A stretch of DNA of 64,000 bases, from contig OZ245050.1 of NCBI GenBank assembly GCA_965224525.1, positions 410,021 to 474,020 on the forward strand, in the 5' to 3' direction. The position numbers and the translations under genes were made by a program. A model generated the notes under the pieces. That model was not told the origin of the DNA. It searched no databases and saw only the letters and a program-made list of their open reading frames with translations. The DNA comes from Granulosicoccus sp. (GTDB lineage Bacteria > Pseudomonadota > Gammaproteobacteria > Granulosicoccales > Granulosicoccaceae). Positions 1 to 64,000 of the stretch are shown here, in pieces (positions within the stretch are counted from its first letter, which is position 1; the number at the start of each line of letters is the position of its first letter).

Positions 1-2
1 TG

Positions 3-920
3 GTATCACCGCGTGAAAATATGTCGCAACGCATTGTGCGGCATTTCCAGAGAATCGATCAGCAATGCGCGCAGTCCATCCATATCGAATGGCCGGTTAA
101 TCCGTTGCGGCAGATTCCGGCTACTGTGGAAACGGTGTATGCGGGCGATACGCTGCATGTCCTTGGTTGGTTTGAACAACCGACGGGTGGAATAGTTCGC
201 CTGACCACGACGTTTGAGGACGGTCGTAGCGTAAGCCAGGATGTGCCATTGTCAGAAGAACCTGCAAACGATGAAGCCTTGCATTCCAGCCTGCCGAGAG
301 TTGCAGCCAGAATACGTATGGGCACGCTGGATTCTGAAGCTGCGGCAGAACTTGCCGAGCGCTATCAGCTGGTGACGGTACACACGAGCTGTGTGCTGGT
401 GTATGAACGGGATGACGATCAGAAAGCACAGGACATTCCTGCGTTGAGAAAAGTACCGCAGCTGCTTGCAGCAGGTTACGGTGGTGCGGGTTGTGTGGTG
501 TCCAGAATGCAGTTTTGCGCCGCGCCGCAGATGCAAGAATGCAGCTCTGCAGACTACTTTTCCATGCCGTCTTTTCCAGGAAGTCAGAATATCGTTACAT
601 TTGATGTGTTGATTTCAGCATTGAACAAGCGTTATCCGGACAGTGCATCTGCGCGGCTGGATATCAATACCATTGATGAGCTGGTTGAACTGGGGCTGGA
701 TCAAGCCATTGCCGATGAGCTTTACGAACTGGTGAATGAGAACGCACCTGTATCGGACAAGGATATAGAGGAGAAAATTGTTACCCTGTTTTTGTCGCTC
801 TTGGCAAAACACAAGCGTGGCAAGGGTTGCTCCCGGCATGTCAAAAGGCTCATGCGGCAGGCGAGTAAGCAGATTGCATTGCCTGCATCGGTGGTTGAGC
901 AGGTGGCGGATCTGATTTAA
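3..920 (+). CDS. hypothetical protein. The open frame runs from the window edge, so the true start is probably upstream of the window.
   Basis: A 299-aa ORF (21..920) sits in a frame with no stop back to position 3. No recognisable motif was read by eye. Confidence 0.4.
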   Translation, partial: VSPRENMSQRIVRHFQRIDQQCAQSIHIEWPVNPLRQIPATVETVYAGDTLHVLGWFEQPTGGIVRLTTTFEDGRSVSQDVPLSEEPANDEALHSSLPRVAARIRMGTLDSEAAAELAERYQLVTVHTSCVLVYERDDDQKAQDIPALRKVPQLLAAGYGGAGCVVSRMQFCAAPQMQECSSADYFSMPSFPGSQNIVTFDVLISALNKRYPDSASARLDINTIDELVELGLDQAIADELYELVNENAPVSDKDIEEKIVTLFLSLLAKHKRGKGCSRHVKRLMRQASKQIALPASVVEQVADLI

Positions 921-1123
921 TCAGCAGGTAACAGCCAGCACATTCGGGTAAGGGTTATCGGCGGACAGGTCGGGGCAGTTTATTTGAATCGACCATCAGC
1001 TGATAGCCTGTTGTGTGAAGTCGCACAAGAAAACAGTGTGCCGATGGCATACGAAGATAGGCAGCTCGCTCCGGGAAAGCATTGCGCACGCACAGCGTTC
1101 AACAAATTCGGATTTGCGCCCCG

Positions 1124-1300
1124 TCAGGTATGGATGACATCTATTCTTCTATCAGTTGCCGCAATGAGAACAGCGATATCATCAGGATCGGATGTGACTA
1201 TTTGATCTCCATTGTTGGCAAGAGCCACAACAGCTGAATCTATTGCATCGCTCAGACCGCTTCGAGCCAGAAGCACTCCAGCATCCAGTATCAAAGTCAT
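1124..1300 (-). pseudogene. 58-aa PIN/VapC-like toxin remnant (MTLILDAGVLLA...IVTSDPDD...IDVIHT). It appears to keep only the N- and C-terminal PIN motifs, as if internally deleted.
   Basis: The reverse-strand ORF start ATG overlaps the antitoxin stop (ATGA) at 1297-1300. The N-terminus resembles the start of a PIN domain and the C-terminus its end, but the length is about 45% of a normal VapC. The ORF is under 60 aa and so is missing from the supplied ORF track. Confidence 0.35.
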
Positions 1301-1578
1301 CCCTTGTGACGAAGATTTGATCGTCTGAATGTTGCTGCGGCGTCTCTATCAGCTTGTTGTTGTGCCGCCAGCTCTTCATCGGTTATGACGCCATGCTCGC
1401 TTTCAAAACCGGCAATCAAGTCGGCAAGTGCTGAGAGACGGTTATCCCTGTCCAGGCGCACTTGCAGCGCTTCATTGATCCAGGCACTCACAGAATCCGC
1501 GCGGCCTTCGGTGACAGCCATTTGTGCCGCTGCAAGCAAGCTGTCGTCCAGGGTTACCGTCAATCTCTTTTTTCTCAT
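1297..1578 (-). CDS. ribbon-helix-helix (CopG/VapB-type) type II antitoxin
   Basis: The 93-aa protein begins MRKKRLTVTLDDSLLAAAQ..., a typical RHH beta-strand/helix start. It is translationally coupled to the downstream small toxin-like ORF. Confidence 0.6.
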   Translation of the reverse strand: MRKKRLTVTLDDSLLAAAQMAVTEGRADSVSAWINEALQVRLDRDNRLSALADLIAGFESEHGVITDEELAAQQQADRDAAATFRRSNLRHKG

Positions 1579-1606
1579 ACTATGATCATACTATGGTATG
1601 AGAAAA
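1570..1606. promoter_or_regulatory. Hairpin palindrome (ttttctcatac / gtatgagaaaa arms) enclosing two direct CATACTATG repeats and overlapping the antitoxin start codon. Likely an autoregulatory operator.
   Basis: The 11-bp inverted arms and the internal direct repeats were read directly. The position at the 5' end of the RHH antitoxin gene is typical for TA autoregulation. Confidence 0.4.
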
Positions 1607-1706
1607 TGCATACTTTGAGTGGCTGCAACAGTACACAGTCTGAAGCAAGCATACTCATCAGCCGGGGCGCTTACTCGGCGCTGCCCGAAGCACTTGAGCA
1701 CAGATG

Positions 1707-2456
1707 TCAAGCGGGCAGTGGCAGTTCATTATTCACCAAAAAACAATCGATGGGAAAGCGGATGACTTCCCGGGCGTCTACTTGCTTGAATGACACGTCC
1801 GTTGCACTGGTTTCGCAAAACCACTGGCTCATCTCCCGAGGCTTTTTCTGAACAAAGGCATTCGGGGTAAACAGGCCCACACAGGTGCCTTTTTCCGGGT
1901 CACGTACAGATTGATACTCAAACACATCAACCGCTGCCTCTCTCATGCTGGAGCCCAACAATTGACTGGACTGGTAGCTCGACGGGTGAGCCAACTCAGC
2001 AAGGTATTCATCGAACGGCGCGACGTGAAGTTGTATACCGCTGGATGTTTTATAGTTGACAGAAAACAGAGTGTGCTCGGTACGCATCTTGTCCTTGACA
2101 GAATCTGCATCCATCGAAAACCAGAAGACCATCCGGTAGTAGGCTGACTCAGCCAACGCCACCTCAATACCACAACCGCCATAGAATATTCCAGGCTCGT
2201 GAGTACGGCCAAAACGAGACCCCCACTTCAATGGCGGATAGCGAAATGGTGTTTTCAAAAGATAGTGATAAGTGTCGCTGTCTTCCGGGAATGACGGCTT
2301 GATGCTCTCGAGCATCTCCTCCAGAAGCGCTTGCTCCTCAAGGGTGTCTACATAGCTCATCGTGGCTACTTGCTGCTGGCTCTCTACCAGTCGAAACAGT
2401 TCACCCTGCAGGAAGCCTGTATGTTGCGATCCTTTACGAGTCTGCCAGATCATCAA
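1707..2456 (-). CDS. RES-domain toxin of a RES-Xre (ParST/MbcTA-type) TA module
   Basis: A 249-aa protein with the conserved ...RYPPLKWGSRFG...FYGG... core of RES-domain proteins. It overlaps the upstream Xre-like antitoxin by 4 nt. A paralogue lies at 17001-17774. Confidence 0.8.
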   Translation of the reverse strand: MMIWQTRKGSQHTGFLQGELFRLVESQQQVATMSYVDTLEEQALLEEMLESIKPSFPEDSDTYHYLLKTPFRYPPLKWGSRFGRTHEPGIFYGGCGIEVALAESAYYRMVFWFSMDADSVKDKMRTEHTLFSVNYKTSSGIQLHVAPFDEYLAELAHPSSYQSSQLLGSSMREAAVDVFEYQSVRDPEKGTCVGLFTPNAFVQKKPREMSQWFCETSATDVSFKQVDAREVIRFPIDCFLVNNELPLPA

Positions 2457-2824
2457 AGCTTGGCGCGGATAGCATCAGTGAATCGTAAAACCGTCATCAG
2501 ACCCTGAATAGTTTCAATCTGTTTTGCCGGCACGCCTCCCGTAAGCTTGTTGGGAGAATGCATGAAGTGGCTAATCCATTCCCTGTCACCACCGGTGAGC
2601 GCGAACAAGGCACGTGCCAGACGTACCAGTAACAGAGCCAGTTCGCCTGGCTTGGATTTCGGGTCAAGAGACGGGTTCTGTTTCAGCCGGCTGATTGCCG
2701 TTCTATGCATCCCCAGCACTGTCGCCAGTTCAGACTGCTTGAGCCCGAGCTGTTCCGCTGCATTCAGTACCGCTTTAACCAATACCGCTTCAGGGGAGGG
2801 TTTGATAGATTCCAATGCTGGCAC
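2453..2824 (-). CDS. Xre-like (DUF2384-type) antitoxin partner of the RES toxin (ParS/MbcA-like)
   Basis: A 123-aa protein carrying an HTH (LKQSELATVLGMHRTAISRL) and the C-terminal DUF2384-like ...LTGGVPAKQIETIQGLMTVL motif. It sits immediately upstream of the RES gene in the same operon. Confidence 0.75.
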   Translation of the reverse strand: MPALESIKPSPEAVLVKAVLNAAEQLGLKQSELATVLGMHRTAISRLKQNPSLDPKSKPGELALLLVRLARALFALTGGDREWISHFMHSPNKLTGGVPAKQIETIQGLMTVLRFTDAIRAKL

Positions 2825-2829
2825 AGGTA

Positions 2830-2876
2830 GTATCGCAATGTTTTATATGCACATATTATATGCGATATGTGCGTAT
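2830..2876. promoter_or_regulatory. Nested inverted repeats (gtatcgca...tgcgatat; atatgcacatat...atatgtgcgtat) upstream of the Xre-like antitoxin. Putative operator.
   Basis: The inverted repeats were read directly from the sequence. They lie just 5' of the antitoxin start on the minus strand. Confidence 0.4.
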
Positions 2877-3033
2877 TTCACAATCTGAAGCAAGCGATGA
2901 CCGATCATGAGTGGTCATCGCTATGCCAACAGAGCACCACACGGGCGTTGTCATAATTTGAACAACAAGCCCGCCGAATAACACTGACTCCGTGTACACT
3001 GCGTTCGTGTCTTTGCTGGCTGACTATCCGAAA

Positions 3034-3267
3034 ATGACAAAAAACATCACATTAAGTGCTAATGAACAGCTCATTGAACTGGCGCGCAGCAGAGCGCAAA
3101 AAAGGCATACAACGCTGAATGCCGAATTTCGCCTGTGGCTCGAACAGTATGTGGGTGAAGATCATGAAGGTAAAAGCCGTGTTCATGCTTATAGACGGCT
3201 AATGGCTTCACTTGGGGCCGTAAAACCCGGTCGGCACTTTACCCGGGATGATATGAATGAGCGATAG
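3034..3267 (+). CDS. VapB-like antitoxin (RHH/Arc-MetJ-like); internal Met start chosen
   Basis: MTKNITLSANEQLIELARSRAQKRHTTLNAEFRLWLEQY... It overlaps the downstream PIN gene by 11 nt. The ORF track frame starts at 2992. Confidence 0.55.
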   Translation: MTKNITLSANEQLIELARSRAQKRHTTLNAEFRLWLEQYVGEDHEGKSRVHAYRRLMASLGAVKPGRHFTRDDMNER

Positions 3268-3739
3268 ATTCTTTATCGATACAAATATCCTGATCTACAC
3301 ATTTGACCGATCCAGCCCATCGAAGCGTAAAACAGCAATCAGTCTGGTTGAAACAGCTTTAGCCTCCGGCCTCGGATGTATCAGTTTTCAGGTTGTTCAG
3401 GAATGCCTGAATGTGTTGACCCGAAAATTTCGTGTGCCGCTGGATGCCGAACAGGCGCGCAATTATCTACAAACCACATTGATGCCTGTTTGTCGCGTGC
3501 ATTCGTCTATTCCGCTCTATGAAAGAGCGATTGATCTACACGAACGATGGCAGTTCAGCCTGTACGACACGTTGATTCTTGCTTCAGCGCTTGAGGCAAA
3601 CTGTTCTATTCTGTTCAGTGAGGATATGCAGCATAAACAGAAGATTGAATCCCTGGTGGTTATCAATCCGTTTACCGATACCCAACAGGTCAATGATGTA
3701 ACGGACAAATATCAGGTAGATAGCCCGGAGCATCCGTGA
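3257..3739 (+). CDS. vapC: PIN-domain ribonuclease toxin VapC
   Basis: MSDRFFIDTNILIY... carries the N-terminal acidic PIN motif. The 160-aa size and the overlap with the upstream small antitoxin gene fit a VapBC pair. Confidence 0.8.
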   Translation: MSDRFFIDTNILIYTFDRSSPSKRKTAISLVETALASGLGCISFQVVQECLNVLTRKFRVPLDAEQARNYLQTTLMPVCRVHSSIPLYERAIDLHERWQFSLYDTLILASALEANCSILFSEDMQHKQKIESLVVINPFTDTQQVNDVTDKYQVDSPEHP

Positions 3740-3902
3740 ATAGCACAGGTAACAGGTTGTAAATTCATAGTGCGTAGTAGGTTAGGCCCGCGGTTCCGAT
3801 ATTTTGGGCTGCTACATCGGCGAGTCAAAACGGCGGCTGGCAAAAGCGTTTGCCGATGTGGCCTTTTTGCGTTTGAGGTTGTGGGTGCCGTATGCTCTGC
3901 GT

Positions 3903-4460
3903 ATGAGCAATGCAGCGATCGACCGCGCAACTTACGTGGATATTCTGAAGTTGCCGGAAAACATCACGGGTGAAGTCATCAACGGGGTGCTTTATCAGCA
4001 ACCACGCCCGGCGCCGAGGCATGCCTATGCATCGTCCCGCCTGGGGGCGGCCATCAATTCCCCGTTCGATCGTGGGAAAGGCGGCCCGGGTGGCTGGTGG
4101 ATTCTTGATGAACCGGAATGCCACCTGGGAGCCGATATCCTGGTTCCGGATATCGCAGGCTGGCGCCGTGAACGCATGTCCTCTTTGCCGGATACGGCCT
4201 GGTTTGAATTGCCGCCTGACTGGGTTTGTGAGGTGTTGTCGCCTTCAACTGCCAGTAAAGACCGTATAGATAAACAGGGTGTATACCTGCGTGAGGGTGT
4301 TGGATTTCTCTGGTTTATCGACCCGGAGGCTAAAACACTGGAAGCCTTTCAGTTGACATCGGGCAGTTGGCTGCTCATTGCGGCACTAAGTGGTGAGGAT
4401 CAGGCGGCGGTTGCACCTTTTGACGACGTGCCGTTTGATCTGGGTGAGTTGTGGGCATGA
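3903..4460 (+). CDS. Uma2-family (DUF820) PD-(D/E)xK-like putative endonuclease
   Basis: The ...LSVDDY.../...ELI.GE.....P...H motif class is present. The internal Met gives a 185-aa product, typical of Uma2. The ORF track frame opens at 3804. Confidence 0.65.
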   Translation: MSNAAIDRATYVDILKLPENITGEVINGVLYQQPRPAPRHAYASSRLGAAINSPFDRGKGGPGGWWILDEPECHLGADILVPDIAGWRRERMSSLPDTAWFELPPDWVCEVLSPSTASKDRIDKQGVYLREGVGFLWFIDPEAKTLEAFQLTSGSWLLIAALSGEDQAAVAPFDDVPFDLGELWA

Positions 4461-4573
4461 GATGGCGCAGGCATAGAGGCGCTATTCTCGTCCGGGCATC
4501 GTTAAACTCGTGAGTGTCACCTGAGTGGCCCCACCATGGGACTAACATACCCGGAAAGGTACAGTAACAGATC

Positions 4574-7252
4574 ATGACAACCCGTAAATCAACCAAACTG
4601 ACACTGCACGACAAACTCTCTCGGCTGACATTTGTGCAGGCCTGCAAACTGCTGGGGCCCGATGGCGCCGGGTTTATCAGTCGCGGCGGGCGCTTCGACA
4701 TCGATATCGATCAACAGGTGACTCTGACCCGCCAGCAGTTCCGTCTTAACCTTGTTGGGCGCAAGCCATCGGTTGTCACCATTAAACTGGCAGACACCGC
4801 TACCCGGCGACTGGCCTGGCATTGCTCGACATCAAACGGTGCCTGCGATGAAGTGGGGGCTGCGTTGTCGCTGATTCTCGAAGAGAAAACTGCACTGGGG
4901 CTGGCAGCGGCACCGGATAGCCCGTTGCTACGTGCTGATCTCAGTGAGCTGGAGATCAACGCACTCGAAGTGACTGCGCGTGAAGAACGTGCAAAAAAAG
5001 AGCGCATGACGCTACGCTCAGCCAACCCCAAAACCCCCTGGACCGACTACCAGGTCACCAATAAAGCGTCGGGTAAAACCTATCGAGTGGCGTTGCGTGG
5101 GCATCATCCGGGTGAGTCGTATTGTTCCTGTCCCGACTATCGCAAAAATACCTTTGGCCTTTGCAAGCACACGATTCATGTATTGAACAAGGTGAAGCGC
5201 AAGTTCAGTGCCGCACAATTGCGACGCCCATTCAAACTCAAAGAGATTATCGTCTACCTGCAGTACGGTAAATCAGTGCAATTGCGCGCGGGTGTGCCCG
5301 ACAAGATTGATCGTGACGCTGAACGCTTGTTAAAACAGTACCGTAAGGGTTCCGTCAAGTCTATTCCAGCGCTGTTACGCGCCGTTGGAAAACTGGAGAA
5401 CGCGGGCCACACGGTCACTATTTATCCCGACGCCGAGCAGTACATCCAGCAGCGTTGCTGGCAGGCAAGAATCGAAAAACATGTAGCAGAGATTCGCAAG
5501 AAGCCAGCGAAACATCCATTGCGCAAGACGTTGTTGAAAGCCGAGTTGCTGCCGTATCAGCTCGATGGCATCGCGTTTGCGGCAGGAGCCGGCCGCGCCG
5601 TGCTTGCCGACGATATGGGTTTGGGTAAAACCATCCAGGGCATAGGTGTGGCGGCGCTGCTCAAGCGTGAAGCGAATATCTCGAGAGTTCTGATCGTTTG
5701 TCCCGCGTCACTCAAATCACAGTGGCGTGCAGAGATACACAAATTTTCTGATTTGGATTGCCAGCTGGTGGTGGGTAGTTCCGATAGCCGTGCCGCCCAG
5801 TATGACAACGACTGTTTTTTCACAGTGTGCAACTATGAGCAGGTGCTGCGGGACATATTGAGCATTGAGCAGGTACGTTGGGATCTCATCATTCTTGACG
5901 AAGGTCAGCGCATCAAGAACTGGGAAGCCAAGACCACACGCGTGATCAAGTCATTGAAGTCCCCTTTCGCCCTGGTGTTGTCGGGCACGCCACTGGAAAA
6001 TCGTATTGATGAGCTGTACAGCATTGTCGAGTTTATTGACGATCGCCGCCTCGGCCCCGACTTCCGATTTTATCAACGGCACCGCGTGCTGGATGACAAT
6101 GGCCGGGTTATCGGCTTTCAACACCTTAAGGAACTGCGCAAGAACCTCAAACCGGTGCTGCTGCGGCGCACGCGCGCCTCGGTGCTCGATCAGCTCCCGC
6201 CACGTACGACGGATATCGTTCGCATAGCGCCCACCGAAGAACAGCTCGAGTTACATGGTGCGCACATGAGAATCGTCAACAGCGTCATTGGTAAACCTTT
6301 TCTGAGCGAGATGGATTTGCTGCGTCTGCAAAAAGCCCTGTTGATGTGCCGCATGTCAGCTGACAGCACCTTCCTTTGCGACAAGGAGGCACCCGGTTAT
6401 TCCAGCAAGCTTGAAGCCATTGCGGATTTGTTCGATCGCATATTCAGCGATCCACACCACAAGGTTGTGTTGTTCTCCGAGTGGACGACCATGCTGAATC
6501 TGATTGAACCGCTACTGAAAAAACGCTCTATCGGTTTTGTGCGCCTGGATGGATCTGTGCCACAGAAAAAACGCCCGGCGCTGGTCAGTCAATTCGAGGA
6601 AGACAAGCAGTGTCGCTTGTTCATGGCTACCAATGCGGGTTCAACAGGGCTTAACCTGCAAATTGCCGACACCGTGATCAATGTGGACTTGCCATGGACA
6701 CCGGCGCTGCTGGAACAGCGCATTGGCCGCGTACACCGGATGGGGCAGAAGCGCCCCGTGCATGCATTTGTTCTGGTAACCGAAGACACTCTCGAAGAAA
6801 GCCTGTTGGCCACGCTGTCTGCCAAGCATGAGCTGGCACTGGCAGTACTTGATCCGGATTCGGATGTCGACTCCGTTGATCTGACCACCGGTATTGAGGC
6901 GCTGAAACAACGTCTCGAAGTGTTGCTCGGTGCACAGCCAGAAGCGGAGCGTGATGAGTCACAACGACGTGACGTCGACACCCAAACCAGAGCGCTGGCT
7001 GATCGACAACGCGTGTCGGAGGCTGGCGGACAGTTGCTGAGCGCGGCGTTTAACTTTCTCAGTGAAGTGATACCAGCACAGCCTGACACACCAGCATCGC
7101 AGGCACTGGCGACAGACCTGAAGCAGCGTTTTTCCGACTGTGTTGAACAGGGTGAAGATGGCAAACCGCAATTGACAATTTCGTTACCTGATAATGCGGC
7201 ACTGGATACCCTGGCTGAGTCGTTGGCGCAGTTGTTGGCTGCCCGGCAGTAG
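4574..7252 (+). CDS. SWIM zinc-finger plus SNF2-family (Swi2/Snf2) ATPase/helicase
   Basis: SWIM motif CSCPDYRKNTFGLCKHTIH. SNF2 ATPase motifs LADDMGLGKT, DEGQRIKN and a C-terminal HELICc region (LDGS...ATNAGSTGLNLQ...). Length 892 aa. Confidence 0.85.
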   Translation: MTTRKSTKLTLHDKLSRLTFVQACKLLGPDGAGFISRGGRFDIDIDQQVTLTRQQFRLNLVGRKPSVVTIKLADTATRRLAWHCSTSNGACDEVGAALSLILEEKTALGLAAAPDSPLLRADLSELEINALEVTAREERAKKERMTLRSANPKTPWTDYQVTNKASGKTYRVALRGHHPGESYCSCPDYRKNTFGLCKHTIHVLNKVKRKFSAAQLRRPFKLKEIIVYLQYGKSVQLRAGVPDKIDRDAERLLKQYRKGSVKSIPALLRAVGKLENAGHTVTIYPDAEQYIQQRCWQARIEKHVAEIRKKPAKHPLRKTLLKAELLPYQLDGIAFAAGAGRAVLADDMGLGKTIQGIGVAALLKREANISRVLIVCPASLKSQWRAEIHKFSDLDCQLVVGSSDSRAAQYDNDCFFTVCNYEQVLRDILSIEQVRWDLIILDEGQRIKNWEAKTTRVIKSLKSPFALVLSGTPLENRIDELYSIVEFIDDRRLGPDFRFYQRHRVLDDNGRVIGFQHLKELRKNLKPVLLRRTRASVLDQLPPRTTDIVRIAPTEEQLELHGAHMRIVNSVIGKPFLSEMDLLRLQKALLMCRMSADSTFLCDKEAPGYSSKLEAIADLFDRIFSDPHHKVVLFSEWTTMLNLIEPLLKKRSIGFVRLDGSVPQKKRPALVSQFEEDKQCRLFMATNAGSTGLNLQIADTVINVDLPWTPALLEQRIGRVHRMGQKRPVHAFVLVTEDTLEESLLATLSAKHELALAVLDPDSDVDSVDLTTGIEALKQRLEVLLGAQPEAERDESQRRDVDTQTRALADRQRVSEAGGQLLSAAFNFLSEVIPAQPDTPASQALATDLKQRFSDCVEQGEDGKPQLTISLPDNAALDTLAESLAQLLAARQ

Positions 7253-7697
7253 AACTGAATCCGGGAGACACGCTTTGCCGTACCCGGTACTTCCACTGAC
7301 ACGCGGTGTGTTTACTGCCGCCACCGGGAAGTTACTGATCGGATCAACAGGTGACTCGGCACCGGATACCTGGGGCCGGCGGTTAATGCAGCGAACAGAG
7401 CGACGCAACGCTGAACGGGAAGGGCGGATGAACGTACCTGTTCTCTGGATTTGCTGGAAGAGGCGGCCGGGTTGTTTGGTCTTGCACTGTCAGATGCGCG
7501 GGCAATCATCAAATCGGTTGCTATGGCGACTCGCCAGTGGCGAACGGCAACGGCATTTGAACACGATGACCTTGAGCGCGCCTTGCTTGTTGTCATAGTT
7601 AATACCAGCGGGCAGGGGTTGTCGGCAGCCAGGCGGAAGCGTTTTACTGAATCGCCCTGCAGCCGATAGTCTGCTTACCCCCAATGGATGTCCCTGC

Positions 7698-9392
7698 ATG
7701 GCAACCCTCATACCGCCCGTCAACATTGCCTCCATTGAGCCCTATAGTGAGCAACAGGTCATTGCTGCATTGATGGAGCAGCTACCGGCGGAATGTCGGC
7801 TGTATCACAACTTCGAGATTTTGACGCGTAGCGAAAAGACTGGCAAGAACAAGGGGACGGTCTTGCAGGAAGGGGAGATCGATGCTGTCGTGCTATGGCC
7901 AGGCAAGGGTTTGCTGGTACTGGAAGTGAAAGGCGGCGAAATTCGATACTGTGCTGAACAGTCCCGGTGGACAAGCAAAAACAGAAACGGTACTCACGAC
8001 ATCCAGGATCCGTTTCAGCAAGCTAAAAAAAACATGTACAGACTTATCAAGTCGATCGAGGGGGAGACCGGATCGAAGTTAAAAAATGCGTTGACACATG
8101 GTTTTGCAGTTATCTTCCCAAGCTCCCGAAGTGGGGGTCCGTTACCACACGGCGCTGATGCCGCAATCGTCTGTGATGCAAAGCGTCTGGAAAGCATCGG
8201 TCGTTTCGTTGATGGTGCGCTGAAACTCTGGCGCCGTGATTCAAACAAGCCGGCTCAGATGTCATTCGATTTCGAACAGGTACATCGTGCGATGTTGCCG
8301 GCTTTCAACCTGATGCCCTCGTTGAAGTCGCGCGTAGCCGGAGACAATGAACAGCTGTTGCGCTTGACTGAAGATCAGAGGAAGTATTTAAGCTTTGCCA
8401 GTAACATAAAAAGGGTGCGAATTAATGGCGTTGCAGGTTCTGGTAAAACACTGCTGGCGGTTGAGCAGGCGAGACGTTATAGCCGTGCCGGTCTGCGCAC
8501 CTTGTTGTTGTGTTACAACAAGTCACTGGCTGCCTGGATTCATGAGACGGTGGTTGTAGAGTCGGGTGATGCGCCGGTTGATGTGCATACCTTCCATGAC
8601 TTTTGCGCGCGTGCATGTAAAGAAGCTGTAATTACCTTCGACCCTTCAACTGGCGATGACTTCTGGACAGACCAGACGCCTGAGTTGTTGGCAGAGGCGA
8701 GTCACGCCATCCAGCCCTACGATGCTATTGTTGTTGACGAGGGGCAGGACTTTCGCGAAACCTGGTGGCTGGCGATTGAAGAGTGCCTGGTGAAAGACGG
8801 TCGATTGATGATTTTCTGCGATCCCCAGCAGGATATATTCGGTGCGGATGGGCTGGATGCAATTGATGTTGGTGATAGCATACTGGAGCTGCCTGAGAAC
8901 TGCCGGAATACTCAACACATTGCGCGTTTTTGCGATCATATCACTGCAGTCGAGACGTCTTCACCTGATAGTGCTCCGTCAGGCGTTCCGGTTAAATTAC
9001 AAGTAGAAGCATCGGATAACAAACGTCTGGCAAGAATCGAGGAGTTGCTGGATGGCTGGATCAAGCAGGAAGGTTTGTTGCCTTCACAAATTGCCATTTT
9101 GTCGCCATGGCGTCCGGAAAAAACCTGCCTGGCTGATGTTGAACAGGTCGGCCGTCATCAATTGACAAACAGCATTGAAGACTGGCGGAAAGGCAAGGGT
9201 GTTTTGCAAACAACAGTGCGATCATTCAAGGGTCTGGAAGCCGATGTGTTGCTACTGATTGATATCCCGAAACCCGATGCGCATAGAGCCTTCAGCACCG
9301 CAGATTATTATGTTGCCTGTTCACGGGCGAAGAGTGTTCTGCATGTGTTGGCCAAAGAGACGGCTGTCAAGAGTCTGGAAAAAGCTGCCTGA
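7698..9392 (+). CDS. NERD (nuclease-related domain) fused to a UvrD-like SF1 helicase/ATPase
   Basis: N-terminal EIDAVVLWPGKGLLVLEVKGG NERD signature. Walker A GVAGSGKT, Walker B VVDEGQD and a UvrD_C-like KGLEADVLLLID motif. Length 564 aa. Confidence 0.8.
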   Translation: MATLIPPVNIASIEPYSEQQVIAALMEQLPAECRLYHNFEILTRSEKTGKNKGTVLQEGEIDAVVLWPGKGLLVLEVKGGEIRYCAEQSRWTSKNRNGTHDIQDPFQQAKKNMYRLIKSIEGETGSKLKNALTHGFAVIFPSSRSGGPLPHGADAAIVCDAKRLESIGRFVDGALKLWRRDSNKPAQMSFDFEQVHRAMLPAFNLMPSLKSRVAGDNEQLLRLTEDQRKYLSFASNIKRVRINGVAGSGKTLLAVEQARRYSRAGLRTLLLCYNKSLAAWIHETVVVESGDAPVDVHTFHDFCARACKEAVITFDPSTGDDFWTDQTPELLAEASHAIQPYDAIVVDEGQDFRETWWLAIEECLVKDGRLMIFCDPQQDIFGADGLDAIDVGDSILELPENCRNTQHIARFCDHITAVETSSPDSAPSGVPVKLQVEASDNKRLARIEELLDGWIKQEGLLPSQIAILSPWRPEKTCLADVEQVGRHQLTNSIEDWRKGKGVLQTTVRSFKGLEADVLLLIDIPKPDAHRAFSTADYYVACSRAKSVLHVLAKETAVKSLEKAA

Positions 9393-9565
9393 TTTGCGTA
9401 TCTGCCAAACTTTCGGTACAGCAGCCTGGAAGCCATCTTCAAAAGGTACACCTCGGTTAGGACAGCACACTATCGAAGCAAATTCGGCATCCTCTTGCTG
9501 CGCAGTTCGTCTATCACTTGCGCAGAGAGCCTTATTGTTCCACTCTTGAATATATGAGGACGGAA

Positions 9566-10090
9566 TCAAAAATCGATCTCCACCGGTTCATTGATCACAA
9601 GCATCCATTTAGTGTCTTTTTCGTGCAGTCCCGTAACTAATTCAGTCAGTGGTTTGGCAGAAGGGTCCAGGAGTTTCATCGACTTGGCCTTTCTGGCAAA
9701 CGGTTCCAGTGCCTTGCCTTGACGTGTGTGACCAGTATGGTCCAGCAGATAACCAAGCCGGCGCACAGCTGTGTTCTCGTAGGCCATGGCCGCTTTCGTC
9801 AGTTTACCTGGATCGGCCTTTGCTCCAATATCCCGGGCAATCTGGGCTACACCATCAATGCCTGCAGCCTTGTGGAAATAACGGGTGCAATCCAGGAGGG
9901 TCAGCTCCACACCGGCCACCTTGGCGAAACCCGCCTCGCTTTTCATTTGCGAAAGCCCATCGGGCAGATTGATTTTGGCAAAGGTCGCCGGAGCCGGGTA
10001 AATGAACTGGAGCCGGTGACGGCCTAAAGTAAATGCCCGCAACTGCTTCGGGACAATTACTTGAAAGACCATAGTCGCCTGATCGGCCAC
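9566..10090 (-). CDS. Possible AbiEi-type (type IV TA antitoxin) C-terminal-domain protein. Orphan, with no adjacent AbiEii NTase.
   Basis: The ...RLGYLLDHTG... C-terminal motif is recalled from the AbiEi family. This identification is uncertain. Confidence 0.3.
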   Translation of the reverse strand: MADQATMVFQVIVPKQLRAFTLGRHRLQFIYPAPATFAKINLPDGLSQMKSEAGFAKVAGVELTLLDCTRYFHKAAGIDGVAQIARDIGAKADPGKLTKAAMAYENTAVRRLGYLLDHTGHTRQGKALEPFARKAKSMKLLDPSAKPLTELVTGLHEKDTKWMLVINEPVEIDF

Positions 10091-10176
10091 CCTGTCCTCT
10101 GGCCGCAGGATCAGATAGAAACCGCGACGGGGGGATACCAGACGCTGCTTGCTGGCTATAGTTTTTATGGGTATTA

Positions 10177-10479
10177 GTGGGTATATATGGGTATGAAGCT
10201 TACTACCTGGCTTTGCGCCAAACGCAGAGAACGATAGACAATCCCCGACCCGATTGGCAACCCTGGATTGTCTATTTTCTGCGCGCTCTTCAACAACAAA
10301 AACGCCGTCTGGAGAAAAAGATCGAGCGAGAGCGCATCACCATAGGCACCTTACCCGAGCTGTCGCTTCTGATTGTCGACGCTGTGAATGAGCGTGGCCG
10401 CATCGCCATGAGCGAGATAGTTTCCCTTACCGGTGCAAACCGCAACACGATCAAAAAGCACCTTGCATCATGCGCCTGA
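10177..10479 (+). pseudogene. C-terminal fragment of a Fic/DOC-family protein (winged-helix tail only)
   Basis: The 100-aa ORF resembles only the C-terminal wHTH region of Fic proteins (...RNTIKKHL...). There is no Fic core motif and no upstream partner. Confidence 0.35.
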
Positions 10480-10489
10480 TAAAAACCGC
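10466..10489. repeat. 24-bp direct repeat copy 1 (catcatgcgcctgataaaaaccgc), flanking the BrnTA cassette
   Basis: Identical apart from one extra A to 11100-11124. It contains ATGCGCCTGATAAAAACCGC, which is the start codon and first codons of the nuclease-helicase gene. Confidence 0.75.
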
Positions 10490-10498
10490 TTCGAAATT

Positions 10499-10732
10499 TC
10501 AGGGTTCTACATCCTGGCAGTCGGGATTGGCGTTCTTTTCCTGGTCATTTATCAGATTTCTCAGTGCTTCGTTAACCGATTCTTCCGTTGGGAAGGCGGC
10601 GGCAACATCCGGACTCAGTAAAACCAGGTTTTTGCTTTTCTGGTAAGCCGCGTAGTGTTTGCCACGAACACCATTGCTCAAATTTTTGTCGGAATAGTCT
10701 GGCCTCATATCATCGATGTCATTTGTCTTCAT
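10499..10732 (-). CDS. brnA: BrnA-type antitoxin
   Basis: A 77-aa protein immediately downstream of, and overlapping, brnT. The BrnTA gene order is toxin first. C-terminal RHH-like region. Confidence 0.7.
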   Translation of the reverse strand: MKTNDIDDMRPDYSDKNLSNGVRGKHYAAYQKSKNLVLLSPDVAAAFPTEESVNEALRNLINDQEKNANPDCQDVEP

Positions 10733-10991
10733 AAATATTTCTCTCGTGCTTGTTCATGTCTCTGGCGCTGATAATTCGAACTTCATTCTCGGAATCGGTA
10801 TGCGAGACTACTAAAAACCTTTGAAATCTCGAACAACCAAAAGTCAAATACCTGTACTCCAACCGAGAATGGTCCGGATCTGAAAATGTTACTGCCAGCG
10901 GATCATTAAAAACCGTAGTAGCTTCGTGGAATGTGACGCCGTGTTTCTTTTCGTTCGCGACGCCTTTATATTTGTCCCATGTAAACTCCAT
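10719..10991 (-). CDS. brnT: BrnT toxin (DUF497 RelE-fold ribonuclease)
   Basis: MEFTWDKYKGVANEKKHGVTFHEATTVFNDPLAV... matches the conserved BrnT N-terminus. Length 90 aa. Confidence 0.8.
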   Translation of the reverse strand: MEFTWDKYKGVANEKKHGVTFHEATTVFNDPLAVTFSDPDHSRLEYRYLTFGCSRFQRFLVVSHTDSENEVRIISARDMNKHERNIYEDK

Positions 10992-11099
10992 CCGAACATT
11001 CTAACAGTGGTGTCAAAAATCAACAAATCATGAATATTTCTGCGATATATCAAGCTTATGCATCTGAAAACGCCGTAGTTCGGTAGCCAATGGTCTTCA

Positions 11100-11124
11100 C
11101 ATCATGCGCCTGATAAAAAACCGC
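11100..11124. repeat. 25-bp direct repeat copy 2 (catcatgcgcctgataaaaaaccgc)
   Basis: Second copy of the repeat at 10466-10489. It overlaps the start codon of the 11104 gene. Confidence 0.75.
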
Positions 11125-11631
11125 CCGCACTACTCGCCAACCGATCTGGTTCGCTACCTTGGTAGCCCCTATGCCTCCTGGTATGACCGCTATGCCTTGC
11201 ACAAACCGGAACACGTGCAGTGCAAGGACCCGGAAGATGCCATGTCGAAGACGCTTGCGCATCGCGGTTATGCTCATGAGGAAGGGGTCACCGAGGCGCT
11301 AAAGGCAGATGGCATGACAGTTGCCAAACCCGAGAGTAAAAACAAGGAGCAACAACTGGCCGAAACCATCGCCTTGATGCATAGCGGTGTGGATGTGATC
11401 GAACAGGCGGTATTGAGCCTCGATAACATTACCGGTTATGCGGATTTTCTGGTGAAGGTGCCAGGGGCCAGTGATCTGGGTGACTGGCACTATGAGGTCT
11501 GGGATGCCAAGCTGGCGCGCAGTGTCAAACCATCGTTCGTGATTCAGCTGTGTTGTTATACCGAGATGGTGGTTGCCATTCAGGGGCGGCAACCTGAGTC
11601 GGTGCGTAGCGCTTGGCTCGAACGAGACTGA
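11104..11631 (+). CDS. N-terminal part of a RecB-like PD-(D/E)xK nuclease (TM0106-family type). It reads into the next ORF through a frameshift.
   Basis: GYADFLVKV...YEVWDAKLARSVKPSFVIQLCCY is the RecB-family nuclease motif III (D-x-K). The frame ends at TGA 11629-11631 while the homologous protein continues in the overlapping frame. Confidence 0.7.
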   Translation: MRLIKNRPHYSPTDLVRYLGSPYASWYDRYALHKPEHVQCKDPEDAMSKTLAHRGYAHEEGVTEALKADGMTVAKPESKNKEQQLAETIALMHSGVDVIEQAVLSLDNITGYADFLVKVPGASDLGDWHYEVWDAKLARSVKPSFVIQLCCYTEMVVAIQGRQPESVRSAWLERD

Positions 11632-14569
11632 GACAGTTCAGCTCAACACTTGCTACGCCTTCTACCTGCGGCTCAAGCAGCAGTTTATGCAGGCGCAACA
11701 GGCATGGTCGCCAGAGACACCGCCCGATCCTGCGTATTACAAGTATCACGGGCACTGGTCGAAGCAGGCCAGGTCGGAGCTGGCAGAGCGCGATCATCTG
11801 TGCTTTACAGCAACCATCACGCGGACCCAGATCAAGCACTTTCATGCGGCGGGTATTGACACCCTGCAACAGCTGAGTGAAACGGCTCTTGAGCATGTAC
11901 CAGGTGTATCCCCGGTGCTTCTCGATCGGCTGAAAGTGCAGGCTCGGTTGCAGCGCAGCAGTATCGGCAAGGCGCGCCCCGACTATCAACTGGTCGATCA
12001 TGACAAGGAACCGGCGACCGGCCTGCAGCTACTGCCACCGCACTCGGCTCAGGATGTGTTTTTCGATATGGAAGGCTTTCCGTTGATTGAGGACGGGCTG
12101 GAATACCTGTGGGGTTGTACGTATTTCACTGATAACGGTGAACGAACGTTTCTGGATTTCTGGGCGCACGATGCGGTCGCTGAAAAACGTGCCTTTGAGA
12201 ATATCATCGATTGGGTCTATGCCCGTTGGAAGGCTGACTCATCAATGCATATCTACCACTATGCAAGCTATGAAGTGTCAGCCTGTCGCCGTTTGATGGG
12301 CCGCTTTGGCACACGCGAGTATGAGCTTGACCAGTTGTTGCGTAACGAGGTGTTTGTTGATCTCTATCGTGTTGTGCGTCAAGGGCTGATCGTTGGGGAG
12401 CCGCGTTATTCGATCAAGAATATCGAGCTGCTCTACCGTGGCAAGCGTGAGACGGAAGTTAGTGGTGGCGGTGAATCCATCGTTGTGTATGAGAACTGGC
12501 GTGAAGCGTTTGCCGCAGGTGAGGAGGGTGGTTGCTGGCAAAGCTCCGAAACGCTAAAGCAGATTCGTGACTACAACATCGACGATTGCAACTCTACTCA
12601 GGAGCTGGTGGACTGGTTACGCGCCCGGCAGCTCGAAGCAAATATCCCCTATGTCGGCGGTGCTGCTGAGGTGATTGTGGCGGAACCGAAGGAAGAGCAG
12701 CTGGCCGTACAGATATTGCGTGATCGTTTAATGAAGAAATCCGACGCGTTGCTTGAAACTGATCCTGACGAGGCAGCGCTATGGCAAACACTGGGTGGTG
12801 TACTGGAATTTCACTGGCGCGAGGCCAAGCCCGGATTCTGGCGTTTGTTTGATCGCCTGGGTGCAGACCCCGCCGAGCTGGCAGATGATTCCGATTGTCT
12901 TGCGGATTGCGTACGCACAGAAGCTCCGCCTTTCAAGGACAAGCCATCCGCTCGTAATCTCACCTATGAATACCGCTTTGACGCGGGTCAGGAATTCCGT
13001 GGAGCTGGCAAGACATTTCAAATCGCCGGTTATGAAACAGAAGACGGCAAGAGCTTGAAAGTGGATCTGATAGCGGATAGCAGTGATCTGGAGAATGGTC
13101 TGGTCGCGCTGAAATGCCGGCAAGAACCGCCGGATTTTCTGTCATTGGTGTTGTCAGATTTCATTAACCCGGCGCCCATTCCAAAGGCTATCGCCGCGGT
13201 TGTGACTGACATTGAAGCAGGTAGTGGGAGTCACGGCGCGGTACTGTCATTGCTGCGACGCGATAAGCCGACATTTGATGAATCATTCATGCGGCAACTG
13301 GCACAACGCAGCGATGCGATTGCGCCCAGTAAATGCCCGACAGAAAAACTCCGGCAGATCACTGATGCGGTTAACTCATTGCAACAGAGTTGCCTCGTGA
13401 TTCAGGGGCCACCGGGCACTGGAAAAACCTATACAGCAAGTTGTGTTATCGGGAAGTTGTTGAAAGATGGCCATAAAGTGGGTGTGGCGAGCAACAGCCA
13501 TGCGGCGATAAACAACTTGTTACTGGCTACAGCGGGCTACTGTTCGGAAGTCAGTGTGGACGCTGCCATTACCTGTACCAAATATACCGAGGAGGGGATG
13601 GAGGAGGCCGGTGTGATGCAATGTGCCAATGCAGTGTTGGCAAATAATGTGCAACCCGGCAGTCTGGTAGGCACAACGGCCTGGGGTTTTTCTCGAGACG
13701 ACATGGCAAACACGCTGGACTACCTGTTTGTTGACGAAGCCGGGCAAGTGGCATTGGCGAACGTCATCGGTATGAGCCGTGCTGCTGATAACCTGGTTTT
13801 ACTGGGTGATCAAATGCAGTTGGGACAACCGACACAGGGAACCCATCCGGGCAAAAGCGGATCATCGGTGCTGGAATATATGATGGGTGAGCAAGCGACA
13901 ATAGCGGAAGACGAAGGGGTCTTTCTTGGTGCCGGCTTTCGCATGCACTCTGCCGTTAACCAATTTATCAGCAAGCAATTTTACGATGGTCGTTTGCAGT
14001 CACGCCCCGATAATGACGAACGGCGATTACTGTTGGATGCTGCACTCCATTCGGAGCTGTCAGATACCGGTGCGGGTGTGTTCTTTATACCGGTGACACA
14101 TGACGGCAATACGCAAAGTTCTGTAGAGGAGGCGCAACTTATCGCAGAACTGGTTAGCGGTTTGTTACGTGGTGAGCTGCGGGTTAAAGATGGATGCCCG
14201 CGCCCGCTGGTTATGGATGACATATTATTTGTCGCTCCCTACAACCAGCAGGTCAGAGTACTCAAAGACACACTGGGGCCGGACGCCAGAGTTGGCAGTG
14301 TAGACAAGTTTCAGGGTCAGGAAGCAGCGGTTGTGTTTTTAAGCCTGTGTGCCAGTGATGCCAGCGAGTCACCGCGCGGCCTTGGCTTTCTGCTCGACCG
14401 TCACCGAATCAATGTCGCTGTATCACGCGCACAATCAATGGTGATTATTGTCGGGCATCCGGAACTGGTCAGCGGGCCGGTTGATACGATGGCAGCGCTA
14501 GCGCAGGCGAATTTGTTTGCAGCGTTGGTGGAACAATCGTACCGACAGGGTGAAATTTCCATCGTATGA
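11573..14569 (+). CDS. Continuation of the same gene: rest of the TM0106-type nuclease region followed by an Upf1-like SF1 helicase (AAA_11/AAA_12). The intact protein would be about 1150 aa.
   Basis: Helicase motifs LVIQGPPGTGKTYT, YLFVDEAGQ, VDKFQGQEAAVV and INVAVSRAQ were read directly. The nuclease domain's motif III (ORF1) and the remainder of the nuclease region (ORF2) lie in different frames that overlap at 11573-11631. Confidence 0.75.
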   Translation: MPFRGGNLSRCVALGSNETETVQLNTCYAFYLRLKQQFMQAQQAWSPETPPDPAYYKYHGHWSKQARSELAERDHLCFTATITRTQIKHFHAAGIDTLQQLSETALEHVPGVSPVLLDRLKVQARLQRSSIGKARPDYQLVDHDKEPATGLQLLPPHSAQDVFFDMEGFPLIEDGLEYLWGCTYFTDNGERTFLDFWAHDAVAEKRAFENIIDWVYARWKADSSMHIYHYASYEVSACRRLMGRFGTREYELDQLLRNEVFVDLYRVVRQGLIVGEPRYSIKNIELLYRGKRETEVSGGGESIVVYENWREAFAAGEEGGCWQSSETLKQIRDYNIDDCNSTQELVDWLRARQLEANIPYVGGAAEVIVAEPKEEQLAVQILRDRLMKKSDALLETDPDEAALWQTLGGVLEFHWREAKPGFWRLFDRLGADPAELADDSDCLADCVRTEAPPFKDKPSARNLTYEYRFDAGQEFRGAGKTFQIAGYETEDGKSLKVDLIADSSDLENGLVALKCRQEPPDFLSLVLSDFINPAPIPKAIAAVVTDIEAGSGSHGAVLSLLRRDKPTFDESFMRQLAQRSDAIAPSKCPTEKLRQITDAVNSLQQSCLVIQGPPGTGKTYTASCVIGKLLKDGHKVGVASNSHAAINNLLLATAGYCSEVSVDAAITCTKYTEEGMEEAGVMQCANAVLANNVQPGSLVGTTAWGFSRDDMANTLDYLFVDEAGQVALANVIGMSRAADNLVLLGDQMQLGQPTQGTHPGKSGSSVLEYMMGEQATIAEDEGVFLGAGFRMHSAVNQFISKQFYDGRLQSRPDNDERRLLLDAALHSELSDTGAGVFFIPVTHDGNTQSSVEEAQLIAELVSGLLRGELRVKDGCPRPLVMDDILFVAPYNQQVRVLKDTLGPDARVGSVDKFQGQEAAVVFLSLCASDASESPRGLGFLLDRHRINVAVSRAQSMVIIVGHPELVSGPVDTMAALAQANLFAALVEQSYRQGEISIV

Positions 14570-14682
14570 CGCAAGATAGAAATCACGCCAGATTAGTCCA
14601 ATGTTATGATTGCCTGTATCAGGCAACTCCTTTACAGATACTTTCTCGTTGACGAAGCAGTATTGCCGGAACTGGATCCTGG

Positions 14683-15231
14683 ATGGATAACGAACAGATC
14701 AGTGTTCTGCTCAAAGTAACGCGAGTGCTGGATGAGTGCGGTATCGCTTACATGGTCAGTGGATCGACCGCCCTGAATTTCTACGCTAGACCTCGCATGA
14801 CACGGGATATCGACCTGGTGATCGAATTGCGAGAGACCGGTGTGTTGGCTCTGGTGGGGGCTCTGGTGGGTGAATTCTATGTTGACGAAGACTCGGTGGC
14901 TGGAGCTGTTAGCAACCAGTCTATGTTCAACGCCATTCACAACGACACGCTGGTCAAGGTTGATTTCATCGTCCGTAAGGATGAGCCCTACCGGAAAACC
15001 GAATTCGAACGCCGGCGATCAGTAATGCTGGGTACGGCGCAGATCATGGCGGTAGCACCTGAAGATCTGATACTGTCAAAACTGCTGTGGAGCGCAGACA
15101 CACTTTCGACAATGCAGACCGACGATATTCGCAACCTGTTGAGCTCGGCCGAATTGGATCAACGCTATCTCGATCACTGGGCGCAGGCATTGGGCGTATC
15201 AGAACGTCTCCTGGAAATTCACCAAACATGA
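14683..15231 (+). CDS. Minimal nucleotidyltransferase (MNT/pol-beta fold) protein
   Basis: SGSTALNFYARPRMTRDIDLVIE fits the hG[GS]x9-13Dh[DE]h NTase signature. Length 182 aa. Confidence 0.6.
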   Translation: MDNEQISVLLKVTRVLDECGIAYMVSGSTALNFYARPRMTRDIDLVIELRETGVLALVGALVGEFYVDEDSVAGAVSNQSMFNAIHNDTLVKVDFIVRKDEPYRKTEFERRRSVMLGTAQIMAVAPEDLILSKLLWSADTLSTMQTDDIRNLLSSAELDQRYLDHWAQALGVSERLLEIHQT

Positions 15232-15485
15232 ACGACACGCACCCGGATATCGAAGCTCAATGGCACACTCGATTGATGGCTCGCTCCGGTGCCGAGCGCT
15301 TGATAATGGGTGCCGGAATGTTCAGCACCAGTCTGATTTTGATGCGTGCCGGAATAACGGCCACCTACGGGGACTTAAGTGAAGTCGACATGCGCGAAAA
15401 GTTACTGCATCGTCTTTACGGGGATGAGATTTCACCAGAGGCACGGCAGCAAATTGCAGCGCACTGCAGCCCCTCGCGTTCTTAA
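15228..15485 (+). CDS. Small 85-aa protein translationally coupled (ATGA overlap) to the NTase. It carries an Rx4H motif (REKLLHRLY) and is a possible HEPN-like partner.
   Basis: The ATG at 15228 overlaps the NTase stop at 15229-15231. The MntA-HepT-like gene order and coupling support the pairing. The protein is short for a HEPN domain. Confidence 0.35.
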   Translation: MNDTHPDIEAQWHTRLMARSGAERLIMGAGMFSTSLILMRAGITATYGDLSEVDMREKLLHRLYGDEISPEARQQIAAHCSPSRS

Positions 15486-15499
15486 GCAGGCAGTTGAAT

Positions 15500-15600
15500 T
15501 TCGGGCGAGTCTGGATCGGCTCAACCCGGGTCAAAGCGGTGCATCGGTGCTGGATTATCTGATGGGTGAGCATGCAACGATTGCCCAGGACAAAAGACAG
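15500..15600 (+). pseudogene. Decayed fragment homologous to the SF1-helicase gene (compare 13841-13920)
   Basis: NPGQSGASVLDYLMGEHATIAQD matches HPGKSGSSVLEYMMGEQATIAED of the 11573 gene at both amino-acid and nucleotide level (about 80% nt identity over about 65 nt). The flanking frame is broken. Confidence 0.5.
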
Positions 15601-15805
15601 CGTTGGTGGAGTAGCTGTATTGCCAGCTTATTCCAGACCATAAGCACGAATGCCGGAGCCTGTACAGCAGACAGTTTGTTCATCAGACTGCTGCCTGGTA
15701 CCCTGTCGTCCGTCACCACGACAAGCCACACAGCAATCACATCCATTCCCCGTGACAGACTGGACGCCACATGAAGTGCATGAAACAGTCTCTGCCTACT
15801 TGCAG

Positions 15806-16585
15806 ATGCTGACGCTTGAATTGTCCGGGCAGAGCTACAACAAAGCCGCAATAAATCGAGAGCTGATCGAAAAGCTGGATGATCGATCGAAAGCTGCTAT
15901 TGAGTTCAAACACGGCAATATCAGCGCGGCTTTGGTAGAGCTCGGCTTCCCGGTCGTTCAGGGGTATAAGCCCAGACGAAACTTTCAGCGGCGCGCACTT
16001 TTCGAGAGCCTTATCAAACAGATTAGTGAACGACACCTGCTTGATGACGCTGCTGTCAAGGCAGTAGAGCTACCGGCGACTGCTCCGGTTATTTCTGAAT
16101 TTGACAAGGTCATAACCCCTGCTCCTCGCCCGGAAGCATCAAACACAGGTGACTACAAACCGCCGTATTTGGCAAAGCGTGATTACATGGCGATAGAGGC
16201 GAGAAATCGCAGTCTTGGCCTTGCAGGTGAAAAGTTTATATTGGCCTATGAAATCTGGCGACTGAGACAACACGGTGTAAACAAGCTGGCTGACAAGGTT
16301 GAACACATTTCCGTGACACGCGGTGATGGTGCGGGTTATGACATTCTATCGTTCGAGGATAGCGGCAGGCCGCGCTACATTGAAGTAAAGACCACAGCGT
16401 ATTCAGAAAGAACGCCGTTCTGGATCAGTGCGAATGAATTGCGATTTGCCGATAACAACGATGTCGAATTTCGATTGGCGCGTGTTTTCGACTTCAGGAA
16501 ATCGCCGAAGTTTTTCACTCTGGCCGGGCCCGTAGGGCGTCACTGCGAGTTGGACCCGACAACCTTTCGAGCGTCGATACGGTAG
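15806..16585 (+). CDS. DUF3883-domain protein (predicted restriction-endonuclease-like fold). The start is uncertain; the open frame begins at 15650.
   Basis: The C-terminal ...GDGAGYDILSFEDSGRPRYIEVKTT...FWISANELRFADNNDVEFRLARVFDF region is characteristic of DUF3883. Confidence 0.55.
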   Translation: MLTLELSGQSYNKAAINRELIEKLDDRSKAAIEFKHGNISAALVELGFPVVQGYKPRRNFQRRALFESLIKQISERHLLDDAAVKAVELPATAPVISEFDKVITPAPRPEASNTGDYKPPYLAKRDYMAIEARNRSLGLAGEKFILAYEIWRLRQHGVNKLADKVEHISVTRGDGAGYDILSFEDSGRPRYIEVKTTAYSERTPFWISANELRFADNNDVEFRLARVFDFRKSPKFFTLAGPVGRHCELDPTTFRASIR

Positions 16586-16610
16586 GAATGGCAGTTCTTC
16601 GATCAATATC

Positions 16611-16646
16611 TGCTGCGTACGCATCATTATGCTATGATGCGCTGCA
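16611..16646. promoter_or_regulatory. Palindromes (tgcgtacgca; gcatcat-tatgct-atgatgc) at the start of the second Xre-like antitoxin gene. Putative operator.
   Basis: Both palindromes were read directly. They overlap the antitoxin start codon at 16634. Confidence 0.4.
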
Positions 16647-17023
16647 TAAGCAGCATACAGGTCCCGTCGATGAACCAACCCCACCCAAAACCCGATGTAC
16701 ACGCCGTTCTGGCTGAAGCTACCCTCGCAGCGGCTGAATCTCTGGGCATGAGCCAGGCAGAACTCGGCAAGGTCATTGGCCGCGACCGCTCGCGCATCAG
16801 GCAAGGCATTCGTACCGATAGCAAATCTGGCGAACTGGCACTGTTGCTGATCCGCTGTTATCGCGGATTGTATGCGCTAGTGGATGGTGATGCTGACATT
16901 ATGCGTCACTGGATGGCGACCAATAATCGTGGCACCGGGGGTATTCCTGCCGAACAGATTCAGAGTGTTCAGGGTTTGACATCAGTGCTTGGTTATCTGG
17001 ATGCCATTCGTGGAAAAGTCTGA
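16634..17023 (+). CDS. Xre-like (DUF2384-type) antitoxin, paralogue of 2453-2824
   Basis: The same HTH plus C-terminal ...GGIPAEQIQSVQGLTSVL... motif as the first copy. It lies upstream of a RES gene. Confidence 0.75.
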   Translation: MMRCISSIQVPSMNQPHPKPDVHAVLAEATLAAAESLGMSQAELGKVIGRDRSRIRQGIRTDSKSGELALLLIRCYRGLYALVDGDADIMRHWMATNNRGTGGIPAEQIQSVQGLTSVLGYLDAIRGKV

Positions 17024-17774
17024 CAGTGCGATCTGGCAAGCTATAGAAAAGAAAGTCTCACCAGGCCTGATTGGTGGAACTCTACATCGGCTGGTAGAAA
17101 GTCAGGAGCAGGTTGCAACCGCCCGCCTGGTCGATGGCGATCTCGACAAACAGGCATTGCTTGAGGAACTGCTGGAGCCTTCCAAGCCACCGCGTGTTAA
17201 AGGCACAGAGCATCTCGATTATTTGCTAGCAACTCCGTGGCGTTATCCACCATTAAAGTATGGTTCACGGTTTGGTCAACGTTATGAAACCAGCCTGTTT
17301 TATGGTGGGTTGAGCGAGCAAACAACGCTGGCTGAAGGTGGCTTCTACCGATGGGTGTTCCTGTTGGATATGGACGAGTCGCCGAGCAAATTGCGTTCGC
17401 AGCATACAATGTATAACGCTCAATACCGAACTGAAAAAGGCTTGCGACTCAACAGCCCGCCGTTTGTTGAATTTGACTCAGAGTTGACTCACAAGTCACG
17501 CTATCAGGACAGTCAGGCACTGGGTTCTGCAATGCGAACTGCTGGCATAGAGGCTTTTGAATATGCGTCAGCCAGAGATCCCGCAGGTGGTAGTAATGTA
17601 GCCCTGATAGAACCAGTGGCCTTGATATCAACCAGTGCGAAAAAACAGAGAGCCTGGTTATGTACAACCAGCCAGCAAGAGGTTCTATTCAGTTATCGCG
17701 GGTCGCCTTCAGTCGTTAAACGTTTTCATATTGATGATTTCATGCTTGACGGGCGGCTACCGCGGCCAGCGTAG
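17001..17774 (+). CDS. RES-domain toxin, paralogue of 1707-2456 (the start probably lies within the overlap with the antitoxin)
   Basis: ...WRYPPLKYGSRFG...FYGG... is collinear with the first RES protein. The ORF track start is TTG at 16989; ATG at 17001 or GTG at 17010 are more plausible. Confidence 0.8.
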   Translation: MPFVEKSDSAIWQAIEKKVSPGLIGGTLHRLVESQEQVATARLVDGDLDKQALLEELLEPSKPPRVKGTEHLDYLLATPWRYPPLKYGSRFGQRYETSLFYGGLSEQTTLAEGGFYRWVFLLDMDESPSKLRSQHTMYNAQYRTEKGLRLNSPPFVEFDSELTHKSRYQDSQALGSAMRTAGIEAFEYASARDPAGGSNVALIEPVALISTSAKKQRAWLCTTSQQEVLFSYRGSPSVVKRFHIDDFMLDGRLPRPA

Positions 17775-17950
17775 TGTTTGGTCGGGGGGAGGATAATGAA
17801 CTGATATCGGTTCTCGAGTTCTGCCAGTGTGAACGGCGGTTTCTCAGGAATATAACTATAGATCGCCTCTGCCTGGAACAAATCGAAAAGCTCCGCAGCA
17901 TGCGTGACCTTCAACGTTTCCAGATTCACGTTGTTAACTGACATATTCAA
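17726..17950 (-). pseudogene. N-terminal fragment (74 aa) of a GNAT-family N-acetyltransferase
   Basis: The sequence resembles the N-terminus of RimJ/RimL-like GNATs and then stops abruptly. Confidence 0.3.
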
Positions 17951-18117
17951 TTACCCCGATACCTTCAAGTACCCTTTCACAACCAGACTCGGCAGCTCGT
18001 CGAATTCCAGGCCATTTCTGGATCCCGTGTGCATCGAAAGACGGCTCACATAAGATATTTTGATATGTGCTGTCACGTGATATATACTATGATATATATT
18101 ATGGAGTGAGAAGTTCA

Positions 18118-18363
18118 ATGCCCAGCACTGCAAAACTCTTTATGAACGGACGAAGCCAGGCTGTCCGCTTGCCTCGGGATTTTCGGTTTGACTGCGAAGA
18201 AGTGTATATCCGCAAGGATCCGGTGACCGGCGATGTCATCATTTCAAAAAAACCGCACACATGGGATTCATTCTTCAAATTGCTGGATGAGGCCGATGTG
18301 CCAGACGACTTCCTTCTTGATCGAGACAATTCGCCACCACAGGACAGAGACCCGTTGTCATGA
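18118..18363 (+). CDS. vapB: VapB antitoxin (AbrB/SpoVT/MazE-type swapped-hairpin)
   Basis: MPSTAKLFMNGRSQAVRLPRDFRF... GGAG lies 11 nt upstream of the ATG. The stop overlaps the vapC start (ATGA). Confidence 0.7.
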   Translation: MPSTAKLFMNGRSQAVRLPRDFRFDCEEVYIRKDPVTGDVIISKKPHTWDSFFKLLDEADVPDDFLLDRDNSPPQDRDPLS

Positions 18364-18773
18364 CCGATAGGCAGGTCATGCTTGATACGAACACGGTCAG
18401 TTATTTGCTCCGGGAAAACGATTCAAAAATCAAAGAGCGGCTGGTAAAGACAGGCATGGCAAATGTGTGCGTATCGGTAGTTACCGAGGCTGAACTCCGT
18501 TTCGGTTGTTTACAGCGTCCTGCTGCAACTAACCTCACCGCTCTGGTTACTGAATTCATATCGGCTGTTGATAGTTTGCCCTGGAACTCGGAGTCTGCCA
18601 AATCCTATGCGGAGCTCAGAATGCATTGCAAGAAAAAAGGGCTCGCGCTTGGTTGTATGGACATGTTGATTGCCGCGCACTCTATGGCTGTGGATGCCCG
18701 GTTAATAAGCAGCGACAAGGCTTTTAGTCATTTATCTGACTTGCTGACTCTTGACAGTTGGTATGACGGTTAA
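18360..18773 (+). CDS. vapC: PIN-domain toxin VapC
   Basis: MTDRQVMLDTNTVSYLL... gives the PIN N-terminal motif, and the 137-aa length fits. Two direct TGATATATA repeats upstream (18078-18102) are probably the operator. Confidence 0.85.
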   Translation: MTDRQVMLDTNTVSYLLRENDSKIKERLVKTGMANVCVSVVTEAELRFGCLQRPAATNLTALVTEFISAVDSLPWNSESAKSYAELRMHCKKKGLALGCMDMLIAAHSMAVDARLISSDKAFSHLSDLLTLDSWYDG

Positions 18774-18807
18774 CATGGCAGGACCGACCAATTGATCAAC
18801 AAGAAAA

Positions 18808-19734
18808 ATGCGTCACTTCATCATCGATACAGACACCGCCTCCGACGATGCCGTTGCCATTATGATGGCATTGTCGGCACCTGATATTATCGTCGATGCC
18901 ATTACCATTGTCGCGGGCAATGTAGGCGTCAGGCAGGGCAGTATCAACGCGCGCTACACACTGGAGGTCTGCAGGGCGCAAGTGCCAGTCTATGAAGGTT
19001 GTACGCAACCCTGGTTGCAGTCGCTGGCAATCGCAGACTGGTTTCATGGTGCTGATGGTATGGGTGACATGGATTATCCGGTACCTGCTCAAGCGGCAGA
19101 GGGTCGCCATGCTGTCAACGAACTCATTAAACGCTTCCGCGATTCGCCGGGAAACATCACGCTGGTTACGCTTGGGCCGCTAACGAATATTGCGACGGCA
19201 CTTGCCATTGAGCCGTGTTTGGCCGACTGGGTAAAGCACTGTTACATCATGGGCGGTGCGGCCAACACGGTAGGCAATGTGACACCTGCTGCTGAATACA
19301 ACATCTGGTGTGATCCGGAAGCGGCGCGCAAGGTGTTGCATTCGGGTATGCCGATAACCCTGCTTGGCTGGGAATTGAGTCGAGATGACGCCACCTTGTC
19401 CGATGCTGAGATGTTGGCATTCCGGGCACTTGCTACCAACAAGGCAACGGTTGCCATGGATTGCAACGGCACGGCATTGAAAGCGGTGCGTGAAATTCAA
19501 GGGGAGGCCGGGCTGGCACTGGCAGATCCGGTTGCCATGTCAGTTGCCATTGATGAATCCATCGCAACCGATATGGGGTATCACTTTGTTGATATTGCAA
19601 CGGGTGATGAGTTGACACGTGGTATGAGCGTCGTTGACAAACTCAACGTGTGTAAGCGTGAGCCCAATGCGCGTGTTTGTTTTGCTATAGATGCTGCGCG
19701 CTGGAAAAAACAGCTATTCTCGGCACTGCGTTGA
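18808..19734 (+). CDS. Inosine-uridine-preferring nucleoside hydrolase family protein
   Basis: N-terminal [18 protein letters not shown] is the IU_nuc_hydro aspartate-cluster motif. Length 308 aa. Confidence 0.8.
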
Positions 19735-19759
19735 ACAGTTATGCAGGCGGTGCGGGTAA

Positions 19760-20707
19760 TTATTTGCGTCGGAAGCAGGCAGTGTTATCCAGCCAGGCGA
19801 GAATCGATTCAACAATGCGGCTGTCTATGGGTTGTTTTATCAGAGACGAATAACTCATCAGTGATGGTTCATTGAAGTCAGCTCTTAATATATGCGTCAT
19901 ATCCGGGATTGTAATTGCAGTTACTGTTTCGGGTAGTAATTCACGCAGCCGATCTGCATCCGTTGGCAGGCACTGTAAGTCTTTTTCACCGGCTACTGCA
20001 AGGGTTGGCAGAGACACGCTGATATGAATTTTCACCGGGTTCAGTGCTGCAATTTCGCGTAACCACTTCGCGTTGACTTTGCGAAACCCTTTACGGAAAA
20101 ACGGTTTTTTGGACTCCCTGGCACGTTGAAAGTGCTTGCGCTGTTTCACTAATTGGTCTCCCTGTAAACGCAGTATCAAGCGGATGAACTTGCCGTAGAC
20201 GCCCGGTAGTGTCGTGATGGTTTCCAGTGTCTGTCTGGCTTGCCGCTCAGTGACTGCCTGTAATGGTTCGAGAAAAGGGGCGAGCAAAATCTGACCGTTG
20301 ACCGCTTTCCGGTCTGCAGCGATTTGCGGACAAATGATAGTGCCTTCGCTGTGGCCCAGTACACAGGTTATCTGAGAAGTGTCATCCAGCCGGGACGTCA
20401 TGTAATTCAGCCATGCGCGGGCATCCGATACCAGATCGGTATGCCCGACGGCTGCATATTCACCTTCGCTGTCACCGCAGCCTCGTTTGTCATAGCGCAA
20501 GGTGTGGATGCCGGCGCTGGCCAGCTGTTCGGCCAGCGTATTGAAGAGATTAAGCTTGAATTTCTTGCTGTTTTGATTGCGGTCGTGCTGGCCGCTGCCG
20601 GCAATCAGCAGTATCGAGATTCCACTCGCAGCTCCGGTCGGGTGGCAAAGCGTGCCAGCGAGCTGGTGACCCTCATTGCTGATGGTGACTGATTCTTCTT
20701 TGCTCAT
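19760..20707 (-). CDS. alpha/beta-fold hydrolase
   Basis: GHSEG nucleophile elbow (GxSxG). Length 315 aa. Confidence 0.65.
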   Translation of the reverse strand: MSKEESVTISNEGHQLAGTLCHPTGAASGISILLIAGSGQHDRNQNSKKFKLNLFNTLAEQLASAGIHTLRYDKRGCGDSEGEYAAVGHTDLVSDARAWLNYMTSRLDDTSQITCVLGHSEGTIICPQIAADRKAVNGQILLAPFLEPLQAVTERQARQTLETITTLPGVYGKFIRLILRLQGDQLVKQRKHFQRARESKKPFFRKGFRKVNAKWLREIAALNPVKIHISVSLPTLAVAGEKDLQCLPTDADRLRELLPETVTAITIPDMTHILRADFNEPSLMSYSSLIKQPIDSRIVESILAWLDNTACFRRK

Positions 20708-20926
20708 GGACCGATTGGATGTTGTGCGACCATTCAGAAATATACCTGTGCGAGTTTACTCACGGAGCTTCATGAAAGACTCCGTGACAGTGTTGCACGT
20801 GTAAGTCAAGACTACCCATTTTATCAGGACTGAAAACAGCAATACTAGCCCTTTGCCTAAGCGTAAGATGCTTTGCAAACATCCCACCGTGTGTACTCTT
20901 TACGTAACATACTCAGGGAGTATTCC

Positions 20927-23227
20927 ATGAAGAAATATCGCATCTGCCACGACGCCTTCCACTGCTTGATTTCTGGCAAACGAGAAGATCCGGGCGTTAT
21001 AAGACCTTCTTCTTGTTTGACTGCCTTACACCGTGTCTGTTTGCCGCTCGCGGTACTGATAGCAATGCCTGTCGCAGTCGCCGATACCGGGCTTGCATCG
21101 GATAATTTCCATGCAACAAAAACTTATGCAGGTGTTATCCAGGTAGAGGCCGAAAACCTGAGTCTGGATACCTATCTTGTTGAAGCAAGTGCCTTTTCTT
21201 CAGGAGGGCAAGTGATTAGCCTGCGAGGCGCAGGTTCCAACCATGGTGTCGGAAGCGGTACCTTTCGTGGTGCGGATGGCGACTACCTCATCACAGTAAA
21301 CTACATGGATGAAAATGACGGTCTATCTTCGCTACAGTTTGAAGCAAAGGGCATAACTGTTGACAGCTGGACTCTCGACCAACGACTAGGGAACCCTTCT
21401 CCCGACCCGGACATACTGACAGCCCGTACTTTCGGGCCCGTGCATCTGGAGCAAGGCGACACCTACTCAATTGTTGGCGATAAGGACGGTAACGAAGAAA
21501 CCCGCGTTGATTTTATCCAGTTCATTCCGGCGAATGGTATTTATCAGGCGGAAGATGCAGTTTACTCATCGCACTTCAGTGTGAGAACAGGAAATCGCGG
21601 TTTTTCTGACAGGGGCTATGTGGATGCATTGCGCGACGGATTTATTGAATGGTCGGTTCACGTACCTGACAATGGCGACTATTCACTGGATTTCCGCTAC
21701 GCCTTTGGAGCCAATGGTAATCCGCAAGGCAAAAGACCTCTGAATATTTTTGCCAACGGCAAACTGGTGGCAAAAGAACTACCGTTCAAAACTACATTAA
21801 TATATAGCCGCTGGCAAAACCAGACGGCCATTGCTCGTCTTAGTAGTGGATGGAACACCATTCGCGCTGAAACCCCGCCTGCGCCAGCAGGCACTGATAA
21901 CCTGATGGCTAACATTGATTATCTTTCAGTGTCAAAGGCCAGTTACCTGAATGCCAGAGGTTCATCCGCACCTGAACCCGATGCCTACCACCCGGAATTT
22001 GGAGAGTCCGGCTACTCGGATTCGTACTACGGCCGGGTTGACCCACGTGGCGAGCGCAGCACACTGAACAAGTGGCTTGTAAAAAACCGTTTCAAGCAGT
22101 TCCCTCACCTTGTGGTTTCTGCAGAGTACATTAACGCCTATGATCTTGGTTTCGGTCGAAAAATGCACTGTCTTGAAAGCGCCTGCTATGTCGAGAATTT
22201 TCTCAATCCAGGCACCGGCAACGAGAAATTTGCTGCCACGGTAACGATGGAGAAATTACCCAGAGGCCTCATTGCATTTGGTGTTTACGATCCGGATGAA
22301 AAGCGCATCAACCAGATCGGGCTTGATTCAGAAGGCGCAAAATCTGTTCCTGAATCCTGCTATGCCTGTCATGGTGGTGGCAGTCATGCTGGTGCACCTC
22401 AGAAAGGCGTTCAATATCTACCCTGGGATATCGACCTGCTCGAAGAATGGCCAGGTCATGGGACTCTGGAATCTCAGGCAGAGAACTTTCGCAAGCTGAA
22501 TCTAATTGCCAGCAAAGCGGCTGATCGATTCGACAACAAAAAAACGGAAATTACAACGCTGATTGATTCCTGGTACGGTGGCAATCCTGTTTCTGGTTCA
22601 GTATTCAACAGTAGTCCGTTTCATCAAATAGCGGGGCAAAAGCTGGTGCCAAAAGACAAAAGCAAGGAGTCCTGGTTTACCGATGCGACAGGCTATCGTG
22701 ACACTGCTGTTATCAGCGAGCGACGAGATCGGTACTTCGACGAGCGCTCGTTGTATGACAATATCTATACGAGCTACTGTCGCTCTTGCCACGTTGCCCA
22801 ACGCTCACGTACTGACTGGAGTAATGCGCTCCCTTTCAACATTGCTGCATACAGGCGAGTTTGCGATACCCCGACAGTGAATCAAACCATGCCGCATGCC
22901 GAATTAACAGACGATCGGTTCAGTAATGAATTGCATCAGTTTGTTCATGGTGATTCTTCAACTGCGAGGGAGATACTCTGCTCAGAGCCCCCACCGGTAA
23001 CACCGGCGCTGATATCAGCCGGAGAAGCAGCGTTTTCCGGTTGTGCTGGATGCCACGATGCCGGGATGCCAGCTAGCAGCAAGGAGGGTGGGGATATATC
23101 TTGTTCTACCCAAGTGAGAGACGACCTGGAAATCATCAATAACCGAATGAGCGGGCTGACCCTCAGCGGGAAACAAGTTACAGAGATTACGGCATATCTG
23201 AACTCATTTGATCAGTGTAATTTGTAA
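20927..23227 (+). CDS. Secreted protein with N-terminal carbohydrate-binding-module-like beta-sandwich regions and three CxxCH haem-c motifs
   Basis: Signal-like ...CLPLAVLIAMPVAVA. Three CxxCH motifs: CYACH, CRSCH, CAGCH. Start chosen at MKKYRICH with an upstream GGGAG; the ORF track frame opens at 20873. Confidence 0.5.
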   Translation: MKKYRICHDAFHCLISGKREDPGVIRPSSCLTALHRVCLPLAVLIAMPVAVADTGLASDNFHATKTYAGVIQVEAENLSLDTYLVEASAFSSGGQVISLRGAGSNHGVGSGTFRGADGDYLITVNYMDENDGLSSLQFEAKGITVDSWTLDQRLGNPSPDPDILTARTFGPVHLEQGDTYSIVGDKDGNEETRVDFIQFIPANGIYQAEDAVYSSHFSVRTGNRGFSDRGYVDALRDGFIEWSVHVPDNGDYSLDFRYAFGANGNPQGKRPLNIFANGKLVAKELPFKTTLIYSRWQNQTAIARLSSGWNTIRAETPPAPAGTDNLMANIDYLSVSKASYLNARGSSAPEPDAYHPEFGESGYSDSYYGRVDPRGERSTLNKWLVKNRFKQFPHLVVSAEYINAYDLGFGRKMHCLESACYVENFLNPGTGNEKFAATVTMEKLPRGLIAFGVYDPDEKRINQIGLDSEGAKSVPESCYACHGGGSHAGAPQKGVQYLPWDIDLLEEWPGHGTLESQAENFRKLNLIASKAADRFDNKKTEITTLIDSWYGGNPVSGSVFNSSPFHQIAGQKLVPKDKSKESWFTDATGYRDTAVISERRDRYFDERSLYDNIYTSYCRSCHVAQRSRTDWSNALPFNIAAYRRVCDTPTVNQTMPHAELTDDRFSNELHQFVHGDSSTAREILCSEPPPVTPALISAGEAAFSGCAGCHDAGMPASSKEGGDISCSTQVRDDLEIINNRMSGLTLSGKQVTEITAYLNSFDQCNL

Positions 23228-23366
23228 CGATCGGGGCTTTGTTCTGAGCCCCTGAATTTCTAATCCATGTGTTGCTAAATAGCTATATATAATTACAGTT
23301 GTTCTGTAGAGCCTACATTCCCTGTGTAGATCAAAAGGTGCTTTGAGGCTATACTGACCGTCTCCA

Positions 23367-23895
23367 TTGCATGACTTCGAGTATAAGATGGATCTTTCGC
23401 AAAGCGCACAGGAGTTACCAAGGAAACACCGACTGTCGGTGGATGATTACCATCGTATGGGAGAGGCTGGCATACTCGCGGATGGAGTCCGCGTTGAATT
23501 GATCGAAGGAGAGATCATCGATATGACACCAATTGGCAGTCGCCATGCAGAACCCGGCGGTTTTGGGTGACTTCTCGGAGCCACAGCCGGATTTTGCGGT
23601 ATTGAAGCCGCGTGATGATTTTTACATTGACTCTCATCCCCAACCAATGGATGTGTTACTGGTAGTGGAGGTTTCTGATTCTTCGTTGCGCTACGACCGG
23701 AAAATCAAAATGCCTCTTTATGCCAAATATGGCATGCCCGAAGCCTGGTTGATTGACTTGCAGGGTAGCACCCTAACGGTTCATCGTGACCCGCAGCCCG
23801 ATAGCTATGGCGACGTACGAGTGCTTACCGATTTGAGCAATATTAGCCTTGCAGCTTTGGCGGATGTGAGTATTGATCTTTCGGCGTTTTTTTAG
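23367..23895 (+). pseudogene. Second Uma2-family (DUF820) endonuclease gene, split by a frameshift
   Basis: ORF 23367-23570 (...ELIEGEIIDMTPIGSRHA...) and ORF 23533-23895 (...DFAVL...EVSDSSLRYDRKIKMPLYAKYGMPEAWLIDL...) are the two halves of one Uma2 protein, in frames that overlap over 23533-23570. Confidence 0.55.
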
Positions 23896-24039
23896 CGGCA
23901 TCACGATCAGATTGTTTTGCCTTGCGTCGTTCGAAAGTCAGAGTCTGTTCGGTGACACATTTCATCAGAATTCACCGCCCATTAGAGACACTTTGCCCTG
24001 TCACAGTCATGGTCTCGATTAAAACCATGATGCCTGTCC

Positions 24040-25452
24040 ATGAAAGTTAAGATGATTCTGCCCGCACTGCTGGAGGCAGAAAACCCTGCCTGGCGGCCGA
24101 TCAAATATTCCCTGTTCCCGCCATTGGGTCTTGCCACTCTGGCAGCTTTTTTGGATGAGAATGATGAGGTGGAGCTGATTGACCAGCATGTCGAAACGCT
24201 GCGTATTGATGACAGCCCCGACCTGGTTGTTATTCAGGTGTATATCACCAATGCGTATCGAGCCTACAAAGTAGCCGACAGTTATCGACGACGCGGCATC
24301 CATGTGGCACTGGGTGGTTTGCATGTCACTTCCTTGCCGGCGGAGGCATCTGCCCATGCAGACAGTTTGTTTATCGGGCCAGGTGAAGCCACTTTTCCCG
24401 AGTTTCTCAAGGACTTCCGCAGGGGCAAGGCCAAAGGGCTGTATGTATCATCCACTCGCAGCTTGATTGGCGTGCCACCGGTGCGGCGGGACTTGATAAA
24501 ACGACAGTTGTATCTGGTACCAAACTCGATTGTGGTATCTCGGGGTTGTCCATTTCATTGCACTTTCTGTTACAAAGATGCATTTTTTGAAGGCGGCAAG
24601 TCGTTCTACACGCAGACAGTTGATGATGCGTTGCGCGAGATTGAAAGGCTTCCTGGCAAGCATCTGTATTTTCTGGATGATCATCTGCTTGGGCATCAGC
24701 GTTTTGCCAGTAGTTTGTTTGATGGTATGCAGGGTATGGGGCGCTTGTTTCAGGGGGCCGCTACCGTTGATTCCATCTTGCGTGGTGACTTGATTGAAAA
24801 GGCAGCTGCTGCCGGATTGCGTAGTTTGTTTGTCGGTTTTGAATCCATCAATGAAGCCAACCATACAATGACGAAAAAGCACCAGAATCTCAACCAACAA
24901 TACAGTGAGGTTGTTCGTCGGCTGGATGACCTCGGTATCATGATCAATGGCAGTTTTGTGTTTGGTCTGGACCACGACACACCGGATGTATTTGAACGAA
25001 CCGTCGACTGGGCGGTGGGGCAGGGCATCACTACGGCAACATTTCATATTGCCACGCCATATCCAGGTACCGGCTTTTACAAGGAGATGTTGGCACAAGG
25101 GCGGATGACCAGTGATAACTGGAACCGGTTTGATACACGACAGGTGGTCTTCAAGCCAAAATCGATGAGCGAAAATCAGTTACTCGAAGGCTATCAGCGT
25201 TCCTATAAGCAGTTTTATTCCTGGAACAATATACTGAAGGGCAGTTCACAGCATGTTGCTGCCAAACACCGGTTGAAACACTTTTTTTATGCGGCGGGTT
25301 GGAAGAAGTTCGAACCGGTCTGGGATGTCATGATTCGCAGTAAGCGGTTGGCTCTGATGACGCCAGTTCTGGAAGGGGTGCTGTCGAAAATCAGTCAACG
25401 AAGCGCCAGACGGGACACGTCGATTGCGCCTGCGAGCAGACTGGATACGTAA
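24040..25452 (+). CDS. B12-binding-domain radical SAM enzyme
   Basis: CPFHCTFC matches the CxxxCxxC radical-SAM cluster motif. N-terminal B12-binding-like region. Length 470 aa. Confidence 0.8.
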   Translation: MKVKMILPALLEAENPAWRPIKYSLFPPLGLATLAAFLDENDEVELIDQHVETLRIDDSPDLVVIQVYITNAYRAYKVADSYRRRGIHVALGGLHVTSLPAEASAHADSLFIGPGEATFPEFLKDFRRGKAKGLYVSSTRSLIGVPPVRRDLIKRQLYLVPNSIVVSRGCPFHCTFCYKDAFFEGGKSFYTQTVDDALREIERLPGKHLYFLDDHLLGHQRFASSLFDGMQGMGRLFQGAATVDSILRGDLIEKAAAAGLRSLFVGFESINEANHTMTKKHQNLNQQYSEVVRRLDDLGIMINGSFVFGLDHDTPDVFERTVDWAVGQGITTATFHIATPYPGTGFYKEMLAQGRMTSDNWNRFDTRQVVFKPKSMSENQLLEGYQRSYKQFYSWNNILKGSSQHVAAKHRLKHFFYAAGWKKFEPVWDVMIRSKRLALMTPVLEGVLSKISQRSARRDTSIAPASRLDT

Positions 25453-25453
25453 T

Positions 25454-26629
25454 TTATTCAGGCAGGTTTTTTAATAAAAAGCGTTTTACATTGCCGCCCA
25501 TCACCTTACGAATGTCTTCCTCGGAAATGCCGGCCTCCAGCATTCCCTCAACATAGAGAGGCAGGCCCGTTACATCGGTATGTACTTTGACAGCACCGTC
25601 AAAATCCGACCCCAGAGCAACAAAATCTGCGCCTACCAGATCGATACTGTACTGAATGGCTTTTACTGTTGAAGCAACGGTAGAATCACAAGTAGCCGGT
25701 TTGAACATGGCAATGCCTATCAGGCCGCCGGAATCTGCAATTTGTCTGAGGTGCTTGTCTGCCAGGTTCCGAACTGTTTCACAAGTTCCTTTTACGCCGG
25801 TATGTGAGCTAACCACTGGTTTGGTGCTGATCTTAAAGACATCATCGATGAGTGCAGGAGAGCTGTGAGCAATATCCACGATCATGCTCTTTTCCTGCAT
25901 CTTGATGATGACCTGCTTGCCGAAGTCTGTTAATCCTGCTTTGGAAACGCCATGGGCAGAACCACCCAGCTTGTTGTCGAAAAAGTGTACTGGCGCCATC
26001 ATTCGTACACCTGCGTCATACAATACATCGACGTTTTCCAACGCTCCTTCCAGGGCATGCATACCTTCAATGCCCAGAAATCCGGCGGTGATGTTCGGGT
26101 TGTCTTTTCTACGGGACAGGTATGATCTCAGGTCGCCGGTAGATTCAATGACAGTGAATTTACCGTCAGACTTAACTTCAAACTCATGCAATGCAGTGCT
26201 TTGGGCAATGGCTCTTTCCTTGAGGTTAAACCATGAGTTTACTGGTCTGCCTTGAAGAATAAATGGCAATGTTATTTGATCGGTATCCCCCGTATTTCTA
26301 TCAAAATTCATATTCTTTGGCGCTTTGGTGACAATGGTAAATGCCTGCAGGGATACTTTGGCATCCAGCATTCGGGGTATGTCGACCGATCCGTAGTCGT
26401 GCCTTTTCAGTAGGTCACGTTTCCATAACAGAGCATCGCAATGCAGGTCAGAAACAAAATCCAGGGAATCGTAGAGTTCTTGTGCTTTTTCAGTGGTTTG
26501 ATAAGGCGATTGGTTGGTGACTGTATTGAGCTTCTTGTCAATTATTTCTGGTAAAAACAGCATTGCAACAATGATGAGTAATCCAATAACCGGGATCAAC
26601 CAGATTGCGAATAGTTTAGTTCTTCTCAT
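25454..26629 (-). CDS. Membrane-anchored dipeptidase (peptidase family M19)
   Basis: N-terminal TM helix, then DLHCDALL, HSSPALIDD and GSDFDG M19 signatures. Confidence 0.8.
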   Translation of the reverse strand: MRRTKLFAIWLIPVIGLLIIVAMLFLPEIIDKKLNTVTNQSPYQTTEKAQELYDSLDFVSDLHCDALLWKRDLLKRHDYGSVDIPRMLDAKVSLQAFTIVTKAPKNMNFDRNTGDTDQITLPFILQGRPVNSWFNLKERAIAQSTALHEFEVKSDGKFTVIESTGDLRSYLSRRKDNPNITAGFLGIEGMHALEGALENVDVLYDAGVRMMAPVHFFDNKLGGSAHGVSKAGLTDFGKQVIIKMQEKSMIVDIAHSSPALIDDVFKISTKPVVSSHTGVKGTCETVRNLADKHLRQIADSGGLIGIAMFKPATCDSTVASTVKAIQYSIDLVGADFVALGSDFDGAVKVHTDVTGLPLYVEGMLEAGISEEDIRKVMGGNVKRFLLKNLPE

Positions 26630-26981
26630 TTTTGGCTACAGAAATATGATGTATGAACCATTATGCATCTACACAGGATTTTCAGAGCACCAGTTTCGGC
26701 GGAGTCAGGATCAGTTTCCCGGTGTGGGACTTGCTCAGCAAGTCTTCTTGCGCTTGTGTAATCTCGAGAAGTGGATAAGTGTTGGTAACAGCCGGTCGGA
26801 TTCGTCGCGCTCAAAATAGCTTACAAAGCGCTAGTCAATGTGGCTGCGTAATATTTTTCGAGTAAGCTCGCTCGCCTATACGCACCGGGTCTACCTTTTT
26901 TAGCCACCACCGTGATCCGCCTACGCCCTGGATACGGAAAAGGACATCGGTAGTCTGGGACCATCTGGCTGCTAAGTTTGA

Positions 26982-29759
26982 TTAGCGTGCTGTGTCGCTA
27001 GCGCTTGCGGATTGGCTGGACGCATACGTTATCGCATCAATTACAAGGCGTGCTTTCTGCGCTTCGAAGCTGTCTGCGTCGCTCGCATCCTGCAACTGAT
27101 ATGTGTAGATGTCACGAGGCGATTCGTCACTGATGCCCAGCTGCTCCCAGTGCTGATTCAATTCTATCAGTCGTTTTGTTGCCTCGACATGATCGTTGTT
27201 TAGATAGGCGATGACCAGCCAGGGAGCAACATCTACACTTGAAAAGAAATCCGTATCGGCATCTATGATGGTTAGCAGAACGCTATAGATAAACCCGACA
27301 TCGTCGTTGATTTCCTGCTGCAGATCTGCATATTCAGCATCACGTTCGGTAAATCTACGTTCGGCTTGAGAAAGGTTGCCACCCAGAATTAATATCCAGC
27401 CCAGCTCTTCATCCATGTAGCTGTCTGATCCCTCAGCACCATAGAGTTCCAGAGAGCGGAGCATGTTCGCATAGGCGAGTTTGAAGTGTTTTTGCCTGAT
27501 ATCATGATAGGCCAGATTTTGAAAGGCCGATGCTTTAAGCCAGAGTTCGTCGCCATAGTCCTTGTTGGTAGAGTCCACGCGTAGGGTTCGTGCTCTGGAC
27601 TGATCACCGATTTGGTCGTAGTGCAGGGCGAATTCTTCCAACGTCATAGACTCCGCCGCCAGGTCTCCAAGTTGGCGCTGAATTATCAGTGCCTTTTCAA
27701 ACAAGGATTGCCGGGTGCTGCTATCCATTGCAGCAAGTGCTGTCCAGTGTACGTAGGAATTCGCCAGCTCCGGTAGATATTCTGTTCCAGCTGCAGATCG
27801 GGTCTTAAACATCTCTACAATTGAACTGATTTGTTGCGGATTGTCTGTTTCCACATAGTATTCAACCAGTGCGGTGAGCGTTTCTGCATGCAGCTGCTTG
27901 TGGTGTGACTGTTTGCTGGCTTCGGCTTCCGCCTGCTGAAAGTATTCCAGACCTTGTTCCAGGTTGTCATCAAATGTGGCGAGCCATCCGGCCTCTATCA
28001 ATGCATAAACCTTTTCTTCGGTATTGTCAGCATTTGCAAATTTAGAATCCAGCCAGGTGTCCGAATCGAATGAGTCCGAATAAGCGATATCAGCGTAGTC
28101 ATCAGGAGAAAAGTCTGCAAATCCCGCAATGCGTGTTAGCGAACCAGCGGTGTTGTTGAGCAGAAGATATCCTGGGCCAATCAGGAAGAAGGCGTAGACA
28201 ATCATCAGGCCGATCGGCTTGTACATTGCAGATCGACGCTGACTGACCAGAGACTGAAAATAGCGCACCCGATTGTACTTGGTATCGAACCCGCTCTTGT
28301 GAGCTTGCATGTAATCAAACAGCTTGTAAACGAGGCTATCCTGGTTGTCGCCTGATTTTCTGAATTGACGGTATGTATTGAACAGACCAATATTCAGGTA
28401 ACTCTCCTTGATACCAAATCCAAGCCATGCGGTAATGACAAACAGGAAGGGGTCCTGCAGCAATAGTGCAACAATAAGGGCGAATAGGAAACTTGCGATG
28501 TGCAGCAGTAATTGAACTTTGGGAAATCGGGTGGTTATCGCTAGATTGACAAGTTGACCGCCATCCAGAGGCATAACAGGTAAAAGATTCAGGCAGTTGA
28601 TAATCAGCAGCGTAGCGATGAGACCTCGCGCTATATCATCTATTTCCGGCAAGAACATCAACAGAGCAAACGCAAGGGTAATGCCCGGTACCGGGCCAGA
28701 CAGACACACGATCATGCGTTGCCAGGTTGGGGCGTCATCACGTTCGCCGATGGCTACCGCACCCAGCGGCATAAACAGAATGTATTTGTTGGTATAGCCG
28801 AACAGGCTCATGGCGAGAAAATGACCCAATTCGTGGAACAGCAAGACGGGTATCAGGAACAGCGCGTACTTGAACGAGAATACAAAACCAAGAAATACAC
28901 TGGAGAATATGGCCGAGGCTAGCAATACCGTCAGTTTGAAAGGTACTGACATTTTATTGCCGGACTCGAATTGACGACGGCGCTGGAAGGCATCCACCTC
29001 CAGCGGGATGATGCTGGCATCCGTCGGCAGGTTACGTTTCGAGTCAGCGGCTGTGTTTTTCAAAGCCGGTGTTGAAGGTGTTTTACTGCCAAACAGTAGC
29101 TTGCTGATGGCATGCCAGCTTATGCGGAACTTGTCCCCGTGGTATATCAAGTGGCCGTTGTCGCACAGCGCATTGTAGTAAGCCTTGATGTCGGTGTTCA
29201 GTCTTCTTACATAGTGAACAAGGTCAAGCCGAAGTCTTTTTGATTCTGTTGTCTCATTCTGTTCGAAATCTGCAACAGCATTAAGGTGCGTCTGCCATTG
29301 CCCCGCATAGCCTGGAGATGTAGATTTGAAAATCAGGTTTCCGCCAGCCTCATGGTGGATGATTCCCTCATCGGTACCTAATGTCATCAGTCGACAAGAA
29401 TCGTAGAGCGTTACAAATGCCACGTTAACCGGAGTGATGCGGTCCGGTTTCAGCGCGGTGGCAACCTCCGCATAGCTGCTTTCATCGACATGCCAATACA
29501 CGGCTACCCATTTTGGTTGCTCTATTACCGCTTCGAGGTCCTGCCTCTTTTCGTAGTGAGAGAACAGAAATCCGGCATCGCGCAAAGGATCAACCGCTTC
29601 AGTCAAACTCTGTCGGATTGACTCCGGGATGTCGGCGGGAGTAACCGCGCGGCTGACAGGCACCCGAAGTCGGAGGTGCATGATTCGACCAACTGCTCTG
29701 ATAAGTTGCGAGGCAAACAGAAATACCAGTATGGCGACAACCAGGCCAAGTGTGGTCAT
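26982..29759 (-). CDS. Large (925 aa) membrane protein with a site-2-protease (M50) metalloprotease core flanked by long N- and C-terminal (TPR-like) domains
   Basis: HELGHFLAMS (HExxH) plus ...NLLPVMPLDGGQLV (LDG motif) in a multi-TM segment. Confidence 0.65.
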   Translation of the reverse strand: MTTLGLVVAILVFLFASQLIRAVGRIMHLRLRVPVSRAVTPADIPESIRQSLTEAVDPLRDAGFLFSHYEKRQDLEAVIEQPKWVAVYWHVDESSYAEVATALKPDRITPVNVAFVTLYDSCRLMTLGTDEGIIHHEAGGNLIFKSTSPGYAGQWQTHLNAVADFEQNETTESKRLRLDLVHYVRRLNTDIKAYYNALCDNGHLIYHGDKFRISWHAISKLLFGSKTPSTPALKNTAADSKRNLPTDASIIPLEVDAFQRRRQFESGNKMSVPFKLTVLLASAIFSSVFLGFVFSFKYALFLIPVLLFHELGHFLAMSLFGYTNKYILFMPLGAVAIGERDDAPTWQRMIVCLSGPVPGITLAFALLMFLPEIDDIARGLIATLLIINCLNLLPVMPLDGGQLVNLAITTRFPKVQLLLHIASFLFALIVALLLQDPFLFVITAWLGFGIKESYLNIGLFNTYRQFRKSGDNQDSLVYKLFDYMQAHKSGFDTKYNRVRYFQSLVSQRRSAMYKPIGLMIVYAFFLIGPGYLLLNNTAGSLTRIAGFADFSPDDYADIAYSDSFDSDTWLDSKFANADNTEEKVYALIEAGWLATFDDNLEQGLEYFQQAEAEASKQSHHKQLHAETLTALVEYYVETDNPQQISSIVEMFKTRSAAGTEYLPELANSYVHWTALAAMDSSTRQSLFEKALIIQRQLGDLAAESMTLEEFALHYDQIGDQSRARTLRVDSTNKDYGDELWLKASAFQNLAYHDIRQKHFKLAYANMLRSLELYGAEGSDSYMDEELGWILILGGNLSQAERRFTERDAEYADLQQEINDDVGFIYSVLLTIIDADTDFFSSVDVAPWLVIAYLNNDHVEATKRLIELNQHWEQLGISDESPRDIYTYQLQDASDADSFEAQKARLVIDAITYASSQSASASDTAR

Positions 29760-29792
29760 GGCAGTATTTGGCTATACGCGAACCAGTGCTGC

Positions 29793-30989
29793 CTAGCTGT
29801 CGCGGCCGGCTCTTCCCAGCTGGAATGCTGTGCTCAACCCCAGAAACAGAAACAACAAGTCCAGCGGTCCAAGAGAATCAATTACCATTGATGTGGTAGA
29901 TGCGCCAACAACAGAGCGCTCCAGTTCCATCAAGTCGGAGTCGTTCCAGTCTGAACTGCTTGAGTCATTGTCGATATGGTCTTCAAGCCAGGGTTGTGTG
30001 TACTCGCGAAAATCGCTCAGCTCGGCATTGGTTACAAACAAGGCTGTTTTGGCATCCGAGTATTCGTGCTCTACCATGAAGGCCTTGATTGAATCATCAT
30101 CTTTACGGATAGTTGCAAAGGCCTCCGCATCAAGCGTGACCTCTTCCAGGGCTGCTTGCAGTTCTCCCATGTTATCGCTGTCACCAAAAAGTTCAGCAAC
30201 TTCCGATTGGTAGCTGGCCATGGTCATGTACTTGCCTCCAAAGATCGCCATCAGCGCCAGTAAAGCGCACACGATACCGATGCCTGTGCCACGTCCGCCA
30301 GTCATGGCTGCGGCTGTTCCCACCGCGCCACCAATTCCCCAGGCAACCAGCCCCAGCTCGTAGCCGAAGGCAACGGCAATCAGTTTCCAGACAACGGCGC
30401 CGACGACGGCCGCTGCGATGGGCAGGGCGATGCTGGCCATGGAAAAGGTGTTGTCGTTTGTCTCGATCTGCACTCGGTTGGTGGGTCTGCTACGGGGTGT
30501 TTCTGTATCGGTGTATGATATTTCTTGCGGTATCGCACGGGCTATAGCCGCGTCGTTCTGCTTGAATTTGTCGAAAAATATACCGCAACCAGTACATTGT
30601 TCAGACTTGCTTTGTGCCAACTGACATTTTGGGCAACTGAATCCGGTCTTTGCGCCGCTGCTTGCTGCGGTAGATGGCATGTCGTCTACCTGTACCAGAC
30701 TTAACCCGTCCGGTTTGGGCTCTGATGTAACAGCTAGTGGCCTGTTTCCATCTTCTGTATGCTCATTCAACGTGACTGACATGCCGATTTTCATCAGTTG
30801 CTGTTTGTAGGCCTCCGCATCTTTTCTGGACAGGTCCTTTTTTATCAACTTTTGCTTTTCAACATAGACCGCAGCTTTATCAGTCGGCACACCGAATATA
30901 GAAGAGAATGCAGTGACCACGTTCTCGATCTCAAAACCGGACTCGACCGCTCCGCTGGAAGAAATGCTGTAGGTTGCAGAAGTGCTCAT
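29793..30989 (-). CDS. Membrane protein with a cytoplasmic four-Cys zinc-ribbon (CPKC...CTGC). It sits upstream of, and is co-directional with, the M50 protease.
   Basis: Motifs and hydrophobic segments were read from the ORF. No family was assigned. Confidence 0.45.
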   Translation of the reverse strand: MSTSATYSISSSGAVESGFEIENVVTAFSSIFGVPTDKAAVYVEKQKLIKKDLSRKDAEAYKQQLMKIGMSVTLNEHTEDGNRPLAVTSEPKPDGLSLVQVDDMPSTAASSGAKTGFSCPKCQLAQSKSEQCTGCGIFFDKFKQNDAAIARAIPQEISYTDTETPRSRPTNRVQIETNDNTFSMASIALPIAAAVVGAVVWKLIAVAFGYELGLVAWGIGGAVGTAAAMTGGRGTGIGIVCALLALMAIFGGKYMTMASYQSEVAELFGDSDNMGELQAALEEVTLDAEAFATIRKDDDSIKAFMVEHEYSDAKTALFVTNAELSDFREYTQPWLEDHIDNDSSSSDWNDSDLMELERSVVGASTTSMVIDSLGPLDLLFLFLGLSTAFQLGRAGRDS

Positions 30990-31233
30990 CTGGCGTCCGG
31001 TGGTTAATCAAAAAATGCATATTGCAGCTACACAGGGCAGCGTTCATCAAGGGGGTCATTTTTAACGCTGGCAATACAGATTGTGATCGAGTGCTGATAA
31101 CTGCCTGGAAAATATCTGAGTACTTGACGTGCGCCCGGCGCTAAAAAGGTACCGACGGGTGGTAACGATCCACCGTCTCAAGCTCTTCAAACTTGCGCTA
31201 ATCCATCTCAGCTACATCGGCAGTTGGTAGACG

Positions 31234-31308
31234 TGGCGGACGCGACTGGAGTCGAACCAATCTTGCTGGAGTCAAAGTCCAGAGCATTCCCACGATTGCT
31301 ACACGCCC
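31234..31308 (-). tRNA. tRNA-Gln (anticodon UUG)
   Basis: Hand-folded cloverleaf: acceptor GGGCGTG/CGCGTCC (7 bp including G-U pairs), D-arm GCA..TGC, anticodon arm CTGGA-CTTTGAC-TCCAG, T-arm ATTGG-TTCGACT-CCAGT, discriminator G, CCA encoded. Total 75 nt. Confidence 0.8.
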
Positions 31309-31310
31309 GT

Positions 31311-31345
31311 ACAAAAAGGAGGGTGGATCGCACCACCCTCCACAC
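31311..31345 (-). terminator. Rho-independent terminator of the SPFH gene (GGAGGGTGG-tgcgat-CCACCCTCC followed by TTTTT on the minus strand)
   Basis: A 9-bp GC-rich stem and a U-tract lie directly after the stop at 31355. Confidence 0.6.
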
Positions 31346-31354
31346 AACAAGAAC

Positions 31355-32647
31355 TTACTGCTTCAATCGAACCAGTTCGTTCATGACGCCATCGAGGCCA
31401 CCGTAAACAGACAGGCTGCCGACGTTCTCGGTTACCCGCTCCAGTGTCTCGAGTTCCTTCAGGCGCAATGCCACGGCGTTGCTCTCCATCACCTTGGCGG
31501 TGTTGAGCAGGGAGCGCGTTGCATTGGTCTCTTCACGGCGACGAATTACATTCGCCTGGGCTGCCTTTTCGGCTTCAACCACCTTGCCCAGCAACTCCTT
31601 CATATCGCCAGGCAGGATGATGTCCTTGACACCAACACTCTTCACATTGATGCCATAACCGGAAAAGCGCTGCTTGATGAATTCAGCCACATCGCGATCA
31701 ATGACTGTCTTGTCTTCGAGCAAGGCATCCAGCGTACGGGTACCGACGGCTGCACGCAGACCGAACTGAATCTCCTTGTACAGGTGATCCAGAGGGTCTT
31801 TCAGCACTTGAACTGCCCTGGCGGCATCGTTGAACTGCCAGGTCGCGGTGACGTTGATGCGCAATGCCACCTTGTCCCGAGTCAGGATTTCCTGGCCCTG
31901 AACGTCCAGCGTCTGTACACGTAAATCCATCAGCTCCACCCGTACTTCACGGTTGAAACGCCAGAACGCATGCAGACCAGCTGCCAGGGTGTCGACAAAT
32001 TCGCCGTCAACATACAGCAGTCCAACATGACCGGCTGCAATGGTCAGCGAATGTACCGCTTTGGTTACCTGCCGAGCTGACTGCGCGCTGGATGGGTACA
32101 ACAGGTGTCGTGCCACTTGAGTATCCAGTGCCAATCCTGCTTGCAGGTCGACACGTTCAACTCTGGTGCTGACTACACCCTTCCAGTACAAAGCACGGTC
32201 GGAAGGACCGACTATGGTGCTCAACCGCTTGTTGTGGAAAACCAGAGCAGCTTCGCTAGCATTGGTTTCAACCACTTCAAACAGCCGTTCGACCTCAGCG
32301 CGTTCGGCTTCCATCAGGTAGTCAAGCAGACGGTGAGTGAACTCAGGTGTTGATACGTCGAATTGCTCAACAGCGTAGCTGCCTCGCAGGTCGAAGTATC
32401 GGTAAGTCCCTGGTGCAAGGAAAGACAGGAAATCTCCGTCCTTGAACAGGAGACCGCGTTCGTGCTTGCGCACGATGAACTTCTGATAGAACAGCATGAT
32501 GCGTTCTCCTTTGTTGGTGAATGAACCGTCATCAGACGGGATGGGTTGCGTTGCTGCCCGTTTCATGCGATTGACCGTTCTGAGTTGATCGCCTTTACGT
32601 GCCTGCACTGCTCTTTCGACTTCGGAGAGCCGTTGCATACCTCTCAT
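31355..32647 (-). CDS. SPFH/Band-7 (flotillin/slipin-like) domain protein
   Basis: Conserved band-7 region ...INVKSVGVKDIILPGDMKELL...AEKAAQANVIRRREETNA... Start chosen at MRGMQRL with an upstream GGGAGG; the ORF track frame opens at 32710. Confidence 0.7.
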   Translation of the reverse strand: MRGMQRLSEVERAVQARKGDQLRTVNRMKRAATQPIPSDDGSFTNKGERIMLFYQKFIVRKHERGLLFKDGDFLSFLAPGTYRYFDLRGSYAVEQFDVSTPEFTHRLLDYLMEAERAEVERLFEVVETNASEAALVFHNKRLSTIVGPSDRALYWKGVVSTRVERVDLQAGLALDTQVARHLLYPSSAQSARQVTKAVHSLTIAAGHVGLLYVDGEFVDTLAAGLHAFWRFNREVRVELMDLRVQTLDVQGQEILTRDKVALRINVTATWQFNDAARAVQVLKDPLDHLYKEIQFGLRAAVGTRTLDALLEDKTVIDRDVAEFIKQRFSGYGINVKSVGVKDIILPGDMKELLGKVVEAEKAAQANVIRRREETNATRSLLNTAKVMESNAVALRLKELETLERVTENVGSLSVYGGLDGVMNELVRLKQ

Positions 32648-32957
32648 GCAGCACCTCCCGTGCGTCGTTGAGGAAAGAACTAAAGATAAGTTAGAAGCAC
32701 CCGCTGCCACAGTTCAGCTGCGAATTACCGGTATCGGACAATCGACTACACCGCGCTCGCAACGTCAGGTGGCGGTCAGTTCGGTCTCATACACAGACCG
32801 GACTACAGCAACGTGACGTAACGCAGGTGGCACAGCGATACCATCTGAAAGTCCGTTAATCGGCAAACGTCACTGCTGTCTCAACCGAACAGAATTCTTG
32901 CGAATTCCAATCGTTATCAACAGGCAACGGGTGCAGTGGCGGGTGATGTTCTCACCC

Positions 32958-33014
32958 TGGAAGCGGAGTCGAACCGCAGGCTTTTGGCCTTACCGTGAGG
33001 TCGTTTATGGACCT
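32958..33014 (-). other. tRNA 3'-half-like remnant: anticodon-arm-like AGGTC-CATAAAC-GACCT, a long variable region, and T-arm GCGG-TTCGACT-CCGC with a TTCCA tail. Not a complete tRNA.
   Basis: Hand folding finds no D-arm or 5' acceptor strand. The last 22 nt resemble the 3' end of the neighbouring tRNA-like gene. Confidence 0.35.
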
Positions 33015-33016
33015 TG

Positions 33017-33089
33017 GTGTGGAAGCCGGAATCGAACCGGCAACACCCGGATTATGAGTCCGGTGCTCTACCTGTTGAGCTATTCCCCG
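33017..33089 (-). tRNA. tRNA-Met/Ile2-like gene (anticodon CAU) with a non-canonical acceptor stem. Possibly a pseudo-tRNA or an att-site-modified tRNA.
   Basis: Canonical D-arm GCTC-AACAGGTA-GAGC, anticodon arm CCGGA-CTCATAA-TCCGG and T-arm GCCGG-TTCGATT-CCGGC. The 3' acceptor strand TTCCACA pairs with 5' CGGGGAA at only 5 of 7 positions, and the 3' terminus reads ...C-CAA. Confidence 0.45.
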
Positions 33090-33344
33090 GTGGATGAGCT
33101 GTTCATTCGTTTGGTACACACGGTGCAATGGCTAGCGTAGGTGCGCCGGATGGGATCAGAACCCATAACCGCTAAACACAATGAACAGAGCTCGTCCCTG
33201 GTTGCCCGCAGTGGCGAATTACCACTGCACTATCAATGTGATAGTGAAGCTCTACCATTGGAGCATCAGGCGAATATGTACTGCATTGTTTAAAACTGTT
33301 TACTGCAGCCAGATTGTAAAAGAGCGCATCCGGGGCCAAAAAAA

Positions 33345-33376
33345 AGCCCCGAATGGAACGATCCATCCGGGGCTTT
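33345..33376 (+). terminator. Terminator-like hairpin (gccccg-aatgga-acga-tccat-ccggggc followed by TTTT). Its 5' arm can alternatively pair with an upstream cggggc (33331-33336), giving antiterminator-like alternative structures.
   Basis: Read directly from the sequence. No annotated plus-strand gene lies upstream. Confidence 0.4.
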
Positions 33377-33934
33377 TAACAAAGCGCTATCGGAAGGCTC
33401 GTTGATCGAGCCTTCCTGAAACTTGTCAGGTGGGGCTCAACACATGGACTCCAGCTGGTGGCCGAGTCCTTTGAATTCGGTTGGTTGAAAAAACGTTTCC
33501 ATGCTTGCTTGAATCAATACATCACTGTGCATCAGCTGTATAAACACAGCTCGCATTGCACTACTACGCGCATAGAATGCCGTTGCATTTACCGACAGCC
33601 GGTGCACACAGATCTGTGTTGGATATGTAATTTGGTGTTTCATGGGGCCGCGATTATAACGATGATTAAGGAGATGTCAACAGTGAAATACGTGAAAGTT
33701 TCGCTGGATCGTTACGATGTCACACATTTGCCTATCAAACTTAAACGGTATTTGGCTACGACGTGCAATAAGAAATGCCGATAGCAGGTAACTCGGATAT
33801 GTTAAAATTAAAGAGATAATTGATGCAGAAAAATACAGTTTAAATCCTCAACGTTTGAGCGGTTAGTCCGACAAACAGGATAGCTATTCAAGCTTGATCT
33901 GCTGAGTCCATGAAAGAATGATAGTGATACATGA

Positions 33935-34351
33935 TTGTGCGTCGCTTTGTACTATAGGGAGCGAGAGTTGGCCATATTCGCAATAGATTTTGACGGAACC
34001 TGCGTGGACCACCGTTATCCGGAAACTGGCCCGGATGTGCCTTGCGCGGTCGATTTTCTCCGGGTGCTTGCCGTCAATGAAAATCAGCTTATTTTGTTTA
34101 CGATGCGTTCTGGCGATGAGCTTGAAAATGCGGTTGAGTGGTTTAGTGAACGGGAACTGCCATTGATGGGTATCAACCAGAATCCGGACCAACTGGAATG
34201 GACCAGCAGCCCAAAAGCTTACGCGCATTTTTATATTGATGATGCGGCGGTAGGTTGTCCATTGATACAACCACCGGGTTTTGAACGTGAGTGTGTCGAC
34301 TGGCGATCAATAGCGGAATTACTTGGCTACGATGATAGTATTTTTGAATAA
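33935..34351 (+). CDS. Small HAD-superfamily phosphoesterase (nucleotidase / polynucleotide-3'-phosphatase-like minimal HAD)
   Basis: Motif I FAIDFDGTCVD (DxDGT) and motif IV FYIDDAAV. Length 138 aa. It lies 112 bp upstream of the SWIM-SNF2 gene. Confidence 0.6.
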   Translation: MCVALYYRERELAIFAIDFDGTCVDHRYPETGPDVPCAVDFLRVLAVNENQLILFTMRSGDELENAVEWFSERELPLMGINQNPDQLEWTSSPKAYAHFYIDDAAVGCPLIQPPGFERECVDWRSIAELLGYDDSIFE

Positions 34352-34463
34352 TAGGCTTCCGTTATGTGCTGTTCACCTGAACAGCGGTCACGCATAGAGG
34401 CCGTTGAGATATGCGACACTACCGCAATGGAAATGGTCCCGAAACTGTCGAAAATAGTATTGA

Positions 34464-37400
34464 ATGCCCTTTAAATTCAACGCATTGAGACCGCATGACA
34501 TAGTCACTGTCTGTGGTAAGGCTGCGGCCGCCAGAGGGCAGGCGCTATGGCGTAACGAAGCGGTTCTTGCGCTGCATCACCGCAGCGAATATTCAATAGT
34601 CGGGCTGGTGCAGGGCTCTCTGTCTGCCCCCTATGAAGTAGCCGTTCTGATAGATGATGACGACCTTATTTGTGATTGCAGTTGTCCGGTCAGCTTTGAT
34701 TGCAAGCATGTGGCAGCACTGTTGTACCAGCAAATCCACCTACAGGGCGAAACTCAAAACGCGCAGTATCCGGGTGAGCATCTGAATGGCGGGTCGAAGA
34801 ACGGCAGACGAGACCAAAGCGGAGAGGCAAAAACATCAGATGCGGTAGACGACTGGCTTGAGCACTTGTTTGTTGATCACCAGCAAGTTGATTTGTCCGA
34901 ACCTGAGCCGGAGCCTGGTGATCAGTTAGTATTATATGAACTGGATGCCGCAGAAAATACAAGGAGCCCTGGTCCAATAGTCAAGGTCGTGCAAAGTCGT
35001 TTGTTAAAACGCGGTGGTTTGGGCAAGGAAAAACCGTACTATTACGAGCAAAACTACTACTATCCGCGTTGGGTTACCGCGCTTGATAAGACGATTTTCA
35101 AGATTTATGAATCGCGGACAATCAACGATGCCAATGCCTGGATGCATGCCGGTAGCTCGCAGCTGGAGTTAACCGGTTCTCGCGGCTATGCCGTACTCGA
35201 AAAGCTGCTGATAACACAACGCCTGTACCTTGGTTCACAACGTGAACAGACTTTAACGCGAGGCGAACCCCGCTCACTGACAGTCGATTGGCAGCTTGGA
35301 GATGATGCGCAGTATCAATTGCACATTGCTCTTTCAGAGTGTGAAAACTGGCAATTGATACCCACAGAACCACCTTGGTATCTGGATGCTAACCGGCATT
35401 GTATTGGCTTGCTACATGATGCACTCTCGGCGCGCTTGTTGCGCTCGTTGTTGTCTGTGCCACCTGTTCCGAAAGAACGAGCACAGGTGTTCAGTAACCT
35501 GATAGCGACACACCTGCCGGACCTGCATGTGCCATTGCCGGTTGAACCCGATATCAGTGTGGTTGATGAAACGCCGCGGCCAATGCTGCTTTTGCAATCG
35601 CGTAATGATTCAGCAAATATTGCATCATTCTATGCAAGTCTCATGATGCGCTATGGTCCCTGGGCACTGGCATTACGTGGTGACAATGCACCACTAATGG
35701 TAGAGGCAGAGGACGAGGGCATTGGTACAGCGACAATACGTCGAAAACCAAAGCTGGAAATGCAGATTGCTGGTCAATTTATGCGGCAGTTCTCGGGCAT
35801 GCGTCCGGCTTTGGCGCGTGATCCAACGTTCTTTACGATGGCTGACTGGCTACCGTCGACTGGCAGTGCATTGGGCCAGCTGCAGCAATGGCAAAGCATT
35901 ATTGACGACATACCTGTGCTCGAAAGCCAAGGGTGGGTCGTGCGCATTATCCCGCCGTTTGATATTCAGGTGCAGCAGATTTCAGAAGTACAGGCATCCA
36001 TTAAACCCGCTGAAGGAGGCTGGTTCGATATGGGGCTGCACGTTGTTCACGATGGGCAAAGTTTTGATCTGGTACCGCATATTGCAGACTGGTTGAGCGA
36101 TGGGGCACCGGATCAGCCACTGTTGATTCAAAGTGACTCAGGTGTGTTTGCCGAGGTGCCGGTGACGCTGATTCAACCGATTGCCGATACCATGCTGGAA
36201 TTGTTTGACAACCCGTCCGAAGCGCAATCATTACGCGTATCGCCGGCTCGGGCGCTGACGCTGAATGCATTGGATGAGCAGTGGCAGATGCATGGTATTT
36301 CTTCAGTCTGGCAAGGCGGCGACAAGCTGTTTAAATTGGCTGAAAAGCTCAAGACGTTTACCGGCATCAAACACCGAAAATTGCCAAATACAGTCAAGGC
36401 AACATTGCGTCCGTATCAGCTGGATGGCGTAGCCTGGCTGGGTTTTCTCAGCAAATACGGGTTCAATGGCATCCTTGCTGATGATATGGGTCTGGGCAAG
36501 ACTCTACAAACGTTGGCATTTCTTGAGCAGCAACGTGTCGCTCGAAAACTCGCCGGTCCGGTATTAATCATTGCGCCTACCAGTTTGCTAAGCAACTGGG
36601 CAAGAGAGGCTGCCAGATTCACACCCAAACTCACATCGCGTATCTGGCATGGCTCTGAACGAAAAGACTCGCCACTGGCAGATGAAAAAGCGAAGCTTGT
36701 CATCACCAGTTACGCTTTGGCGCTGCGCGATCATGAACTATTGGCTGCCATAAAATTTTCCTGGCTGGTGCTGGATGAGGCACAGGCCATAAAGAATCCT
36801 GCTGCCAAGATCACACAGGCGGTAAAGCTACTGCCTATAGAGCGGCGTTTGTGTTTGACCGGTACGCCACTTGAAAATCACCTGCACGAACTGTGGTCAC
36901 AGTTCGATTTTCTGATGCCAAACCTGTTAGGTTCCCGACAGCACTTTGCGCGCTATTTCAGAACCCCGATCGAGAACCACGGAAATTCTGAGCGACAGGC
37001 AAGGCTTAATGCAATGATTCGACCGTTTATGCTACGTCGCAAGAAAGAAGAAGTCGCAGCCGATTTACCGCCAAAAACTGAAATCATCCGTGAGGTATTG
37101 CTGGAGGGCCCGCAAGCAACGCTATATGAAAGTATTCGAGCCAGCATGGAGGCGAAAGTACGCCGCGTTGTTGAACAGCGTGGGTTGGCACGCAGCCATA
37201 TCGAAATGCTTGAGGCTCTACTAAAGCTCAGGCAGACATGCTGTCATCCGCAGTTGGTCAAACTACCCAGCGCGCGCAAGGTAACCACATCGGCAAAAAC
37301 CGAATTGGTGATGTCAATGCTCACTGAATTGATCAGTGAAGGGAAAAAAATCCTGCTGTTCTCGCAGTTTACAGAAATGCTGGGTCTGCTTGAAACCGAG

Positions 37401-37811
37401 CTGCACAAAGCAGGTATCGACTACGTCAAACTGACTGGCCGTACACGGAAACGCGATGTGGTCATCGACGCATTCCAGCAAGGCGATGTGCCGTTATTTC
37501 TTATCAGCTTGAAAGCCGGTGGTACTGGGCTCAACCTGACGGCCGCGGATACCGTGATTCACTACGATCCCTGGTGGAACCCGGCGGTTGAAAATCAGGC
37601 AAGTGATCGGGCCCATCGTATCGGTCAGAACAAACCGGTATTTGTTTATAAGCTGATAACGCTTGGCACCGTTGAAGAGAAAATACTACTGATGCAGGAA
37701 AAGAAACAAAAACTGGCCGACCAGACCCTGGGCAAAGGTGCCGCTGAAGGGCTGAGTAAACTTAAGGCTGACGATATCCTGCAACTGTTTTCACCCGCCG
37801 AAAGCGGTTAG
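34464..37811 (+). CDS. Second SWIM zinc-finger plus SNF2-family ATPase/helicase (1115 aa). A distinct paralogue with a roughly 500-aa linker region.
   Basis: SWIM motif CDCSCPVSFDCKHVAAL. SNF2 motifs LADDMGLGKT, LDEAQAIKN and a HELICc region ...GGTGLNLTAADTVIHYDPWWNPAVENQASDRAHRIGQ. Confidence 0.85.
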   Translation: MPFKFNALRPHDIVTVCGKAAAARGQALWRNEAVLALHHRSEYSIVGLVQGSLSAPYEVAVLIDDDDLICDCSCPVSFDCKHVAALLYQQIHLQGETQNAQYPGEHLNGGSKNGRRDQSGEAKTSDAVDDWLEHLFVDHQQVDLSEPEPEPGDQLVLYELDAAENTRSPGPIVKVVQSRLLKRGGLGKEKPYYYEQNYYYPRWVTALDKTIFKIYESRTINDANAWMHAGSSQLELTGSRGYAVLEKLLITQRLYLGSQREQTLTRGEPRSLTVDWQLGDDAQYQLHIALSECENWQLIPTEPPWYLDANRHCIGLLHDALSARLLRSLLSVPPVPKERAQVFSNLIATHLPDLHVPLPVEPDISVVDETPRPMLLLQSRNDSANIASFYASLMMRYGPWALALRGDNAPLMVEAEDEGIGTATIRRKPKLEMQIAGQFMRQFSGMRPALARDPTFFTMADWLPSTGSALGQLQQWQSIIDDIPVLESQGWVVRIIPPFDIQVQQISEVQASIKPAEGGWFDMGLHVVHDGQSFDLVPHIADWLSDGAPDQPLLIQSDSGVFAEVPVTLIQPIADTMLELFDNPSEAQSLRVSPARALTLNALDEQWQMHGISSVWQGGDKLFKLAEKLKTFTGIKHRKLPNTVKATLRPYQLDGVAWLGFLSKYGFNGILADDMGLGKTLQTLAFLEQQRVARKLAGPVLIIAPTSLLSNWAREAARFTPKLTSRIWHGSERKDSPLADEKAKLVITSYALALRDHELLAAIKFSWLVLDEAQAIKNPAAKITQAVKLLPIERRLCLTGTPLENHLHELWSQFDFLMPNLLGSRQHFARYFRTPIENHGNSERQARLNAMIRPFMLRRKKEEVAADLPPKTEIIREVLLEGPQATLYESIRASMEAKVRRVVEQRGLARSHIEMLEALLKLRQTCCHPQLVKLPSARKVTTSAKTELVMSMLTELISEGKKILLFSQFTEMLGLLETELHKAGIDYVKLTGRTRKRDVVIDAFQQGDVPLFLISLKAGGTGLNLTAADTVIHYDPWWNPAVENQASDRAHRIGQNKPVFVYKLITLGTVEEKILLMQEKKQKLADQTLGKGAAEGLSKLKADDILQLFSPAESG

Positions 37812-37829
37812 CACGAATAGCGCTGAAAA

Positions 37830-38519
37830 TCAGAAACGAAAACCAATAGATAAACTTCCACCATGAGTCTGCGGTGCCGCATCTCGATTGTCCAGGGTGC
37901 TGGCAAAGTTTTTTCTGGAGTATGCGCCAATTTCAAGAATGAATACACGCAGGCGAACGTGCAATGATGCGTTGATGCCTGCCATCGTATGATACGTTCT
38001 GTCCAGAAAACTGGTGGATTGTGTTGCACCAGCTTCCAGGCCAATATTCAGGCCAACGCCGTTTTGTCGCGTGGCCAGAGTATGCCAGCCAACGCCATAC
38101 CCCGCACCGAGAGTGATCAGCTCAAGCCCGTCGAAATCCTTGGCATCAAGCCCCACACGTGTTTGCCTGCTTACGTGAGGTGATGATCCAAATGGGTGGT
38201 CGAATACTATCGAAACAGAATTGAAACGAAGAGGCTCATGGTTTTCGCCTTCAGGGGCAATATCGAATCCTGAGGGGTTATTCAGTTTGACGCCTTTCAG
38301 TCCCACCAGGACTGTTGTGTCTGATTCCCGAAACCAGGCGAATCGATTGAGACCTGTTGGCTTTACAGAAGTTGCCAATACATGTTGAGGCTCTGCCTGT
38401 ACCGCAGCAATTGGTACACCACCGATTTCTGCAGAATTATCGATGTTCTGAGCGGTCGCGGTTGTACCCGATAGCAGGCTGACCCCTGCAACCAATAGCA
38501 GCAGGTATCGGGTTTTCAT
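37830..38519 (-). CDS. Outer-membrane beta-barrel protein (OmpA/opacity-like 8-strand barrel)
   Basis: Signal peptide, alternating amphipathic strands and a C-terminal ...SIGFRF ending. Confidence 0.5.
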   Translation of the reverse strand: MKTRYLLLLVAGVSLLSGTTATAQNIDNSAEIGGVPIAAVQAEPQHVLATSVKPTGLNRFAWFRESDTTVLVGLKGVKLNNPSGFDIAPEGENHEPLRFNSVSIVFDHPFGSSPHVSRQTRVGLDAKDFDGLELITLGAGYGVGWHTLATRQNGVGLNIGLEAGATQSTSFLDRTYHTMAGINASLHVRLRVFILEIGAYSRKNFASTLDNRDAAPQTHGGSLSIGFRF

Positions 38520-39418
38520 GATCCGTCACCTGTCAGTTCGTTTATTGTGACAAAACGCTTGCGCGACGTTATGTGTGTGGTGAACTGTACAGATTCCAGG
38601 TGGGTGTCAGTTGATTCAGCGCCTTGTTGACTGATCATTTGTACCGCGTGTTCACAATCAGAAATTGTAATTCCTGGTATATGAGGTAGTTTGGGTAGAT
38701 TGCTTGCTGCTACGGAAACTGCGGTTTCATCCAGGCCGAGGTTTATCTGCTTGACGTCAGCCAGATCGGATGCGTTGCTTATGTCATTGCCATCGACGTC
38801 CTGACATTTTTGTATCGAGAACTCTAAAGCCAGAGATTCCAGTTCTAAATCAGTTGACAATGTCCAACTTAAAGTCAGTTCGCCATATCGGGGGATAAGC
38901 TGCAAGGACTGATCAAGAACAAGCGATTCGACATCGGCCAGTGTAACAATGTTATCCGGAGCGTCTGACCGTGAGGGGCTTCCGCGATACATACCGACTC
39001 GGAGGCTTGGTGAATCGACAATAGAAAGGTCGGTTCGATAAGTCAGTTCAGCATCGCGCCGATACAGAGTTTTTCTTTGGTCACCCCATGTTGCAACAAG
39101 GTGGTCGCCATCAACCAGACGAACAGGGATTAAATCGCCGATGATAAACCCACCCTCTGTATTTCTGTTTTGTTGACCGTCCAGGTAAACCTGGCCGCTT
39201 ATGCTTGCCAGGCCAGACTCGTAGTCAACCCGGGCTGTAAGCACAGGTGAAAGCCGGTTGGTTGAAAAGTCGGCGGAGCGATTTTCTCCGCAGCCTGCTA
39301 CCAATGCCGCGACAATCAGCAGGGATGTTGTCTGTCGCAGGCGAAGGGCTTGCGTAAGACCGGAGTATTTACATTGTCCGTTACCCGCGATCATTTTCGG
39401 TTTTTTCATACGACTCAT
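38516..39418 (-). CDS. Lipoprotein of unknown function, co-transcribed with the pilus genes
   Basis: Lipobox LVAGC after a signal peptide. Length 300 aa. Confidence 0.45.
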   Translation of the reverse strand: MSRMKKPKMIAGNGQCKYSGLTQALRLRQTTSLLIVAALVAGCGENRSADFSTNRLSPVLTARVDYESGLASISGQVYLDGQQNRNTEGGFIIGDLIPVRLVDGDHLVATWGDQRKTLYRRDAELTYRTDLSIVDSPSLRVGMYRGSPSRSDAPDNIVTLADVESLVLDQSLQLIPRYGELTLSWTLSTDLELESLALEFSIQKCQDVDGNDISNASDLADVKQINLGLDETAVSVAASNLPKLPHIPGITISDCEHAVQMISQQGAESTDTHLESVQFTTHITSRKRFVTINELTGDGS

Positions 39419-39552
39419 CCAAAGCTGTCTGGCGGCAGTAGGAACTACTCTGACAGGGGAGATTCGCTAAGTCTGGGTAATTATACCTTTTGCTTGCTCG
39501 TATTTTGAATCTTTGTCAATCTACTAAAACTCACATTGATATATAAACACGC

Positions 39553-40011
39553 TCAAAGCGGCGACAAAATCAACAACAGGGTGTCGTTGTAAACACCCGG
39601 CGGTGCTCGATCAATCTGTCGTTTACTTACCCGCACCCGAATCTGTGCATTGAAGCCGTCAGCGCAGTTTCGCTCCGGGCTAAATGCATAGGCTCTTCGT
39701 GATGGCACGGTTGGCCGCAGCCGTTCGCGTTTTTTGTAGTTTCTTCCTGTGTGCCAATACACCCGATACCTGACCTTGTCGCCGATGTCATTGGCCAACT
39801 TGAAGCGACGACCAGTTGTTGCGCCGCTGACACTGATGCGATAGGCGCTTTCATCCTCGGACCAGATACATACCGGTACACGGGTTTCCCAACGCGAGGC
39901 GATAGGTGTCCAGATACCCAGGTACAGATCATCGTTGACAATGACGCCGCTAGCCATGGCAGTGCCGATGGTGAGCATTAAAATCAGGCAGCAGGTGGTG
40001 AGCTGTCTCAT
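39553..40011 (-). CDS. Spore-coat-protein-U (SCPU) domain pilin subunit (Csu-type)
   Basis: About 150 aa with a signal peptide and a ...YNDTLLLILSPL C-terminus typical of SCPU pilins. Confidence 0.7.
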   Translation of the reverse strand: MRQLTTCCLILMLTIGTAMASGVIVNDDLYLGIWTPIASRWETRVPVCIWSEDESAYRISVSGATTGRRFKLANDIGDKVRYRVYWHTGRNYKKRERLRPTVPSRRAYAFSPERNCADGFNAQIRVRVSKRQIDRAPPGVYNDTLLLILSPL

Positions 40012-40160
40012 CAGCGTACTTGAAGGTCGTCAGTAAAGGTTGGATGGCGGCTGGCTGTAAGAGCCCATAGATTGCAGAGTCAAGTTCTGTGCCTATCCGG
40101 GGAGAAGAGCGCCAAAAACGTTCTGCAATGGTGCCGGGGCTGACGGGTTTGCGAGAATTT

Positions 40161-40712
40161 CTACTCGGGAGAGACCGTAATGGTCATCAAATCCTGATAG
40201 ATGCCGGGTACTGCGGGATTGAATTCAGCAGCGCGAACCAGTGCAGCAAACCACAGGTTGCGGCCACTGGTGTCAGCGCAGGTGGGGGACAGGCTGCCTT
40301 TCATATTGCTAATGGTTTTGACAGGTGTGGTCCATCCTTCGAGAATGTTTCCACTGTTGCGGAAATAGTAGATCCAGAGTTCGTATTTCATTTCATCACC
40401 AGCTGCCGTTTTCAGTGTCAGGTCTGAGCCGCCGTTTTGGCTGTTCAGCTCGACACTGTAGCTACCTGTGCTGGTGAACACGCATTCCGGATCCCATTGG
40501 TAACTGAAAACAGAAATAGTGTCTGTTGGTAAAAACACACCGATAACCCAGTCGTCTACACCTGTGATCTGTGCTGATTCGCCTTTGACAATACTGATGT
40601 CGGAATCAACCGTTGCCTGAGCCAGCGACTGTGTGCTGGATACCATTGCGGCTACTGCCAGTACAACTCCGGCGAGTCTTGAAACATTCGATCTTGTGGA
40701 GACATTGCTCAT
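40161..40712 (-). CDS. SCPU-domain pilin subunit
   Basis: Signal peptide plus ...PGIYQDLMTITVSPE C-terminal SCPU motif. Confidence 0.7.
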   Translation of the reverse strand: MSNVSTRSNVSRLAGVVLAVAAMVSSTQSLAQATVDSDISIVKGESAQITGVDDWVIGVFLPTDTISVFSYQWDPECVFTSTGSYSVELNSQNGGSDLTLKTAAGDEMKYELWIYYFRNSGNILEGWTTPVKTISNMKGSLSPTCADTSGRNLWFAALVRAAEFNPAVPGIYQDLMTITVSPE

Positions 40713-40853
40713 GGGATGACCGCAGTGACGTGTCTGGAGGCTGGAAGTGGCCGTACATACCGGCAGCCGCAGGCGAAACCTGCAACCACCGGTAAAAGTA
40801 CGGAGTATATCCAGGTCGGAGTGGCGTTCAGATTTTAAACGCAGTGTCCGATT

Positions 40854-41366
40854 TTACTCAGGCTCAACCAGCAGAGTCACTGTGTCAGTGTAAGTGCCTG
40901 GAGCTGCTGCATTAAAGTCAGCCGATGCAACGGTTACTTCAAAAGTCGCATTGTCAACGCCACCGCAAGTAGGCGCAGTACTGTTGGCAGGCAGGGTGGT
41001 CATCGCTGTGTTGTAAGTGACGGGTGCAGCTGCGCCGCCAGCGGCCCATGTCATGCTGTAGTCGATAGTATTGGTGCCGTCAGACAGCTCGAATGCACCG
41101 TTGGCAGAAGTGACAGTAATCTGATACAACGACGTGGCTGAGAATACGCAAACATCGTCAGACGCAGTGGCATCAGTGACAAGGCTTGAGTGAGTGCCCA
41201 GATCCAGATCAGCAACGCCGGAAATCTGTACCGCATTTTCTTTAATCAAGGTGACAACTGATGAGCCAGTTGATGTCAGGCCAAGAAGTCCATCAGTGGC
41301 TGCCAAAGCAGTACCTGAGAAAGCTACTGCGGCAGCGGCGATGAGAGTCAGTTTATTCAGTTTCAA
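40854..41366 (-). CDS. SCPU-domain major pilin (CsuA/B-like)
   Basis: Signal peptide plus ...PGTYTDTVTLLVEPE C-terminal SCPU motif. Confidence 0.7.
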   Translation of the reverse strand: MKLNKLTLIAAAAVAFSGTALAATDGLLGLTSTGSSVVTLIKENAVQISGVADLDLGTHSSLVTDATASDDVCVFSATSLYQITVTSANGAFELSDGTNTIDYSMTWAAGGAAAPVTYNTAMTTLPANSTAPTCGGVDNATFEVTVASADFNAAAPGTYTDTVTLLVEPE

Positions 41367-41849
41367 GTTTAATACTCCTTCAGCATAGTTATTATGTTGA
41401 CCATGCCCGTTCGGCTACCGCATCCGAAGTGCGAACCGTTCCAGGCGCTGAAACTGATAACGACAGGTGGCGGGTGCAAATGTAACCCGGTTTCTTGAAT
41501 AGCAAACCAGATCACTATTCAGGGCGATTTCAGATCGTTTCACCGTCGGGTTGATGTGAAACCCGGTAAGTTGGCGCGTGATGCGGTTCGCGTTTTTAGC
41601 AACAAGCATTCATTCGAGGTGTACTGTCCATGATCTCAGCAGGGTTATTGCCTTATGTTCAGCTCCGAAAGGAACATGTTGGTCAGCAGTAAGCTCATTT
41701 TCGGCCAGATCCTTGCTGGGGTACTCCCGAATAGCTCAGCTTATTACCTGGTTGCCGATACCTGGTTAGCTGCGCGGCTTTTGACGTTGTAAGCAGCAGA
41801 TTCGGTTTTCGCGTCAGGCACTTAGTTAACAACCAGGTATCTTTGAATC

Positions 41850-42563
41850 ATGAAACTCCCGATGCTCTGGCTCGCGGCTGCGCTCGTTCTGTTCAGCTCT
41901 ACCGCTCAGTCCCAGATAACTGTCAGCCGGTCTGTCATTGAATTTGGAAAGGACGGCGTGATTCAGGACATTGAAGTCATGAATACGGGTGACTTCAAAA
42001 TCTACCTCGACATGACAATCGCGGAAATCATTGATCCGGAATCCGAGTCGCCGACTCGAGTACAGCTTGATGACCCCCGAACGGCGCCAGTACTGGTTAG
42101 TCCAAAACAACTACTGGTACCCCCCGGCGAACGCAAGCGTATGCGCGTGATACTGCGGGAACCTGCGGTTGAGCGTGACCGCGTATTTCGGCTTGCAGTA
42201 AAGCCTTATACCGGAGCGTTGAAAATTGACGATACAGTTGGTGACAAGAAAGCATCAGCGATCAAGGTGCTGGTGGGTTATGACTTGTTGCTGCTATCGC
42301 GCCCGGTCAATGCAAATCCAGATGTCATGGTTACGCGTCATGTTGATCATATCGAGTTTGTCAACAAAGGCAATACGAATGTATTGCTGCGCAAGATCCA
42401 GCAATGTGATTTGGCTGAGTCAGACTGCGAGGAATTGCAACCTAACCGACTGTATGCAGGGGAGTCCTATACGGTAACGCTTCCCAAAATTGGTACATCC
42501 GAAGAGTATCCAGTAAAGGTGTGGAAAGCGGTGGGTCTGAGTAACTCCTTAGATACTTACTGA
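41850..42563 (+). CDS. Periplasmic pilus chaperone (PapD/CsuC-like)
   Basis: Signal peptide, two Ig-like halves with alternating hydrophobic strands, size 237 aa. Located in the pilus cluster. Confidence 0.7.
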   Translation: MKLPMLWLAAALVLFSSTAQSQITVSRSVIEFGKDGVIQDIEVMNTGDFKIYLDMTIAEIIDPESESPTRVQLDDPRTAPVLVSPKQLLVPPGERKRMRVILREPAVERDRVFRLAVKPYTGALKIDDTVGDKKASAIKVLVGYDLLLLSRPVNANPDVMVTRHVDHIEFVNKGNTNVLLRKIQQCDLAESDCEELQPNRLYAGESYTVTLPKIGTSEEYPVKVWKAVGLSNSLDTY

Positions 42564-42586
42564 TAGCGAGCGTGTTGAATGCCGCT

Positions 42587-45500
42587 CTATTCCAAATCGA
42601 TGTGTTGACAGATAAGCGGTGAGTCCACTACCAGTACATCATCTGATTCTTTCGTATTCGGCGCTGTAAACTCGCAGACTGAACCGTCCTGCCGGGTTGC
42701 TTTCAGCACTTCGCCCGGCTCGACCTCCGCCTGGAACAGTCCGTCGGACTGAATCAATTGAGGGTTTGGGCTACGATCCACAACGGCTTGCGTAACCAGC
42801 TCACCAGCTTCGTCGACAATCGCTGCTATCAATAATACCTTGCGTTTGGCATTGATATCGATGCGCTGAACATTGCCAGGGTACAACGTGAATTCCCAGG
42901 TGTCATTGCCAATACCATTGGACAATATGGTTTGCGGAATCAGTTTGACACTGTATGACTCGAAGGGTTGCAGACCAATGAATTGCGTAGAGCCGATCTC
43001 ACCGGTGCTGTATTTTAGACCATTGAGTATGATGTCGAAGCGAGCCCCTTTGGGTTCACCCTTTACCGATACGATAAGGCCGGCTTGGGAGTAATCCGCA
43101 CCACCCATTGCAGCTCCGCGTCGGTCAACTCCAAGGTGAGCGCCCAGAGTGGCGACTGTATTTCGGCTGTCCCTACCGTCGTTGGCTGTCCAGTCGCTCG
43201 ACAATCCGGCATTGAACCAAGGGTGCTGAACGGCCAGTCGGGCGCCAGCAGAATCGCCATGGTGGGTTGTCTGCGCATAGCCGCCGACTACCCACTCTGT
43301 TGAGGCGGAGTTGTTGGAACGCAGGTTGGTATTGACGCCGAACAGGCGACCGTAGTCACCTTGATCGTTACGATTCAATTCAGCGGATGCAAGGGTTGTC
43401 GACCGTCCTCTATCGATGAACAAATTCAGCCGAACACCGACAAGGCGTTCGATGTTGTTGTACTGGTAGTTAAGGTCAAGAAAACCGCGTAAGTCGTTTC
43501 GGTGGAATATTGAGCGACGCAGGTAAATAGCATATTGCCTGCTATCGCCAGTGTCTGGTTCCTCGTATTCATTGCGAACGCTGCCTCTGGCTCCGATCGA
43601 GAAGTTTTCGAATGATTTGTTGAGCGATGCGCTCAGTTGCCTGAAATCTCCAGGAAATAGCGTTGCCCTGGGTTCGTCGATGGCTGCAATGTCCGAGCGG
43701 AACCATTCGCCAGAGAAATTCAATGAATAGTCCTGGCGAAAATAAGACAGGCGAAAACCGCTTGCCAATGTGTTCTGGTCGCCGGTGGTTGCGGAAAGCT
43801 GTGCCGCGACGGATTCACCAAGGTAGATAAACTCGCTTTGTACAAACGAGTCGCGGCCAAATTGCAACAGTCCGAGCCTCCAGGCCGACTGGTCATTCAA
43901 ACGGCGCCCTATTGATGTACCCAGCACGGTCAGATCGACCGTTTCGGGTAGGGGGTCGTTATCGTTATAAATCAGCGGCACACCAGCAGTGATGCCAAAC
44001 ACGGTTTCGCCACGCGGGGGAATTTGTGTGCTCTTGGTAAACAACCGTTTTTCCGATCGGCTACCGCTTAGTGGGTCTATGACCCTGATCTCAACCTCAT
44101 AGGTACCATCCGGTAAAGCGCGTGTATCAAGCACCTGGTTGCCGGCGGCGTAGCTGTCGCCTGTATAGACGCGATCATTTACAGCCAACTGCACGATGGA
44201 TCTGCGTGACAGGAATACAACCAGTTCGGAGCTGAAAGCGTGTTCAAGATCCACCCGGGTTTTAAACGAACTATTGAAACTTGCGCCAGCCAGAGCAATG
44301 TCGGATAAACCGCCGCCCGGTTGGTATGAATAGGTTCCGCCTACCAGGTCGTAGTCCGGGAAGTGATGAGTCAGTTTGAGTTCGCGCAGGCGTTGTCGAT
44401 CAGTGCGGGAGTTGTAATCCGCTTCTGCAGTCAGGTTGCTTGGGCCATTGCCCAAAAGCAGTCTGCCTGATACATCAATGGCGTCGTCCTGTGCAGCAAG
44501 GTCGGACGCCACGGTGTACACCGACAGAATCGAGGTGTTGTTACGCTCAGGCGGTGGCAAATAGCGAACCCGCCCCTGGTCTTGCAAAGACTGCAGTTCA
44601 CGGCCAACAAACAAGTCGAGTCGTAAATCACTTTCAGAGTAGATGACACCGACCTCGGCAACATCCAGGTATCCGCAGCCGGCCGGGTCATTCTCTCTAT
44701 AGCACAGACGGTCTGCGTTAGTTGGAAGTGGAGCGGACAGCAGTGCTTCTACGCGGGGGGCATCTGTGATGCCATCAAGTAGATCAACAACACTTGCTGG
44801 ATGGTCAAAGATCAATTCATCAACGGTCACAGTCACCGCTGTAGAACCCACTTTCTTGTCGCGAAAGTACACGTCGATGAATGCATTCTGTGGCCCGTTT
44901 AAAGCCTCAAATCCTGCCGGAGCTGCGTCTGCTATATGAAATCTGCCGGATGTTTGGCTTGATGCTTTGTTTTGCCCGGTAACGTTGTTGTTAGCCTGGT
45001 CAGGAACGGTGCCAGGAGGCAGCGGTGTGCCGGGGCCGGAAAGAGTTTGTGGTTTTGAATCAAAAGTAGTCGAGCTGGATACGGGCCTGGGCGTTGTTTT
45101 TGAGTCAAGATCAGAACCAAAATATCGCTCAATTTCCTCAGCGGTCGCTGGTCGAGTAGTGACGTTGAGTATTCTCCAGCGAACTTCAGATTCAACCTGT
45201 TGATCCGAAGAATTGCCGTAAAGCAGTTTCTCAATGGCTTGTATTTTCTCTGCATCAACATCGGTTGCTGCCGCGGGTACGTCTGTACTGACTTTGGTTG
45301 TGCCGGGTGTTTCGGTTCGGGATAGTTCCGTTTTTTTAGTATCCGGCACTGGCGCAGCTACTGACAACAATGCGGCCGAGCCCGGTACATCTTCAGCTAC
45401 TTGGGTAACTGTTGTTTTTTCGACCTTCCCATTGCCAATCCACCAAACACCCCAGCCACTTGAAATGCCGTGTATCTGGGTAGTGCTGTCAGTAAATTTG

Positions 45501-45991
45501 CCTTTAATCAATGCATCGAGTTTAAATACTAATTCCTGATACTGTGCGTTTGCATCCGGTAGTTCGATATCAACTGGCTGGTTGACTGTTTTTTTAATCT
45601 GCGCCTGTTTGAGTAGTTCTAGAATCTGATCTACCGGTATCGTGTTGGCCGATCCCAGGTCCAGTTGGATACCGTGGGTAAGCAGCAGCTGTCGGAGCAA
45701 AGTTGACTCCTGAACATCCAGAACATTGAGGGGTAAAATCAGAGCATCGGCTGTGGACAGGGCATTGGTTGCTTTTGCCCTTGCGAGGATTGTTTTTGAC
45801 GGCATTAAAGGTGGCGACGTGCCACTGGATAAATCTACTGTTGCATTTGGGCTGGCGTACGCTGAAGTTATACCACTGGCAGATACCAGCAATATAACAG
45901 CGGGTGGAGATGCTATCAGGGCACGACCAGATTTGCCTGACAGGATTTGGCGAGGCTTCGCTGTGCGTGAGTGGAGAGTTGATTTGCCCAA
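42587..45991 (-). CDS. Fimbrial usher-like outer-membrane protein with a roughly 450-aa Pro/Thr-rich N-terminal extension (1134 aa)
   Basis: The central and C-terminal regions resemble usher beta-barrel and C-terminal plug/Ig domains by eye. The start is uncertain. Confidence 0.5.
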   Translation of the reverse strand: MGKSTLHSRTAKPRQILSGKSGRALIASPPAVILLVSASGITSAYASPNATVDLSSGTSPPLMPSKTILARAKATNALSTADALILPLNVLDVQESTLLRQLLLTHGIQLDLGSANTIPVDQILELLKQAQIKKTVNQPVDIELPDANAQYQELVFKLDALIKGKFTDSTTQIHGISSGWGVWWIGNGKVEKTTVTQVAEDVPGSAALLSVAAPVPDTKKTELSRTETPGTTKVSTDVPAAATDVDAEKIQAIEKLLYGNSSDQQVESEVRWRILNVTTRPATAEEIERYFGSDLDSKTTPRPVSSSTTFDSKPQTLSGPGTPLPPGTVPDQANNNVTGQNKASSQTSGRFHIADAAPAGFEALNGPQNAFIDVYFRDKKVGSTAVTVTVDELIFDHPASVVDLLDGITDAPRVEALLSAPLPTNADRLCYRENDPAGCGYLDVAEVGVIYSESDLRLDLFVGRELQSLQDQGRVRYLPPPERNNTSILSVYTVASDLAAQDDAIDVSGRLLLGNGPSNLTAEADYNSRTDRQRLRELKLTHHFPDYDLVGGTYSYQPGGGLSDIALAGASFNSSFKTRVDLEHAFSSELVVFLSRRSIVQLAVNDRVYTGDSYAAGNQVLDTRALPDGTYEVEIRVIDPLSGSRSEKRLFTKSTQIPPRGETVFGITAGVPLIYNDNDPLPETVDLTVLGTSIGRRLNDQSAWRLGLLQFGRDSFVQSEFIYLGESVAAQLSATTGDQNTLASGFRLSYFRQDYSLNFSGEWFRSDIAAIDEPRATLFPGDFRQLSASLNKSFENFSIGARGSVRNEYEEPDTGDSRQYAIYLRRSIFHRNDLRGFLDLNYQYNNIERLVGVRLNLFIDRGRSTTLASAELNRNDQGDYGRLFGVNTNLRSNNSASTEWVVGGYAQTTHHGDSAGARLAVQHPWFNAGLSSDWTANDGRDSRNTVATLGAHLGVDRRGAAMGGADYSQAGLIVSVKGEPKGARFDIILNGLKYSTGEIGSTQFIGLQPFESYSVKLIPQTILSNGIGNDTWEFTLYPGNVQRIDINAKRKVLLIAAIVDEAGELVTQAVVDRSPNPQLIQSDGLFQAEVEPGEVLKATRQDGSVCEFTAPNTKESDDVLVVDSPLICQHIDLE

Positions 45992-46009
45992 TTGTTTGAA
46001 TAATCCAGG

Positions 46010-46519
46010 TTATGGGGCAATGCCTGTTGCCAGCACCTGGATTTCTACACGGCGGTTTGTTTTTCGTCCCGCTTGTGTAGTGTTTGTAGCAATAGGTTGG
46101 GTTTCTCCGGCGCCAAAGCTGACGACAGATATCGAGGGCAGCCGTTTTGAAAAAAGAGCGGCGAGATACAACGCTCGTTGTTCGGACAGGTAACGGTTGT
46201 AGGCAGCGGTGCCGTCGCTGTCGGTATGCCCGACAATGCGAACGGACAATATCTCGGCATATTTTCCAAGGTCGTCAATGAGGAGGTTGATCGTGGCAAC
46301 ACCGGAATCAGTCAGCACGGAGGATGCACTGGGAAAGAGCGCTTCACCGCTTAACACAGCTAGCGACAGTTTGGCAGTCTCGCCGCTGGCGGGATCGTTG
46401 CCGGATTGGTTTTCGAGCGCGAGCTCTTCGCTTGCGCCCACGCGATCCTGAGCCAGTGCAACGGTGCTCAATGACAAAAAGCCAGTCATCAGAAATATAC
46501 AGGCCAGGTAGCCGTGCAT
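46010..46519 (-). CDS. OmpA/MotB-like peptidoglycan-binding domain protein
   Basis: ...VGHTDSDGTAAYNRYLSEQRALYLAALF...NRRVEIQVL is the OmpA C-terminal signature. Confidence 0.7.
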   Translation of the reverse strand: MHGYLACIFLMTGFLSLSTVALAQDRVGASEELALENQSGNDPASGETAKLSLAVLSGEALFPSASSVLTDSGVATINLLIDDLGKYAEILSVRIVGHTDSDGTAAYNRYLSEQRALYLAALFSKRLPSISVVSFGAGETQPIATNTTQAGRKTNRRVEIQVLATGIAP

Positions 46520-46622
46520 TGTGGATTCCAGAGTGTGCTTGAATAACCGTGATACTACTAAACGTAGAGCCTGGCGTTGTTAATACGCAGGAATTATTAG
46601 TCTATTTCCGATAGTCGCCATA

Positions 46623-47465
46623 TCATTGACGCGCTGGTTTTTCGAGTAAGGCGCGCAGTGCTTGAACATCAGCACGTAACCTGCCAACTTCTACGCGAGT
46701 CAAAGCGTGTTGATCGTCCAGATGAGATGCCGCAATACGCTGCGCTTCCGCCTTTTTCTCATCGTGTTCAGCCTGCATTGCGTTAACAACGACACCGATG
46801 AACAGATTTAGCATGGTAAATGTTGCGATGAGAATGAAGGTGACGAAGAAAATCCACGCATGTGGAAATACTTCGATAACGGGTCGTGCAATACCCATCG
46901 ACCAGCTTTCGAGCGTCATCACTTGAAACAGTGTGTAGCCACTTTCTCCCAGGGTGCCGAACCAGTGTGGAAATTGATCACCAAACAGTTTGGTCGCCAT
47001 AACCGCGCTGACATAGAAAATTAGCGCCATGACAGCGATGACTGAACCAAGACCTGGCAGGGCGCCAAGCAAACCGCCTACAACTGCTCGCATGGATGGT
47101 ACAAGTGTCAGCAGTCGTAACACGCGCAAAATACGCAACGCTCTTAATACAGCGAATGGGCCAGATGCTGGAAACAAGGCAATACCGACGACCAGAAAAT
47201 CAAAAATACCCCAGGGATCGCGAAAGAAACGCCAGCCGTTGGCCATGATGCGCAAGGTGATTTCGATGACAAACACAAAGAGAATCACGCTGTCGAACCT
47301 TGCCAGCATACCGCCTGATCGCGCAACGATATCCGGATAGGTTTGCAGGCCAAGAATGATGGCATTGATCAGGATCAGGGCAATCAGACCAATTTCGATT
47401 AAAGGGCGCGCTAAAAAGCCCTGCAGGTGATTCTGCCAGCTTTGTCGGGATGCAGTGGTAGACAT
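46623..47465 (-). CDS. Bacterial voltage-gated sodium channel (NaChBac/NavAb-like, BacNav)
   Basis: S4 voltage sensor LRALRILRVLRLL and selectivity filter FQVMTLESWSMGI. Internal start MSTTAS chosen to avoid overlap with the next gene; the ORF track frame extends to 47708. Confidence 0.75.
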   Translation of the reverse strand: MSTTASRQSWQNHLQGFLARPLIEIGLIALILINAIILGLQTYPDIVARSGGMLARFDSVILFVFVIEITLRIMANGWRFFRDPWGIFDFLVVGIALFPASGPFAVLRALRILRVLRLLTLVPSMRAVVGGLLGALPGLGSVIAVMALIFYVSAVMATKLFGDQFPHWFGTLGESGYTLFQVMTLESWSMGIARPVIEVFPHAWIFFVTFILIATFTMLNLFIGVVVNAMQAEHDEKKAEAQRIAASHLDDQHALTRVEVGRLRADVQALRALLEKPARQ

Positions 47466-47538
47466 TTTAGTGAGTGGTTGTCTGTTCCCGCTGACTTGGG
47501 TGCGGGATAAAATGGCCGATGGGCGTGAGCAGTACCGG

Positions 47539-48306
47539 CTATTGTTTCCCGGCGTGATAGGTGCGCAGGTAGTCAATATCGATAAAACCCTTTGAAGCAT
47601 CGGCGCCCGCAATGACTTCGCAAGAATTATCCGCATCGCCCAGGTGGTTGACAATGGTTGCATTGCCACCAAATTCAGCGTTTTTCGTATAGGCATTGAC
47701 GGTGACAAGCGTGCGAATTCCAGCGCCTGTTGAGGACAGATAACCCGGTGCCGAGTCCTCCAGCGCCAGGCATTCTTCAGCGGGTAGATCCATAAGCTTC
47801 AACGTATGGGAATAGATGTCCGGTGCAGGTTTCTTGGCGGGTACGATGTCTCCTGCGGCGATGACTTCGAACCAATCAAGGGATTCCTTGCCGAGTGTGG
47901 CGGTCAATAGCTCGGTGACATTTTCCGGTGTGGTTGTCGTCGCTATTGCCAGGCGTAAACCTGCCTGTCTGGCTTCATCCAGTAAACGCTTGACGCCAGG
48001 TCTTAGCGGTAGTTTGCCGTTACGGACAGTATTCAGATAGTGTCGGGTTTTGATCTTGTGCAATTCAACGGCTTTCTCCCAACGCTCGTCCGCGTTGCTG
48101 CCCAATGCATTGATACGATTGGCGTACTCGACCATGCGTTCCTTGCCACCGGTTACGCGCAGCAGGTCGCCATAGGTTTCAATATTCCAGTTCCAGGACA
48201 GGCCGGCTTCCTTGAAGGCCAGATTGAAAGCCACGCGGTGACCGTCTTTCTCCGTATCTGCAAGTGTACCGTCGACATCGAAAATCAGTGCTTTGAGATC
48301 AGTCAT
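47539..48306 (-). CDS. HAD-IA hydrolase, CbbY/beta-phosphoglucomutase-like
   Basis: ALIFDVDGTLADTE...HRVAFN motif I region. The internal Met MTDLKALIF was chosen as the start. Confidence 0.75.
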   Translation of the reverse strand: MTDLKALIFDVDGTLADTEKDGHRVAFNLAFKEAGLSWNWNIETYGDLLRVTGGKERMVEYANRINALGSNADERWEKAVELHKIKTRHYLNTVRNGKLPLRPGVKRLLDEARQAGLRLAIATTTTPENVTELLTATLGKESLDWFEVIAAGDIVPAKKPAPDIYSHTLKLMDLPAEECLALEDSAPGYLSSTGAGIRTLVTVNAYTKNAEFGGNATIVNHLGDADNSCEVIAGADASKGFIDIDYLRTYHAGKQ

Positions 48307-48380
48307 GTCCAGAGTTTCGGTTTTGTTGCTGCACAGCATAACGTGAGACGGGTGTCGAATGAAGTGATCGACTTTTAATG

Positions 48381-49283
48381 TTAGGCAGTATCGTCCACAC
48401 GTTTCCAGTTTTCTTCATCCAGCTTGACGCGATATTTCAACCAGCTCTGAAATTCGGCATAGGTCGATCGCCTGGTTTTACGCCGGTTGCTGCCCGCCAT
48501 GATCTTGAAGGAAACTGTAGCGTTCGCTTTGTCATCATCGGCTGATATGTCGAGCACTTGCCTTACAGACCAGTCCTCCCCGTATTTACCATTGCTGTAA
48601 CAGCGGCCTGTGGCGAGATGTACCAGAGAGCGGGGATGGTGGTGCGCAGTCTGTGTGGCAATGTCGTATATACGGATCAGATCATCTTCATTGATATCGA
48701 TGAAGGTATCCAGCTCACTCAGGGCATAGACAAAATCCTCATGCGCAATAGTACGGGTTTGCGCGTGCTTGTCTGCCGTTTCGGGTGGCGACATTTTACG
48801 GTGCAGAGACGATGGATAACGGCGCCAGGGAAACAAAAAATTGAAGCTGAAGCCGATGGCAAGAATTATCAACACATTCAGCAAAATGGGCGTCAGTACA
48901 AACTGATAACCCAGTTCGTGTACTGCCTGCCCGCCGACAACTGCCGACAGGGCAGTCGCACCGCCCGGTGGGTGTGTGCAGCGGGCGTAGTACATCACAC
49001 CGATGGCAGCGCCGACCGCTACGCTGGCAGCCAGAACTTCGTTGGGAATAAATTTCGCGCAGCTAACACCAATCACGGCGGATATTATATGACCACCCAA
49101 TACCGGCCAGGGTTGTGACAGCAGACCATGAGGAACGGCAAACAGCAAGACGGCGGATGCGCCCATGGATGCAACAATCAGTGCAGCACCGCCGGCACCT
49201 ACCGACCAGCGGCTGATAGTAAGAATGCAAAATATGGCGATGAAGCCGCCGAGGGCGGATACCAGTTTTTCCGCGTGACTCAC
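48381..49283 (-). CDS. HPP-family integral membrane protein with a C-terminal soluble domain of unknown function
   Basis: N-terminal 4-TM HPP-like region. Confidence 0.5.
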   Translation of the reverse strand: MSHAEKLVSALGGFIAIFCILTISRWSVGAGGAALIVASMGASAVLLFAVPHGLLSQPWPVLGGHIISAVIGVSCAKFIPNEVLAASVAVGAAIGVMYYARCTHPPGGATALSAVVGGQAVHELGYQFVLTPILLNVLIILAIGFSFNFLFPWRRYPSSLHRKMSPPETADKHAQTRTIAHEDFVYALSELDTFIDINEDDLIRIYDIATQTAHHHPRSLVHLATGRCYSNGKYGEDWSVRQVLDISADDDKANATVSFKIMAGSNRRKTRRSTYAEFQSWLKYRVKLDEENWKRVDDTA

Positions 49284-49403
49284 CCGAACACTACTCCCCG
49301 TTGTTTACCGGCAAAATACATATTCTTGTCTGGAATATGATCGATCGAAAGTAGTCATTGTATTTCAAGTTGCGGTGATAGCACACTGAGGCGGGAAGCT
49401 GGA

Positions 49404-50303
49404 GTGTTTCAAGTGAGCGGCTGGGTTGCATTTACATTATTGGCGGCGTTGATGCAGGCGGTGCGCACAGCGGGTCAGAAAAAACTGTCCAGTGACATCA
49501 GCCCGATGGGCTCCACCTTTGTCCGCTATGCCTTCGGATTACCTTTTGTCGCAGTCTACCTGCTTTATATCGCTGGTGAGCACAGTCAGGCCCATATTGC
49601 GCTGGCAGTGCAAAATCCGCGTTTCCTTCTTTTCGCAACGCTTGCCAGCATCGGCCAGATCATCGCCACATTTTTGCTGGTCAAGGTGTTCAGTTTCCGA
49701 AATTTTGCGGTTGGTACCAGCCTGGCGAAAACCGAAGCGGTACAAGCTGCGGTTCTGGCAACCGTTTTTTTTGCTTCTCCGTTGTCCGCGATGGGCTGGC
49801 TGGCGGTGCTGATTGGCTTTGTTGGCATTTTTATTCTCAGCAAACCGGGCTACAACCAAACCTGGAACATTCAAAGCGTATCCTGGGGGCTGCTATCCGG
49901 AACGGCTTTTGCGCTAACGTCCCTGTGGCTGCGCGAGGCCAGTTTGAGTTTGAATACCGGTGTGCTGACCAGTGCCGCGGTCACCTTGTTCATCATGGTT
50001 TGCTTCCAGACGGTGCTGTGTGTTGTGTACCTGTATGCGCTGGAGCGCGATCAGTTTTCCGGTATCAGAAAGCAGCTGCGGCTGGCCTCATTTGTTGGTC
50101 TGACCAGCGCGCTGGGGTCGGTTGGCTGGTTCACTGCAATGACCTGGGAAAACCCGGCATTGGTCAAATCTCTCGGTCAGATCGAGATTGTTTTTACTTT
50201 ACTGTTAACCACCATGCTTTTTGGTGAAAGAGTGACTGTTCGGGAATATGCGGGCGTTCTGATCATCATCGCCAGTGTCTTACTGCTACTTCTGTTGAAA
50301 TAG
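49404..50303 (+). CDS. DMT-superfamily (EamA-like) transporter
   Basis: Ten predicted TM helices in two repeats. Length 299 aa. Confidence 0.7.
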   Translation: MFQVSGWVAFTLLAALMQAVRTAGQKKLSSDISPMGSTFVRYAFGLPFVAVYLLYIAGEHSQAHIALAVQNPRFLLFATLASIGQIIATFLLVKVFSFRNFAVGTSLAKTEAVQAAVLATVFFASPLSAMGWLAVLIGFVGIFILSKPGYNQTWNIQSVSWGLLSGTAFALTSLWLREASLSLNTGVLTSAAVTLFIMVCFQTVLCVVYLYALERDQFSGIRKQLRLASFVGLTSALGSVGWFTAMTWENPALVKSLGQIEIVFTLLLTTMLFGERVTVREYAGVLIIIASVLLLLLLK

Positions 50304-50394
50304 TGTTGTAATTCGTTGCAAACCCGATACCTGTCTCAACAAAAGTTGAGACGGTTGACTATTATCAGCCCACCTCCGTAGCACTGCAATTGAT

Positions 50395-51231
50395 ATGACC
50401 TGGTTCGATGCACTAATCCTTGGAATTGTCGAAGGACTGACCGAATACCTGCCGGTTAGCTCTACCGGGCATTTGATCCTGACACAATGGCTATTGGGCC
50501 TTGATCAGGAGCCTGAGCTGCGTCAGGCAGTTGACAGTTTTAATATCATCGTGCAATCGGGCGCTATTTTGGCGGTGCTCGGACTCTATCGCGCGCGGGT
50601 CGTGCAGATGCTGCAGGGTCTGGTGGGAAAAAACCCGGATGGTCAACGACTGGCATTTCAGTTGATTGTGGCGTTTATTCCGGCGGCGATTCTGGGGCCG
50701 TTACTTGATAGCCGTATTGAGGATTATCTGTTTCACCCGGCGCCGGTTATTCTAGCCCTGTTTCTTGGTGGTATCTTGATGCTGGTGGTGGCGAAACGCC
50801 ATCAGATTCGAGATGCCATGGCAGGCTTTGAAGTGGAAGATCTGACCTATCGTATGGCATTCCTGATTGGGCTGGCGCAAACCGTGGCTATGTGGCCTGG
50901 TACCAGCCGTTCGATGATGACCATTGTTGCGGCTATCCTGCTCGGTATGCGGCCGAGAGCTGCGGCAGAAATATCATTCCTGCTTGGTCTGGTTACATTG
51001 GGCGCTGCTACCGTCTATAAGAGCATTCAGGGCGGGCAGCAAATGATTGAACAACTGGGTGTTATGCCAGTTGTGGTGGGTCTGATAGCAGCAACCGTTT
51101 CGGCAGCGCTGGCGGTTGAGTGGTTTGTCAATTTTCTTTCGCGTAAAGGCCTGGCACCGTTTGGCTGGTACCGCCTGGTGTTGTCGGCTGTATTAGTGGC
51201 GTTGACGCTTGCAGGGACACTAACGTTCTAG
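50395..51231 (+). CDS. uppP: Undecaprenyl-diphosphate phosphatase
   Basis: MTWFDALILGIVEGLTEYLPVSSTGHLIL is the hallmark UppP/BacA N-terminus. Length 278 aa. Confidence 0.9.
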   Translation: MTWFDALILGIVEGLTEYLPVSSTGHLILTQWLLGLDQEPELRQAVDSFNIIVQSGAILAVLGLYRARVVQMLQGLVGKNPDGQRLAFQLIVAFIPAAILGPLLDSRIEDYLFHPAPVILALFLGGILMLVVAKRHQIRDAMAGFEVEDLTYRMAFLIGLAQTVAMWPGTSRSMMTIVAAILLGMRPRAAAEISFLLGLVTLGAATVYKSIQGGQQMIEQLGVMPVVVGLIAATVSAALAVEWFVNFLSRKGLAPFGWYRLVLSAVLVALTLAGTLTF

Positions 51232-51283
51232 TATGCCGCAACAACAGACTGCTGATTCATTGCCAGGTTGTTGTGTGCCGAAA

Positions 51284-52591
51284 TCAAGGGCAGATTGTGT
51301 TCTCACACACGCGCCGTAATCTCAGTGCATCTGTATCGGGTAGTTCAGCAACATGCTCATAGGTAATTGTCTGTCCTTTGGTGACAGGTGACTTCATGGC
51401 TACCCCATGCGCAAGTCCAATCGGCAGCGCCTTGTTTTGTACACTGGTGACTGCAGGCAGCAATTTCCCCCAGACCGTGTAGCCACCTTCGCCATCCAGC
51501 GTATCGCCCACGGACAGGTCGCGTTTGGCAATGGCTACCGCATCACCCTTGAAGCTGCGAGTACAGCCAGTTGGCTCATGCCTTAATGCTGCACTGAGTA
51601 CCGAGATAGACAGTTCCAGACCGATCAGATGGAACGGTTTGTATTGCGCGGCATACTGGCCCGTTGAGTCGGTTATCAGGCCGTACTGTTTAAAGCAGGC
51701 GGCGGCGTAGTCGTTTTGTGCTTCAAGTACGACATACACCCCCCAGCGCAAATCGCGGAAAACAGGTCGACCATCGCGCTCCAGGCTGGACACCACTTCG
51801 ACAATGCCGCTCTTTTCCAATACACCGCCAACAGATTCCGGCCTGAGCACATGTGCCAGGTCGTCCACACCGCAAGGGGGAAACAACAACCCGTCAGTCG
51901 GGACATCCAGATTGCAGGCATTGCTGATGGCGGCCATTTCGATAGCCGACTTGGTGCCGTCCAGAAAGGAATTGAACATTTGCGGATTCATCCCTGCAGC
52001 ATTGGCCTCGCTGGCTGACAGGCCATAGAAATCCCAGACATCGTCTGGTGTGACAGAGTGATAGGCAGGCAAGTATCGTGTGCCTTTACCGGCTGCCGCC
52101 ACGTCGAAACCAGTGGCGCGAGCCCAGTCGACCATCTCTGCAACCAGCGCCGGCTGGTCACCATAAGCCATGGAGTACACCACACCAGCTGACTGCGCGC
52201 GCATCGCCAGTTCTGCACCGGCAAGCACATCGGCTTCGACGTTGACCATGACAATGTGTTTGCCTTGTTTGATAGCCTCTAGTGCATGCGTACATCCAGC
52301 CAGCGGATTACCTGTTGCCTCGATAACTACTTCGATATCGTCCTGCTGACACAAAGCCACACCGTCATCGGTGAAATGGCAGGCATCGACAAGCGATTGA
52401 TCCCAACCGGTGTTGTTGCAGGCCTTACGCGCGCGGTCAGGTGATAGGTCGGCAATTGCGGTGACTTGCAAGCCTGTGATATTTGGTACTTGCGACAGAA
52501 ACATCGAGCCGAACTTGCCGCAGCCAATCAGTCCTACCTTGACGGGATTGCCTTTGTCATGGCGTGCTGCCAGAAGGGTCATCAGGTTCAT
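51284..52591 (-). CDS. NAD(P)-binding dehydrogenase (COG4091 predicted-homoserine-dehydrogenase-like) with a C-terminal SAF domain
   Basis: Rossmann motif VGLIGCGKFG. C-terminal SAF-like ...GDTLDGEGGYTVWGKLLP... Internal Met start chosen. Confidence 0.6.
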   Translation of the reverse strand: MNLMTLLAARHDKGNPVKVGLIGCGKFGSMFLSQVPNITGLQVTAIADLSPDRARKACNNTGWDQSLVDACHFTDDGVALCQQDDIEVVIEATGNPLAGCTHALEAIKQGKHIVMVNVEADVLAGAELAMRAQSAGVVYSMAYGDQPALVAEMVDWARATGFDVAAAGKGTRYLPAYHSVTPDDVWDFYGLSASEANAAGMNPQMFNSFLDGTKSAIEMAAISNACNLDVPTDGLLFPPCGVDDLAHVLRPESVGGVLEKSGIVEVVSSLERDGRPVFRDLRWGVYVVLEAQNDYAAACFKQYGLITDSTGQYAAQYKPFHLIGLELSISVLSAALRHEPTGCTRSFKGDAVAIAKRDLSVGDTLDGEGGYTVWGKLLPAVTSVQNKALPIGLAHGVAMKSPVTKGQTITYEHVAELPDTDALRLRRVCENTICP

Positions 52592-52653
52592 TGTGATCTG
52601 ACTCGTGATGGCTTTGCTTAAAGTGATCAGGCGTTGCCTGCTGAAATGGCGGG

Positions 52654-54189
52654 TCAGATCACCTGCCACTTTCGCAGTTGATCGGAACTGACATTGCTGC
52701 CACACAGAATAGCGGCAACCCGTCGGTCTGCAAAGCGGGAATTGTCTGCGAGTACCGCTGCAATGCCAGCCGCACCGGAAGGCTCCAGAACCAGTCCTGC
52801 GTGTGAGAACGCCAGTTGCATTGCGCTGATAATGTGCGAGTCTTCAACCAGTACCACATCGTCGATCAGTCCGTCGAGGTCCTTGACAACTTCCGGTACT
52901 GGGATACGGACTGCTATACCGTCGGCGATAGTTGTCGCGTTTTCAGTTGAGATCGCTTTTGCAGCCCGCCATGAGCGATACATGGCATCAGCACCACTTG
53001 CACAAACCCCGATGATTTCAGTTGTGGGTGTGCTGGCCTTCACCCAGCGGGCAATGCCTGTAAGCATGGCCCCGTTACCCAGAGGCACAAGAATCACATC
53101 GGGTGCACTGCCTGCGGCGAGCAGTTCAATGGCGATGGTGCCATGTCCTTCGCTGACTTCTGCCTCCCGTCCGTCTTCAACGAACAACAGCTGATTGTCA
53201 GCGGCGAAATGACGACCGGCATCCTTTGCTGCATCAAAATCATTACCCGCCAACTGCACATCAGCGCCCAGATCACGCATGCGTTGAACTTTGAGCTTGC
53301 TGGCGTTAATGGCGGCAAAGACAGTGACAGCAATATTTTCAGATCGACAAGTATAGGCGACAGCCTGACCCCAGTTACCAGCGCTGGCGCAAACAACCCG
53401 CTTGCCCAACGTATTTTGCGCCAGTCTTGAGCGCACCAGATAACTTGCACCGCGCCCCTTGAAACTGCGTAGCGGGTTGGCGGTTTCGAGTTTTATCAGC
53501 AGTTCACAACCCAGTGCATCGGCAAGAGCAGAATCGATATATTGCGGTGAATTGACAAAGCATTTGTCGACAACTTGTGCAGCGCTGCGAATACCGGCCA
53601 GGGTAATGCGATGTTCAGCGCTTGAGCGCTCACCAATCAGTTGGTCTCGTTCGTCGATAGGACGTTCACTATGTATATCGTTTGTGTGTGATGTCATCAA
53701 CACGCCATTGAGGTGATCAATTTCATGCTGAACGAGTTCGGATAGTTCTTCTGGCAAATTGAGCCAGTGCCGCTCGTGGCCTGATTCGTCCGTATACCGA
53801 ACATCGATATGACAGTTTCTGCTGACCTGGCAAATACGATCCGGTACGCTTAGGCAATCGTCCCACAGCGTAAAGGTAGAATCACTTTGTTTTGTGATTT
53901 CCGGGTTGATCAATGTGAAGGGCGTACCACCCAGTTGCAGTGCGATGATGCGATGCGATTCACCAATTTGTGGTGCGGCTATGGCGCGACCAAAACCGCT
54001 GGTTATTCTGAAATTGGCAAGCGTTGCGTGCAGGGTGGCAATGATATCGATGATTGAGTCGTCAATCCGGCCAACGGCTGTAGCAGTTGTCGTTAACACT
54101 GGATCGCCTTCAGTGCGAATGACTGCTGGCGTCGTATCGGGAAGGTTACGCAAGCGGCGTGCGGTTGTTATCAGTGGCGGTAGAATCAT
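52654..54189 (-). CDS. Fusion protein: N-terminal peptide-deformylase-fold domain plus C-terminal PLP-dependent threonine/serine-dehydratase-like (tryptophan-synthase-beta superfamily) domain
   Basis: PDF motifs GFGRAIAAPQIG, DDCLSVPD and QHEIDHLNG. The PLP-lysine motif SFKGRGASYLV and glycine-rich PLP loop follow downstream. Confidence 0.65.
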   Translation of the reverse strand: MILPPLITTARRLRNLPDTTPAVIRTEGDPVLTTTATAVGRIDDSIIDIIATLHATLANFRITSGFGRAIAAPQIGESHRIIALQLGGTPFTLINPEITKQSDSTFTLWDDCLSVPDRICQVSRNCHIDVRYTDESGHERHWLNLPEELSELVQHEIDHLNGVLMTSHTNDIHSERPIDERDQLIGERSSAEHRITLAGIRSAAQVVDKCFVNSPQYIDSALADALGCELLIKLETANPLRSFKGRGASYLVRSRLAQNTLGKRVVCASAGNWGQAVAYTCRSENIAVTVFAAINASKLKVQRMRDLGADVQLAGNDFDAAKDAGRHFAADNQLLFVEDGREAEVSEGHGTIAIELLAAGSAPDVILVPLGNGAMLTGIARWVKASTPTTEIIGVCASGADAMYRSWRAAKAISTENATTIADGIAVRIPVPEVVKDLDGLIDDVVLVEDSHIISAMQLAFSHAGLVLEPSGAAGIAAVLADNSRFADRRVAAILCGSNVSSDQLRKWQVI

Positions 54190-54328
54190 GGTTCGCTGGT
54201 GGTTACAGGCCTCAGGTGATTATCATTCTTTTTGAACAGCGAATTGCGGCTTTTTTGATTCGTTTGACGCCGCCATACGGCTTGAACCAACGATATTGGT
54301 TATCGATACAAACACAGTTAACCGGATT

Positions 54329-54826
54329 ATGCAGAACATGACAGTATCCCTTGACCAGCAAGATCACCGCATCCTTGCTTTGGTGCAGTTCGATATCCGC
54401 ATGAGTTCGGCAGCCATTGGTGACAAAGTGGGGCTGTCGGCAACTGCGGTGCAGCGCAGACTACAGCGTATGCGGGATGCCGGTGTAATAACAGCGGAAG
54501 TGGCGGTCATTGACCCTGCACTTGTCGGTTTGCCGGTGAGCGTCATTGTTGAGGTGGATATAGCGCGAGAAACCGGTGATGACCTGGATCGGTTTCAGAA
54601 TTTGATGGTGACGTGTGATGAGGTTCGCCAGTGCTGGTATACAACGGGCAAGGTTGATTTCGTCTTGCTTGTGGATGCGCCGGACATGACAGCCTATGAG
54701 GCATTTACCCGACGTGTTTTGATCAACAACGACAATGTGTTGAGCTTTACCAGTCTGGTCGTGCTGGATGAGATCAAGAATGGGCCAGTGGTCAGTATCA
54801 GATCTGCCAACTCCACGGCAGATTGA
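54329..54826 (+). CDS. Lrp/AsnC-family transcriptional regulator, divergent from the PDF-PLP operon
   Basis: HTH_AsnC N-terminus (LDQQDHRILALVQFDIRMSSAAIGDKVGLSATAVQRRLQRM) plus an RAM C-terminal domain. Confidence 0.8.
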   Translation: MQNMTVSLDQQDHRILALVQFDIRMSSAAIGDKVGLSATAVQRRLQRMRDAGVITAEVAVIDPALVGLPVSVIVEVDIARETGDDLDRFQNLMVTCDEVRQCWYTTGKVDFVLLVDAPDMTAYEAFTRRVLINNDNVLSFTSLVVLDEIKNGPVVSIRSANSTAD

Positions 54827-54853
54827 GCTTGTTGTGAAATATAGTAAACAGGT

Positions 54854-55324
54854 TTGCAATATGACTGGTCTGATAATAGAGCAACAGTGAGTATGTGGAG
54901 TCAGTCTCATCGCAAGTTATATAAAGGCCTGGATTCAAGTAGTGCATGGGCGGTCTGGACGGATATCAACCAGTGGCATACCTGGCAGCCGGATATCGAA
55001 TATGCAAAGCTCAATGGAGCGTTCGCTGTTGGCAGTACAGTCAGCATCAAGCCAAAAAGCGGGCCAGCGGTCAAGATAGAGCTGATCGAGGTTGAAGCGG
55101 GTCGCCTGTTCACTGACCTGACAAGATTCCCGTTGGCAAAGATGGTTGGCCGACACGAATTCATCGAGCGTGCCGATGGACTGGAAGTGGTTACCACGAT
55201 GAGCATCGAAGGCAGACTTGCCTTTTTGTGGAAAAAGCTTGTTGCCGAGAGCATTGTTCGCAACATGCCGGAGCAAACAGATAACATGGTTAAAAAAGCA
55301 AACAGTGTCCGGATTCAAGCATAA
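54854..55324 (+). CDS. SRPBCC (START/Bet v1-like, polyketide-cyclase-like) family protein
   Basis: Size and hydrophobic beta-grip pattern; weak assignment. Confidence 0.45.
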   Translation: MQYDWSDNRATVSMWSQSHRKLYKGLDSSSAWAVWTDINQWHTWQPDIEYAKLNGAFAVGSTVSIKPKSGPAVKIELIEVEAGRLFTDLTRFPLAKMVGRHEFIERADGLEVVTTMSIEGRLAFLWKKLVAESIVRNMPEQTDNMVKKANSVRIQA

Positions 55325-55754
55325 AACACCCGACGACAGCACAGGCTTTCTGTTGTGGAAGCTCAGCAGCCTGTGGCAGCAGATGCTGGCGGCGGAGCTG
55401 AGTCGCTTCGATATCAATCAAACCCAGTTTGCGATACTGGCCTCGCTCAAGTGGTTTTCCGGGAACGCGCAAACTGCGACACAAACCACATTGGTGGCGC
55501 ATGCGAAAATTGAGAAAATGACATTGTCGAAATCCATCAGGCTGTTGGAGCGACAAGGCCTGGTTGCAAGGTCAAAATCCCGTGAAGACGGGCGTACGGT
55601 TGCCGTGGTTTTGTCGCCCGAAGGTGCGAGGGTTATAGACAAGGCACTTGTTGCGGTAGAGAATGCCGATGAAATGTTTTTTGGTAAGCTGAAACCGGGG
55701 AAGCTGCGTGATTTCCAGGCGCTGATGCGGCATCTTGTCGAAAGCGCCGCTTGA
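55218..55754 (+). CDS. MarR-family transcriptional regulator (the true start probably lies downstream of 55218)
   Basis: wHTH ...NQTQFAILASLKWF...LSKSIRLLERQGLVARSKSREDGRTVAVVLSPEG... Confidence 0.65.
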   Translation: MPFCGKSLLPRALFATCRSKQITWLKKQTVSGFKHKTPDDSTGFLLWKLSSLWQQMLAAELSRFDINQTQFAILASLKWFSGNAQTATQTTLVAHAKIEKMTLSKSIRLLERQGLVARSKSREDGRTVAVVLSPEGARVIDKALVAVENADEMFFGKLKPGKLRDFQALMRHLVESAA

Positions 55755-55839
55755 TGTTCAATTTGATGCCAGAATAAGAGGGTGACGACGTGAATCACCA
55801 ACAAAAAATGCTCCGCCCCGCTGATTTAAGGTCTGATAA

Positions 55840-56487
55840 ATGAAAAGCCCCGAGCGCAGGAATTTTACGGCCCCTACCAGATCACTGATGAAACGGATTG
55901 ATGTGGGTCTGTTTACCGCAGTCGTTGCCGTACTGCTGAGTTTTCTGACAGTCATGATGGAGAAGCAGACGCAAAAAGCCAGAGTCTTGCCGATCATACA
56001 AATGAACATGGGCTATGAATATGTGACGGCCCCCTACACATTCAAGATTACGTTATCCAACTCCGGCGCCGGCATTGCCTATGTGCAAAACGTACGGCCG
56101 CTGATTGGCGGTCAACCAGTTGCCGGGCATCAGGTTCTTCAGGATGCACTGATGAATGGACGCATGTTCGGAAATGCAAAATTTGAAGAACAGGCTGCTG
56201 CGGGATTTTTGAGTCCGGGCAATTCAGTTACTCCCTGGAGTTTTACCTGGACAGAGAATGGTCGCAGCGAAATTGAAGCCTATTTGCGCGGCGACTACGG
56301 CGCGCCGATGGAAGGTGTTGATCTGGAAGTGTGTTACTGCTCGGTATTTGATGATTGCTGGAAAGCGCTGGCTTCAAGCACTGGCAAACCCAAGCCGGTC
56401 AACAGCTGCGGGCGCGGTGACAAGCAGGATGATTTCTTCAAGCAATCGATTGCGGATCGTGCAGCGGAAATGCTTGCGACGGAGTGA
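55840..56487 (+). CDS. Hypothetical membrane-anchored protein
   Basis: ORF with one N-terminal TM helix. No motif recognised. Confidence 0.4.
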   Translation: MKSPERRNFTAPTRSLMKRIDVGLFTAVVAVLLSFLTVMMEKQTQKARVLPIIQMNMGYEYVTAPYTFKITLSNSGAGIAYVQNVRPLIGGQPVAGHQVLQDALMNGRMFGNAKFEEQAAAGFLSPGNSVTPWSFTWTENGRSEIEAYLRGDYGAPMEGVDLEVCYCSVFDDCWKALASSTGKPKPVNSCGRGDKQDDFFKQSIADRAAEMLATE

Positions 56488-56500
56488 TTGTGAGGGTTTG

Positions 56501-57415
56501 TCAGTTCTTGCACCGTATAAGTGAGATGAGCTGCTCTAATTCGGGTTTGTTGCGATCTACCTTTCGAGTAGCAACCCATAGATCATTGACCATGGGTGCT
56601 TTTGCCTCCCACAAAATGTGCAGCTTTTCTGCACGCAATGATTGCTGGCAGATGTAACGAGGCAGAACACTGATTCCTCGCCCAAGTTCAACCGCCTTGC
56701 GGATTAACAGCAGACTGGAAACGATCATCACCGGATCAATATCTGGCCGTTGCTGGAAGGCGGTATGCCAAAACCTGCGAATGATGGGTAACTCTACTGA
56801 ATAGCTGATCCATCGTTGTTCGAGTAAAAAGCGTTTGATATCATTTTGCTTGCCGGTCTTTTTAAAAAGCTTTGCAGGCAGGATTATTTCCGGTGCTGCA
56901 ACCAGGATAAAATCTTCCTGATCGATTTTTGTATAGTCAATATTTTCCCCGCGTATCTGCTGCGTGGCAATGACGGCATCAAGCCTTCCGCGGGATAGCC
57001 CGTCGATCATTTTATCGGCATCACCCAGTTCTACCTGCAAGCGGAACTGAGAGTGTTTCAGTTTTTCAATGCCGACCTCGTGGAAATAGTCCAGCGGTGT
57101 TCCCAGTCGGATAACAGCCACCTCATCGGTGGAGGTATCGCTCAGGGTTGCTGACACCCTCTCAAGACCGTCCATTGCCGGTGCCATGCGGCTATACAGT
57201 GCTTTTCCGTGTTCCGTTGGAACCATTCTTCTTGGTGTGCGTTGAAATAGCGCATGTCCGACGGCGGACTCAAGCGCTGCAATATGCTGACTGATCGCAG
57301 GTTGGGTGAGAAACCGTACTTTTGCGGCCGCTGTGACTGTTCCGGACAGATACACCGCAATGAAGCTTCGGTACCATTCAAAATCGACCATAATAAAATT
57401 TATACCTATTGACAA
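56501..57415 (-). CDS. LysR-family transcriptional regulator
   Basis: N-terminal HTH ...FIAVYLSGTVTAAAKVRFLTQPAISQHIAALE... and a C-terminal substrate-binding domain. Length 304 aa. Confidence 0.85.
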   Translation of the reverse strand: MSIGINFIMVDFEWYRSFIAVYLSGTVTAAAKVRFLTQPAISQHIAALESAVGHALFQRTPRRMVPTEHGKALYSRMAPAMDGLERVSATLSDTSTDEVAVIRLGTPLDYFHEVGIEKLKHSQFRLQVELGDADKMIDGLSRGRLDAVIATQQIRGENIDYTKIDQEDFILVAAPEIILPAKLFKKTGKQNDIKRFLLEQRWISYSVELPIIRRFWHTAFQQRPDIDPVMIVSSLLLIRKAVELGRGISVLPRYICQQSLRAEKLHILWEAKAPMVNDLWVATRKVDRNKPELEQLISLIRCKN

Positions 57416-57479
57416 TATATATAATTATTATTCTAGTCTGTAACGCCATAGGGTGTCACTTCACACAAAGGAGCACCCT

Positions 57480-58154
57480 ATGCAAACAAGCAGATCAATC
57501 CTTATTGTTGTAACGAGTTTTGGCGAAATTGCGCCTGGAGAGCTGACTGGCCTTTGGCTGGAGGAGTTTGCGGTGCCCTATATTGAATTCAGGCGCGAGG
57601 GCTTTCAGGTCTGCGTGGCCAGTGTGCAAGGTGGCAAAGCGCCTGTAGATCCGCGTAGTAACCCTGCACCCGAAAAAACAAAAGCATGGGCAGAAGCCAT
57701 CAAGTCTTTGCAAAAGACAGTACCTGTTGCCTCAATTGAGCCTGCCGATTTTGCTGCTGTTTTTATACCGGGAGGTCATGGGACGATGTTTGATTTTCCG
57801 GATAGCGTCGACTTGAACAGGGTGCTGAAAGGCTTTGTAGAGCAGGGGAAAGTTATAGCCGCCATGTGCCACGGGCCAGCGAGTCTGGTTGGCGTTATGT
57901 TTGAAGACGGCACTTCGCTGGTGGCTGGCAGAACTGTCACCGGTTTTACAAACGAAGAGGAGTCTGCTGCTGGCCTGGCAGACAAGATGCCATTTCTGCT
58001 TGAGAGCCGGCTTCGTGAGTTGGGAGCGAATTTTGTCGGAAAACCGAACTGGTCTGATCATGTGCAAGTCGATGGCAATCTGATTACGGGACAAAACCCG
58101 CAATCAAGCAAAAGTACCGCTCTGGCGGTTATTGATGCCCTGAACAACAACTGA
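57480..58154 (+). CDS. DJ-1/PfpI (type 1 glutamine amidotransferase-like) family protein
   Basis: Nucleophile-elbow region ...VIAAMCHGPASLV... is typical of DJ-1/PfpI. Confidence 0.75.
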   Translation: MQTSRSILIVVTSFGEIAPGELTGLWLEEFAVPYIEFRREGFQVCVASVQGGKAPVDPRSNPAPEKTKAWAEAIKSLQKTVPVASIEPADFAAVFIPGGHGTMFDFPDSVDLNRVLKGFVEQGKVIAAMCHGPASLVGVMFEDGTSLVAGRTVTGFTNEEESAAGLADKMPFLLESRLRELGANFVGKPNWSDHVQVDGNLITGQNPQSSKSTALAVIDALNNN

Positions 58155-58164
58155 GGAGAACAGC

Positions 58165-58680
58165 ATGGAATATTCAGCAATAATTTTACTGTCCTTGTTT
58201 ACCTTTAACGTCTATGCCGACAGCAAAGCGTTGGACGTGTCTCTGGCTGATCCTGCATGGAATGGCAAGCTGGTTCCGGCGGGGCAGCAATGCGGGAAAT
58301 TCGATGGTAATGGCGCGACTCCATTGTTAACCATTCAGCAAATACCTGAAGGGGCCAATGCTGTCGTCATGGAATACAGTGATCGTAGCTATCAGCCCAT
58401 GGATAACGGTGGGCACGGCAAGATCGGCTATCGCATACAGCCCGATTCAACGACCGCAAATATCCCGTCAGTAGCGGGCCACCAGTTCGATTTACCCGAT
58501 GATTTTTTCCTGATCGAAGCTCACCAGGCACCATCCTGGGATAAAGAAGGTGCTTATTTGCCGCCGTGCTCAGGCGGTAAAGGCAATGACTACTACGTGA
58601 CAGTCAAAGCGGTGAAGGAAGTCGATGGAGCTATAAAGGAAGTGCTGGGGGAGGTTGAAGTGGCGTTGGGTAAGTACTGA
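58165..58680 (+). CDS. Secreted hypothetical protein
   Basis: Signal peptide MEYSAIILLSLFTFNVYA. No motif recognised. Confidence 0.4.
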   Translation: MEYSAIILLSLFTFNVYADSKALDVSLADPAWNGKLVPAGQQCGKFDGNGATPLLTIQQIPEGANAVVMEYSDRSYQPMDNGGHGKIGYRIQPDSTTANIPSVAGHQFDLPDDFFLIEAHQAPSWDKEGAYLPPCSGGKGNDYYVTVKAVKEVDGAIKEVLGEVEVALGKY

Positions 58681-58949
58681 TTAAAAATGTGTGTTGGTAT
58701 TTTGGAGAGCAGCCCCCAGAGGCTACCAACAGGACTTTACAAATATGCGTATTGCCGTTCTTGACCACGGTAGGCACGCAACGAAAGCTATCATCAGGAC
58801 CTGCTGCCTCAGCGGTAGTCGGCAAGAGGAGGGTGGTTGCGGTAATTTACGCGCCATTTAAAATGGCGCAATCATTGAAATGCGCCATAACAATGAAGCA
58901 TGCCCAGGCAAATCGACCCAAGTTCACACGCTCGTTTGTCCTAATCAAG

Positions 58950-58975
58950 ATATTGTTTACACGTGTAAACAATAT
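58950..58975. promoter_or_regulatory. 26-bp perfect palindrome ATATTGTTTACACGTGTAAACAATAT in an intergenic region
   Basis: Verified base by base. It is centred on CACGTG. The nearest genes are 58165-58680 (upstream) and the mobile-mystery pair (downstream). Confidence 0.5.
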
Positions 58976-59228
58976 GCGTTGGACAACGGCACAATAAAGT
59001 CAGTCTACGCGTGTAGATTATTCCGACCGGGCATCAATCGAGCTGAATTACGTTGATTTGCCGACAAGTGTGCTGATTCAGGGGTTAAATGAGGTTGTCA
59101 ACACAATAATATCACTATATAGCTAAACAATAATCTTAAATGGTTTGCATATATATTGACTTACAAGAGTTTATAGTATAGATATAGCTAAACAAATCGT
59201 AACTCTAATGCAAGGTCGAGATCACCCA

Positions 59229-59696
59229 ATGGGCATCAAGGCAGTTGTTTTAAAGCAATATCAGGAAAAGGTGAACCAGGCTTTAAAACAGTTTGGTGGC
59301 ATCGTCAGGCCGAACTCTGAGGGATGGCTTAAAACAGCACGCAAGGCGCTGGGTATGTCTGGCTCGCAAGTGGCAAAACGCCTTGGCGTTACCAAGGGGC
59401 GGGTTTCACAGGCGGAATCAGCCGAACTATCAGGAAGTGCCACGCTCAAGAGTATGGAAAGCATGGCGCAAGCCATGAATTGCCGTTTTGTTTATGCCGT
59501 CATTCCCGAAAAAGAGATCGAAAACGTTATCAGAGATCGCGCTGTTTTAAAGGCAAACGAGCAGATTGCAGTGGCATCCACACAGATGGCTCTTGAAGCG
59601 CAATCGTTGAATGATGAACAACTGGCATTTGAAGTTGATCGCCTTGCCTCTGAGATCATCAAGAAGATGCCTTCCGATTTATGGAATGATGAATGA
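59229..59696 (+). CDS. Mobile mystery protein A (XRE-type HTH)
   Basis: HTH ...GMSGSQVAKRLGVTKGRVSQAE... It is translationally coupled to a Fic/DOC gene, which is the canonical mobile-mystery A/B arrangement. Confidence 0.7.
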   Translation: MGIKAVVLKQYQEKVNQALKQFGGIVRPNSEGWLKTARKALGMSGSQVAKRLGVTKGRVSQAESAELSGSATLKSMESMAQAMNCRFVYAVIPEKEIENVIRDRAVLKANEQIAVASTQMALEAQSLNDEQLAFEVDRLASEIIKKMPSDLWNDE

Positions 59697-60286
59697 GTGA
59701 CAACCTGGGCGAGCCAGATGGAGCAACGCCTCTTGATCCTGATGAGGTGGAAGGGCTTCGCTTTAGGCATGTTACAACCAGAGACGAGCTTGACCAGCTG
59801 GAGCAAGCCAATATCGTTGAAGGATTGCAGTGGCTTAAAAGGCAAAGACACACAGATTTCTTAAGCGAAGGGTTTGTGTGCGATCTGCATAAACGGTTAT
59901 TTGGACAAGTCTGGAGTTGGGCGGGTGCATTCCGCCAAACAGAAAAGAACATCGGTGTTGATTCAGTTCAGATCGCAATTCAATTGCGACAGTTACTGGA
60001 TGATGCACGCTATTGGATAGAACATGAGATCTATCCGGCAAAGGAACTCGCGGCACGCTTTCATCATAAGCTGGTACAGATCCACTTGTTTCCAAATGGG
60101 AATGGTCGCCATGCACGCATAATGGCGGATGCGATACTCACCAGGCTAATGGCTGAACCTGCAATTGATTGGGCTGGAGGCTATAAGTTGGAAAATATGA
60201 ATGAACGCCGTGATCAATATATTGCGGCGCTACGAGCGGCCGACAAACATGATTTTTCCAAACTGCTGGAATTTGTCGATGCGTAG
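59693..60286 (+). CDS. Mobile mystery protein B (Fic/DOC-family AMPylase-like)
   Basis: Fic motif HLFPNGNGRHAR. Length 197 aa. Confidence 0.8.
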   Translation: MSDNLGEPDGATPLDPDEVEGLRFRHVTTRDELDQLEQANIVEGLQWLKRQRHTDFLSEGFVCDLHKRLFGQVWSWAGAFRQTEKNIGVDSVQIAIQLRQLLDDARYWIEHEIYPAKELAARFHHKLVQIHLFPNGNGRHARIMADAILTRLMAEPAIDWAGGYKLENMNERRDQYIAALRAADKHDFSKLLEFVDA

Positions 60287-60667
60287 ATACGACGGGGACC
60301 GTCGGAAGTTCGGAAACTTGTGACTTTCTCAGGTCCGGCCGTACATTTGTCACTCGGATAAAATTGAGTCCGGCGGAATACGCAGAATGTACAGCAGCAA
60401 TATCTATAGAAGAATCATTCGATTAAAACGCAAATTTATACAATCGGATGTCAGTTACTAAGGTAATTATGCATGTATATAGTGTTGTGACTATACAAGC
60501 ATAATTTATCTATACTCCGGCAGCCAGCTGCCTCAGCTGGCCGCGTTGAGCGGAACGAAATATCCTACGCAGAGCGGCTATTCAATTTGCCCTCCATTGG
60601 GCCACTGGACTCTGGTCCAGCGCGCATCGCGCGCAGCTGAGATGCAGGAAGAGCAATAGGTTCGCGC

Positions 60668-63600
60668 TCAAAATTCAATTCGCAGCCCCAGCTTTAACCA
60701 GTGCTGTGAAACGTAGTCATGCAATATGCGTGTCTCGTAAAACAGATACCCGCTCTTGCCGTTCCTGAAAACTGCACTAGTACCAAGGCCCACATTGATG
60801 TATCGCGTATCCCGCGGGTTGCCATTGACGGTAAATGCGGATTGCGTGGGATCGTTCTGAAATGCTGCTTCTATTCCCTCTTTTCTGTCTTCGTATTCAA
60901 ATTCTGATTCAATTCGTACTTGCGGCAGGAATACCCCGCGCCGGGTGTTGATGGTACGTGACAACTGTCCGCCAAGGGCGATGGTCGTCGACTTCACCGC
61001 ATGAGAACTTATATTCAGTACGGAGCCGAAGCCTGCAGTTTCACTGTTGGCTGACTCCGAGTATGCGTCAACATCGGCCACTGTTAGCGACAGTCGACTA
61101 TAGGGTCCAAATTCCCAGGCCCCTGCGTGTAAGTTGCTGCCTACACCAACAGTGAACGACAATACGCTGGCATCGGTGTTGCCTATGGCAAATTGATCGG
61201 GCGCACCGATAAAGTTTATACGCCGTTTGACATCGTATCGGTTACGACCGACGTCAAGCACTGCGTCGAAATACCCTTTGTCGGCTTTGTACCAGGTACC
61301 AAACAGCGTGACGCTGAAAGCACTGAGTTTGGCGGTGCCCTCATCGGGCGTGAAATCTCCTCTTTTGCTGGCAATACCCAAACCTGCGCCAAATACAGCA
61401 TTATCGTTCAGGCGATAGTCAACACCAATGGTCAATCCACTGCTTTGAACGTCAGCATTGCGCTGATTGTCATCTCCATCCACTGTGCCAACGGACACGG
61501 TGCCATTGGCGAACACGCCGAGTCTTGATGCCAGCTGACTGTCAGAGGATGCACCACCGCCACTCATGGTGTTTTGAGCAACCTCAAGCACACTGCCTGG
61601 AATCTGTTGCCCATATAGAATCAGGTTCAACCCGGACAGATCAAGGGCATTGCCGTTGTCACCGGAGCGCCGGCCGCCGGAATGCCGGCCGCCGGAATGC
61701 CGGCCGCCGGAATGCCGGCCACTACGAATGGCGTTGATTCTTGAATACACATTGGTGATCTGCAAGTCCGCTGTGTCAATTATCGAGTCGGCAAAGAAAA
61801 ACAATTCTTCCGGTGCAAGTCGTTCGAGCGCACCAGCCAGCGAGCCATCCTGCAAGCGCGCGTCCAGCGACAGGCATGTGGTACGCAAATCGAGCTGTGC
61901 AGTTGTCAGTGGCTGGTTGTTGTCAAACTGATCGGACAGTGCCTCACAAGCGGTGTCCAATGCACGGCCTGTTTCTGCATGGTTTGCACTCAGTCCGCTG
62001 GCTGCGAAAAATCCGGAACGTATCGTAAACGCAACTTCACCTTGCGCCAGCTCTACCGTGGGTGGATTGATACGTGGCGTCATCGCAGGGCGGGCAGCAC
62101 TGGCCGCACTTGTTACAGAGCCTGGTACCGCAATGACACGCACAAATCCACGCGAGAGAATGCGTATCTGATTACTGGTAAGTCCGTCCGTATCGGTTTC
62201 CGTTCTTTCACCACTGAGTAGCTCGGCAGAGCCTGCAGGCATCACACGCCAGATCACAGAGACACCTTCCACTTGCGTGTCGCTGTTCAGCGTAGCTGAG
62301 GCTTCTATGACTAGTGGATCAAGCGTATCACCCGGCAAACCGCTTTGTCCGTTACCGGAAACTATAGATAAACGGTAGGGCAGGGCATCCTCAGCGGGTT
62401 GTTCAGGAGCAGAGCTGTCACCAATCTGTACCTGCATTTGAGCCTGCTGTATTTGCTCATTGCCAAGCGGTGTTGCATTTGACAAGCGAATGACGAACGT
62501 TTCAGTTTCTTCAATCAAATCATCCGAGTGAATAAGAACGGTAATTGAACGGCTACCACTTTCGCCATCAGCCCAGGTAACAACCCCGGAACTGGCGGTA
62601 AAATCCTCGCCCGCCGTTGCCGTTTCACCGCTAACAACGTAGTCGACTGTCACCGGTCCGTCATCACCACCCAAACGTTCAATGTCAAAAATCACCTGGC
62701 CCTGCAATTCCGTTGCGCGCACCGTAGCGAGCGAAAATCCAACCTGACCCACATTGGTGCTGTCGTTTATTGTGATGTCAGCTACGGCAGCACCCACTTC
62801 CAGTGCGGCGTTCGCTGATGACACCGGGTTGAGTAATACCACTTCAAAGGCTTCTTCTGTCTCCAGATCCACATCGCCAAGTATGTCGATACTGAATGAC
62901 TTTGAATCACTATCGCTATCTGCCCAATTCAGGGTACCGCTGGCCTGCGTGAAATCCGCACCGGCCAAAGCCGAGCCGCTGACCGTTTCATACTGTATGG
63001 ATACGGCGCCCTCAGACTCGCCGATACGTTGTACACTTAGCACCACGTTTGCGTCATCCTCGGTGACAACAAAAGATGTGTTTGCAAACTGCAGAGTGCC
63101 TGCATCGAGCTGCACCGGCACGACAACCGGATGGTCGACATTGCGGATAGTGACAGTCGTGCGCGAAGGTGACCCCAGTTGTTGACCACCCAGTGGTTTG
63201 GCGTCGCTGAGTATCACCGAAAATTGTTCATTCGGCTCTGAATCGGTGTCATGGACAATCGGGATGCTCAAGTTTTTCGGGTTGCTATCGCCATCATCCC
63301 AGCGCAGCACACCCGTAGAACTCACGAAGTCTTCTGCTGCGCTGGCCGTACCTGCCTCGGTGGTGTAAACGACACTAACTTCACCATCGGTACCGCCACG
63401 GCGCAGAACCGAAAGGCTGATCGTGCCACTGTCCTCATCAACTGCAACGCTACTGTCGGCAAACTGCAACAGGCCAAACTGCCCGTTAACGATATTGCTG
63501 ATTGTTACTGTTAACTGTGCGGGACTACCGATAACTTCATTACCGGGGGTCGCATTAGACAACACGATAGTAAACGTCTCGGCAACCTCCACATCAGTAT

Positions 63601-64000
63601 CGAATTTGATGGGAATGGATAAAATTCTACTGCTGACATCGCCAGAGGCCCAGCTAAGTCTTGTCGAAACTGGCTCGAAGTCTTCGCCTTCAGCTGCAGA
63701 GCCCGCACGTGTGTTCACATCCACACTGACAGCTCCATCACGACCACCGGTTCGCGTTATGTTAACCGTCAAGCTGCCTGCGTTTTCATTCACAGAGAGA
63801 TCGCTTTGTGTAAACTGAATGGTACCCGGAACTGCCTGAACATCGTCATTGATGATGGTCACAGTGACCGCAACGGGTGTGCCCAGCGATACACCGTCTG
63901 CACCACTCAATGTCACAATGAATGTTTCATCGGCTTCGACCACGTCATCGACGACCAGCGGTATACGAATGGTCTTGTTCGTCGATTGATCATTCGCGCT
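60668..64000 (-). CDS. Large Calx-beta-repeat adhesin with a C-terminal autotransporter beta-barrel. The 5' end lies beyond the window.
   Basis: Multiple Calx-beta repeats (...EGEDFEPVSTRLSWASGD...). The C-terminal beta-domain ends ...LKLGLRIEF. The ORF is open to the window edge. Confidence 0.75.
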   Translation of the reverse strand, partial: SANDQSTNKTIRIPLVVDDVVEADETFIVTLSGADGVSLGTPVAVTVTIINDDVQAVPGTIQFTQSDLSVNENAGSLTVNITRTGGRDGAVSVDVNTRAGSAAEGEDFEPVSTRLSWASGDVSSRILSIPIKFDTDVEVAETFTIVLSNATPGNEVIGSPAQLTVTISNIVNGQFGLLQFADSSVAVDEDSGTISLSVLRRGGTDGEVSVVYTTEAGTASAAEDFVSSTGVLRWDDGDSNPKNLSIPIVHDTDSEPNEQFSVILSDAKPLGGQQLGSPSRTTVTIRNVDHPVVVPVQLDAGTLQFANTSFVVTEDDANVVLSVQRIGESEGAVSIQYETVSGSALAGADFTQASGTLNWADSDSDSKSFSIDILGDVDLETEEAFEVVLLNPVSSANAALEVGAAVADITINDSTNVGQVGFSLATVRATELQGQVIFDIERLGGDDGPVTVDYVVSGETATAGEDFTASSGVVTWADGESGSRSITVLIHSDDLIEETETFVIRLSNATPLGNEQIQQAQMQVQIGDSSAPEQPAEDALPYRLSIVSGNGQSGLPGDTLDPLVIEASATLNSDTQVEGVSVIWRVMPAGSAELLSGERTETDTDGLTSNQIRILSRGFVRVIAVPGSVTSAASAARPAMTPRINPPTVELAQGEVAFTIRSGFFAASGLSANHAETGRALDTACEALSDQFDNNQPLTTAQLDLRTTCLSLDARLQDGSLAGALERLAPEELFFFADSIIDTADLQITNVYSRINAIRSGRHSGGRHSGGRHSGGRRSGDNGNALDLSGLNLILYGQQIPGSVLEVAQNTMSGGGASSDSQLASRLGVFANGTVSVGTVDGDDNQRNADVQSSGLTIGVDYRLNDNAVFGAGLGIASKRGDFTPDEGTAKLSAFSVTLFGTWYKADKGYFDAVLDVGRNRYDVKRRINFIGAPDQFAIGNTDASVLSFTVGVGSNLHAGAWEFGPYSRLSLTVADVDAYSESANSETAGFGSVLNISSHAVKSTTIALGGQLSRTINTRRGVFLPQVRIESEFEYEDRKEGIEAAFQNDPTQSAFTVNGNPRDTRYINVGLGTSAVFRNGKSGYLFYETRILHDYVSQHWLKLGLRIEF
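61661..61720. repeat. Four tandem copies of a 15-bp unit (gccggaatgccggcc; the first copy is imperfect) inside the autotransporter gene. They encode (GGRHS)n.
   Basis: Read directly from the sequence. The unit length is divisible by 3, so the repeat stays in frame. Confidence 0.8.

Follow-up and report, generated by a model that had tools for sequence, protein, structure and literature searches.

The locus raises the question whether three adjacent, co-directional genes in a bacterial defense island, encoding a Uma2-family nuclease, a SWIM-associated SNF2 ATPase and a fusion of a NERD nuclease with an SF1 helicase, constitute a single defense system or merely lie side by side. The window, i.e., the whole stretch of 64,000 nucleotides of the Granulosicoccus sp. 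contig that was analyzed, was therefore compared with other genomes, plasmids and metagenomic loci.

Gene content and genomic setting

The preliminary description had placed three ORFs on the plus strand at 3903–4460, 4574–7252, and 7698–9392, and exactly these were recovered. The SNF2 and NERD-helicase products are identical to annotated proteins of a Granulosicoccus sp. MAG (P0001 and P0121). The features referred to below are the following (L088 is the locus containing the closest NERD-helicase):

3789..3856, plus strand: AAA+ ATPase gene relic, 68 nt, translating as RGSDILGCYIGESKRRLAKAFAD (blastn against L088)
3903..4460, plus strand: Uma2-family PD-(D/E)xK nuclease, 185 aa (Pfam Uma2, 1.1e-22)
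4574..7252, plus strand: SWIM-associated SNF2 ATPase, 892 aa (SNF2-rel_dom, 7e-43; Helicase_C, 2e-24)
7253..7697, plus strand: spacer, 445 nt, putative frame-shifted and internally deleted hipA toxin remnant (three-frame translations)
7698..9392, plus strand: 564-aa fusion protein of a NERD (PD-(D/E)xK) nuclease and a compact SF1 helicase (NERD, 5e-12; AAA_19, UvrD)
9566..10090, minus strand: C-terminal fragment of an AbiEi antitoxin (Pfam AbiEi_1, 2e-12; PADLOC AbiEi, 1e-41)
10499–10732, minus strand: 77-aa ORF in antitoxin position beside BrnT (no family match)
10719–10991, minus strand: BrnT toxin gene (Pfam BrnT_toxin, 5e-25)
11104..14569, plus strand: TM0106-family protein, ~1155 aa (TIGR03491; Pfam RNase_H_2, AAA_11, AAA_12)

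Toxin–antitoxin (TA) and defense genes were abundant on both sides of the trio according to Pfam and PADLOC, so that its assignment to a TA/defense island holds. The upstream flank contains RES-Xre and a PIN toxin gene preceded by a small ORF, and the downstream flank the AbiEi fragment (whose PADLOC match spans profile positions 99–259 only), the BrnT gene with its adjoining small ORF, AbiEii, Xre-RES, and PIN. A promoter and terminator scan of positions 3600–11200 retrieved sites no more frequently than in shuffled sequence, and GC and GC3 calculated per gene gave no convincing separation of genes. ORFs of the window shorter than 120 aa were scanned in part only.

The domain assignments of all three proteins were upheld. 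The small nuclease scored 80.8 bits against Uma2 (PF05685; GA 27) and 62.5 bits (1.1e-17) against PDC-S03, a single-gene candidate model of PADLOC. The 892-aa protein contains both Pfam domains expected of an SNF2 ATPase, its motifs GLGKT, DEGQ, and QR..R.HR.GQ are invariant in 15 orthologs, and a PDB profile search retrieved Sulfolobus SSO1653 (1z63) as nearest to its core (8e-65). Although the Pfam SWIM match attained only 16.9 bits and thus stayed under the GA of 19.6, the N-terminal SWIM assignment holds because the CxC...CxH motif (C184, C186, C197, and H199) is invariant in the same number of orthologs. This motif sits in a family-specific N-terminal module (residues 1–320), which matched nothing but gene fragments and the N-termini of proteins not exceeding ~970 aa. 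AlphaFold2 modeled the SNF2 protein poorly (pLDDT 59). The SNF2 core and the invariant SWIM motif resemble those of SsoRad54-like SWIM-associated SNF2 ATPases, a clade noted to be frequent in mobile and in conflict settings (PMC5512222), whereas the 320-aa N-terminal module is distinct from other SWIM-associated SNF2 proteins. The third protein is indeed a fusion of a NERD nuclease and a UvrD-like helicase. Its PD-(D/E)xK residues (E60, D62, E76, and K78), Walker A motif (G244–T251), and Walker B motif (D347, E348) are invariant in 18 homologs, and it matched PF09848 weakly (0.0017). The AlphaFold2 model (pLDDT 80) was most similar in Foldseek to SLFN11/SLFN14, followed by Upf1, Dna2, and UvrD, so that the structural matches cover both SF1A and SF1B kinds.

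Neighborhood conservation of the three genes

The preliminary description had proposed that Uma2, SWIM-SNF2, and NERD-helicase form a defense module, and had itself named a lack of conserved co-occurrence in other genomes as the outcome that would speak against it. Such a module would use the SNF2 protein as its translocase, recruiting the nucleases in the manner of DISARM or Zorya. The genes are adjacent and co-directional within a defense/TA island, and NERD-helicases of distant clades do sometimes occur in clusters that also include an SNF2-related gene. However, no conserved co-occurrence was found: SWIM-SNF2 accompanied by NERD-UvrD and Uma2 was encountered in none of 87 SNF2-centered and 84 NERD-centered loci. 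Searches of the SNF2-centered loci by tblastn with Uma2, NERD-helicase, and TM0106 gave zero matches, and Uma2 homologs were absent from both sets. L088 lacks Uma2 as well as SNF2, and in each of the nearest orthologous loci no more than one gene of the trio is shared with the window. The claim of one module fails because the gene families are not conserved together. Moreover, SNF2 and NERD-helicase are parted by a decayed gene remnant, and the AAA+ relic located 5' of Uma2 points to a later insertion.

The module reading is also favored by PADLOC matches of the SNF2 helicase core to ZorD, DpdE, and DrmD, the last of which had been brought up in the preliminary description. This likeness proved to be confined to the generic helicase core, as the scores of the NCBIfam equivalogs were all far under their cut-offs (DrmD_b, 163 bits against 950; DrmD, 148 against 610; ZorD, 117 against 1500; DpdE, 125 against 500), and the DrmD matches lay within the helicase core. 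Among the window ORFs scanned, there was no match to DrmA/B, ZorA/B, or a methyltransferase (including DUF1998/MZB, DrmA-like, and N6_Mtase domains), and no partner gene of Zorya (ZorABC) or of the dpd cluster. A joint system of the three genes is therefore highly improbable, and the trio offers a worked example of how adjacency in a defense island can suggest a system that does not exist. The best explanation, which we consider probable with some reserve, is that the interval 3903–9392 is a patchwork of three independently inherited genes, of which the NERD-helicase gene forms a recurrent pair with the TM0106 gene beyond the interval. A TA/defense island of fast turnover would have assembled Uma2, SWIM-SNF2, and NERD-helicase as independent genes, with Uma2 apparently being a solo gene unlinked to the other two.

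The SWIM-SNF2 protein is predicted to be a solo double-strand-DNA translocase of a widespread and highly conserved family that has no conserved gene partner. A profile scan of genome contigs detected mostly generic SNF2 motifs, with at least three close orthologs among the matches listed, and close orthologs were sampled through a search for contigs encoding them. Relatives, among them named matches from Planctomycetota and Acidobacteriota, had identities of 60–65% and a constant length of ~890 aa, and the neighbors of the orthologs (48–79% identity) differed in every lineage. This combination of high identity across phyla and variable contexts suggests horizontal transfer. The annotated neighborhoods contained WYL and AAA genes with an HsdM remnant, Wadjet, AAA_14/DUF4143, RecBCD, or hypothetical proteins, and all-vs-all clustering of the ORFs from those 24 of the 87 SNF2-centered loci that contain full-length SWIM-SNF2 relatives revealed no recurrent neighbor. 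In blastn comparisons of the window with the loci of two orthologs (L081 and L084; 78 and 74% identity, respectively), only the SNF2 gene was homologous, the DNA homology beginning at its start codon and stopping within the gene.

A protein conserved to this degree, of near-constant length and without a conserved defense partner in those 24 loci, could also be a housekeeping remodeler of DNA or of RNA polymerase (RapA-like or repair-related) and thus a bystander in the island, and in some genomes the gene is indeed located by metabolic or repair genes such as those for a GntP permease, RecBCD, or glucosamine isomerase. We regard such a role as unlikely: the protein scored 91.7 bits against the NCBIfam model of RapA (PRK04914), far from the cut-off of 576, its closest orthologs adjoin Wadjet, WYL/AAA, TA, or integrase genes, and another, distinct SWIM-SNF2 protein (1115 aa; 33% core identity with the 892-aa protein) is encoded in the window. 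Since the closest orthologs occupy variable regions, we lean towards a function related to conflict or mobile elements. Cooperation in trans may also occur, which would be compatible with the missing conserved neighbor. No SWIM-SNF2 anti-phage system was found in a literature search, and this large, highly conserved, and apparently horizontally spread family appears to be a reasonable target for single-gene screens.

Two relics bear on the history of the segment. The AAA+ relic upstream of Uma2 is 84% identical over 68 nt (E 8e-14) to a 714-aa AAA+ gene that precedes the NERD ortholog in L088, and thus probably marks an older gene order AAA+ ... NERD-helicase. The spacer between SNF2 and NERD looks like a non-coding, decayed hipA gene: a C-terminal fragment gave weak tblastn matches (E ~1e-2), and the annotated ones among the 10 listed all belonged to the HipA family, while the putative hipA fragments had no match in Pfam. 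The AAA+ relic and the probable hipA remnant together suggest that Uma2-SNF2 entered an older locus later. This segment, with the hipA remnant, would accordingly be a secondary insertion into a locus consisting of AAA+, NERD-helicase, and TM0106 genes; no direct or inverted repeats flank it.

Pairing of the NERD-helicase with a TM0106-family protein

Outside the interval flagged initially, 1.7 kb downstream of the NERD-helicase gene, begins a gene encoding a TM0106-family protein. In this protein, an RNase-H-fold (DEDD-like) domain is combined with a RecB/Cas4-like nuclease and an SF1B helicase of the Upf1/Dna2-like kind. A −2 frameshift near 11603, seen as a 2-nt gap relative to L088, places the N-terminal piece in an ORF of its own; the downstream ORF by itself scored 154.7 bits against TIGR03491 (cut-off 97.45). 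Insertion of GC results in a single 1155-aa ORF in which all motifs are present. The gene may be a true pseudogene, or the frameshift may stem from an erroneous assembly. Two insertions, the AbiEi fragment and the BrnT pair (10499..10991), separate the NERD gene from that of TM0106. In L088 a different TA pair (HigB/HTH) takes the place of BrnT, so that TA genes are interposed in both loci.

The NERD-helicase of L088 is 83% identical to that of the window on the amino acid level, and the two loci share only the NERD and TM0106 genes (blastn matches at 7637–9393 with 80% and at 11085–14531 with 83% identity) besides two relics of 68–69 nt (3789–3856 and 15526–15594). TM0106 genes also adjoin NERD-helicase orthologs in L089/L090, L091, L092, and L179, and the NERD-helicases paired in this way are 83, 70, 61, 46, and 44% identical to that of the window. 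When 85 NERD-helicases were arranged in a UPGMA tree, a TM0106 partner was present in five of the six other non-redundant loci of the window's clade, compared to two of 76 loci elsewhere (Fisher p = 4.5e-6; the sample of the close clade is small, with seven loci). The pairing thus is specific to the NERD clade of the window, and it persists although the genes around and between the two have been replaced completely. On Piscirickettsia plasmids, the helicase beside TM0106 turned out to be a small SNF2 protein instead of a NERD-helicase.

Alternatively, all of these genes could have independent single-gene functions, the NERD-helicase and TM0106 being co-inherited as cargo of the same island lineage. 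Most members of the TM0106 family occur without a NERD-helicase: of 75 PLSDB plasmids with the family, the 60 listed showed no overlap with the 13 that have a NERD-helicase. The pairing is thus one-sided, and the partner clearly works without a NERD-helicase. Gene order and orientation vary as well, from tandem (L091, L160, and L179) to convergent (L159) arrangements and, in L092, a partner encoded by the other strand beyond a third gene, and two NERD-helicases of comparable identity lack the partner (L180, 44% identity, inside the clade; L181, 43%, just outside). Furthermore, a lone nuclease-SF1 helicase fusion, Nhi, is able to defend as a single gene (10.1101/776245). Nevertheless, we consider independent functions somewhat unlikely, as opposed to the patchwork with a recurrent pair, in view of the strong and clade-specific association that persists down to 44% identity while the surroundings are replaced. 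In many other clades, the NERD-helicase is closely tied to another large helicase, which argues for an accessory role of this family rather than for action on its own.

A two-gene helicase-nuclease defense consisting of NERD-helicase and TM0106 is thus a plausible candidate. A literature search retrieved nothing on TM0106, nor on a NERD and Upf1-like pair as anti-phage system, and a WYL-regulated tandem-AAA+ ATPase was present in L088, L091, and L092. It is possible, and proposed here tentatively, that the two genes constitute a previously undescribed defense system with this ATPase as perhaps an optional third component, and with a NERD-helicase cassette that can be swapped across at least three unrelated types of large helicase (DrmAB, DruE-like, and TM0106). 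If true, the pair would add a new chassis to the helicase-centered defense systems and could be examined as a simple two-gene construct.

Relation to known defense systems

Within the proposed pair, the NERD-SF1 protein would be an ATP-driven nuclease-helicase with the TM0106 protein as its companion, and both may jointly unwind and degrade invading DNA from ends or replication intermediates, in a manner resembling Nhi and parallel to the end processing by RecBCD and AddAB. RecBCD, AddAB, and AdnAB are dual-motor helicase-nucleases that process DNA ends. The pair would be analogous to them in that neighboring genes encode two SF1 motors, each with a PD-(D/E)xK nuclease, but it is related to these enzymes at the superfamily level only.

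Nhi of Staphylococcus epidermidis (SERP2475) consists of a PD-(D/E)xK-type nuclease and a DUF2075/Schlafen-like SF1 helicase (10.1101/776245). The Nhi-like character attributed to the NERD/SF1 protein applies to its architecture, location in a defense island, and intact nuclease and helicase motifs, but not to its sequence, as the PADLOC models of Nhi (23.7 bits) and AbiO (27.7 bits) matched only residues 223–272 in the P-loop region. In contrast to the single-gene Nhi, the clade of the window nearly always occurs with TM0106 and sister clades with DruE-like helicases or DrmAB. The likeness to Gabija was not substantiated: matches to GajB were partial and did not exceed 32.7 bits, and no OLD/TOPRIM gene was present in the neighborhood. 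Mokosh (MkoA/MkoC) was rejected too, the MkoA match (1e-44) comprising the C-terminal helicase half only, with no PLD domain. For the NERD-helicase, the best PADLOC model was RTasNERD-Hel (187 bits, 1.8e-55, full length). In this respect the protein resembles the NERD-helicase family co-located with 7 of 17 UG34 reverse transcriptases (PMC9226505), but no reverse transcriptase was found in the window ORFs scanned or among the annotated neighbors of NERD orthologs. A scan of viral contigs yielded distant NERD-helicases only (≤36% identity) and none of the window's clade.

The comparison with DISARM is correct insofar as distant relatives of the NERD-helicase (26–39% identity) are located immediately downstream of DrmA and DrmB or of DruE-like helicases, as in DISARM-, Druantia-, or ARMADA-like loci, whereas the DISARM core genes are absent from the window ORFs scanned. 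In sister clades, the NERD-helicase gene directly followed that of a DruE-like helicase (PADLOC, 2e-129) in 22 of 80 metagenome loci among the matches listed, and four such loci had it directly behind DrmA and DrmB; these frequencies describe a sample of metagenome loci rather than a full count. Comparable arrangements were observed on annotated plasmids. The position after a large helicase is similar to that of the GajB-like accessory helicase ArmD, which closes the gene array of ARMADA type II (PMC12458937). Unlike the systems centered on YprA, the window ORFs scanned include no YprA/DruE/DrmA helicase, DUF1998, or methyltransferase, and TM0106 is a helicase of another superfamily (SF1B, Upf1/Dna2-like). 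The NERD-SF1 family hence appears to be an interchangeable accessory to DISARM DrmAB, Druantia/ARMADA-like DruE, and the Dna2-like TM0106, and in the window's lineage it would act as a swappable nuclease-motor serving a large helicase partner. The TM0106 protein itself resembles Dna2 in that an Upf1-like SF1B helicase is joined to a RecB/Cas4-like nuclease, but differs by the additional RNase-H-fold domain. The two aligned TM0106 members from alphaproteobacterial plasmids have a Cys cluster, which neither the window protein nor any other sequence of the alignment shows.

The flagged genes and their families

The interval 3903–9392 had been proposed in the preliminary description to form one defense module of three co-directional genes. 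Their coordinates were confirmed, as were their domains by Pfam searches, and they are listed here together with a fourth gene located further downstream:

3903–4460, plus strand, Uma2 gene (Pfam Uma2, 80.8 bits)
4574–7252, plus strand, 892-aa SWIM-SNF2 gene (Pfam SNF2-rel_dom and Helicase_C)
7698–9392, plus strand, NERD-helicase gene (Pfam NERD and SF1-helicase signatures)
11104–14569, plus strand, TM0106 gene (RecB-like/RNase-H-fold/Upf1-like helicase)

A conserved module is not supported, because tblastn found no match to Uma2, the NERD-helicase, or the TM0106 helicase in 87 SNF2-centered loci, and neither Uma2 nor an ortholog of the 892-aa SNF2 protein occurs near the three closest NERD-helicases (83, 70, and 61% identity). 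The flagged interval thus consists of three independent genes, and a recurrent NERD-helicase/TM0106 pair reaches beyond it. The proposed island setting was borne out by flanks rich in toxin–antitoxin and defense genes, which comprise RES-Xre, a PIN toxin gene with a small upstream ORF, an AbiEi fragment, a BrnT toxin gene with a small ORF beside it, an AbiEii fragment, a NOV_C/DUF3883 protein, and a second Xre-RES and a second PIN.

A Granulosicoccus sp. MAG (4.93-Mb contig) has annotated proteins identical to the products of the SNF2 and NERD genes. In the NERD-helicase, the PD-(D/E)xK residues E60, D62, E76, and K78 and the Walker A and B motifs are invariant in 18 homologs. The N-terminal SWIM zinc finger ascribed to the SNF2 protein scores below the Pfam threshold (16.9 vs. 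19.6 bits), but is upheld by a CxC...CxH signature (C184, C186, C197, H199) that, like the SNF2 motifs, does not vary among 15 aligned orthologs. Its sequence marks the protein as a true ATPase of the dsDNA-translocase type with an N-terminal zinc-finger module. Its 120 best matches are 60–79% identical over the full length, belong to a large family of ~890-aa proteins, and include named relatives from the Planctomycetota and Acidobacteriota; residues 1–320 are family-specific, matching only the N-termini of proteins of up to ~970 aa or gene fragments. All NCBIfam scores for DrmD, ZorD, DpdE, and RapA were far under the cut-offs, and PADLOC matches to DrmD/ZorD/DpdE-type families span the helicase core alone. 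These scores support neither the suggested likeness to DISARM DrmD nor a RapA assignment, which had been named as a refuting outcome, and the SNF2 gene is a solo gene of a SWIM-associated, SsoRad54-like clade.

The annotated neighborhoods of six SWIM-SNF2 orthologs (62–78% identity) all differ from one another. They contain WYL and AAA genes upstream and HTH and an HsdM remnant downstream; a full Wadjet (JetABCD) operon that starts 216 nt downstream on the same strand (74% identical ortholog; L084–L086, 10892–17931); AAA_14/DUF4143 neighbors with an integrase ~7 kb downstream; hypothetical proteins and a HicA toxin; a Phd antitoxin followed by RecC/RecB; or two ~647-aa hypothetical proteins. 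All-against-all ORF clustering of 24 loci with N-terminally complete SWIM-SNF2 detected no neighbor family in more than two loci, and two ortholog loci (78 and 74% identity) align with the window in blastn only over the SNF2 gene, from its start codon on. These data favor neither defense nor genome maintenance as the role of the protein.

The NERD-helicase/TM0106 pair

A protein of 1150–1200 aa with RNase_H_2, AAA_11, and AAA_12 domains adjoins all three closest NERD-helicases, and the same gene is located at 11104–14569 of the window. Here it is split over two ORFs, between which the match to TIGR03491 (TM0106 RecB-like nuclease) is divided. Alignment with L088, the locus of the 83% identical NERD-helicase, showed that the window lacks 2 nt of a GC repeat near 11603, and restoring them yields a single ORF of 1155 aa. 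The repaired protein contains a RecB/Cas4-like nuclease motif, a DEDD-like RNase-H-fold block, and all SF1B helicase motifs, which are conserved in comparison with eight homologs; its helicase core is nearest to IGHMBP2, Upf1, Sen1, and Dna2.

The NERD-helicase sample encompassed at least 80 further metagenome loci and close relatives from three added look-ups. The partner is present at NERD-helicase identities of 46% (L179) and 44% (L092) and in the distant loci L159 and L160, and is absent from L180 (44%) and L181 (43%). When 85 NERD-helicases were placed in a UPGMA tree, five of the six other non-redundant loci of the window's clade carry the partner, versus 2 of 76 loci outside (Fisher p = 4.5e-6). 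Comparison of the window with L088 by blastn gave four matches, namely the NERD gene (80%), the partner gene (83%), and short relics at 3789–3856 and 15526–15594, whereas the flanks and the segment from NERD to partner (an AbiEi fragment and a BrnT gene in the window, a HigB/HTH pair in L088) are unrelated, so that the two genes stay together amid turnover.

The association holds in one direction only. PLSDB has 75 plasmids with a TM0106-family gene; the 60 of these whose accessions are listed do not overlap with the 13 NERD-helicase plasmids. Six sampled plasmid neighborhoods of TM0106 contained BREX/TrlF, Abi/Hhe, an SbcCD-like pair, McrBC, a small SNF2, or nothing notable, and within the pair the order and orientation vary between loci, often with other genes interposed. 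Therefore, the pair may be a two-gene system, or its members may be stand-alone genes that are inherited together. It is not a PADLOC 2.0 system, and a literature search found no paper on it; it is regarded as a candidate of the known helicase-nuclease defense kind. On a Piscirickettsia salmonis plasmid (L184, 4506–9366), a 464-aa SNF2-family helicase lies directly upstream of TM0106, an adjacency that differs from anything in the window.

Related systems and possible mechanism

An accessory role is favored for the NERD-helicase, because in other clades of its family a different large helicase is its close companion. Of the 80 listed loci, 22 (within L095–L169) place it immediately behind a ~1670-aa protein (median; up to 2154 aa) that matches DruE models (2e-129) and has an MrfA Zn-binding domain. 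In this cluster, a 349-aa neighbor follows directly downstream in seven loci, and an SNF2-related gene lies nearby in five. The cluster also occurs on a Leisingera plasmid (L188, with an SNF2-related gene on the opposite strand), and looks like an ARMADA/Druantia-related system; in ARMADA type II, the GajB-like accessory helicase ArmD similarly follows a YprA-family helicase (PMC12458937). In four of the listed loci, the NERD-helicase follows DrmA and DrmB. Comparable arrangements exist on annotated Leisingera and Azospirillum plasmids, and on a Burkholderia plasmid the gene follows one for a sigma-70-like protein. The window encodes a 311-aa NOV_C/DUF3883 protein (15650–16585, plus strand) ~1 kb downstream of TM0106; on a Sphingomonas plasmid (L189), a giant DUF3883 protein directly precedes the NERD-helicase, and a DUF3883 protein is also near TM0106 on a Sphingobium plasmid (L186).

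Among PADLOC models, the one that fits the NERD-helicase best is that of the NERD-helicase associated with UG34 reverse transcriptases (PMC9226505), but no reverse transcriptase was seen among the window ORFs scanned. Its AlphaFold2 model (pLDDT 80) best matches Schlafen-11/14 helicases, followed by Upf1, Dna2, and UvrD. This agrees with the Nhi-like architecture postulated earlier, as Nhi is a PD-(D/E)xK and DUF2075 enzyme (10.1101/776245), yet the Nhi HMM matches the NERD-helicase in the P-loop region only. By analogy to Nhi, for which this was shown, ATP-driven SF1 translocation would present DNA to the PD-(D/E)xK site. TM0106 would unite a RecB/Cas4-like nuclease, a DEDD-type exonuclease fold, and a 5′–3′ Upf1/Dna2-type motor, and we infer that both proteins could make up a multi-nuclease machine with two motors that, in analogy to RecBCD or AddAB, attacks invading DNA at its ends or its replication intermediates. 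In the assembly, the TM0106 gene is frame-shifted.

History of the locus

Homologous tandem-AAA+ ATPase genes adjoin the NERD gene in three partner-positive loci, and the window keeps only a relic:

3789–3856, AAA+ relic of 68 nt just upstream of Uma2
L088 2590–4734, tandem-AAA+ ATPase gene
L091 1157–4287, tandem-AAA+ ATPase gene
L092 1763–4912, tandem-AAA+ ATPase gene

The relic shares 84% identity with an inner stretch of the L088 gene, which is located upstream of NERD, and encodes a typical AAA+ motif. In L091 the ATPase has a WYL/WCX module beside it, and in L092 it is fused to one; none was detected in L088. The ATPase may be a third, optional component of the pair. The 445-nt spacer between SNF2 and NERD contains no intact ORF; its translations resemble both ends of HipA, and every annotated hit among the tblastn matches listed (E ~1e-2) is in a HipA-family gene. 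A Pfam search of the spacer fragments was negative, and the spacer is tentatively regarded as a hipA remnant. Most simply, an AAA+/NERD/TM0106 locus of older date would have been invaded and partly overwritten, with Uma2, SNF2, and a hipA gene arriving later.

A 24-codon relic (15523–15594, plus strand; NPGQSGASVLDYLMGEHATIAQDK) resembles the helicase block that is conserved in the TM0106 partner, has 81% nucleotide identity to the L088 partner gene (69-nt blastn match, 15526–15594), and is possibly a remnant of a second TM0106 copy. A second Uma2-domain ORF (23533–23895, plus strand, 120 aa) covers only the C-terminal part of the profile and has no detectable similarity to that at 3903–4460; Uma2 genes are scattered in this genome. 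A second SWIM-SNF2 protein (34464–37811, plus strand, 1115 aa) has an above-threshold Pfam SWIM domain near its N-terminus and a core only 33% identical to that of the 892-aa protein. Its 70% identical ortholog ~2 kb downstream of the pair in L091 suggests old synteny of this gene with the pair. Two RES-Xre pairs, at 1707–2824 (minus strand) and 16634–17774 (plus strand), bracket the island in opposite orientation; their protein identity of only 45–47% rules out a recent duplication or terminal repeats and marks them as old paralogs.

Follow-up and report, generated by a model that had tools for sequence, protein, structure and literature searches.

A brnT toxin-antitoxin cassette between two copies of a nuclease-helicase gene start in Granulosicoccus sp.: a possible insertion with long target duplication

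The arrival of toxin-antitoxin (TA) pairs at 'ordinary' chromosomal positions without a carrier element has so far been little explained, and among routes that need no carrier, the only one described for addictive modules is documented for restriction-modification (RM) systems. A locus of Granulosicoccus sp., a marine gammaproteobacterium, in which a small TA operon lies between two nearly identical copies of the start of the adjacent gene, raises the question of how the pair came to be placed there and where the repeats originated. The window, i.e. the whole stretch of DNA analysed, comprises 64,000 nt of the forward strand of contig OZ245050.1 (GCA_965224525.1, positions 410,021-474,020), and all coordinates given below are counted within it. 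From left to right, the locus contains:

10195-10464, plus strand: fragment of a Fic-family gene, internal and cut at both ends (residues 237-326 of a 349-aa homologue)
10466-10489, strand not applicable: left (orphan) repeat copy, CATCATGCGCCTGATAAAAACCGC, corresponding to the nuclease-helicase gene from -4 to +20, its A-run shorter by one A
10490-11099, minus strand: the insert, 610 bp, with the TA operon and its upstream region only
10499-10732, minus strand: gene in the antitoxin position, 77 aa, overlapping brnT by 14 nt
10719-10991, minus strand: brnT, 90 aa, predicted BrnT-family ribonuclease toxin (Pfam PF04365, BrnT_toxin)
10992-11099, strand not applicable: intergenic region of 108 nt between the divergent start codons of brnT and the nuclease-helicase gene
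11100-11124, read on the plus strand: right repeat copy, CATCATGCGCCTGATAAAAAACCGC, with the native ATG (11104) and the codons for MRLIKNR of the nuclease-helicase gene
11104-14569, plus strand: nuclease-helicase gene (TM0106-family RecB-like nuclease, RNase_H_2 and SF1 helicase, AAA_11/AAA_12)

The two repeat copies share an exact 20-mer, CATCATGCGCCTGATAAAAA, at 10466-10485 and 11100-11119, followed by A5 in the left versus A6 in the right copy and then by CCGC, with lengths of 24 versus 25 nt and 96% identity over 25 columns. The copy sequence reads CATCATGCGCC…. Coordinates and sequence reproduce those of an initial, sequence-only reading of this DNA, which had noticed a 24-/25-nt repeat with one extra A at 10466-10489 and 11100-11124. 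The number of chance matches to the repeat expected in the window is 0.01, and no further close copy was found within the 64 kb with up to three mismatches allowed. The other TA pairs of the window show, as a comparable bracket, only a marginal 17-nt repeat, around RES-Xre. A one-off assembly artefact as the source of the repeat pair was ruled out, both copies being present also in two further assemblies of the same organism.

The two copies can be told apart as original and duplicate. The nuclease-helicase (about 1155 aa when reconstructed, with a +1 frameshift near 11590-11605; best homologue 54% identical) begins with MRLIKNRPHYSPTDL, which aligns with the N-termini of 15 homologues, so that the right copy, with the ATG at 11104, is the native gene start, and the earlier statement that the repeat takes in the start of this gene is borne out. 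The left copy carries no substitutions with respect to the resident gene start. A paralogous helicase fragment of 69 nt (15526-15594) is only 80% identical to the resident gene, and for these two reasons the left copy is regarded as copied from the start of the resident gene itself, while its derivation from debris of the paralogue was rejected. The duplicated segment runs from -4 to +20/21 relative to the ATG, which corrects the initial placement of the insertion 'precisely at the start codon'.

The DNA between the repeats differs in composition from its surroundings, with a GC content of 43% versus 52% and 56% in the flanks and with the dip coinciding with the repeats. The brnT product matches PF04365 over its full length (profile positions 1-77 of 77, E 4.9e-25) and bears the NCBI name BrnT family toxin, Granulosicoccus sp. 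Its 77-aa partner, whose stop codon is only 9 nt from the repeat, matched no Pfam or NCBIfam family, BrnA included, at an E-value limit of 10, and the same result was obtained at this limit for the partners in three sister loci. With the genes that occupy this position in seven other brnT loci it shares 36-48% identity, the family motif being MRPEY..GVRGKY..NLVLL.PDVA.AF..VNEALR; judged by its sequence, the partner belongs to a true cognate family but cannot be verified as BrnA. Of the contents initially ascribed to the 610 bp (brnT-brnA and their upstream region), brnT, the partner gene and 108 nt of upstream sequence are confirmed, but the BrnA identity is not, given the missing Pfam match. 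The 108-nt region is AT-rich in the half nearest brnT, and no consensus sigma-70 promoter was scored in it (10992-11099). A function of the repeat itself as a terminator or promoter was discarded, with no terminator-like site and with promoter-like hits at shuffle expectation, none of which fell in the repeat or upstream of brnT. Because GC drops exactly between the repeats, and because the nearest BrnT relatives are at most 73% identical and belong to other phyla, the view that the cassette is a foreign, probably horizontally acquired insert is supported, in line with its original description as an acquired TA cassette.

The cassette is found in a TA/defence island (1.7-18.8 kb) with RES-Xre (twice), PIN (twice), Uma2, SNF2, NERD-helicase, truncated AbiEi, AbiEii-like and NOV_C genes. 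Several genes nearby are broken, namely the N-terminally truncated AbiEi gene, the doubly truncated Fic gene and the frameshifted nuclease-helicase gene. Homology to Fic proteins, the right end of the fragment reading …AAGCACCTTG, stops at 10464 and the orphan repeat starts 1-2 nt later; the 3' break point of the Fic gene is at the outer edge of the orphan repeat. Elsewhere, the best homologues of the nuclease-helicase gene lie directly behind McrBC or HsdR genes, at gaps of ~50 nt and with brnTA absent upstream.

From the length of the repeat it had been concluded that the cassette was acquired by an integrase or att-like process rather than by transposition. The doubt about transposition is supported. 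The insert ends of the window locus, and likewise those of 10 sister inserts, have an inverted-repeat score equal to the shuffle mean, and the window contains no transposase; with both terminal inverted repeats and a transposase lacking, the cassette is unlikely to have arrived by classical transposition, and a MITE or transposon reading was rejected for the missing terminal inverted repeats and for duplications that are not of fixed length (24-320 nt). Long and variable target duplications are known from IS1634 of Mycoplasma. Such duplications have also been reported for IS1630-type Mycoplasma insertion sequences (PMC2853133), and both resemble the present case in that the duplications far exceed the usual 2-14 bp and vary more, but these elements encode a transposase and have terminal inverted repeats, whereas the brnTA cassette has neither.

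Among the about 40 ORFs scanned in the 64-kb window, none encodes an integrase, an excisionase or a transposase, and neither an integron integrase nor a cassette array is present in the window. For attC sites, RYYYAAC ... GTTRRRY cores and hairpin folding were evaluated on both strands, with the attC of a related locus (L046) as the positive control. The regions of the window repeat yielded no attC-type fold on either strand (z = -0.28 to +1.22), while the control gave z = -3.27 with GCCTAAC paired with GTTAGGC, and the attC/integron reading of the repeat was rejected on this comparison. A dif/Xer module (IMEX, pdif) was also dismissed since the borders contain no dif-like site, the best local score against the dif consensus being 6-9 for a shuffle mean of 5.3 and a maximum of 10. 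The integron attC-like or other recombinase sites that the sequence-only reading proposed to look for were not found at the repeat by folding or by comparison with dif.

A wider view was obtained from BrnT relatives, for which 34 genome loci and 80 metagenome loci were fetched and searched for repeats by comparing flank against flank. Direct repeats bracket the TA pair in 10 of 32 genome loci and in 13 of the 48 eligible metagenome loci, i.e. in about 30% of the related brnTA loci, which belong to other phyla. With control anchors, ~1 pair per 113 positions was obtained in the window and ~6 unique pairs per 129 in the loci, mostly low-identity tandem paralogues. True integron attC repeats (GCCTAAC...GTTAGGC, hairpin-forming and in arrays) are present in L046, L050, L065, L084 and L100, an observation that agrees with the listing of BrnT/BrnA among integron-borne toxin-antitoxin systems (PMC7370490). 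At five further loci the repeats are non-coding or unclear. At at least five independent sites besides the window, the repeats are duplicated termini of host genes, 38-320 nt in length:

L007: 3' end of a TonB-receptor-like OMP gene, 58 nt
L008, L009, L051: 3' end of the TonB-receptor-like OMP gene of L007, 136 nt
L010, L011, L012, L055: 3' end of a 123-aa gene, 59-82 nt
L066: 3' end of an ABC-2 permease gene, 48 nt
L006: overlapping stop/start junction of a GDP-mannose dehydratase gene and a DUF433 gene, 38 nt
L033 (= L109): 5' end of a GspE ATPase gene, 320 nt

At the 3'-end loci the stop codon ends both repeat copies. L033 is arranged exactly like the window locus: its intact gene points away from brnT, and the orphan copy is on the far side of the antitoxin gene. 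L010 contains two cassettes in tandem, an MNT-HEPN pair and brnTA, with the same gene-end copy after each and with ~65 nt in common beyond the gene end; L011, L012 and L055 are without the MNT-HEPN unit and have one repeat copy fewer. The three closest BrnT relatives (69-73% identity, at two independent sites) show no bracketing repeats: the repeat bracket around brnTA is frequent, not universal. The inserts measure only 542-1152 bp and hold no remains of other element genes, and cassettes at different sites are homologous in no more than brnT, its partner gene and a promoter (TTGAC-N17-TATAAT). The spacers between this TA core and the repeats could not be aligned across sites, and a discrete mobile unit with conserved ends was not found. 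Neither do the repeats of the window, L006, L007-9, L010-12, L033 and L066 have a common core, their sequences being unrelated and their lengths different. The unrelated sequences of the sister repeats, their spread of 38-320 nt and their origin in the resident target speak against the action of a single sequence-specific recombinase. Given also the absence of an integrase from the window and of attC- or dif-like features from the repeat, the deduction of integrase/att acquisition from repeat length is not supported.

The most informative of these sites is the OMP gene, orthologues of which (88-96% identity) are found without brnTA. One of them, L122, has the final 136 nt of the gene in a single copy that runs directly into the sequence found after the right repeat in L008, so that L008 equals L122 plus an insert of 872 nt plus a second copy of the 136 nt. 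The copies of L008 differ from each other at 5/136 positions and from the empty allele at 3-4/136; those of L007 differ at 2/58 from each other and at 9-10/58 from the L008 group. Both repeat copies are resident-like in the sister case. No microhomology was found at the junctions of the L008/L122 pair. The brnTA coding regions of L008 and L009 are 97.3% identical, versus 86.1% for their OMP genes, and the OMP gene of the empty L122 is closer to that of L008 (92.8%) than is that of L009, which implies that the cassette and its repeats moved between lineages, or were lost, at the OMP site. The repeat segment, too, is more similar between L008 and L009 than the host gene (95.6% versus 86%).

For the window itself no empty site was found in the collections searched, where exact-protein matches were to contigs of the same organism, all with the insert. 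The lineage is without close relatives in these collections, every window protein looked up being a singleton cluster at 90% identity, and this accounts for the lack of an empty site. A comparison with E. coli genomes and plasmids revealed no near-identical DNA. A duplication on insertion at the window locus is nevertheless supported by analogy with the sister case, and would agree with the composition of the insert and with the derivation of the left copy from the resident gene start; the original wording, according to which the first 24 bp of the gene were duplicated on insertion, is maintained in these respects but not in its boundary, the segment starting at -4.

The closest precedent is the 'insertion with long target duplication' of RM units (Nobusato et al. 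2000, Gene 259:99; Furuta, Abe & Kobayashi 2010, PMC2853133), recognized by repeats over start or stop codons, deviant GC and lack of mobility genes (PMC2853133, PMC3874152). Furuta et al. considered inserts of <20 kb without other mobile-element genes and with a single-copy empty site in a relative, and used a duplication of >30 bp as an operational cut-off against site-specific recombination (PMC2853133). The likeness is extensive: in both cases a small addictive unit without mobility genes (here 610 bp, well within 20 kb, with brnT and its partner only) and of deviant GC is flanked by direct repeats of variable length that duplicate resident sequence and in many cases include a start or stop codon, so that the adjacent gene stays intact, and empty sites are found in relatives (here for the sister locus L008 versus L122). 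The differences are that the cargo is a type II TA pair with an RNase toxin rather than an R-M pair, and that the window repeat of 24/25 nt is under the >30-bp criterion, at variance with the 38-320 nt of the sister loci. In the literature searched, TA cassettes with such target duplications are not described, the precedent being RM units.

On balance, and with slightly more confidence than doubt, we lean towards the cassette having entered by a Kobayashi-type insertion with long target duplication. The brnT/antitoxin module would have entered horizontally at the 5' boundary of the RecB-like nuclease-helicase gene, inside the TA/defence island, with a duplication of 24 nt or more of target sequence (4 nt before the ATG and the first 20-21 coding nt). 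One copy would have stayed with the nuclease-helicase gene, whose start codon was kept, and the other would have been stranded beyond the antitoxin gene beside the Fic fragment. Joining may have taken place by staggered breaks with fill-in or by template switching. Once established, the insert could be retained through post-segregational killing, which would follow if the two repeat copies recombined and the TA pair was thereby lost, and the repeat-cassette-repeat unit could spread to related genomes through the homology of the repeats, a step shown for the sister case only. Against this reading counts the length of the window repeat, below the threshold of Furuta et al. Also counted against it were the unbracketed state of the three closest BrnT relatives and the non-alignable spacers, with no fixed-end unit. 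The implied pre-insertion state, with an ATG 4 nt after a truncated Fic fragment, is odd, and the Fic junction may reflect either an already degraded gene context or a later deletion that trimmed a longer orphan copy.

An alternative that we hold to be unlikely, although it deserves the most attention among the competing ones, is that a brnTA circle carrying the 24-nt sequence recombined with the start of the gene (att- or Campbell-type integration), with a tyrosine or serine recombinase supplied in trans or with RecA working on minimal homology, or that the cassette is what is left, in undeletable form, of a larger element of the integrative kind that later lost its integrase and other genes. 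Such elements are frequently inserted at gene ends and bring a replacement end, as do phage 21 and e14 in icd, and 24 nt is within the usual size of att identity blocks. Like prophages, ICEs and integrase-less cis-mobilizable elements at gene ends, the cassette is foreign DNA flanked by host-gene-end repeats with the gene intact, and tandem accretion is possible, L010 with its TA cassettes parted by the same repeat and sharing ~65 nt looking like accretion at one att site. The high identity of the L008/L009 repeat segment is consistent with a repeat that travels with the cassette, and site-specific spacers are as expected for remnants of different elements. These elements differ from the present case in that the window has neither integrase nor excisionase nor transposase and an insert of only 610 bp, while the repeats of related cassettes, 24-320 nt long, have no core common to different sites; the inserts are uniformly minimal without relics of other element genes, and in the sister case both repeat copies match the resident lineage. 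A homology-dependent circle, moreover, cannot explain how new, unrelated target sites were reached. At the window locus taken alone, the 24-nt repeat could still be an att core. The integron version of site-specific acquisition, by which the insert would be a cassette, or its relic, placed by IntI at a secondary site, is hardly credible. It draws on the bona fide attC-bearing cassettes among the relatives, some of them (L046, L100) relatives of the brnTA clade of the window, and on the likeness to integron TA cassettes, e.g. of the Vibrio superintegron (PMC7370490), as sub-kb, promoter-bearing TA pairs between direct repeats. The window repeats are instead the start of a protein-coding gene, and neither insert end has an attC palindrome or hairpin, RYYYAAC/GTTRRRY cores or an R''/R' core, and only 9 nt lie between antitoxin stop and repeat; intI and a cassette array are missing from the window. 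IntI insertion at secondary sites is not known to duplicate 24 nt of target. The attC folding test effectively refutes this reading.

It is also conceivable, though distinctly improbable, that brnTA was already beside the nuclease-helicase gene and that the orphan 24 nt are debris of a secondary rearrangement, e.g. a partial tandem duplication and, after it, the deletion that also truncated the Fic gene. A neighbourhood full of broken genes (AbiEi, Fic, nuclease-helicase and the 69-nt paralogue fragment) lends this some appeal, and the Fic break point at the outer edge of the orphan copy shows that at least one other illegitimate event took place there. Debris would not be expected to bracket exactly the compositionally foreign segment, as the two copies do, nor to recur as a bracket at independent sites in relatives far above the control frequency; the verified empty site in L122 and the homologous nuclease-helicase genes elsewhere without brnTA upstream also speak against it.

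Taken by itself, the window feature is one more small TA insertion in a defence island. What is new is that a recurring bracket of duplicated gene ends around TA cassettes in several phyla extends a known insertion mode to the TA cargo class, which bears on the mechanism of the mode. BrnT and HEPN toxins are RNases, so that DNA cleavage by the cargo cannot be the common factor. For RM units the suggested driver was DNA double-strand breakage by the restriction enzyme (PMC2853133), and a review by the same group credits this insertion mode to RM systems alone (PMC3874152); that RNase-type TA pairs in several phyla bear the signature makes the hypothesis of cleavage by RM enzymes testable, and less likely. 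The factor common to RM and TA cargo to which the comparison points is post-segregational killing, which penalizes deletion by recombination between the repeats. We tentatively propose, as a possibility with more doubt than confidence attached to it, that type II TA pairs (brnTA, and HEPN-MNT in L010) use the long, variable target-duplication route of RM units, entering at gene boundaries without a recombinase of their own, becoming locked by post-segregational killing and then spreading among related genomes as repeat-cassette-repeat units. If this is true, the route would depend on addiction or on host repair and not on DNA cleavage by the element, and would constitute a general recombinase-free mode of mobility for addiction modules. 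In practical terms, duplicated gene termini around sub-kb inserts are a simple mark, open to searching, of recent gene acquisition in genomes and MAGs.

The island around the brnTA insert is a graveyard of defence-gene fragments. On the left, the Fic gene that adjoins the AbiEi gene (region 9566-10464) retains only residues ~237-326 of ~349. On the right, the RecB-like nuclease-helicase gene (11104-14569), whose native start forms the right-hand repeat, is divided by a +1 frameshift within 11573-11631 into ORFs of 175 and 998 aa; since three contigs share the identical 175-aa gene call, the split gene is probably a genuine pseudogene and not the outcome of a sequencing error. A 69-nt (24-aa) fragment at 15523-15594, beyond the AbiEii-like gene, matches positions 13847-13915 of the helicase gene with 80% nucleotide and 67% amino acid identity; this fragment is the relic of a paralogous nuclease-helicase.

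9566-10090, minus strand: AbiEi gene, without its N-terminal domain
14683-15231: AbiEii-like nucleotidyltransferase gene, with the helicase-paralogue relic beyond it

Towards the right-hand end of the window, a second HTH and Fic-domain gene pair (59208-60286) is apparently intact, and a 15-nt unit, CCGGAATGCCGGCCG, is repeated four times in tandem at 61662-61720 within a minus-strand ORF of 1091 aa.

The brnTA insert may not be the only cassette in the window that carries a bracket of direct repeats.

1707-2824, minus strand: RES-Xre toxin-antitoxin operon, with direct repeats outside both ends

The repeat, CACA(G/A)TCTGAAGCAAGC, lies at 1634-1650 and 2879-2895, approximately 55 nt off each end of the operon, and its copies are identical at 16 of 17 positions (comparing 800 x 800 nt gave E 0.006, a value that is marginal after nine tests). 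It may represent a second, shorter case of the signature.

Two loci of BrnT relatives, L010 and L006, are likewise bracketed by repeats.

L010, WOR-3 MAG JAPLUO010000265.1, 2582-4764: host gene, repeat, MNT/HEPN pair, repeat, brnTA, repeat

Here, repeats 1 and 2 have in common ~65 nt past the host-gene stop codon. Ahead of the last repeat, GACCACT heptamers follow one another in a run (about 4630-4700). In L006 (Spirochaetaceae MAG SKQU01000151.1, 1651-1710), the duplicated stop/start junction has left a mini-ORF, MSELRRQ*; because its TGA overlaps the brnT ATG, the arrangement suggests that the inserted toxin gene is translationally coupled to the GDP-mannose dehydratase operon. The L006 insert also holds a DUF2283 gene.

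The relatives of this brnTA pair at L046, L050, L065, L084 and L100 are true integron cassettes: they have GCCTAAC...GTTAGGC attC sites and lie in arrays with a spacing of 0.7-0.9 kb. In L128 (ENA ERZ25070668 ctg37964), the BrnT relative closest to the window's (73% identity) neighbours a group II intron reverse transcriptase as well as transposase genes of IS type (DDE_Tnp_1, IS91 Y2, IS66), a context that is a different mobility route for the same toxin-antitoxin family.

What the first reader, a model, noticed from the sequence alone, without database searches (positions are those of the whole stretch)
11104..14569. About 1150-aa RecB-like nuclease / Upf1-like SF1 helicase fusion interrupted by a single frameshift
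The 11104-11631 ORF carries the RecB-family D-x-K nuclease motif III and stops at 11631. The overlapping ORF from 11573 continues the rest of the TM0106-type nuclease region and a complete AAA_11/AAA_12 helicase (all Walker and SF1 motifs present). The architecture, a PD-(D/E)xK nuclease plus an SF1 helicase, is that of nuclease-helicase immunity proteins. The gene is either a recent pseudogene in a decaying island, a sequencing error, or is expressed by programmed frameshifting.
Basis: seen in the sequence. Interest (0 to 1): 0.6.

Follow-up and report, generated by a model that had tools for sequence, protein, structure and literature searches.

The report
Frameshifted Dna2-like nuclease-helicase pseudogene
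A large bacterial gene for a combined DNA-cutting and DNA-unwinding enzyme, sitting in a cluster of defence and toxin-antitoxin genes, has been broken in two by a 2-base deletion; it is an ordinary, probably recent pseudogene of a widespread but never-tested gene family.

Summary
ORF 11104-11631 and ORF 11573-14569 are two frames of one ~1155-codon gene. TIGR03491 is split cleanly between them (profile 22-148 and 172-462). With one codon restored it matches in a single stretch at 231 bits.

More than 450 species-level genomes and 71 plasmids carry the gene as one ~1140-aa ORF. 79 of the 80 loci fetched from those genomes have it intact.

A closer relative (L165, 83% nt identity) reads GTG CGC GTG where the window reads GTG C GTA. 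The lesion is therefore a 2-bp deletion between 11604 and 11605, in a short CG repeat and not in a homopolymer. It falls inside a beta-strand of the nuclease domain, not at a domain boundary.

All nuclease, exonuclease and helicase motifs are intact, there is no other stop, and dN/dS against the relative is 0.13. The break is therefore recent. Other NCBI assembly records carry the identical frameshift. There is no slippery site, no stimulatory RNA structure and no frameshifted relative, so programmed frameshifting is not supported.

The protein is Dna2-like: a Cas4/Dna2-type PD-(D/E)xK nuclease, an RNase-H-like exonuclease and an Upf1-like SF1B helicase. It does not match the Nhi or Mokosh profiles. 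A defence role is inferred from its neighbours only. Interest is low.

The parts
11104..11604 (+). First 167 codons of the gene: core of a Cas4/Dna2-type PD-(D/E)xK nuclease domain. Motif II D114 is at 11443-11445, E131/D134-x-K136 at 11494-11511 and QLCCY at 11545-11559.
11602..11608 (+). Lesion site. The window reads GTG C GTA where the closest relative reads GTG CGC GTG (V-R-V). This is a 2-bp deletion between 11604 and 11605, in a short CG/GC repeat and not in a homopolymer.
   Evidence: Pairwise alignment with L165. Protein alignment: homologues read 'PExIxVALG', the window reads 'PESV' + lone C + 'VALG'. tblastn frame junction at 11603-11613.
11605..11631 (+). Out-of-frame tail of ORF1 (RSAWLERD), ending at TGA 11629-11631.
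   Evidence: Translations. No homology to the family beyond residue 167.
11606..12055 (+). Frame-2 continuation: the last two strands and a helix of the nuclease domain (VALGSNE...LKQQF), followed by a helical linker. The annotated restart ATG is at 11687.
   Evidence: TIGR03491 profile 172 onward. In the model of homologue P0002 the break lies in strand E166-170, followed by E176-180 and H182-200, all at pLDDT >90. The 960-aa and 255-aa products annotated in public records start at 11687.
12056..12619 (+). RNase-H-like (PolB-exo/DnaQ-type) predicted 3'-5' exonuclease domain. The acidic residues invariant in the family are retained (DVFFDMEG, YNIDD).
   Evidence: Pfam PF13482 RNase_H_2, E 6.4e-21, ORF2 residues 162-349. 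Invariant columns in A2. Classified as COG2251 / family F.13 in PMC3985635.
13361..14473 (+). Upf1/Dna2-like SF1B helicase core (AAA_11/AAA_12). Walker A GPPGTGKT is at 13406-13429. DEAGQ, GDQMQL, VDKFQGQE and NVAVSRA are all intact.
   Evidence: Pfam AAA_12 107.8 bits and AAA_11 56.3 bits. PDB sequence hits Upf1, IGHMBP2, Sen1, DNA2. Foldseek top hit is Dna2 5EAN, E 5e-25.
14567..14569 (+). Stop codon of the gene.
   Evidence: the ORF listing.
15526..15594 (+). 69-nt relic of a second copy of the same helicase, 80% identical to 13847-13915. It encodes PGQSGASVLDYLMGEHATIAQD.
   Evidence: the repeat finder family D1. tblastn HSPs with three homologues, E 0.02-0.1.

Best explanation
This is a genuine, evolutionarily recent pseudogene. 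One ~1155-codon gene was inactivated by a 2-bp deletion, probably slippage in a short CG repeat, between window positions 11604 and 11605. The intact gene encodes a stand-alone three-module enzyme. The modules are an N-terminal Cas4/Dna2-type PD-(D/E)xK nuclease, an RNase-H-like 3'-5' exonuclease (together these form COG2251/TIGR03491, the 'TM0106 family'), and a C-terminal Upf1/Dna2-like SF1B helicase preceded by a beta-barrel. By analogy with Dna2, the intact enzyme would load on a free single-stranded end, translocate 5'->3' using ATP, and degrade the strand with its nucleases (inferred). Its distribution suggests an accessory gene that most likely acts against foreign DNA: it lies in chromosomal islands next to many different defence systems and on plasmids, and is essentially absent from phages (inferred from neighbours, not tested). 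In this genome, labelled Granulosicoccus sp. in NCBI records, the deletion falls inside a beta-strand of the nuclease domain. ORF1 therefore yields a nuclease core that lacks its last strands and helix, with eight junk residues at the end. The rest of the gene is left without a proper start. The gene lies in an island that also holds other broken defence genes.
For: Shown:
- The split is one gene in two frames, and restoring one codon gives a single TIGR03491 match.
- The family is a single ORF elsewhere: the top 120 database hits are 1119-1182 aa and cover 97-99% of the fused query. 79 of 80 genome loci have an intact ~1143-aa ORF.
- The exact lesion is seen against L165, the closest relative at 83% nt identity: GTGCGCGTG in L165 against GTGCGTA in the window.
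- The break is not at a domain boundary.
- The break is recent. There is no other stop or frameshift in 3.4 kb, every catalytic motif is kept, and dN/dS against L165 is 0.126, with 0.17 upstream and 0.12 downstream of the break and dS 0.66.
- The frameshift is probably real. The identical 175-aa ORF1 and downstream fragment are in NCBI records GCA_036478565.1 and GCA_044240345.1, whose k=141-style contigs are 100% identical to the window, and in a 4.93-Mb contig. The site is not a homopolymer.
- The island is decaying: AbiEi lacks its N-terminus, only a C-terminal fragment of SoFic remains, and there is a 69-nt relic of a second helicase copy.
- Context: no conserved partner gene. Neighbours include McrBC (8 loci), type I R-M, BrxL, HerA, SngC, GajB, AbiEii, SoFic and MkoA. 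The family is on 71 plasmids, in 0 of 50,697 phage genomes and in 1 of 2.9 million viral contigs. Another copy is cut by an IS5 element (H2).
Against: - No reads were available, so an assembly error is not formally excluded.
- The public records that share the frameshift are 100% identical to the window over 23.6 kb. They may derive from the same sample or the same reads, so their independence is unproven.
- L165, which defines the ancestral state, is a 4x-coverage long-read contig with about nine 1-nt indels of its own. Those are mostly in or beside short base runs, whereas the 2-nt difference is not, and all distant homologues agree on one extra codon at the site.
- Low dN/dS on both sides of the break is also what continued selection on a functional two-piece gene would give.
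- The window/L165 lineage is divergent, at 51-56% identity to all others, and differs at 74 of 435 columns that are invariant in 15 other homologues. Its function could therefore differ from that of the rest of the family.
- No member of the family has been tested experimentally.
Confidence: 0.75

Rival explanations
1. Assembly or sequencing artefact: the real genome has an intact 1155-codon gene and two bases were lost during assembly or polishing.
For: No read data could be inspected. Every public copy that carries the frameshift is 100% identical to the window, so all of them might come from one data set. The short-read contigs break inside this gene with a 141-nt overlap at 12311-12451, which hints at graph complexity or strain variation here. 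Apart from the frameshift the gene looks perfectly functional.
Against: The same sequence appears in a fragmented k-mer-type assembly and in a contiguous 4.93-Mb contig, which are different assemblies. The lesion is a 2-nt loss in GTGCG(CG)T, not a homopolymer-length error. Short-read assemblies rarely produce 2-nt deletions in such a context (general knowledge). Other genes in the same island are also broken.
Confidence: 0.12
2. Functional split gene: after the deletion the two pieces are still made, ORF1 as a small nuclease subunit and ORF2 from ATG 11687 or TTG 11573 as an exonuclease-helicase, and they work together or separately.
For: ORF1 keeps all four PD-(D/E)xK motifs and folds confidently on its own in silico, with pLDDT 90. 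dN/dS is low on both sides of the break. Public annotations call both pieces as genes.
Against: The break is inside a beta-strand of the N-domain. About 27 conserved residues (VALG...LKQQF, including invariant L171, G172, Y188, L191, K192, F195) would be missing from both products if ORF2 starts at ATG 11687. No Shine-Dalgarno-like sequence precedes either candidate start (read by eye), and no promoter-like site lies nearby. No natural two-gene form was found. Among the short database entries sampled, some carry junk tails or end abruptly. The one whose contig could be retrieved lies on a 2x-coverage contig with the gene shattered into four ORFs. The low dN/dS mostly reflects the time before the deletion.
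Confidence: 0.08
3. Programmed +1 ribosomal frameshifting (or transcriptional slippage) produces the full-length protein.
For: A single +1 shift anywhere in 11543-11631 would join the two frames. The gene is otherwise intact.
Against: There is no slippery or hungry-codon motif at the homology junction (TCG GTG C GTA), and the next zero-frame codon is CGT. There is no prfB-like CUU UGA, and no A or T run that could support transcriptional slippage. The downstream RNA is no more structured than shuffled controls, z -0.49. The closest relative and all 79 intact homologues encode the junction in frame with one extra codon, so the frameshift is not conserved. A shift at the ORF1 stop would replace the conserved VALG segment with junk.
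Confidence: 0.02

Closest known systems
COG2251 / TIGR03491 'TM0106 family RecB-like putative nuclease' fused to tandem AAA (helicase) domains (family F.13 of the RNase-H-like superfamily survey, PMC3985635)
   Same: Same family. The repaired N-terminus matches TIGR03491 end to end at 231 bits. [quoted passage not shown] NCBI names intact homologues exactly this way.
   Different: This copy is frameshifted. With L165 it forms a divergent branch, 51-56% identical to the other members against at least 61% among them. The family has no experimentally known function.
Eukaryotic Dna2 nuclease-helicase (PDB 5EAN/5EAW/5EAX)
   Different: Only 12-17% identity. This family has an additional RNase-H-like exonuclease domain. 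The four-cysteine Fe-S cluster of the Dna2/Cas4/AddB nuclease domains is not evident: the only invariant Cys residues in the N-domain are the adjacent C150 and C151. It is a bacterial accessory gene, not a core replication factor.
Nhi (nuclease-helicase immunity, Staphylococcus) and related single-protein nuclease-helicase defences
   Same: The general idea: one polypeptide that combines a nuclease with an SF1 helicase, located in defence islands.
   Different: The PADLOC Nhi profile (PDLC02372) does not match the window's two ORFs. It touches only the Walker-A region of one intact homologue, at E 3e-4. The size and domain set differ: the PADLOC Nhi profile is 470 positions long, against ~1150 aa with an extra exonuclease here.
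Mokosh MkoA/MkoC helicases
   Same: These are the best PADLOC hits (MkoA 1.1e-44). The similarity reflects a shared Upf1-like helicase core.
   Different: The match covers only the C-terminal half of the helicase (profile 771-1095 of 1112). No PLD-nuclease (MkoB-type) gene or domain was found in or next to the window gene. The N-terminal modules are unrelated.

Membership tests
TIGR03491 / COG2251 (TM0106 RecB-like nuclease with RNase_H_2 domain) | Full-length match to the NCBIfam model above its curated cut-off (97.45 bits) | tested here: met
   As found: 59.3 bits for ORF1 (profile 22-148) plus 154.7 bits for ORF2 (172-462). Repaired: 231.3 bits in one stretch, 22-462/462.
TIGR03491 / COG2251 (TM0106 RecB-like nuclease with RNase_H_2 domain) | PD-(D/E)xK catalytic motifs (D ... 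(D/E)xK ... QxxxY) and a PF13482 exonuclease domain with conserved acidic residues | tested here: met
   D114, E131, D134, K136, Q148 and Y152 are invariant and present. PF13482 E 6.4e-21. D318, D322, E324, D420 and D494/D495 are invariant and present.
Upf1/Dna2-like SF1B helicases (Pfam AAA_11 + AAA_12) | Both Pfam domains above gathering score, with intact Walker A, Walker B and motifs III, V, VI | tested here: met
   AAA_12 107.8 bits and AAA_11 56.3 bits, cut-offs 27. GPPGTGKT, DEAGQ, GDQMQL, VDKFQGQE and NVAVSRA are invariant columns kept in the window. Best PDB hits are Upf1, IGHMBP2, Sen1 and DNA2.
Upf1/Dna2-like SF1B helicases (Pfam AAA_11 + AAA_12) | 5'->3' translocation on single-stranded nucleic acid | not testable with these tools
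   Requires biochemistry. Inferred only from family membership.
Dna2 | N-terminal PD-(D/E)xK nuclease followed by an SF1B helicase in one chain, with fold similarity to solved Dna2 | tested here: met
Dna2 | Four-cysteine Fe-S cluster spanning the nuclease domain | tested here: not met
   The only invariant cysteines in the first ~215 residues are the adjacent C150 and C151, within QLCCY. No C...CxxCx5C pattern is present.
Dna2 | Sequence-level orthology | tested here: not met
   12-17% identity in structural alignments. The sequence hit is limited to the helicase. The RNase_H_2 domain present here is not part of Dna2 as I recall its architecture (not tested).
Nhi | Match to the PADLOC Nhi profile | tested here: not met
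   No hit for either window ORF at E<=0.01. Homologue P0093 hits only at the Walker-A region, E 3e-4, with no significant stretch.
Mokosh (MkoA+MkoB or MkoC) | Full-length match to MkoA/MkoC and presence of a PLD nuclease partner or domain | tested here: not met
   The match is restricted to profile 771-1095 of 1112. No PLD domain in the gene or in the adjacent genes scanned.
Programmed ribosomal frameshift genes | Slippery or hungry-codon site, stimulatory element, and conservation of the frameshift in relatives | tested here: not met
   No such motif in 11543-11631. Downstream fold z -0.49. Relatives are in frame.
Anti-phage / anti-plasmid defence genes (functional class) | Recurrent location next to known defence systems | tested here: inconclusive
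   Neighbours include McrBC, type I R-M, BrxL, HerA, SngC, GajB, AbiEii, SoFic and MkoA. The window island holds RES-Xre, PIN, BrnT, a NERD-helicase, an SNF2 helicase and PDC-S36. However, many neighbours are housekeeping genes, and no background rate was computed.
Anti-phage / anti-plasmid defence genes (functional class) | Protection in a challenge assay | not testable with these tools
   No experimental report found.

The most novel reading that the evidence does not exclude
The intact family (COG2251 nuclease-exonuclease fused to an Upf1-like helicase) would be an unnamed single-gene defence system against phages or plasmids. It would work like a bacterial Dna2 with an added proofreading-type exonuclease, shredding invading DNA from a single-stranded end. 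It is found in more than 450 species-level genomes and 71 plasmids, and none of the named-system profiles in PADLOC 2023 matches it beyond the generic helicase core. The window copy, the IS5-cut plasmid copy and the 69-nt relic would then show the rapid gain and loss typical of such systems. A less likely variant is that the split allele still works as a two-piece enzyme.
Probability: 0.35. Interest if true: 0.45.

Novelty: new member of a known kind. Interest (0 to 1): 0.2.

Why it matters
For this locus the value is mainly correct annotation. The two ORFs, which public records call 'hypothetical protein', 'TM0106 family ... partial' and 'AAA domain-containing protein', should be one pseudogene carrying a defined 2-bp deletion. 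The locus is one more example of defence-island decay.

The wider point is that the parent family is large, mobile, associated with defence islands and plasmids, built like Dna2, and experimentally untouched. It would be a reasonable candidate for a defence-system screen, but an intact homologue should be used, for example the Legionella, Acinetobacter, Vibrio tubiashii plasmid or Piscirickettsia plasmid copies, rather than this broken one.

Tried and rejected
- Near-identical DNA in E. coli genomes and in plasmids: no match.
- Exact-pattern scan of JGI metagenome contigs for either allele across the break: no match.
- Protein-seeded scan of the same collection: nothing closer than about 56% identity.
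- Look-up of the annotated 960-aa ORF2 product to identify the 4.93-Mb source record: not on record.
- Natural two-gene forms. Many 160-400-aa database entries match ORF1. Among those sampled, some carry junk tails or end abruptly. The one whose contig could be retrieved lies on a 2x-coverage contig with the gene shattered into four ORFs. Two other look-ups found nothing. Rejected.
- A conserved partner gene: none. The largest neighbour cluster occurs in 8 of 80 loci, and 134 immediate neighbours span 150 Pfam families.
- CoCoNuT CnuH identity, considered because McrBC is a recurrent neighbour and CnuH is Upf1-like. The paper mentions no Cas4, RNase H or exonuclease module. Rejected.
- Nhi and Mokosh membership: rejected.
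- Programmed frameshift: rejected.
- Literature on TM0106, COG2251, PF13482, and RecB-like plus Upf1-like: only the 2012/2014 bioinformatic classifications.
- The RNase-H-like region of the full-length model was poorly predicted (pLDDT 30-50), so it gave no structural confirmation beyond the Pfam hit.


Full report
**1. The observation**

The region holds two overlapping + strand ORFs, 11104-11631 (175 aa) and 11573-14569 (998 aa), one base out of frame. Frame 2 is open from 11543. The NCBIfam model TIGR03491 (TM0106 family RecB-like putative nuclease) is divided between them with contiguous profile coordinates: 22-148 in ORF1 and 172-462 in ORF2. ORF2 also carries RNase_H_2 (PF13482), AAA_11 and AAA_12 above Pfam thresholds.

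tblastn with three intact homologues gives one HSP in frame +1 (11128-11613) and one in frame +2 (from 11603), abutting at homologue residue 168-170. When one codon is restored, the first 520 residues match TIGR03491 in a single stretch (22-462 of 462) at 231 bits, against a cut-off of 97.

**2. The family is naturally one gene**

A hand-fused 1155-aa query finds more than 4000 relatives. The best 120 are 1119-1182 aa, 51-56% identical, and cover 97-99% of the query. The one exception is the window's own fragment (P0001, 100% identical).

A scan of one genome per species finds 457 loci. Of the 80 fetched, 79 have an uninterrupted ORF of about 1143 aa.

Many short database proteins resemble ORF1. 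Among those sampled, some carry junk tails or end abruptly. The one whose contig could be retrieved sits on a 2x-coverage contig with the gene shattered into four ORFs. These are not natural two-gene forms.

**3. The exact lesion**

Distant homologues read ...IQGRxPExIxVALGNG.... The window reads IQGRQPESV (GTG at 11602-11604), then a lone C (11605), then VALGSNE (GTA at 11606).

An exhaustive profile-free search found a closer relative (P0124, 77% identical). Its contig L165 aligns to window 11075-14239 at 83% nucleotide identity. At the break L165 reads GAG TCG GTG CGC GTG GCG CTT GGC (E S V R V A L G), where the window reads GAG TCG GTG C GTA GCG CTT GGC.

The window therefore lost two bases from a short GCGCG repeat, between 11604 and 11605. 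L165 is a 4x-coverage long-read contig with about nine 1-nt insertions of its own. Those lie mostly in or beside short base runs, unlike this 2-nt difference, and every distant homologue supports one extra codon here.

**4. Real or artefact; old or recent**

The identical 175-aa ORF1 and downstream fragments exist in NCBI records GCA_036478565.1 (a MAG named Granulosicoccus sp.) and GCA_044240345.1. They are also on a 4.93-Mb contig. The fragmented contigs are 100% identical to window 1104-12451 and 12311-24569, and they overlap by 141 nt inside the gene. The frameshift therefore survives in at least two different assemblies and is not in a homopolymer, which makes an error unlikely. The records may share a sample, however, and I could not see reads.

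Apart from the deletion the gene is pristine. It has no other stop, and all invariant nuclease, exonuclease and helicase residues are retained. Against L165, dN/dS is 0.126 (dS 0.66, 84% amino-acid identity). It is 0.17 upstream and 0.12 downstream of the break, against 1.6 for an out-of-frame control. The two other indels of more than one base are multiples of three. Almost all divergence therefore happened under purifying selection, so the deletion is recent.

The window/L165 lineage is a divergent branch of the family. It is 51-56% identical to the others, which are at least 61% identical among themselves. It differs at 74 of 435 columns that are invariant in the others. Given the low dN/dS, I attribute this to divergence rather than decay.

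**5. Consequence of the break**

In the AlphaFold model of an intact homologue, the N-domain (residues 1-215) is confident, with pLDDT about 90. The break falls in strand 166-170, which is followed by another strand and a helix of the same domain. ORF1 therefore lacks part of its fold and ends in eight junk residues. The annotated restart at ATG 11687 would leave about 27 conserved residues out of both products.

I saw no Shine-Dalgarno-like sequence before either candidate start (by eye) and no promoter-like site. There is no slippery site, and the RNA downstream folds no better than shuffled sequence, z -0.49. No relative shares the frameshift. Programmed frameshifting is therefore not supported, and a functional split is unlikely.

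**6. What the intact protein is**

The middle holds a PF13482 RNase-H-like domain, predicted to be a 3'-5' exonuclease. The C-terminus is an Upf1-like SF1B helicase. For the whole model the best solved structure is mouse Dna2 (5EAN, E 5e-25), followed by IGHMBP2, Upf1 and Sen1.

[quoted passage not shown] I found no experimental work on the family.

By analogy with Dna2, the enzyme should thread a single-stranded end, move 5'->3' and degrade it. That mechanism is inference.

**7. Biological role**

The gene has no conserved partner. The largest neighbour cluster is in 8 of 80 loci, and 134 immediate neighbours fall into 150 Pfam families.

Recurrent or individual neighbours include McrBC, type I R-M, WYL regulators, transposases, BrxL, HerA, SngC, GajB, AbiEii, SoFic and MkoA. 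The family is on 71 plasmids, with one copy cut by an IS5 element. It is in none of 50,697 phage genomes and in one of 2.9 million viral contigs.

In the window it lies among two RES-Xre modules, two PIN genes, BrnT, an SNF2 helicase (ZorD/DpdE-like), a NERD-helicase, an AbiEii-like nucleotidyltransferase and a PDC-S36/NOV_C protein. A role in defence against foreign DNA is plausible but untested.

The family does not belong to any of three systems considered:
- Nhi: the profile does not match.
- Mokosh: only the helicase half matches, and no PLD was seen in or next to the gene.
- CoCoNuT CnuH: excluded.

**8. The island is decaying**

Directly upstream lie an AbiEi gene missing its first ~98 residues and a C-terminal fragment of a SoFic gene. 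Downstream lies a 69-nt relic of a second helicase copy, 80% identical to 13847-13915.

In L165 the NERD-helicase gene directly abuts the nuclease-helicase gene. The 1.64-kb block at window 9437-11074 (the AbiEi fragment, the SoFic fragment and BrnTA) is absent there. In the window it is bounded by imperfect ~20-nt direct repeats.

**9. Verdict**

The most likely account is a real, recent 2-bp-deletion pseudogene of a known but uncharacterised Dna2-like nuclease-exonuclease-helicase family, in a decaying defence/toxin-antitoxin island (confidence about 0.75).

The rivals are:
- assembly error, 0.12;
- functional split gene, 0.08;
- programmed frameshift, 0.02.

This is a new, broken member of a known kind and of low interest in itself. 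The parent family is a reasonable candidate for experimental defence screens.

Noticed in passing
window 15526-15594 (compare 13847-13915): A 69-nt stretch, 80% identical to part of the helicase gene, encodes PGQSGASVLDYLMGEHATIAQD. It looks like the last remnant of a second, diverged copy of the same gene, about 1 kb downstream of the first.
   Followed up: partly
window 9566-10090 (-) and 10177-10479 (+): An AbiEi antitoxin gene lacks its N-terminal ~98 residues (PADLOC profile 99-259 of 259) and has no AbiEii next to it. Beside it is a 100-aa C-terminal fragment of a SoFic-type Fic protein (profile 234-329 of 361). Both are broken genes just upstream of the frameshifted gene.
   Followed up: partly
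window 9437-11074, junctions near 9413-9440 and 11073-11095; L165 4960-4995: In the closest relative (L165) the NERD-helicase gene is followed directly by the nuclease-helicase gene. The 1.64-kb block between them in the window (AbiEi fragment, SoFic fragment, BrnT/BrnA) is absent there. In the window the block is flanked by imperfect ~20-nt direct repeats that match a single-copy site in L165. This is either an insertion or a repeat-mediated deletion.
   Followed up: partly
window 12311-12451: The public short-read contigs of the same organism end and begin inside the gene with a 141-nt overlap (k=141 style), although no repeat is present there. This hints at strain-level variation in the assembly graph at this gene.
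   Followed up: no
window 7698-9392 (+) and 4574-7252 (+): The 564-aa NERD + UvrD-like helicase matches the PADLOC model 'RTasNERD-Hel' (associated with defence reverse transcriptases) over its full length, E 1.8e-55. I did not look for a reverse transcriptase nearby. The gene upstream is an 892-aa SNF2 helicase resembling ZorD/DpdE/DrmD.
   Followed up: no
window 15650-16585 (+): A 311-aa NOV_C/DUF3883-type protein matches the PADLOC candidate system PDC-S36 over its full length, E 2.5e-101.
   Followed up: no
window 1707-2824 (-), 16634-17774 (+); 3257-3739, 18360-18773; 3804-4460, 23533-23895: The island holds two RES-Xre toxin-antitoxin modules, two PIN-domain genes and two Uma2-family genes on either side of the nuclease-helicase. 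No long DNA repeats link the pairs, so they are diverged paralogues or independent acquisitions.
   Followed up: partly
window 14683-15485 (+): A 182-aa AbiEii/DUF2204-like nucleotidyltransferase is followed by an overlapping 85-aa ORF with no family match. This may be a small toxin-antitoxin pair directly downstream of the pseudogene.
   Followed up: no
homologue loci L024, L041, L043 and five others (about 0.6 and 2.7 kb downstream of the gene): In 8 of 80 homologue loci a McrB-like (AAA_5, ~800 aa) gene and a McrC gene follow the nuclease-helicase. This could be a lineage-specific operon linking the family to type IV restriction.
   Followed up: partly
plasmid NZ_CP014001.1 (Picosynechococcus sp. 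PCC 73109), 25845-30205: Another member of the family is interrupted by an IS5 transposase, giving the same pair of annotations ('TM0106 family ...' and 'AAA domain-containing protein'). This is an independent inactivation of the gene in another lineage.
   Followed up: no
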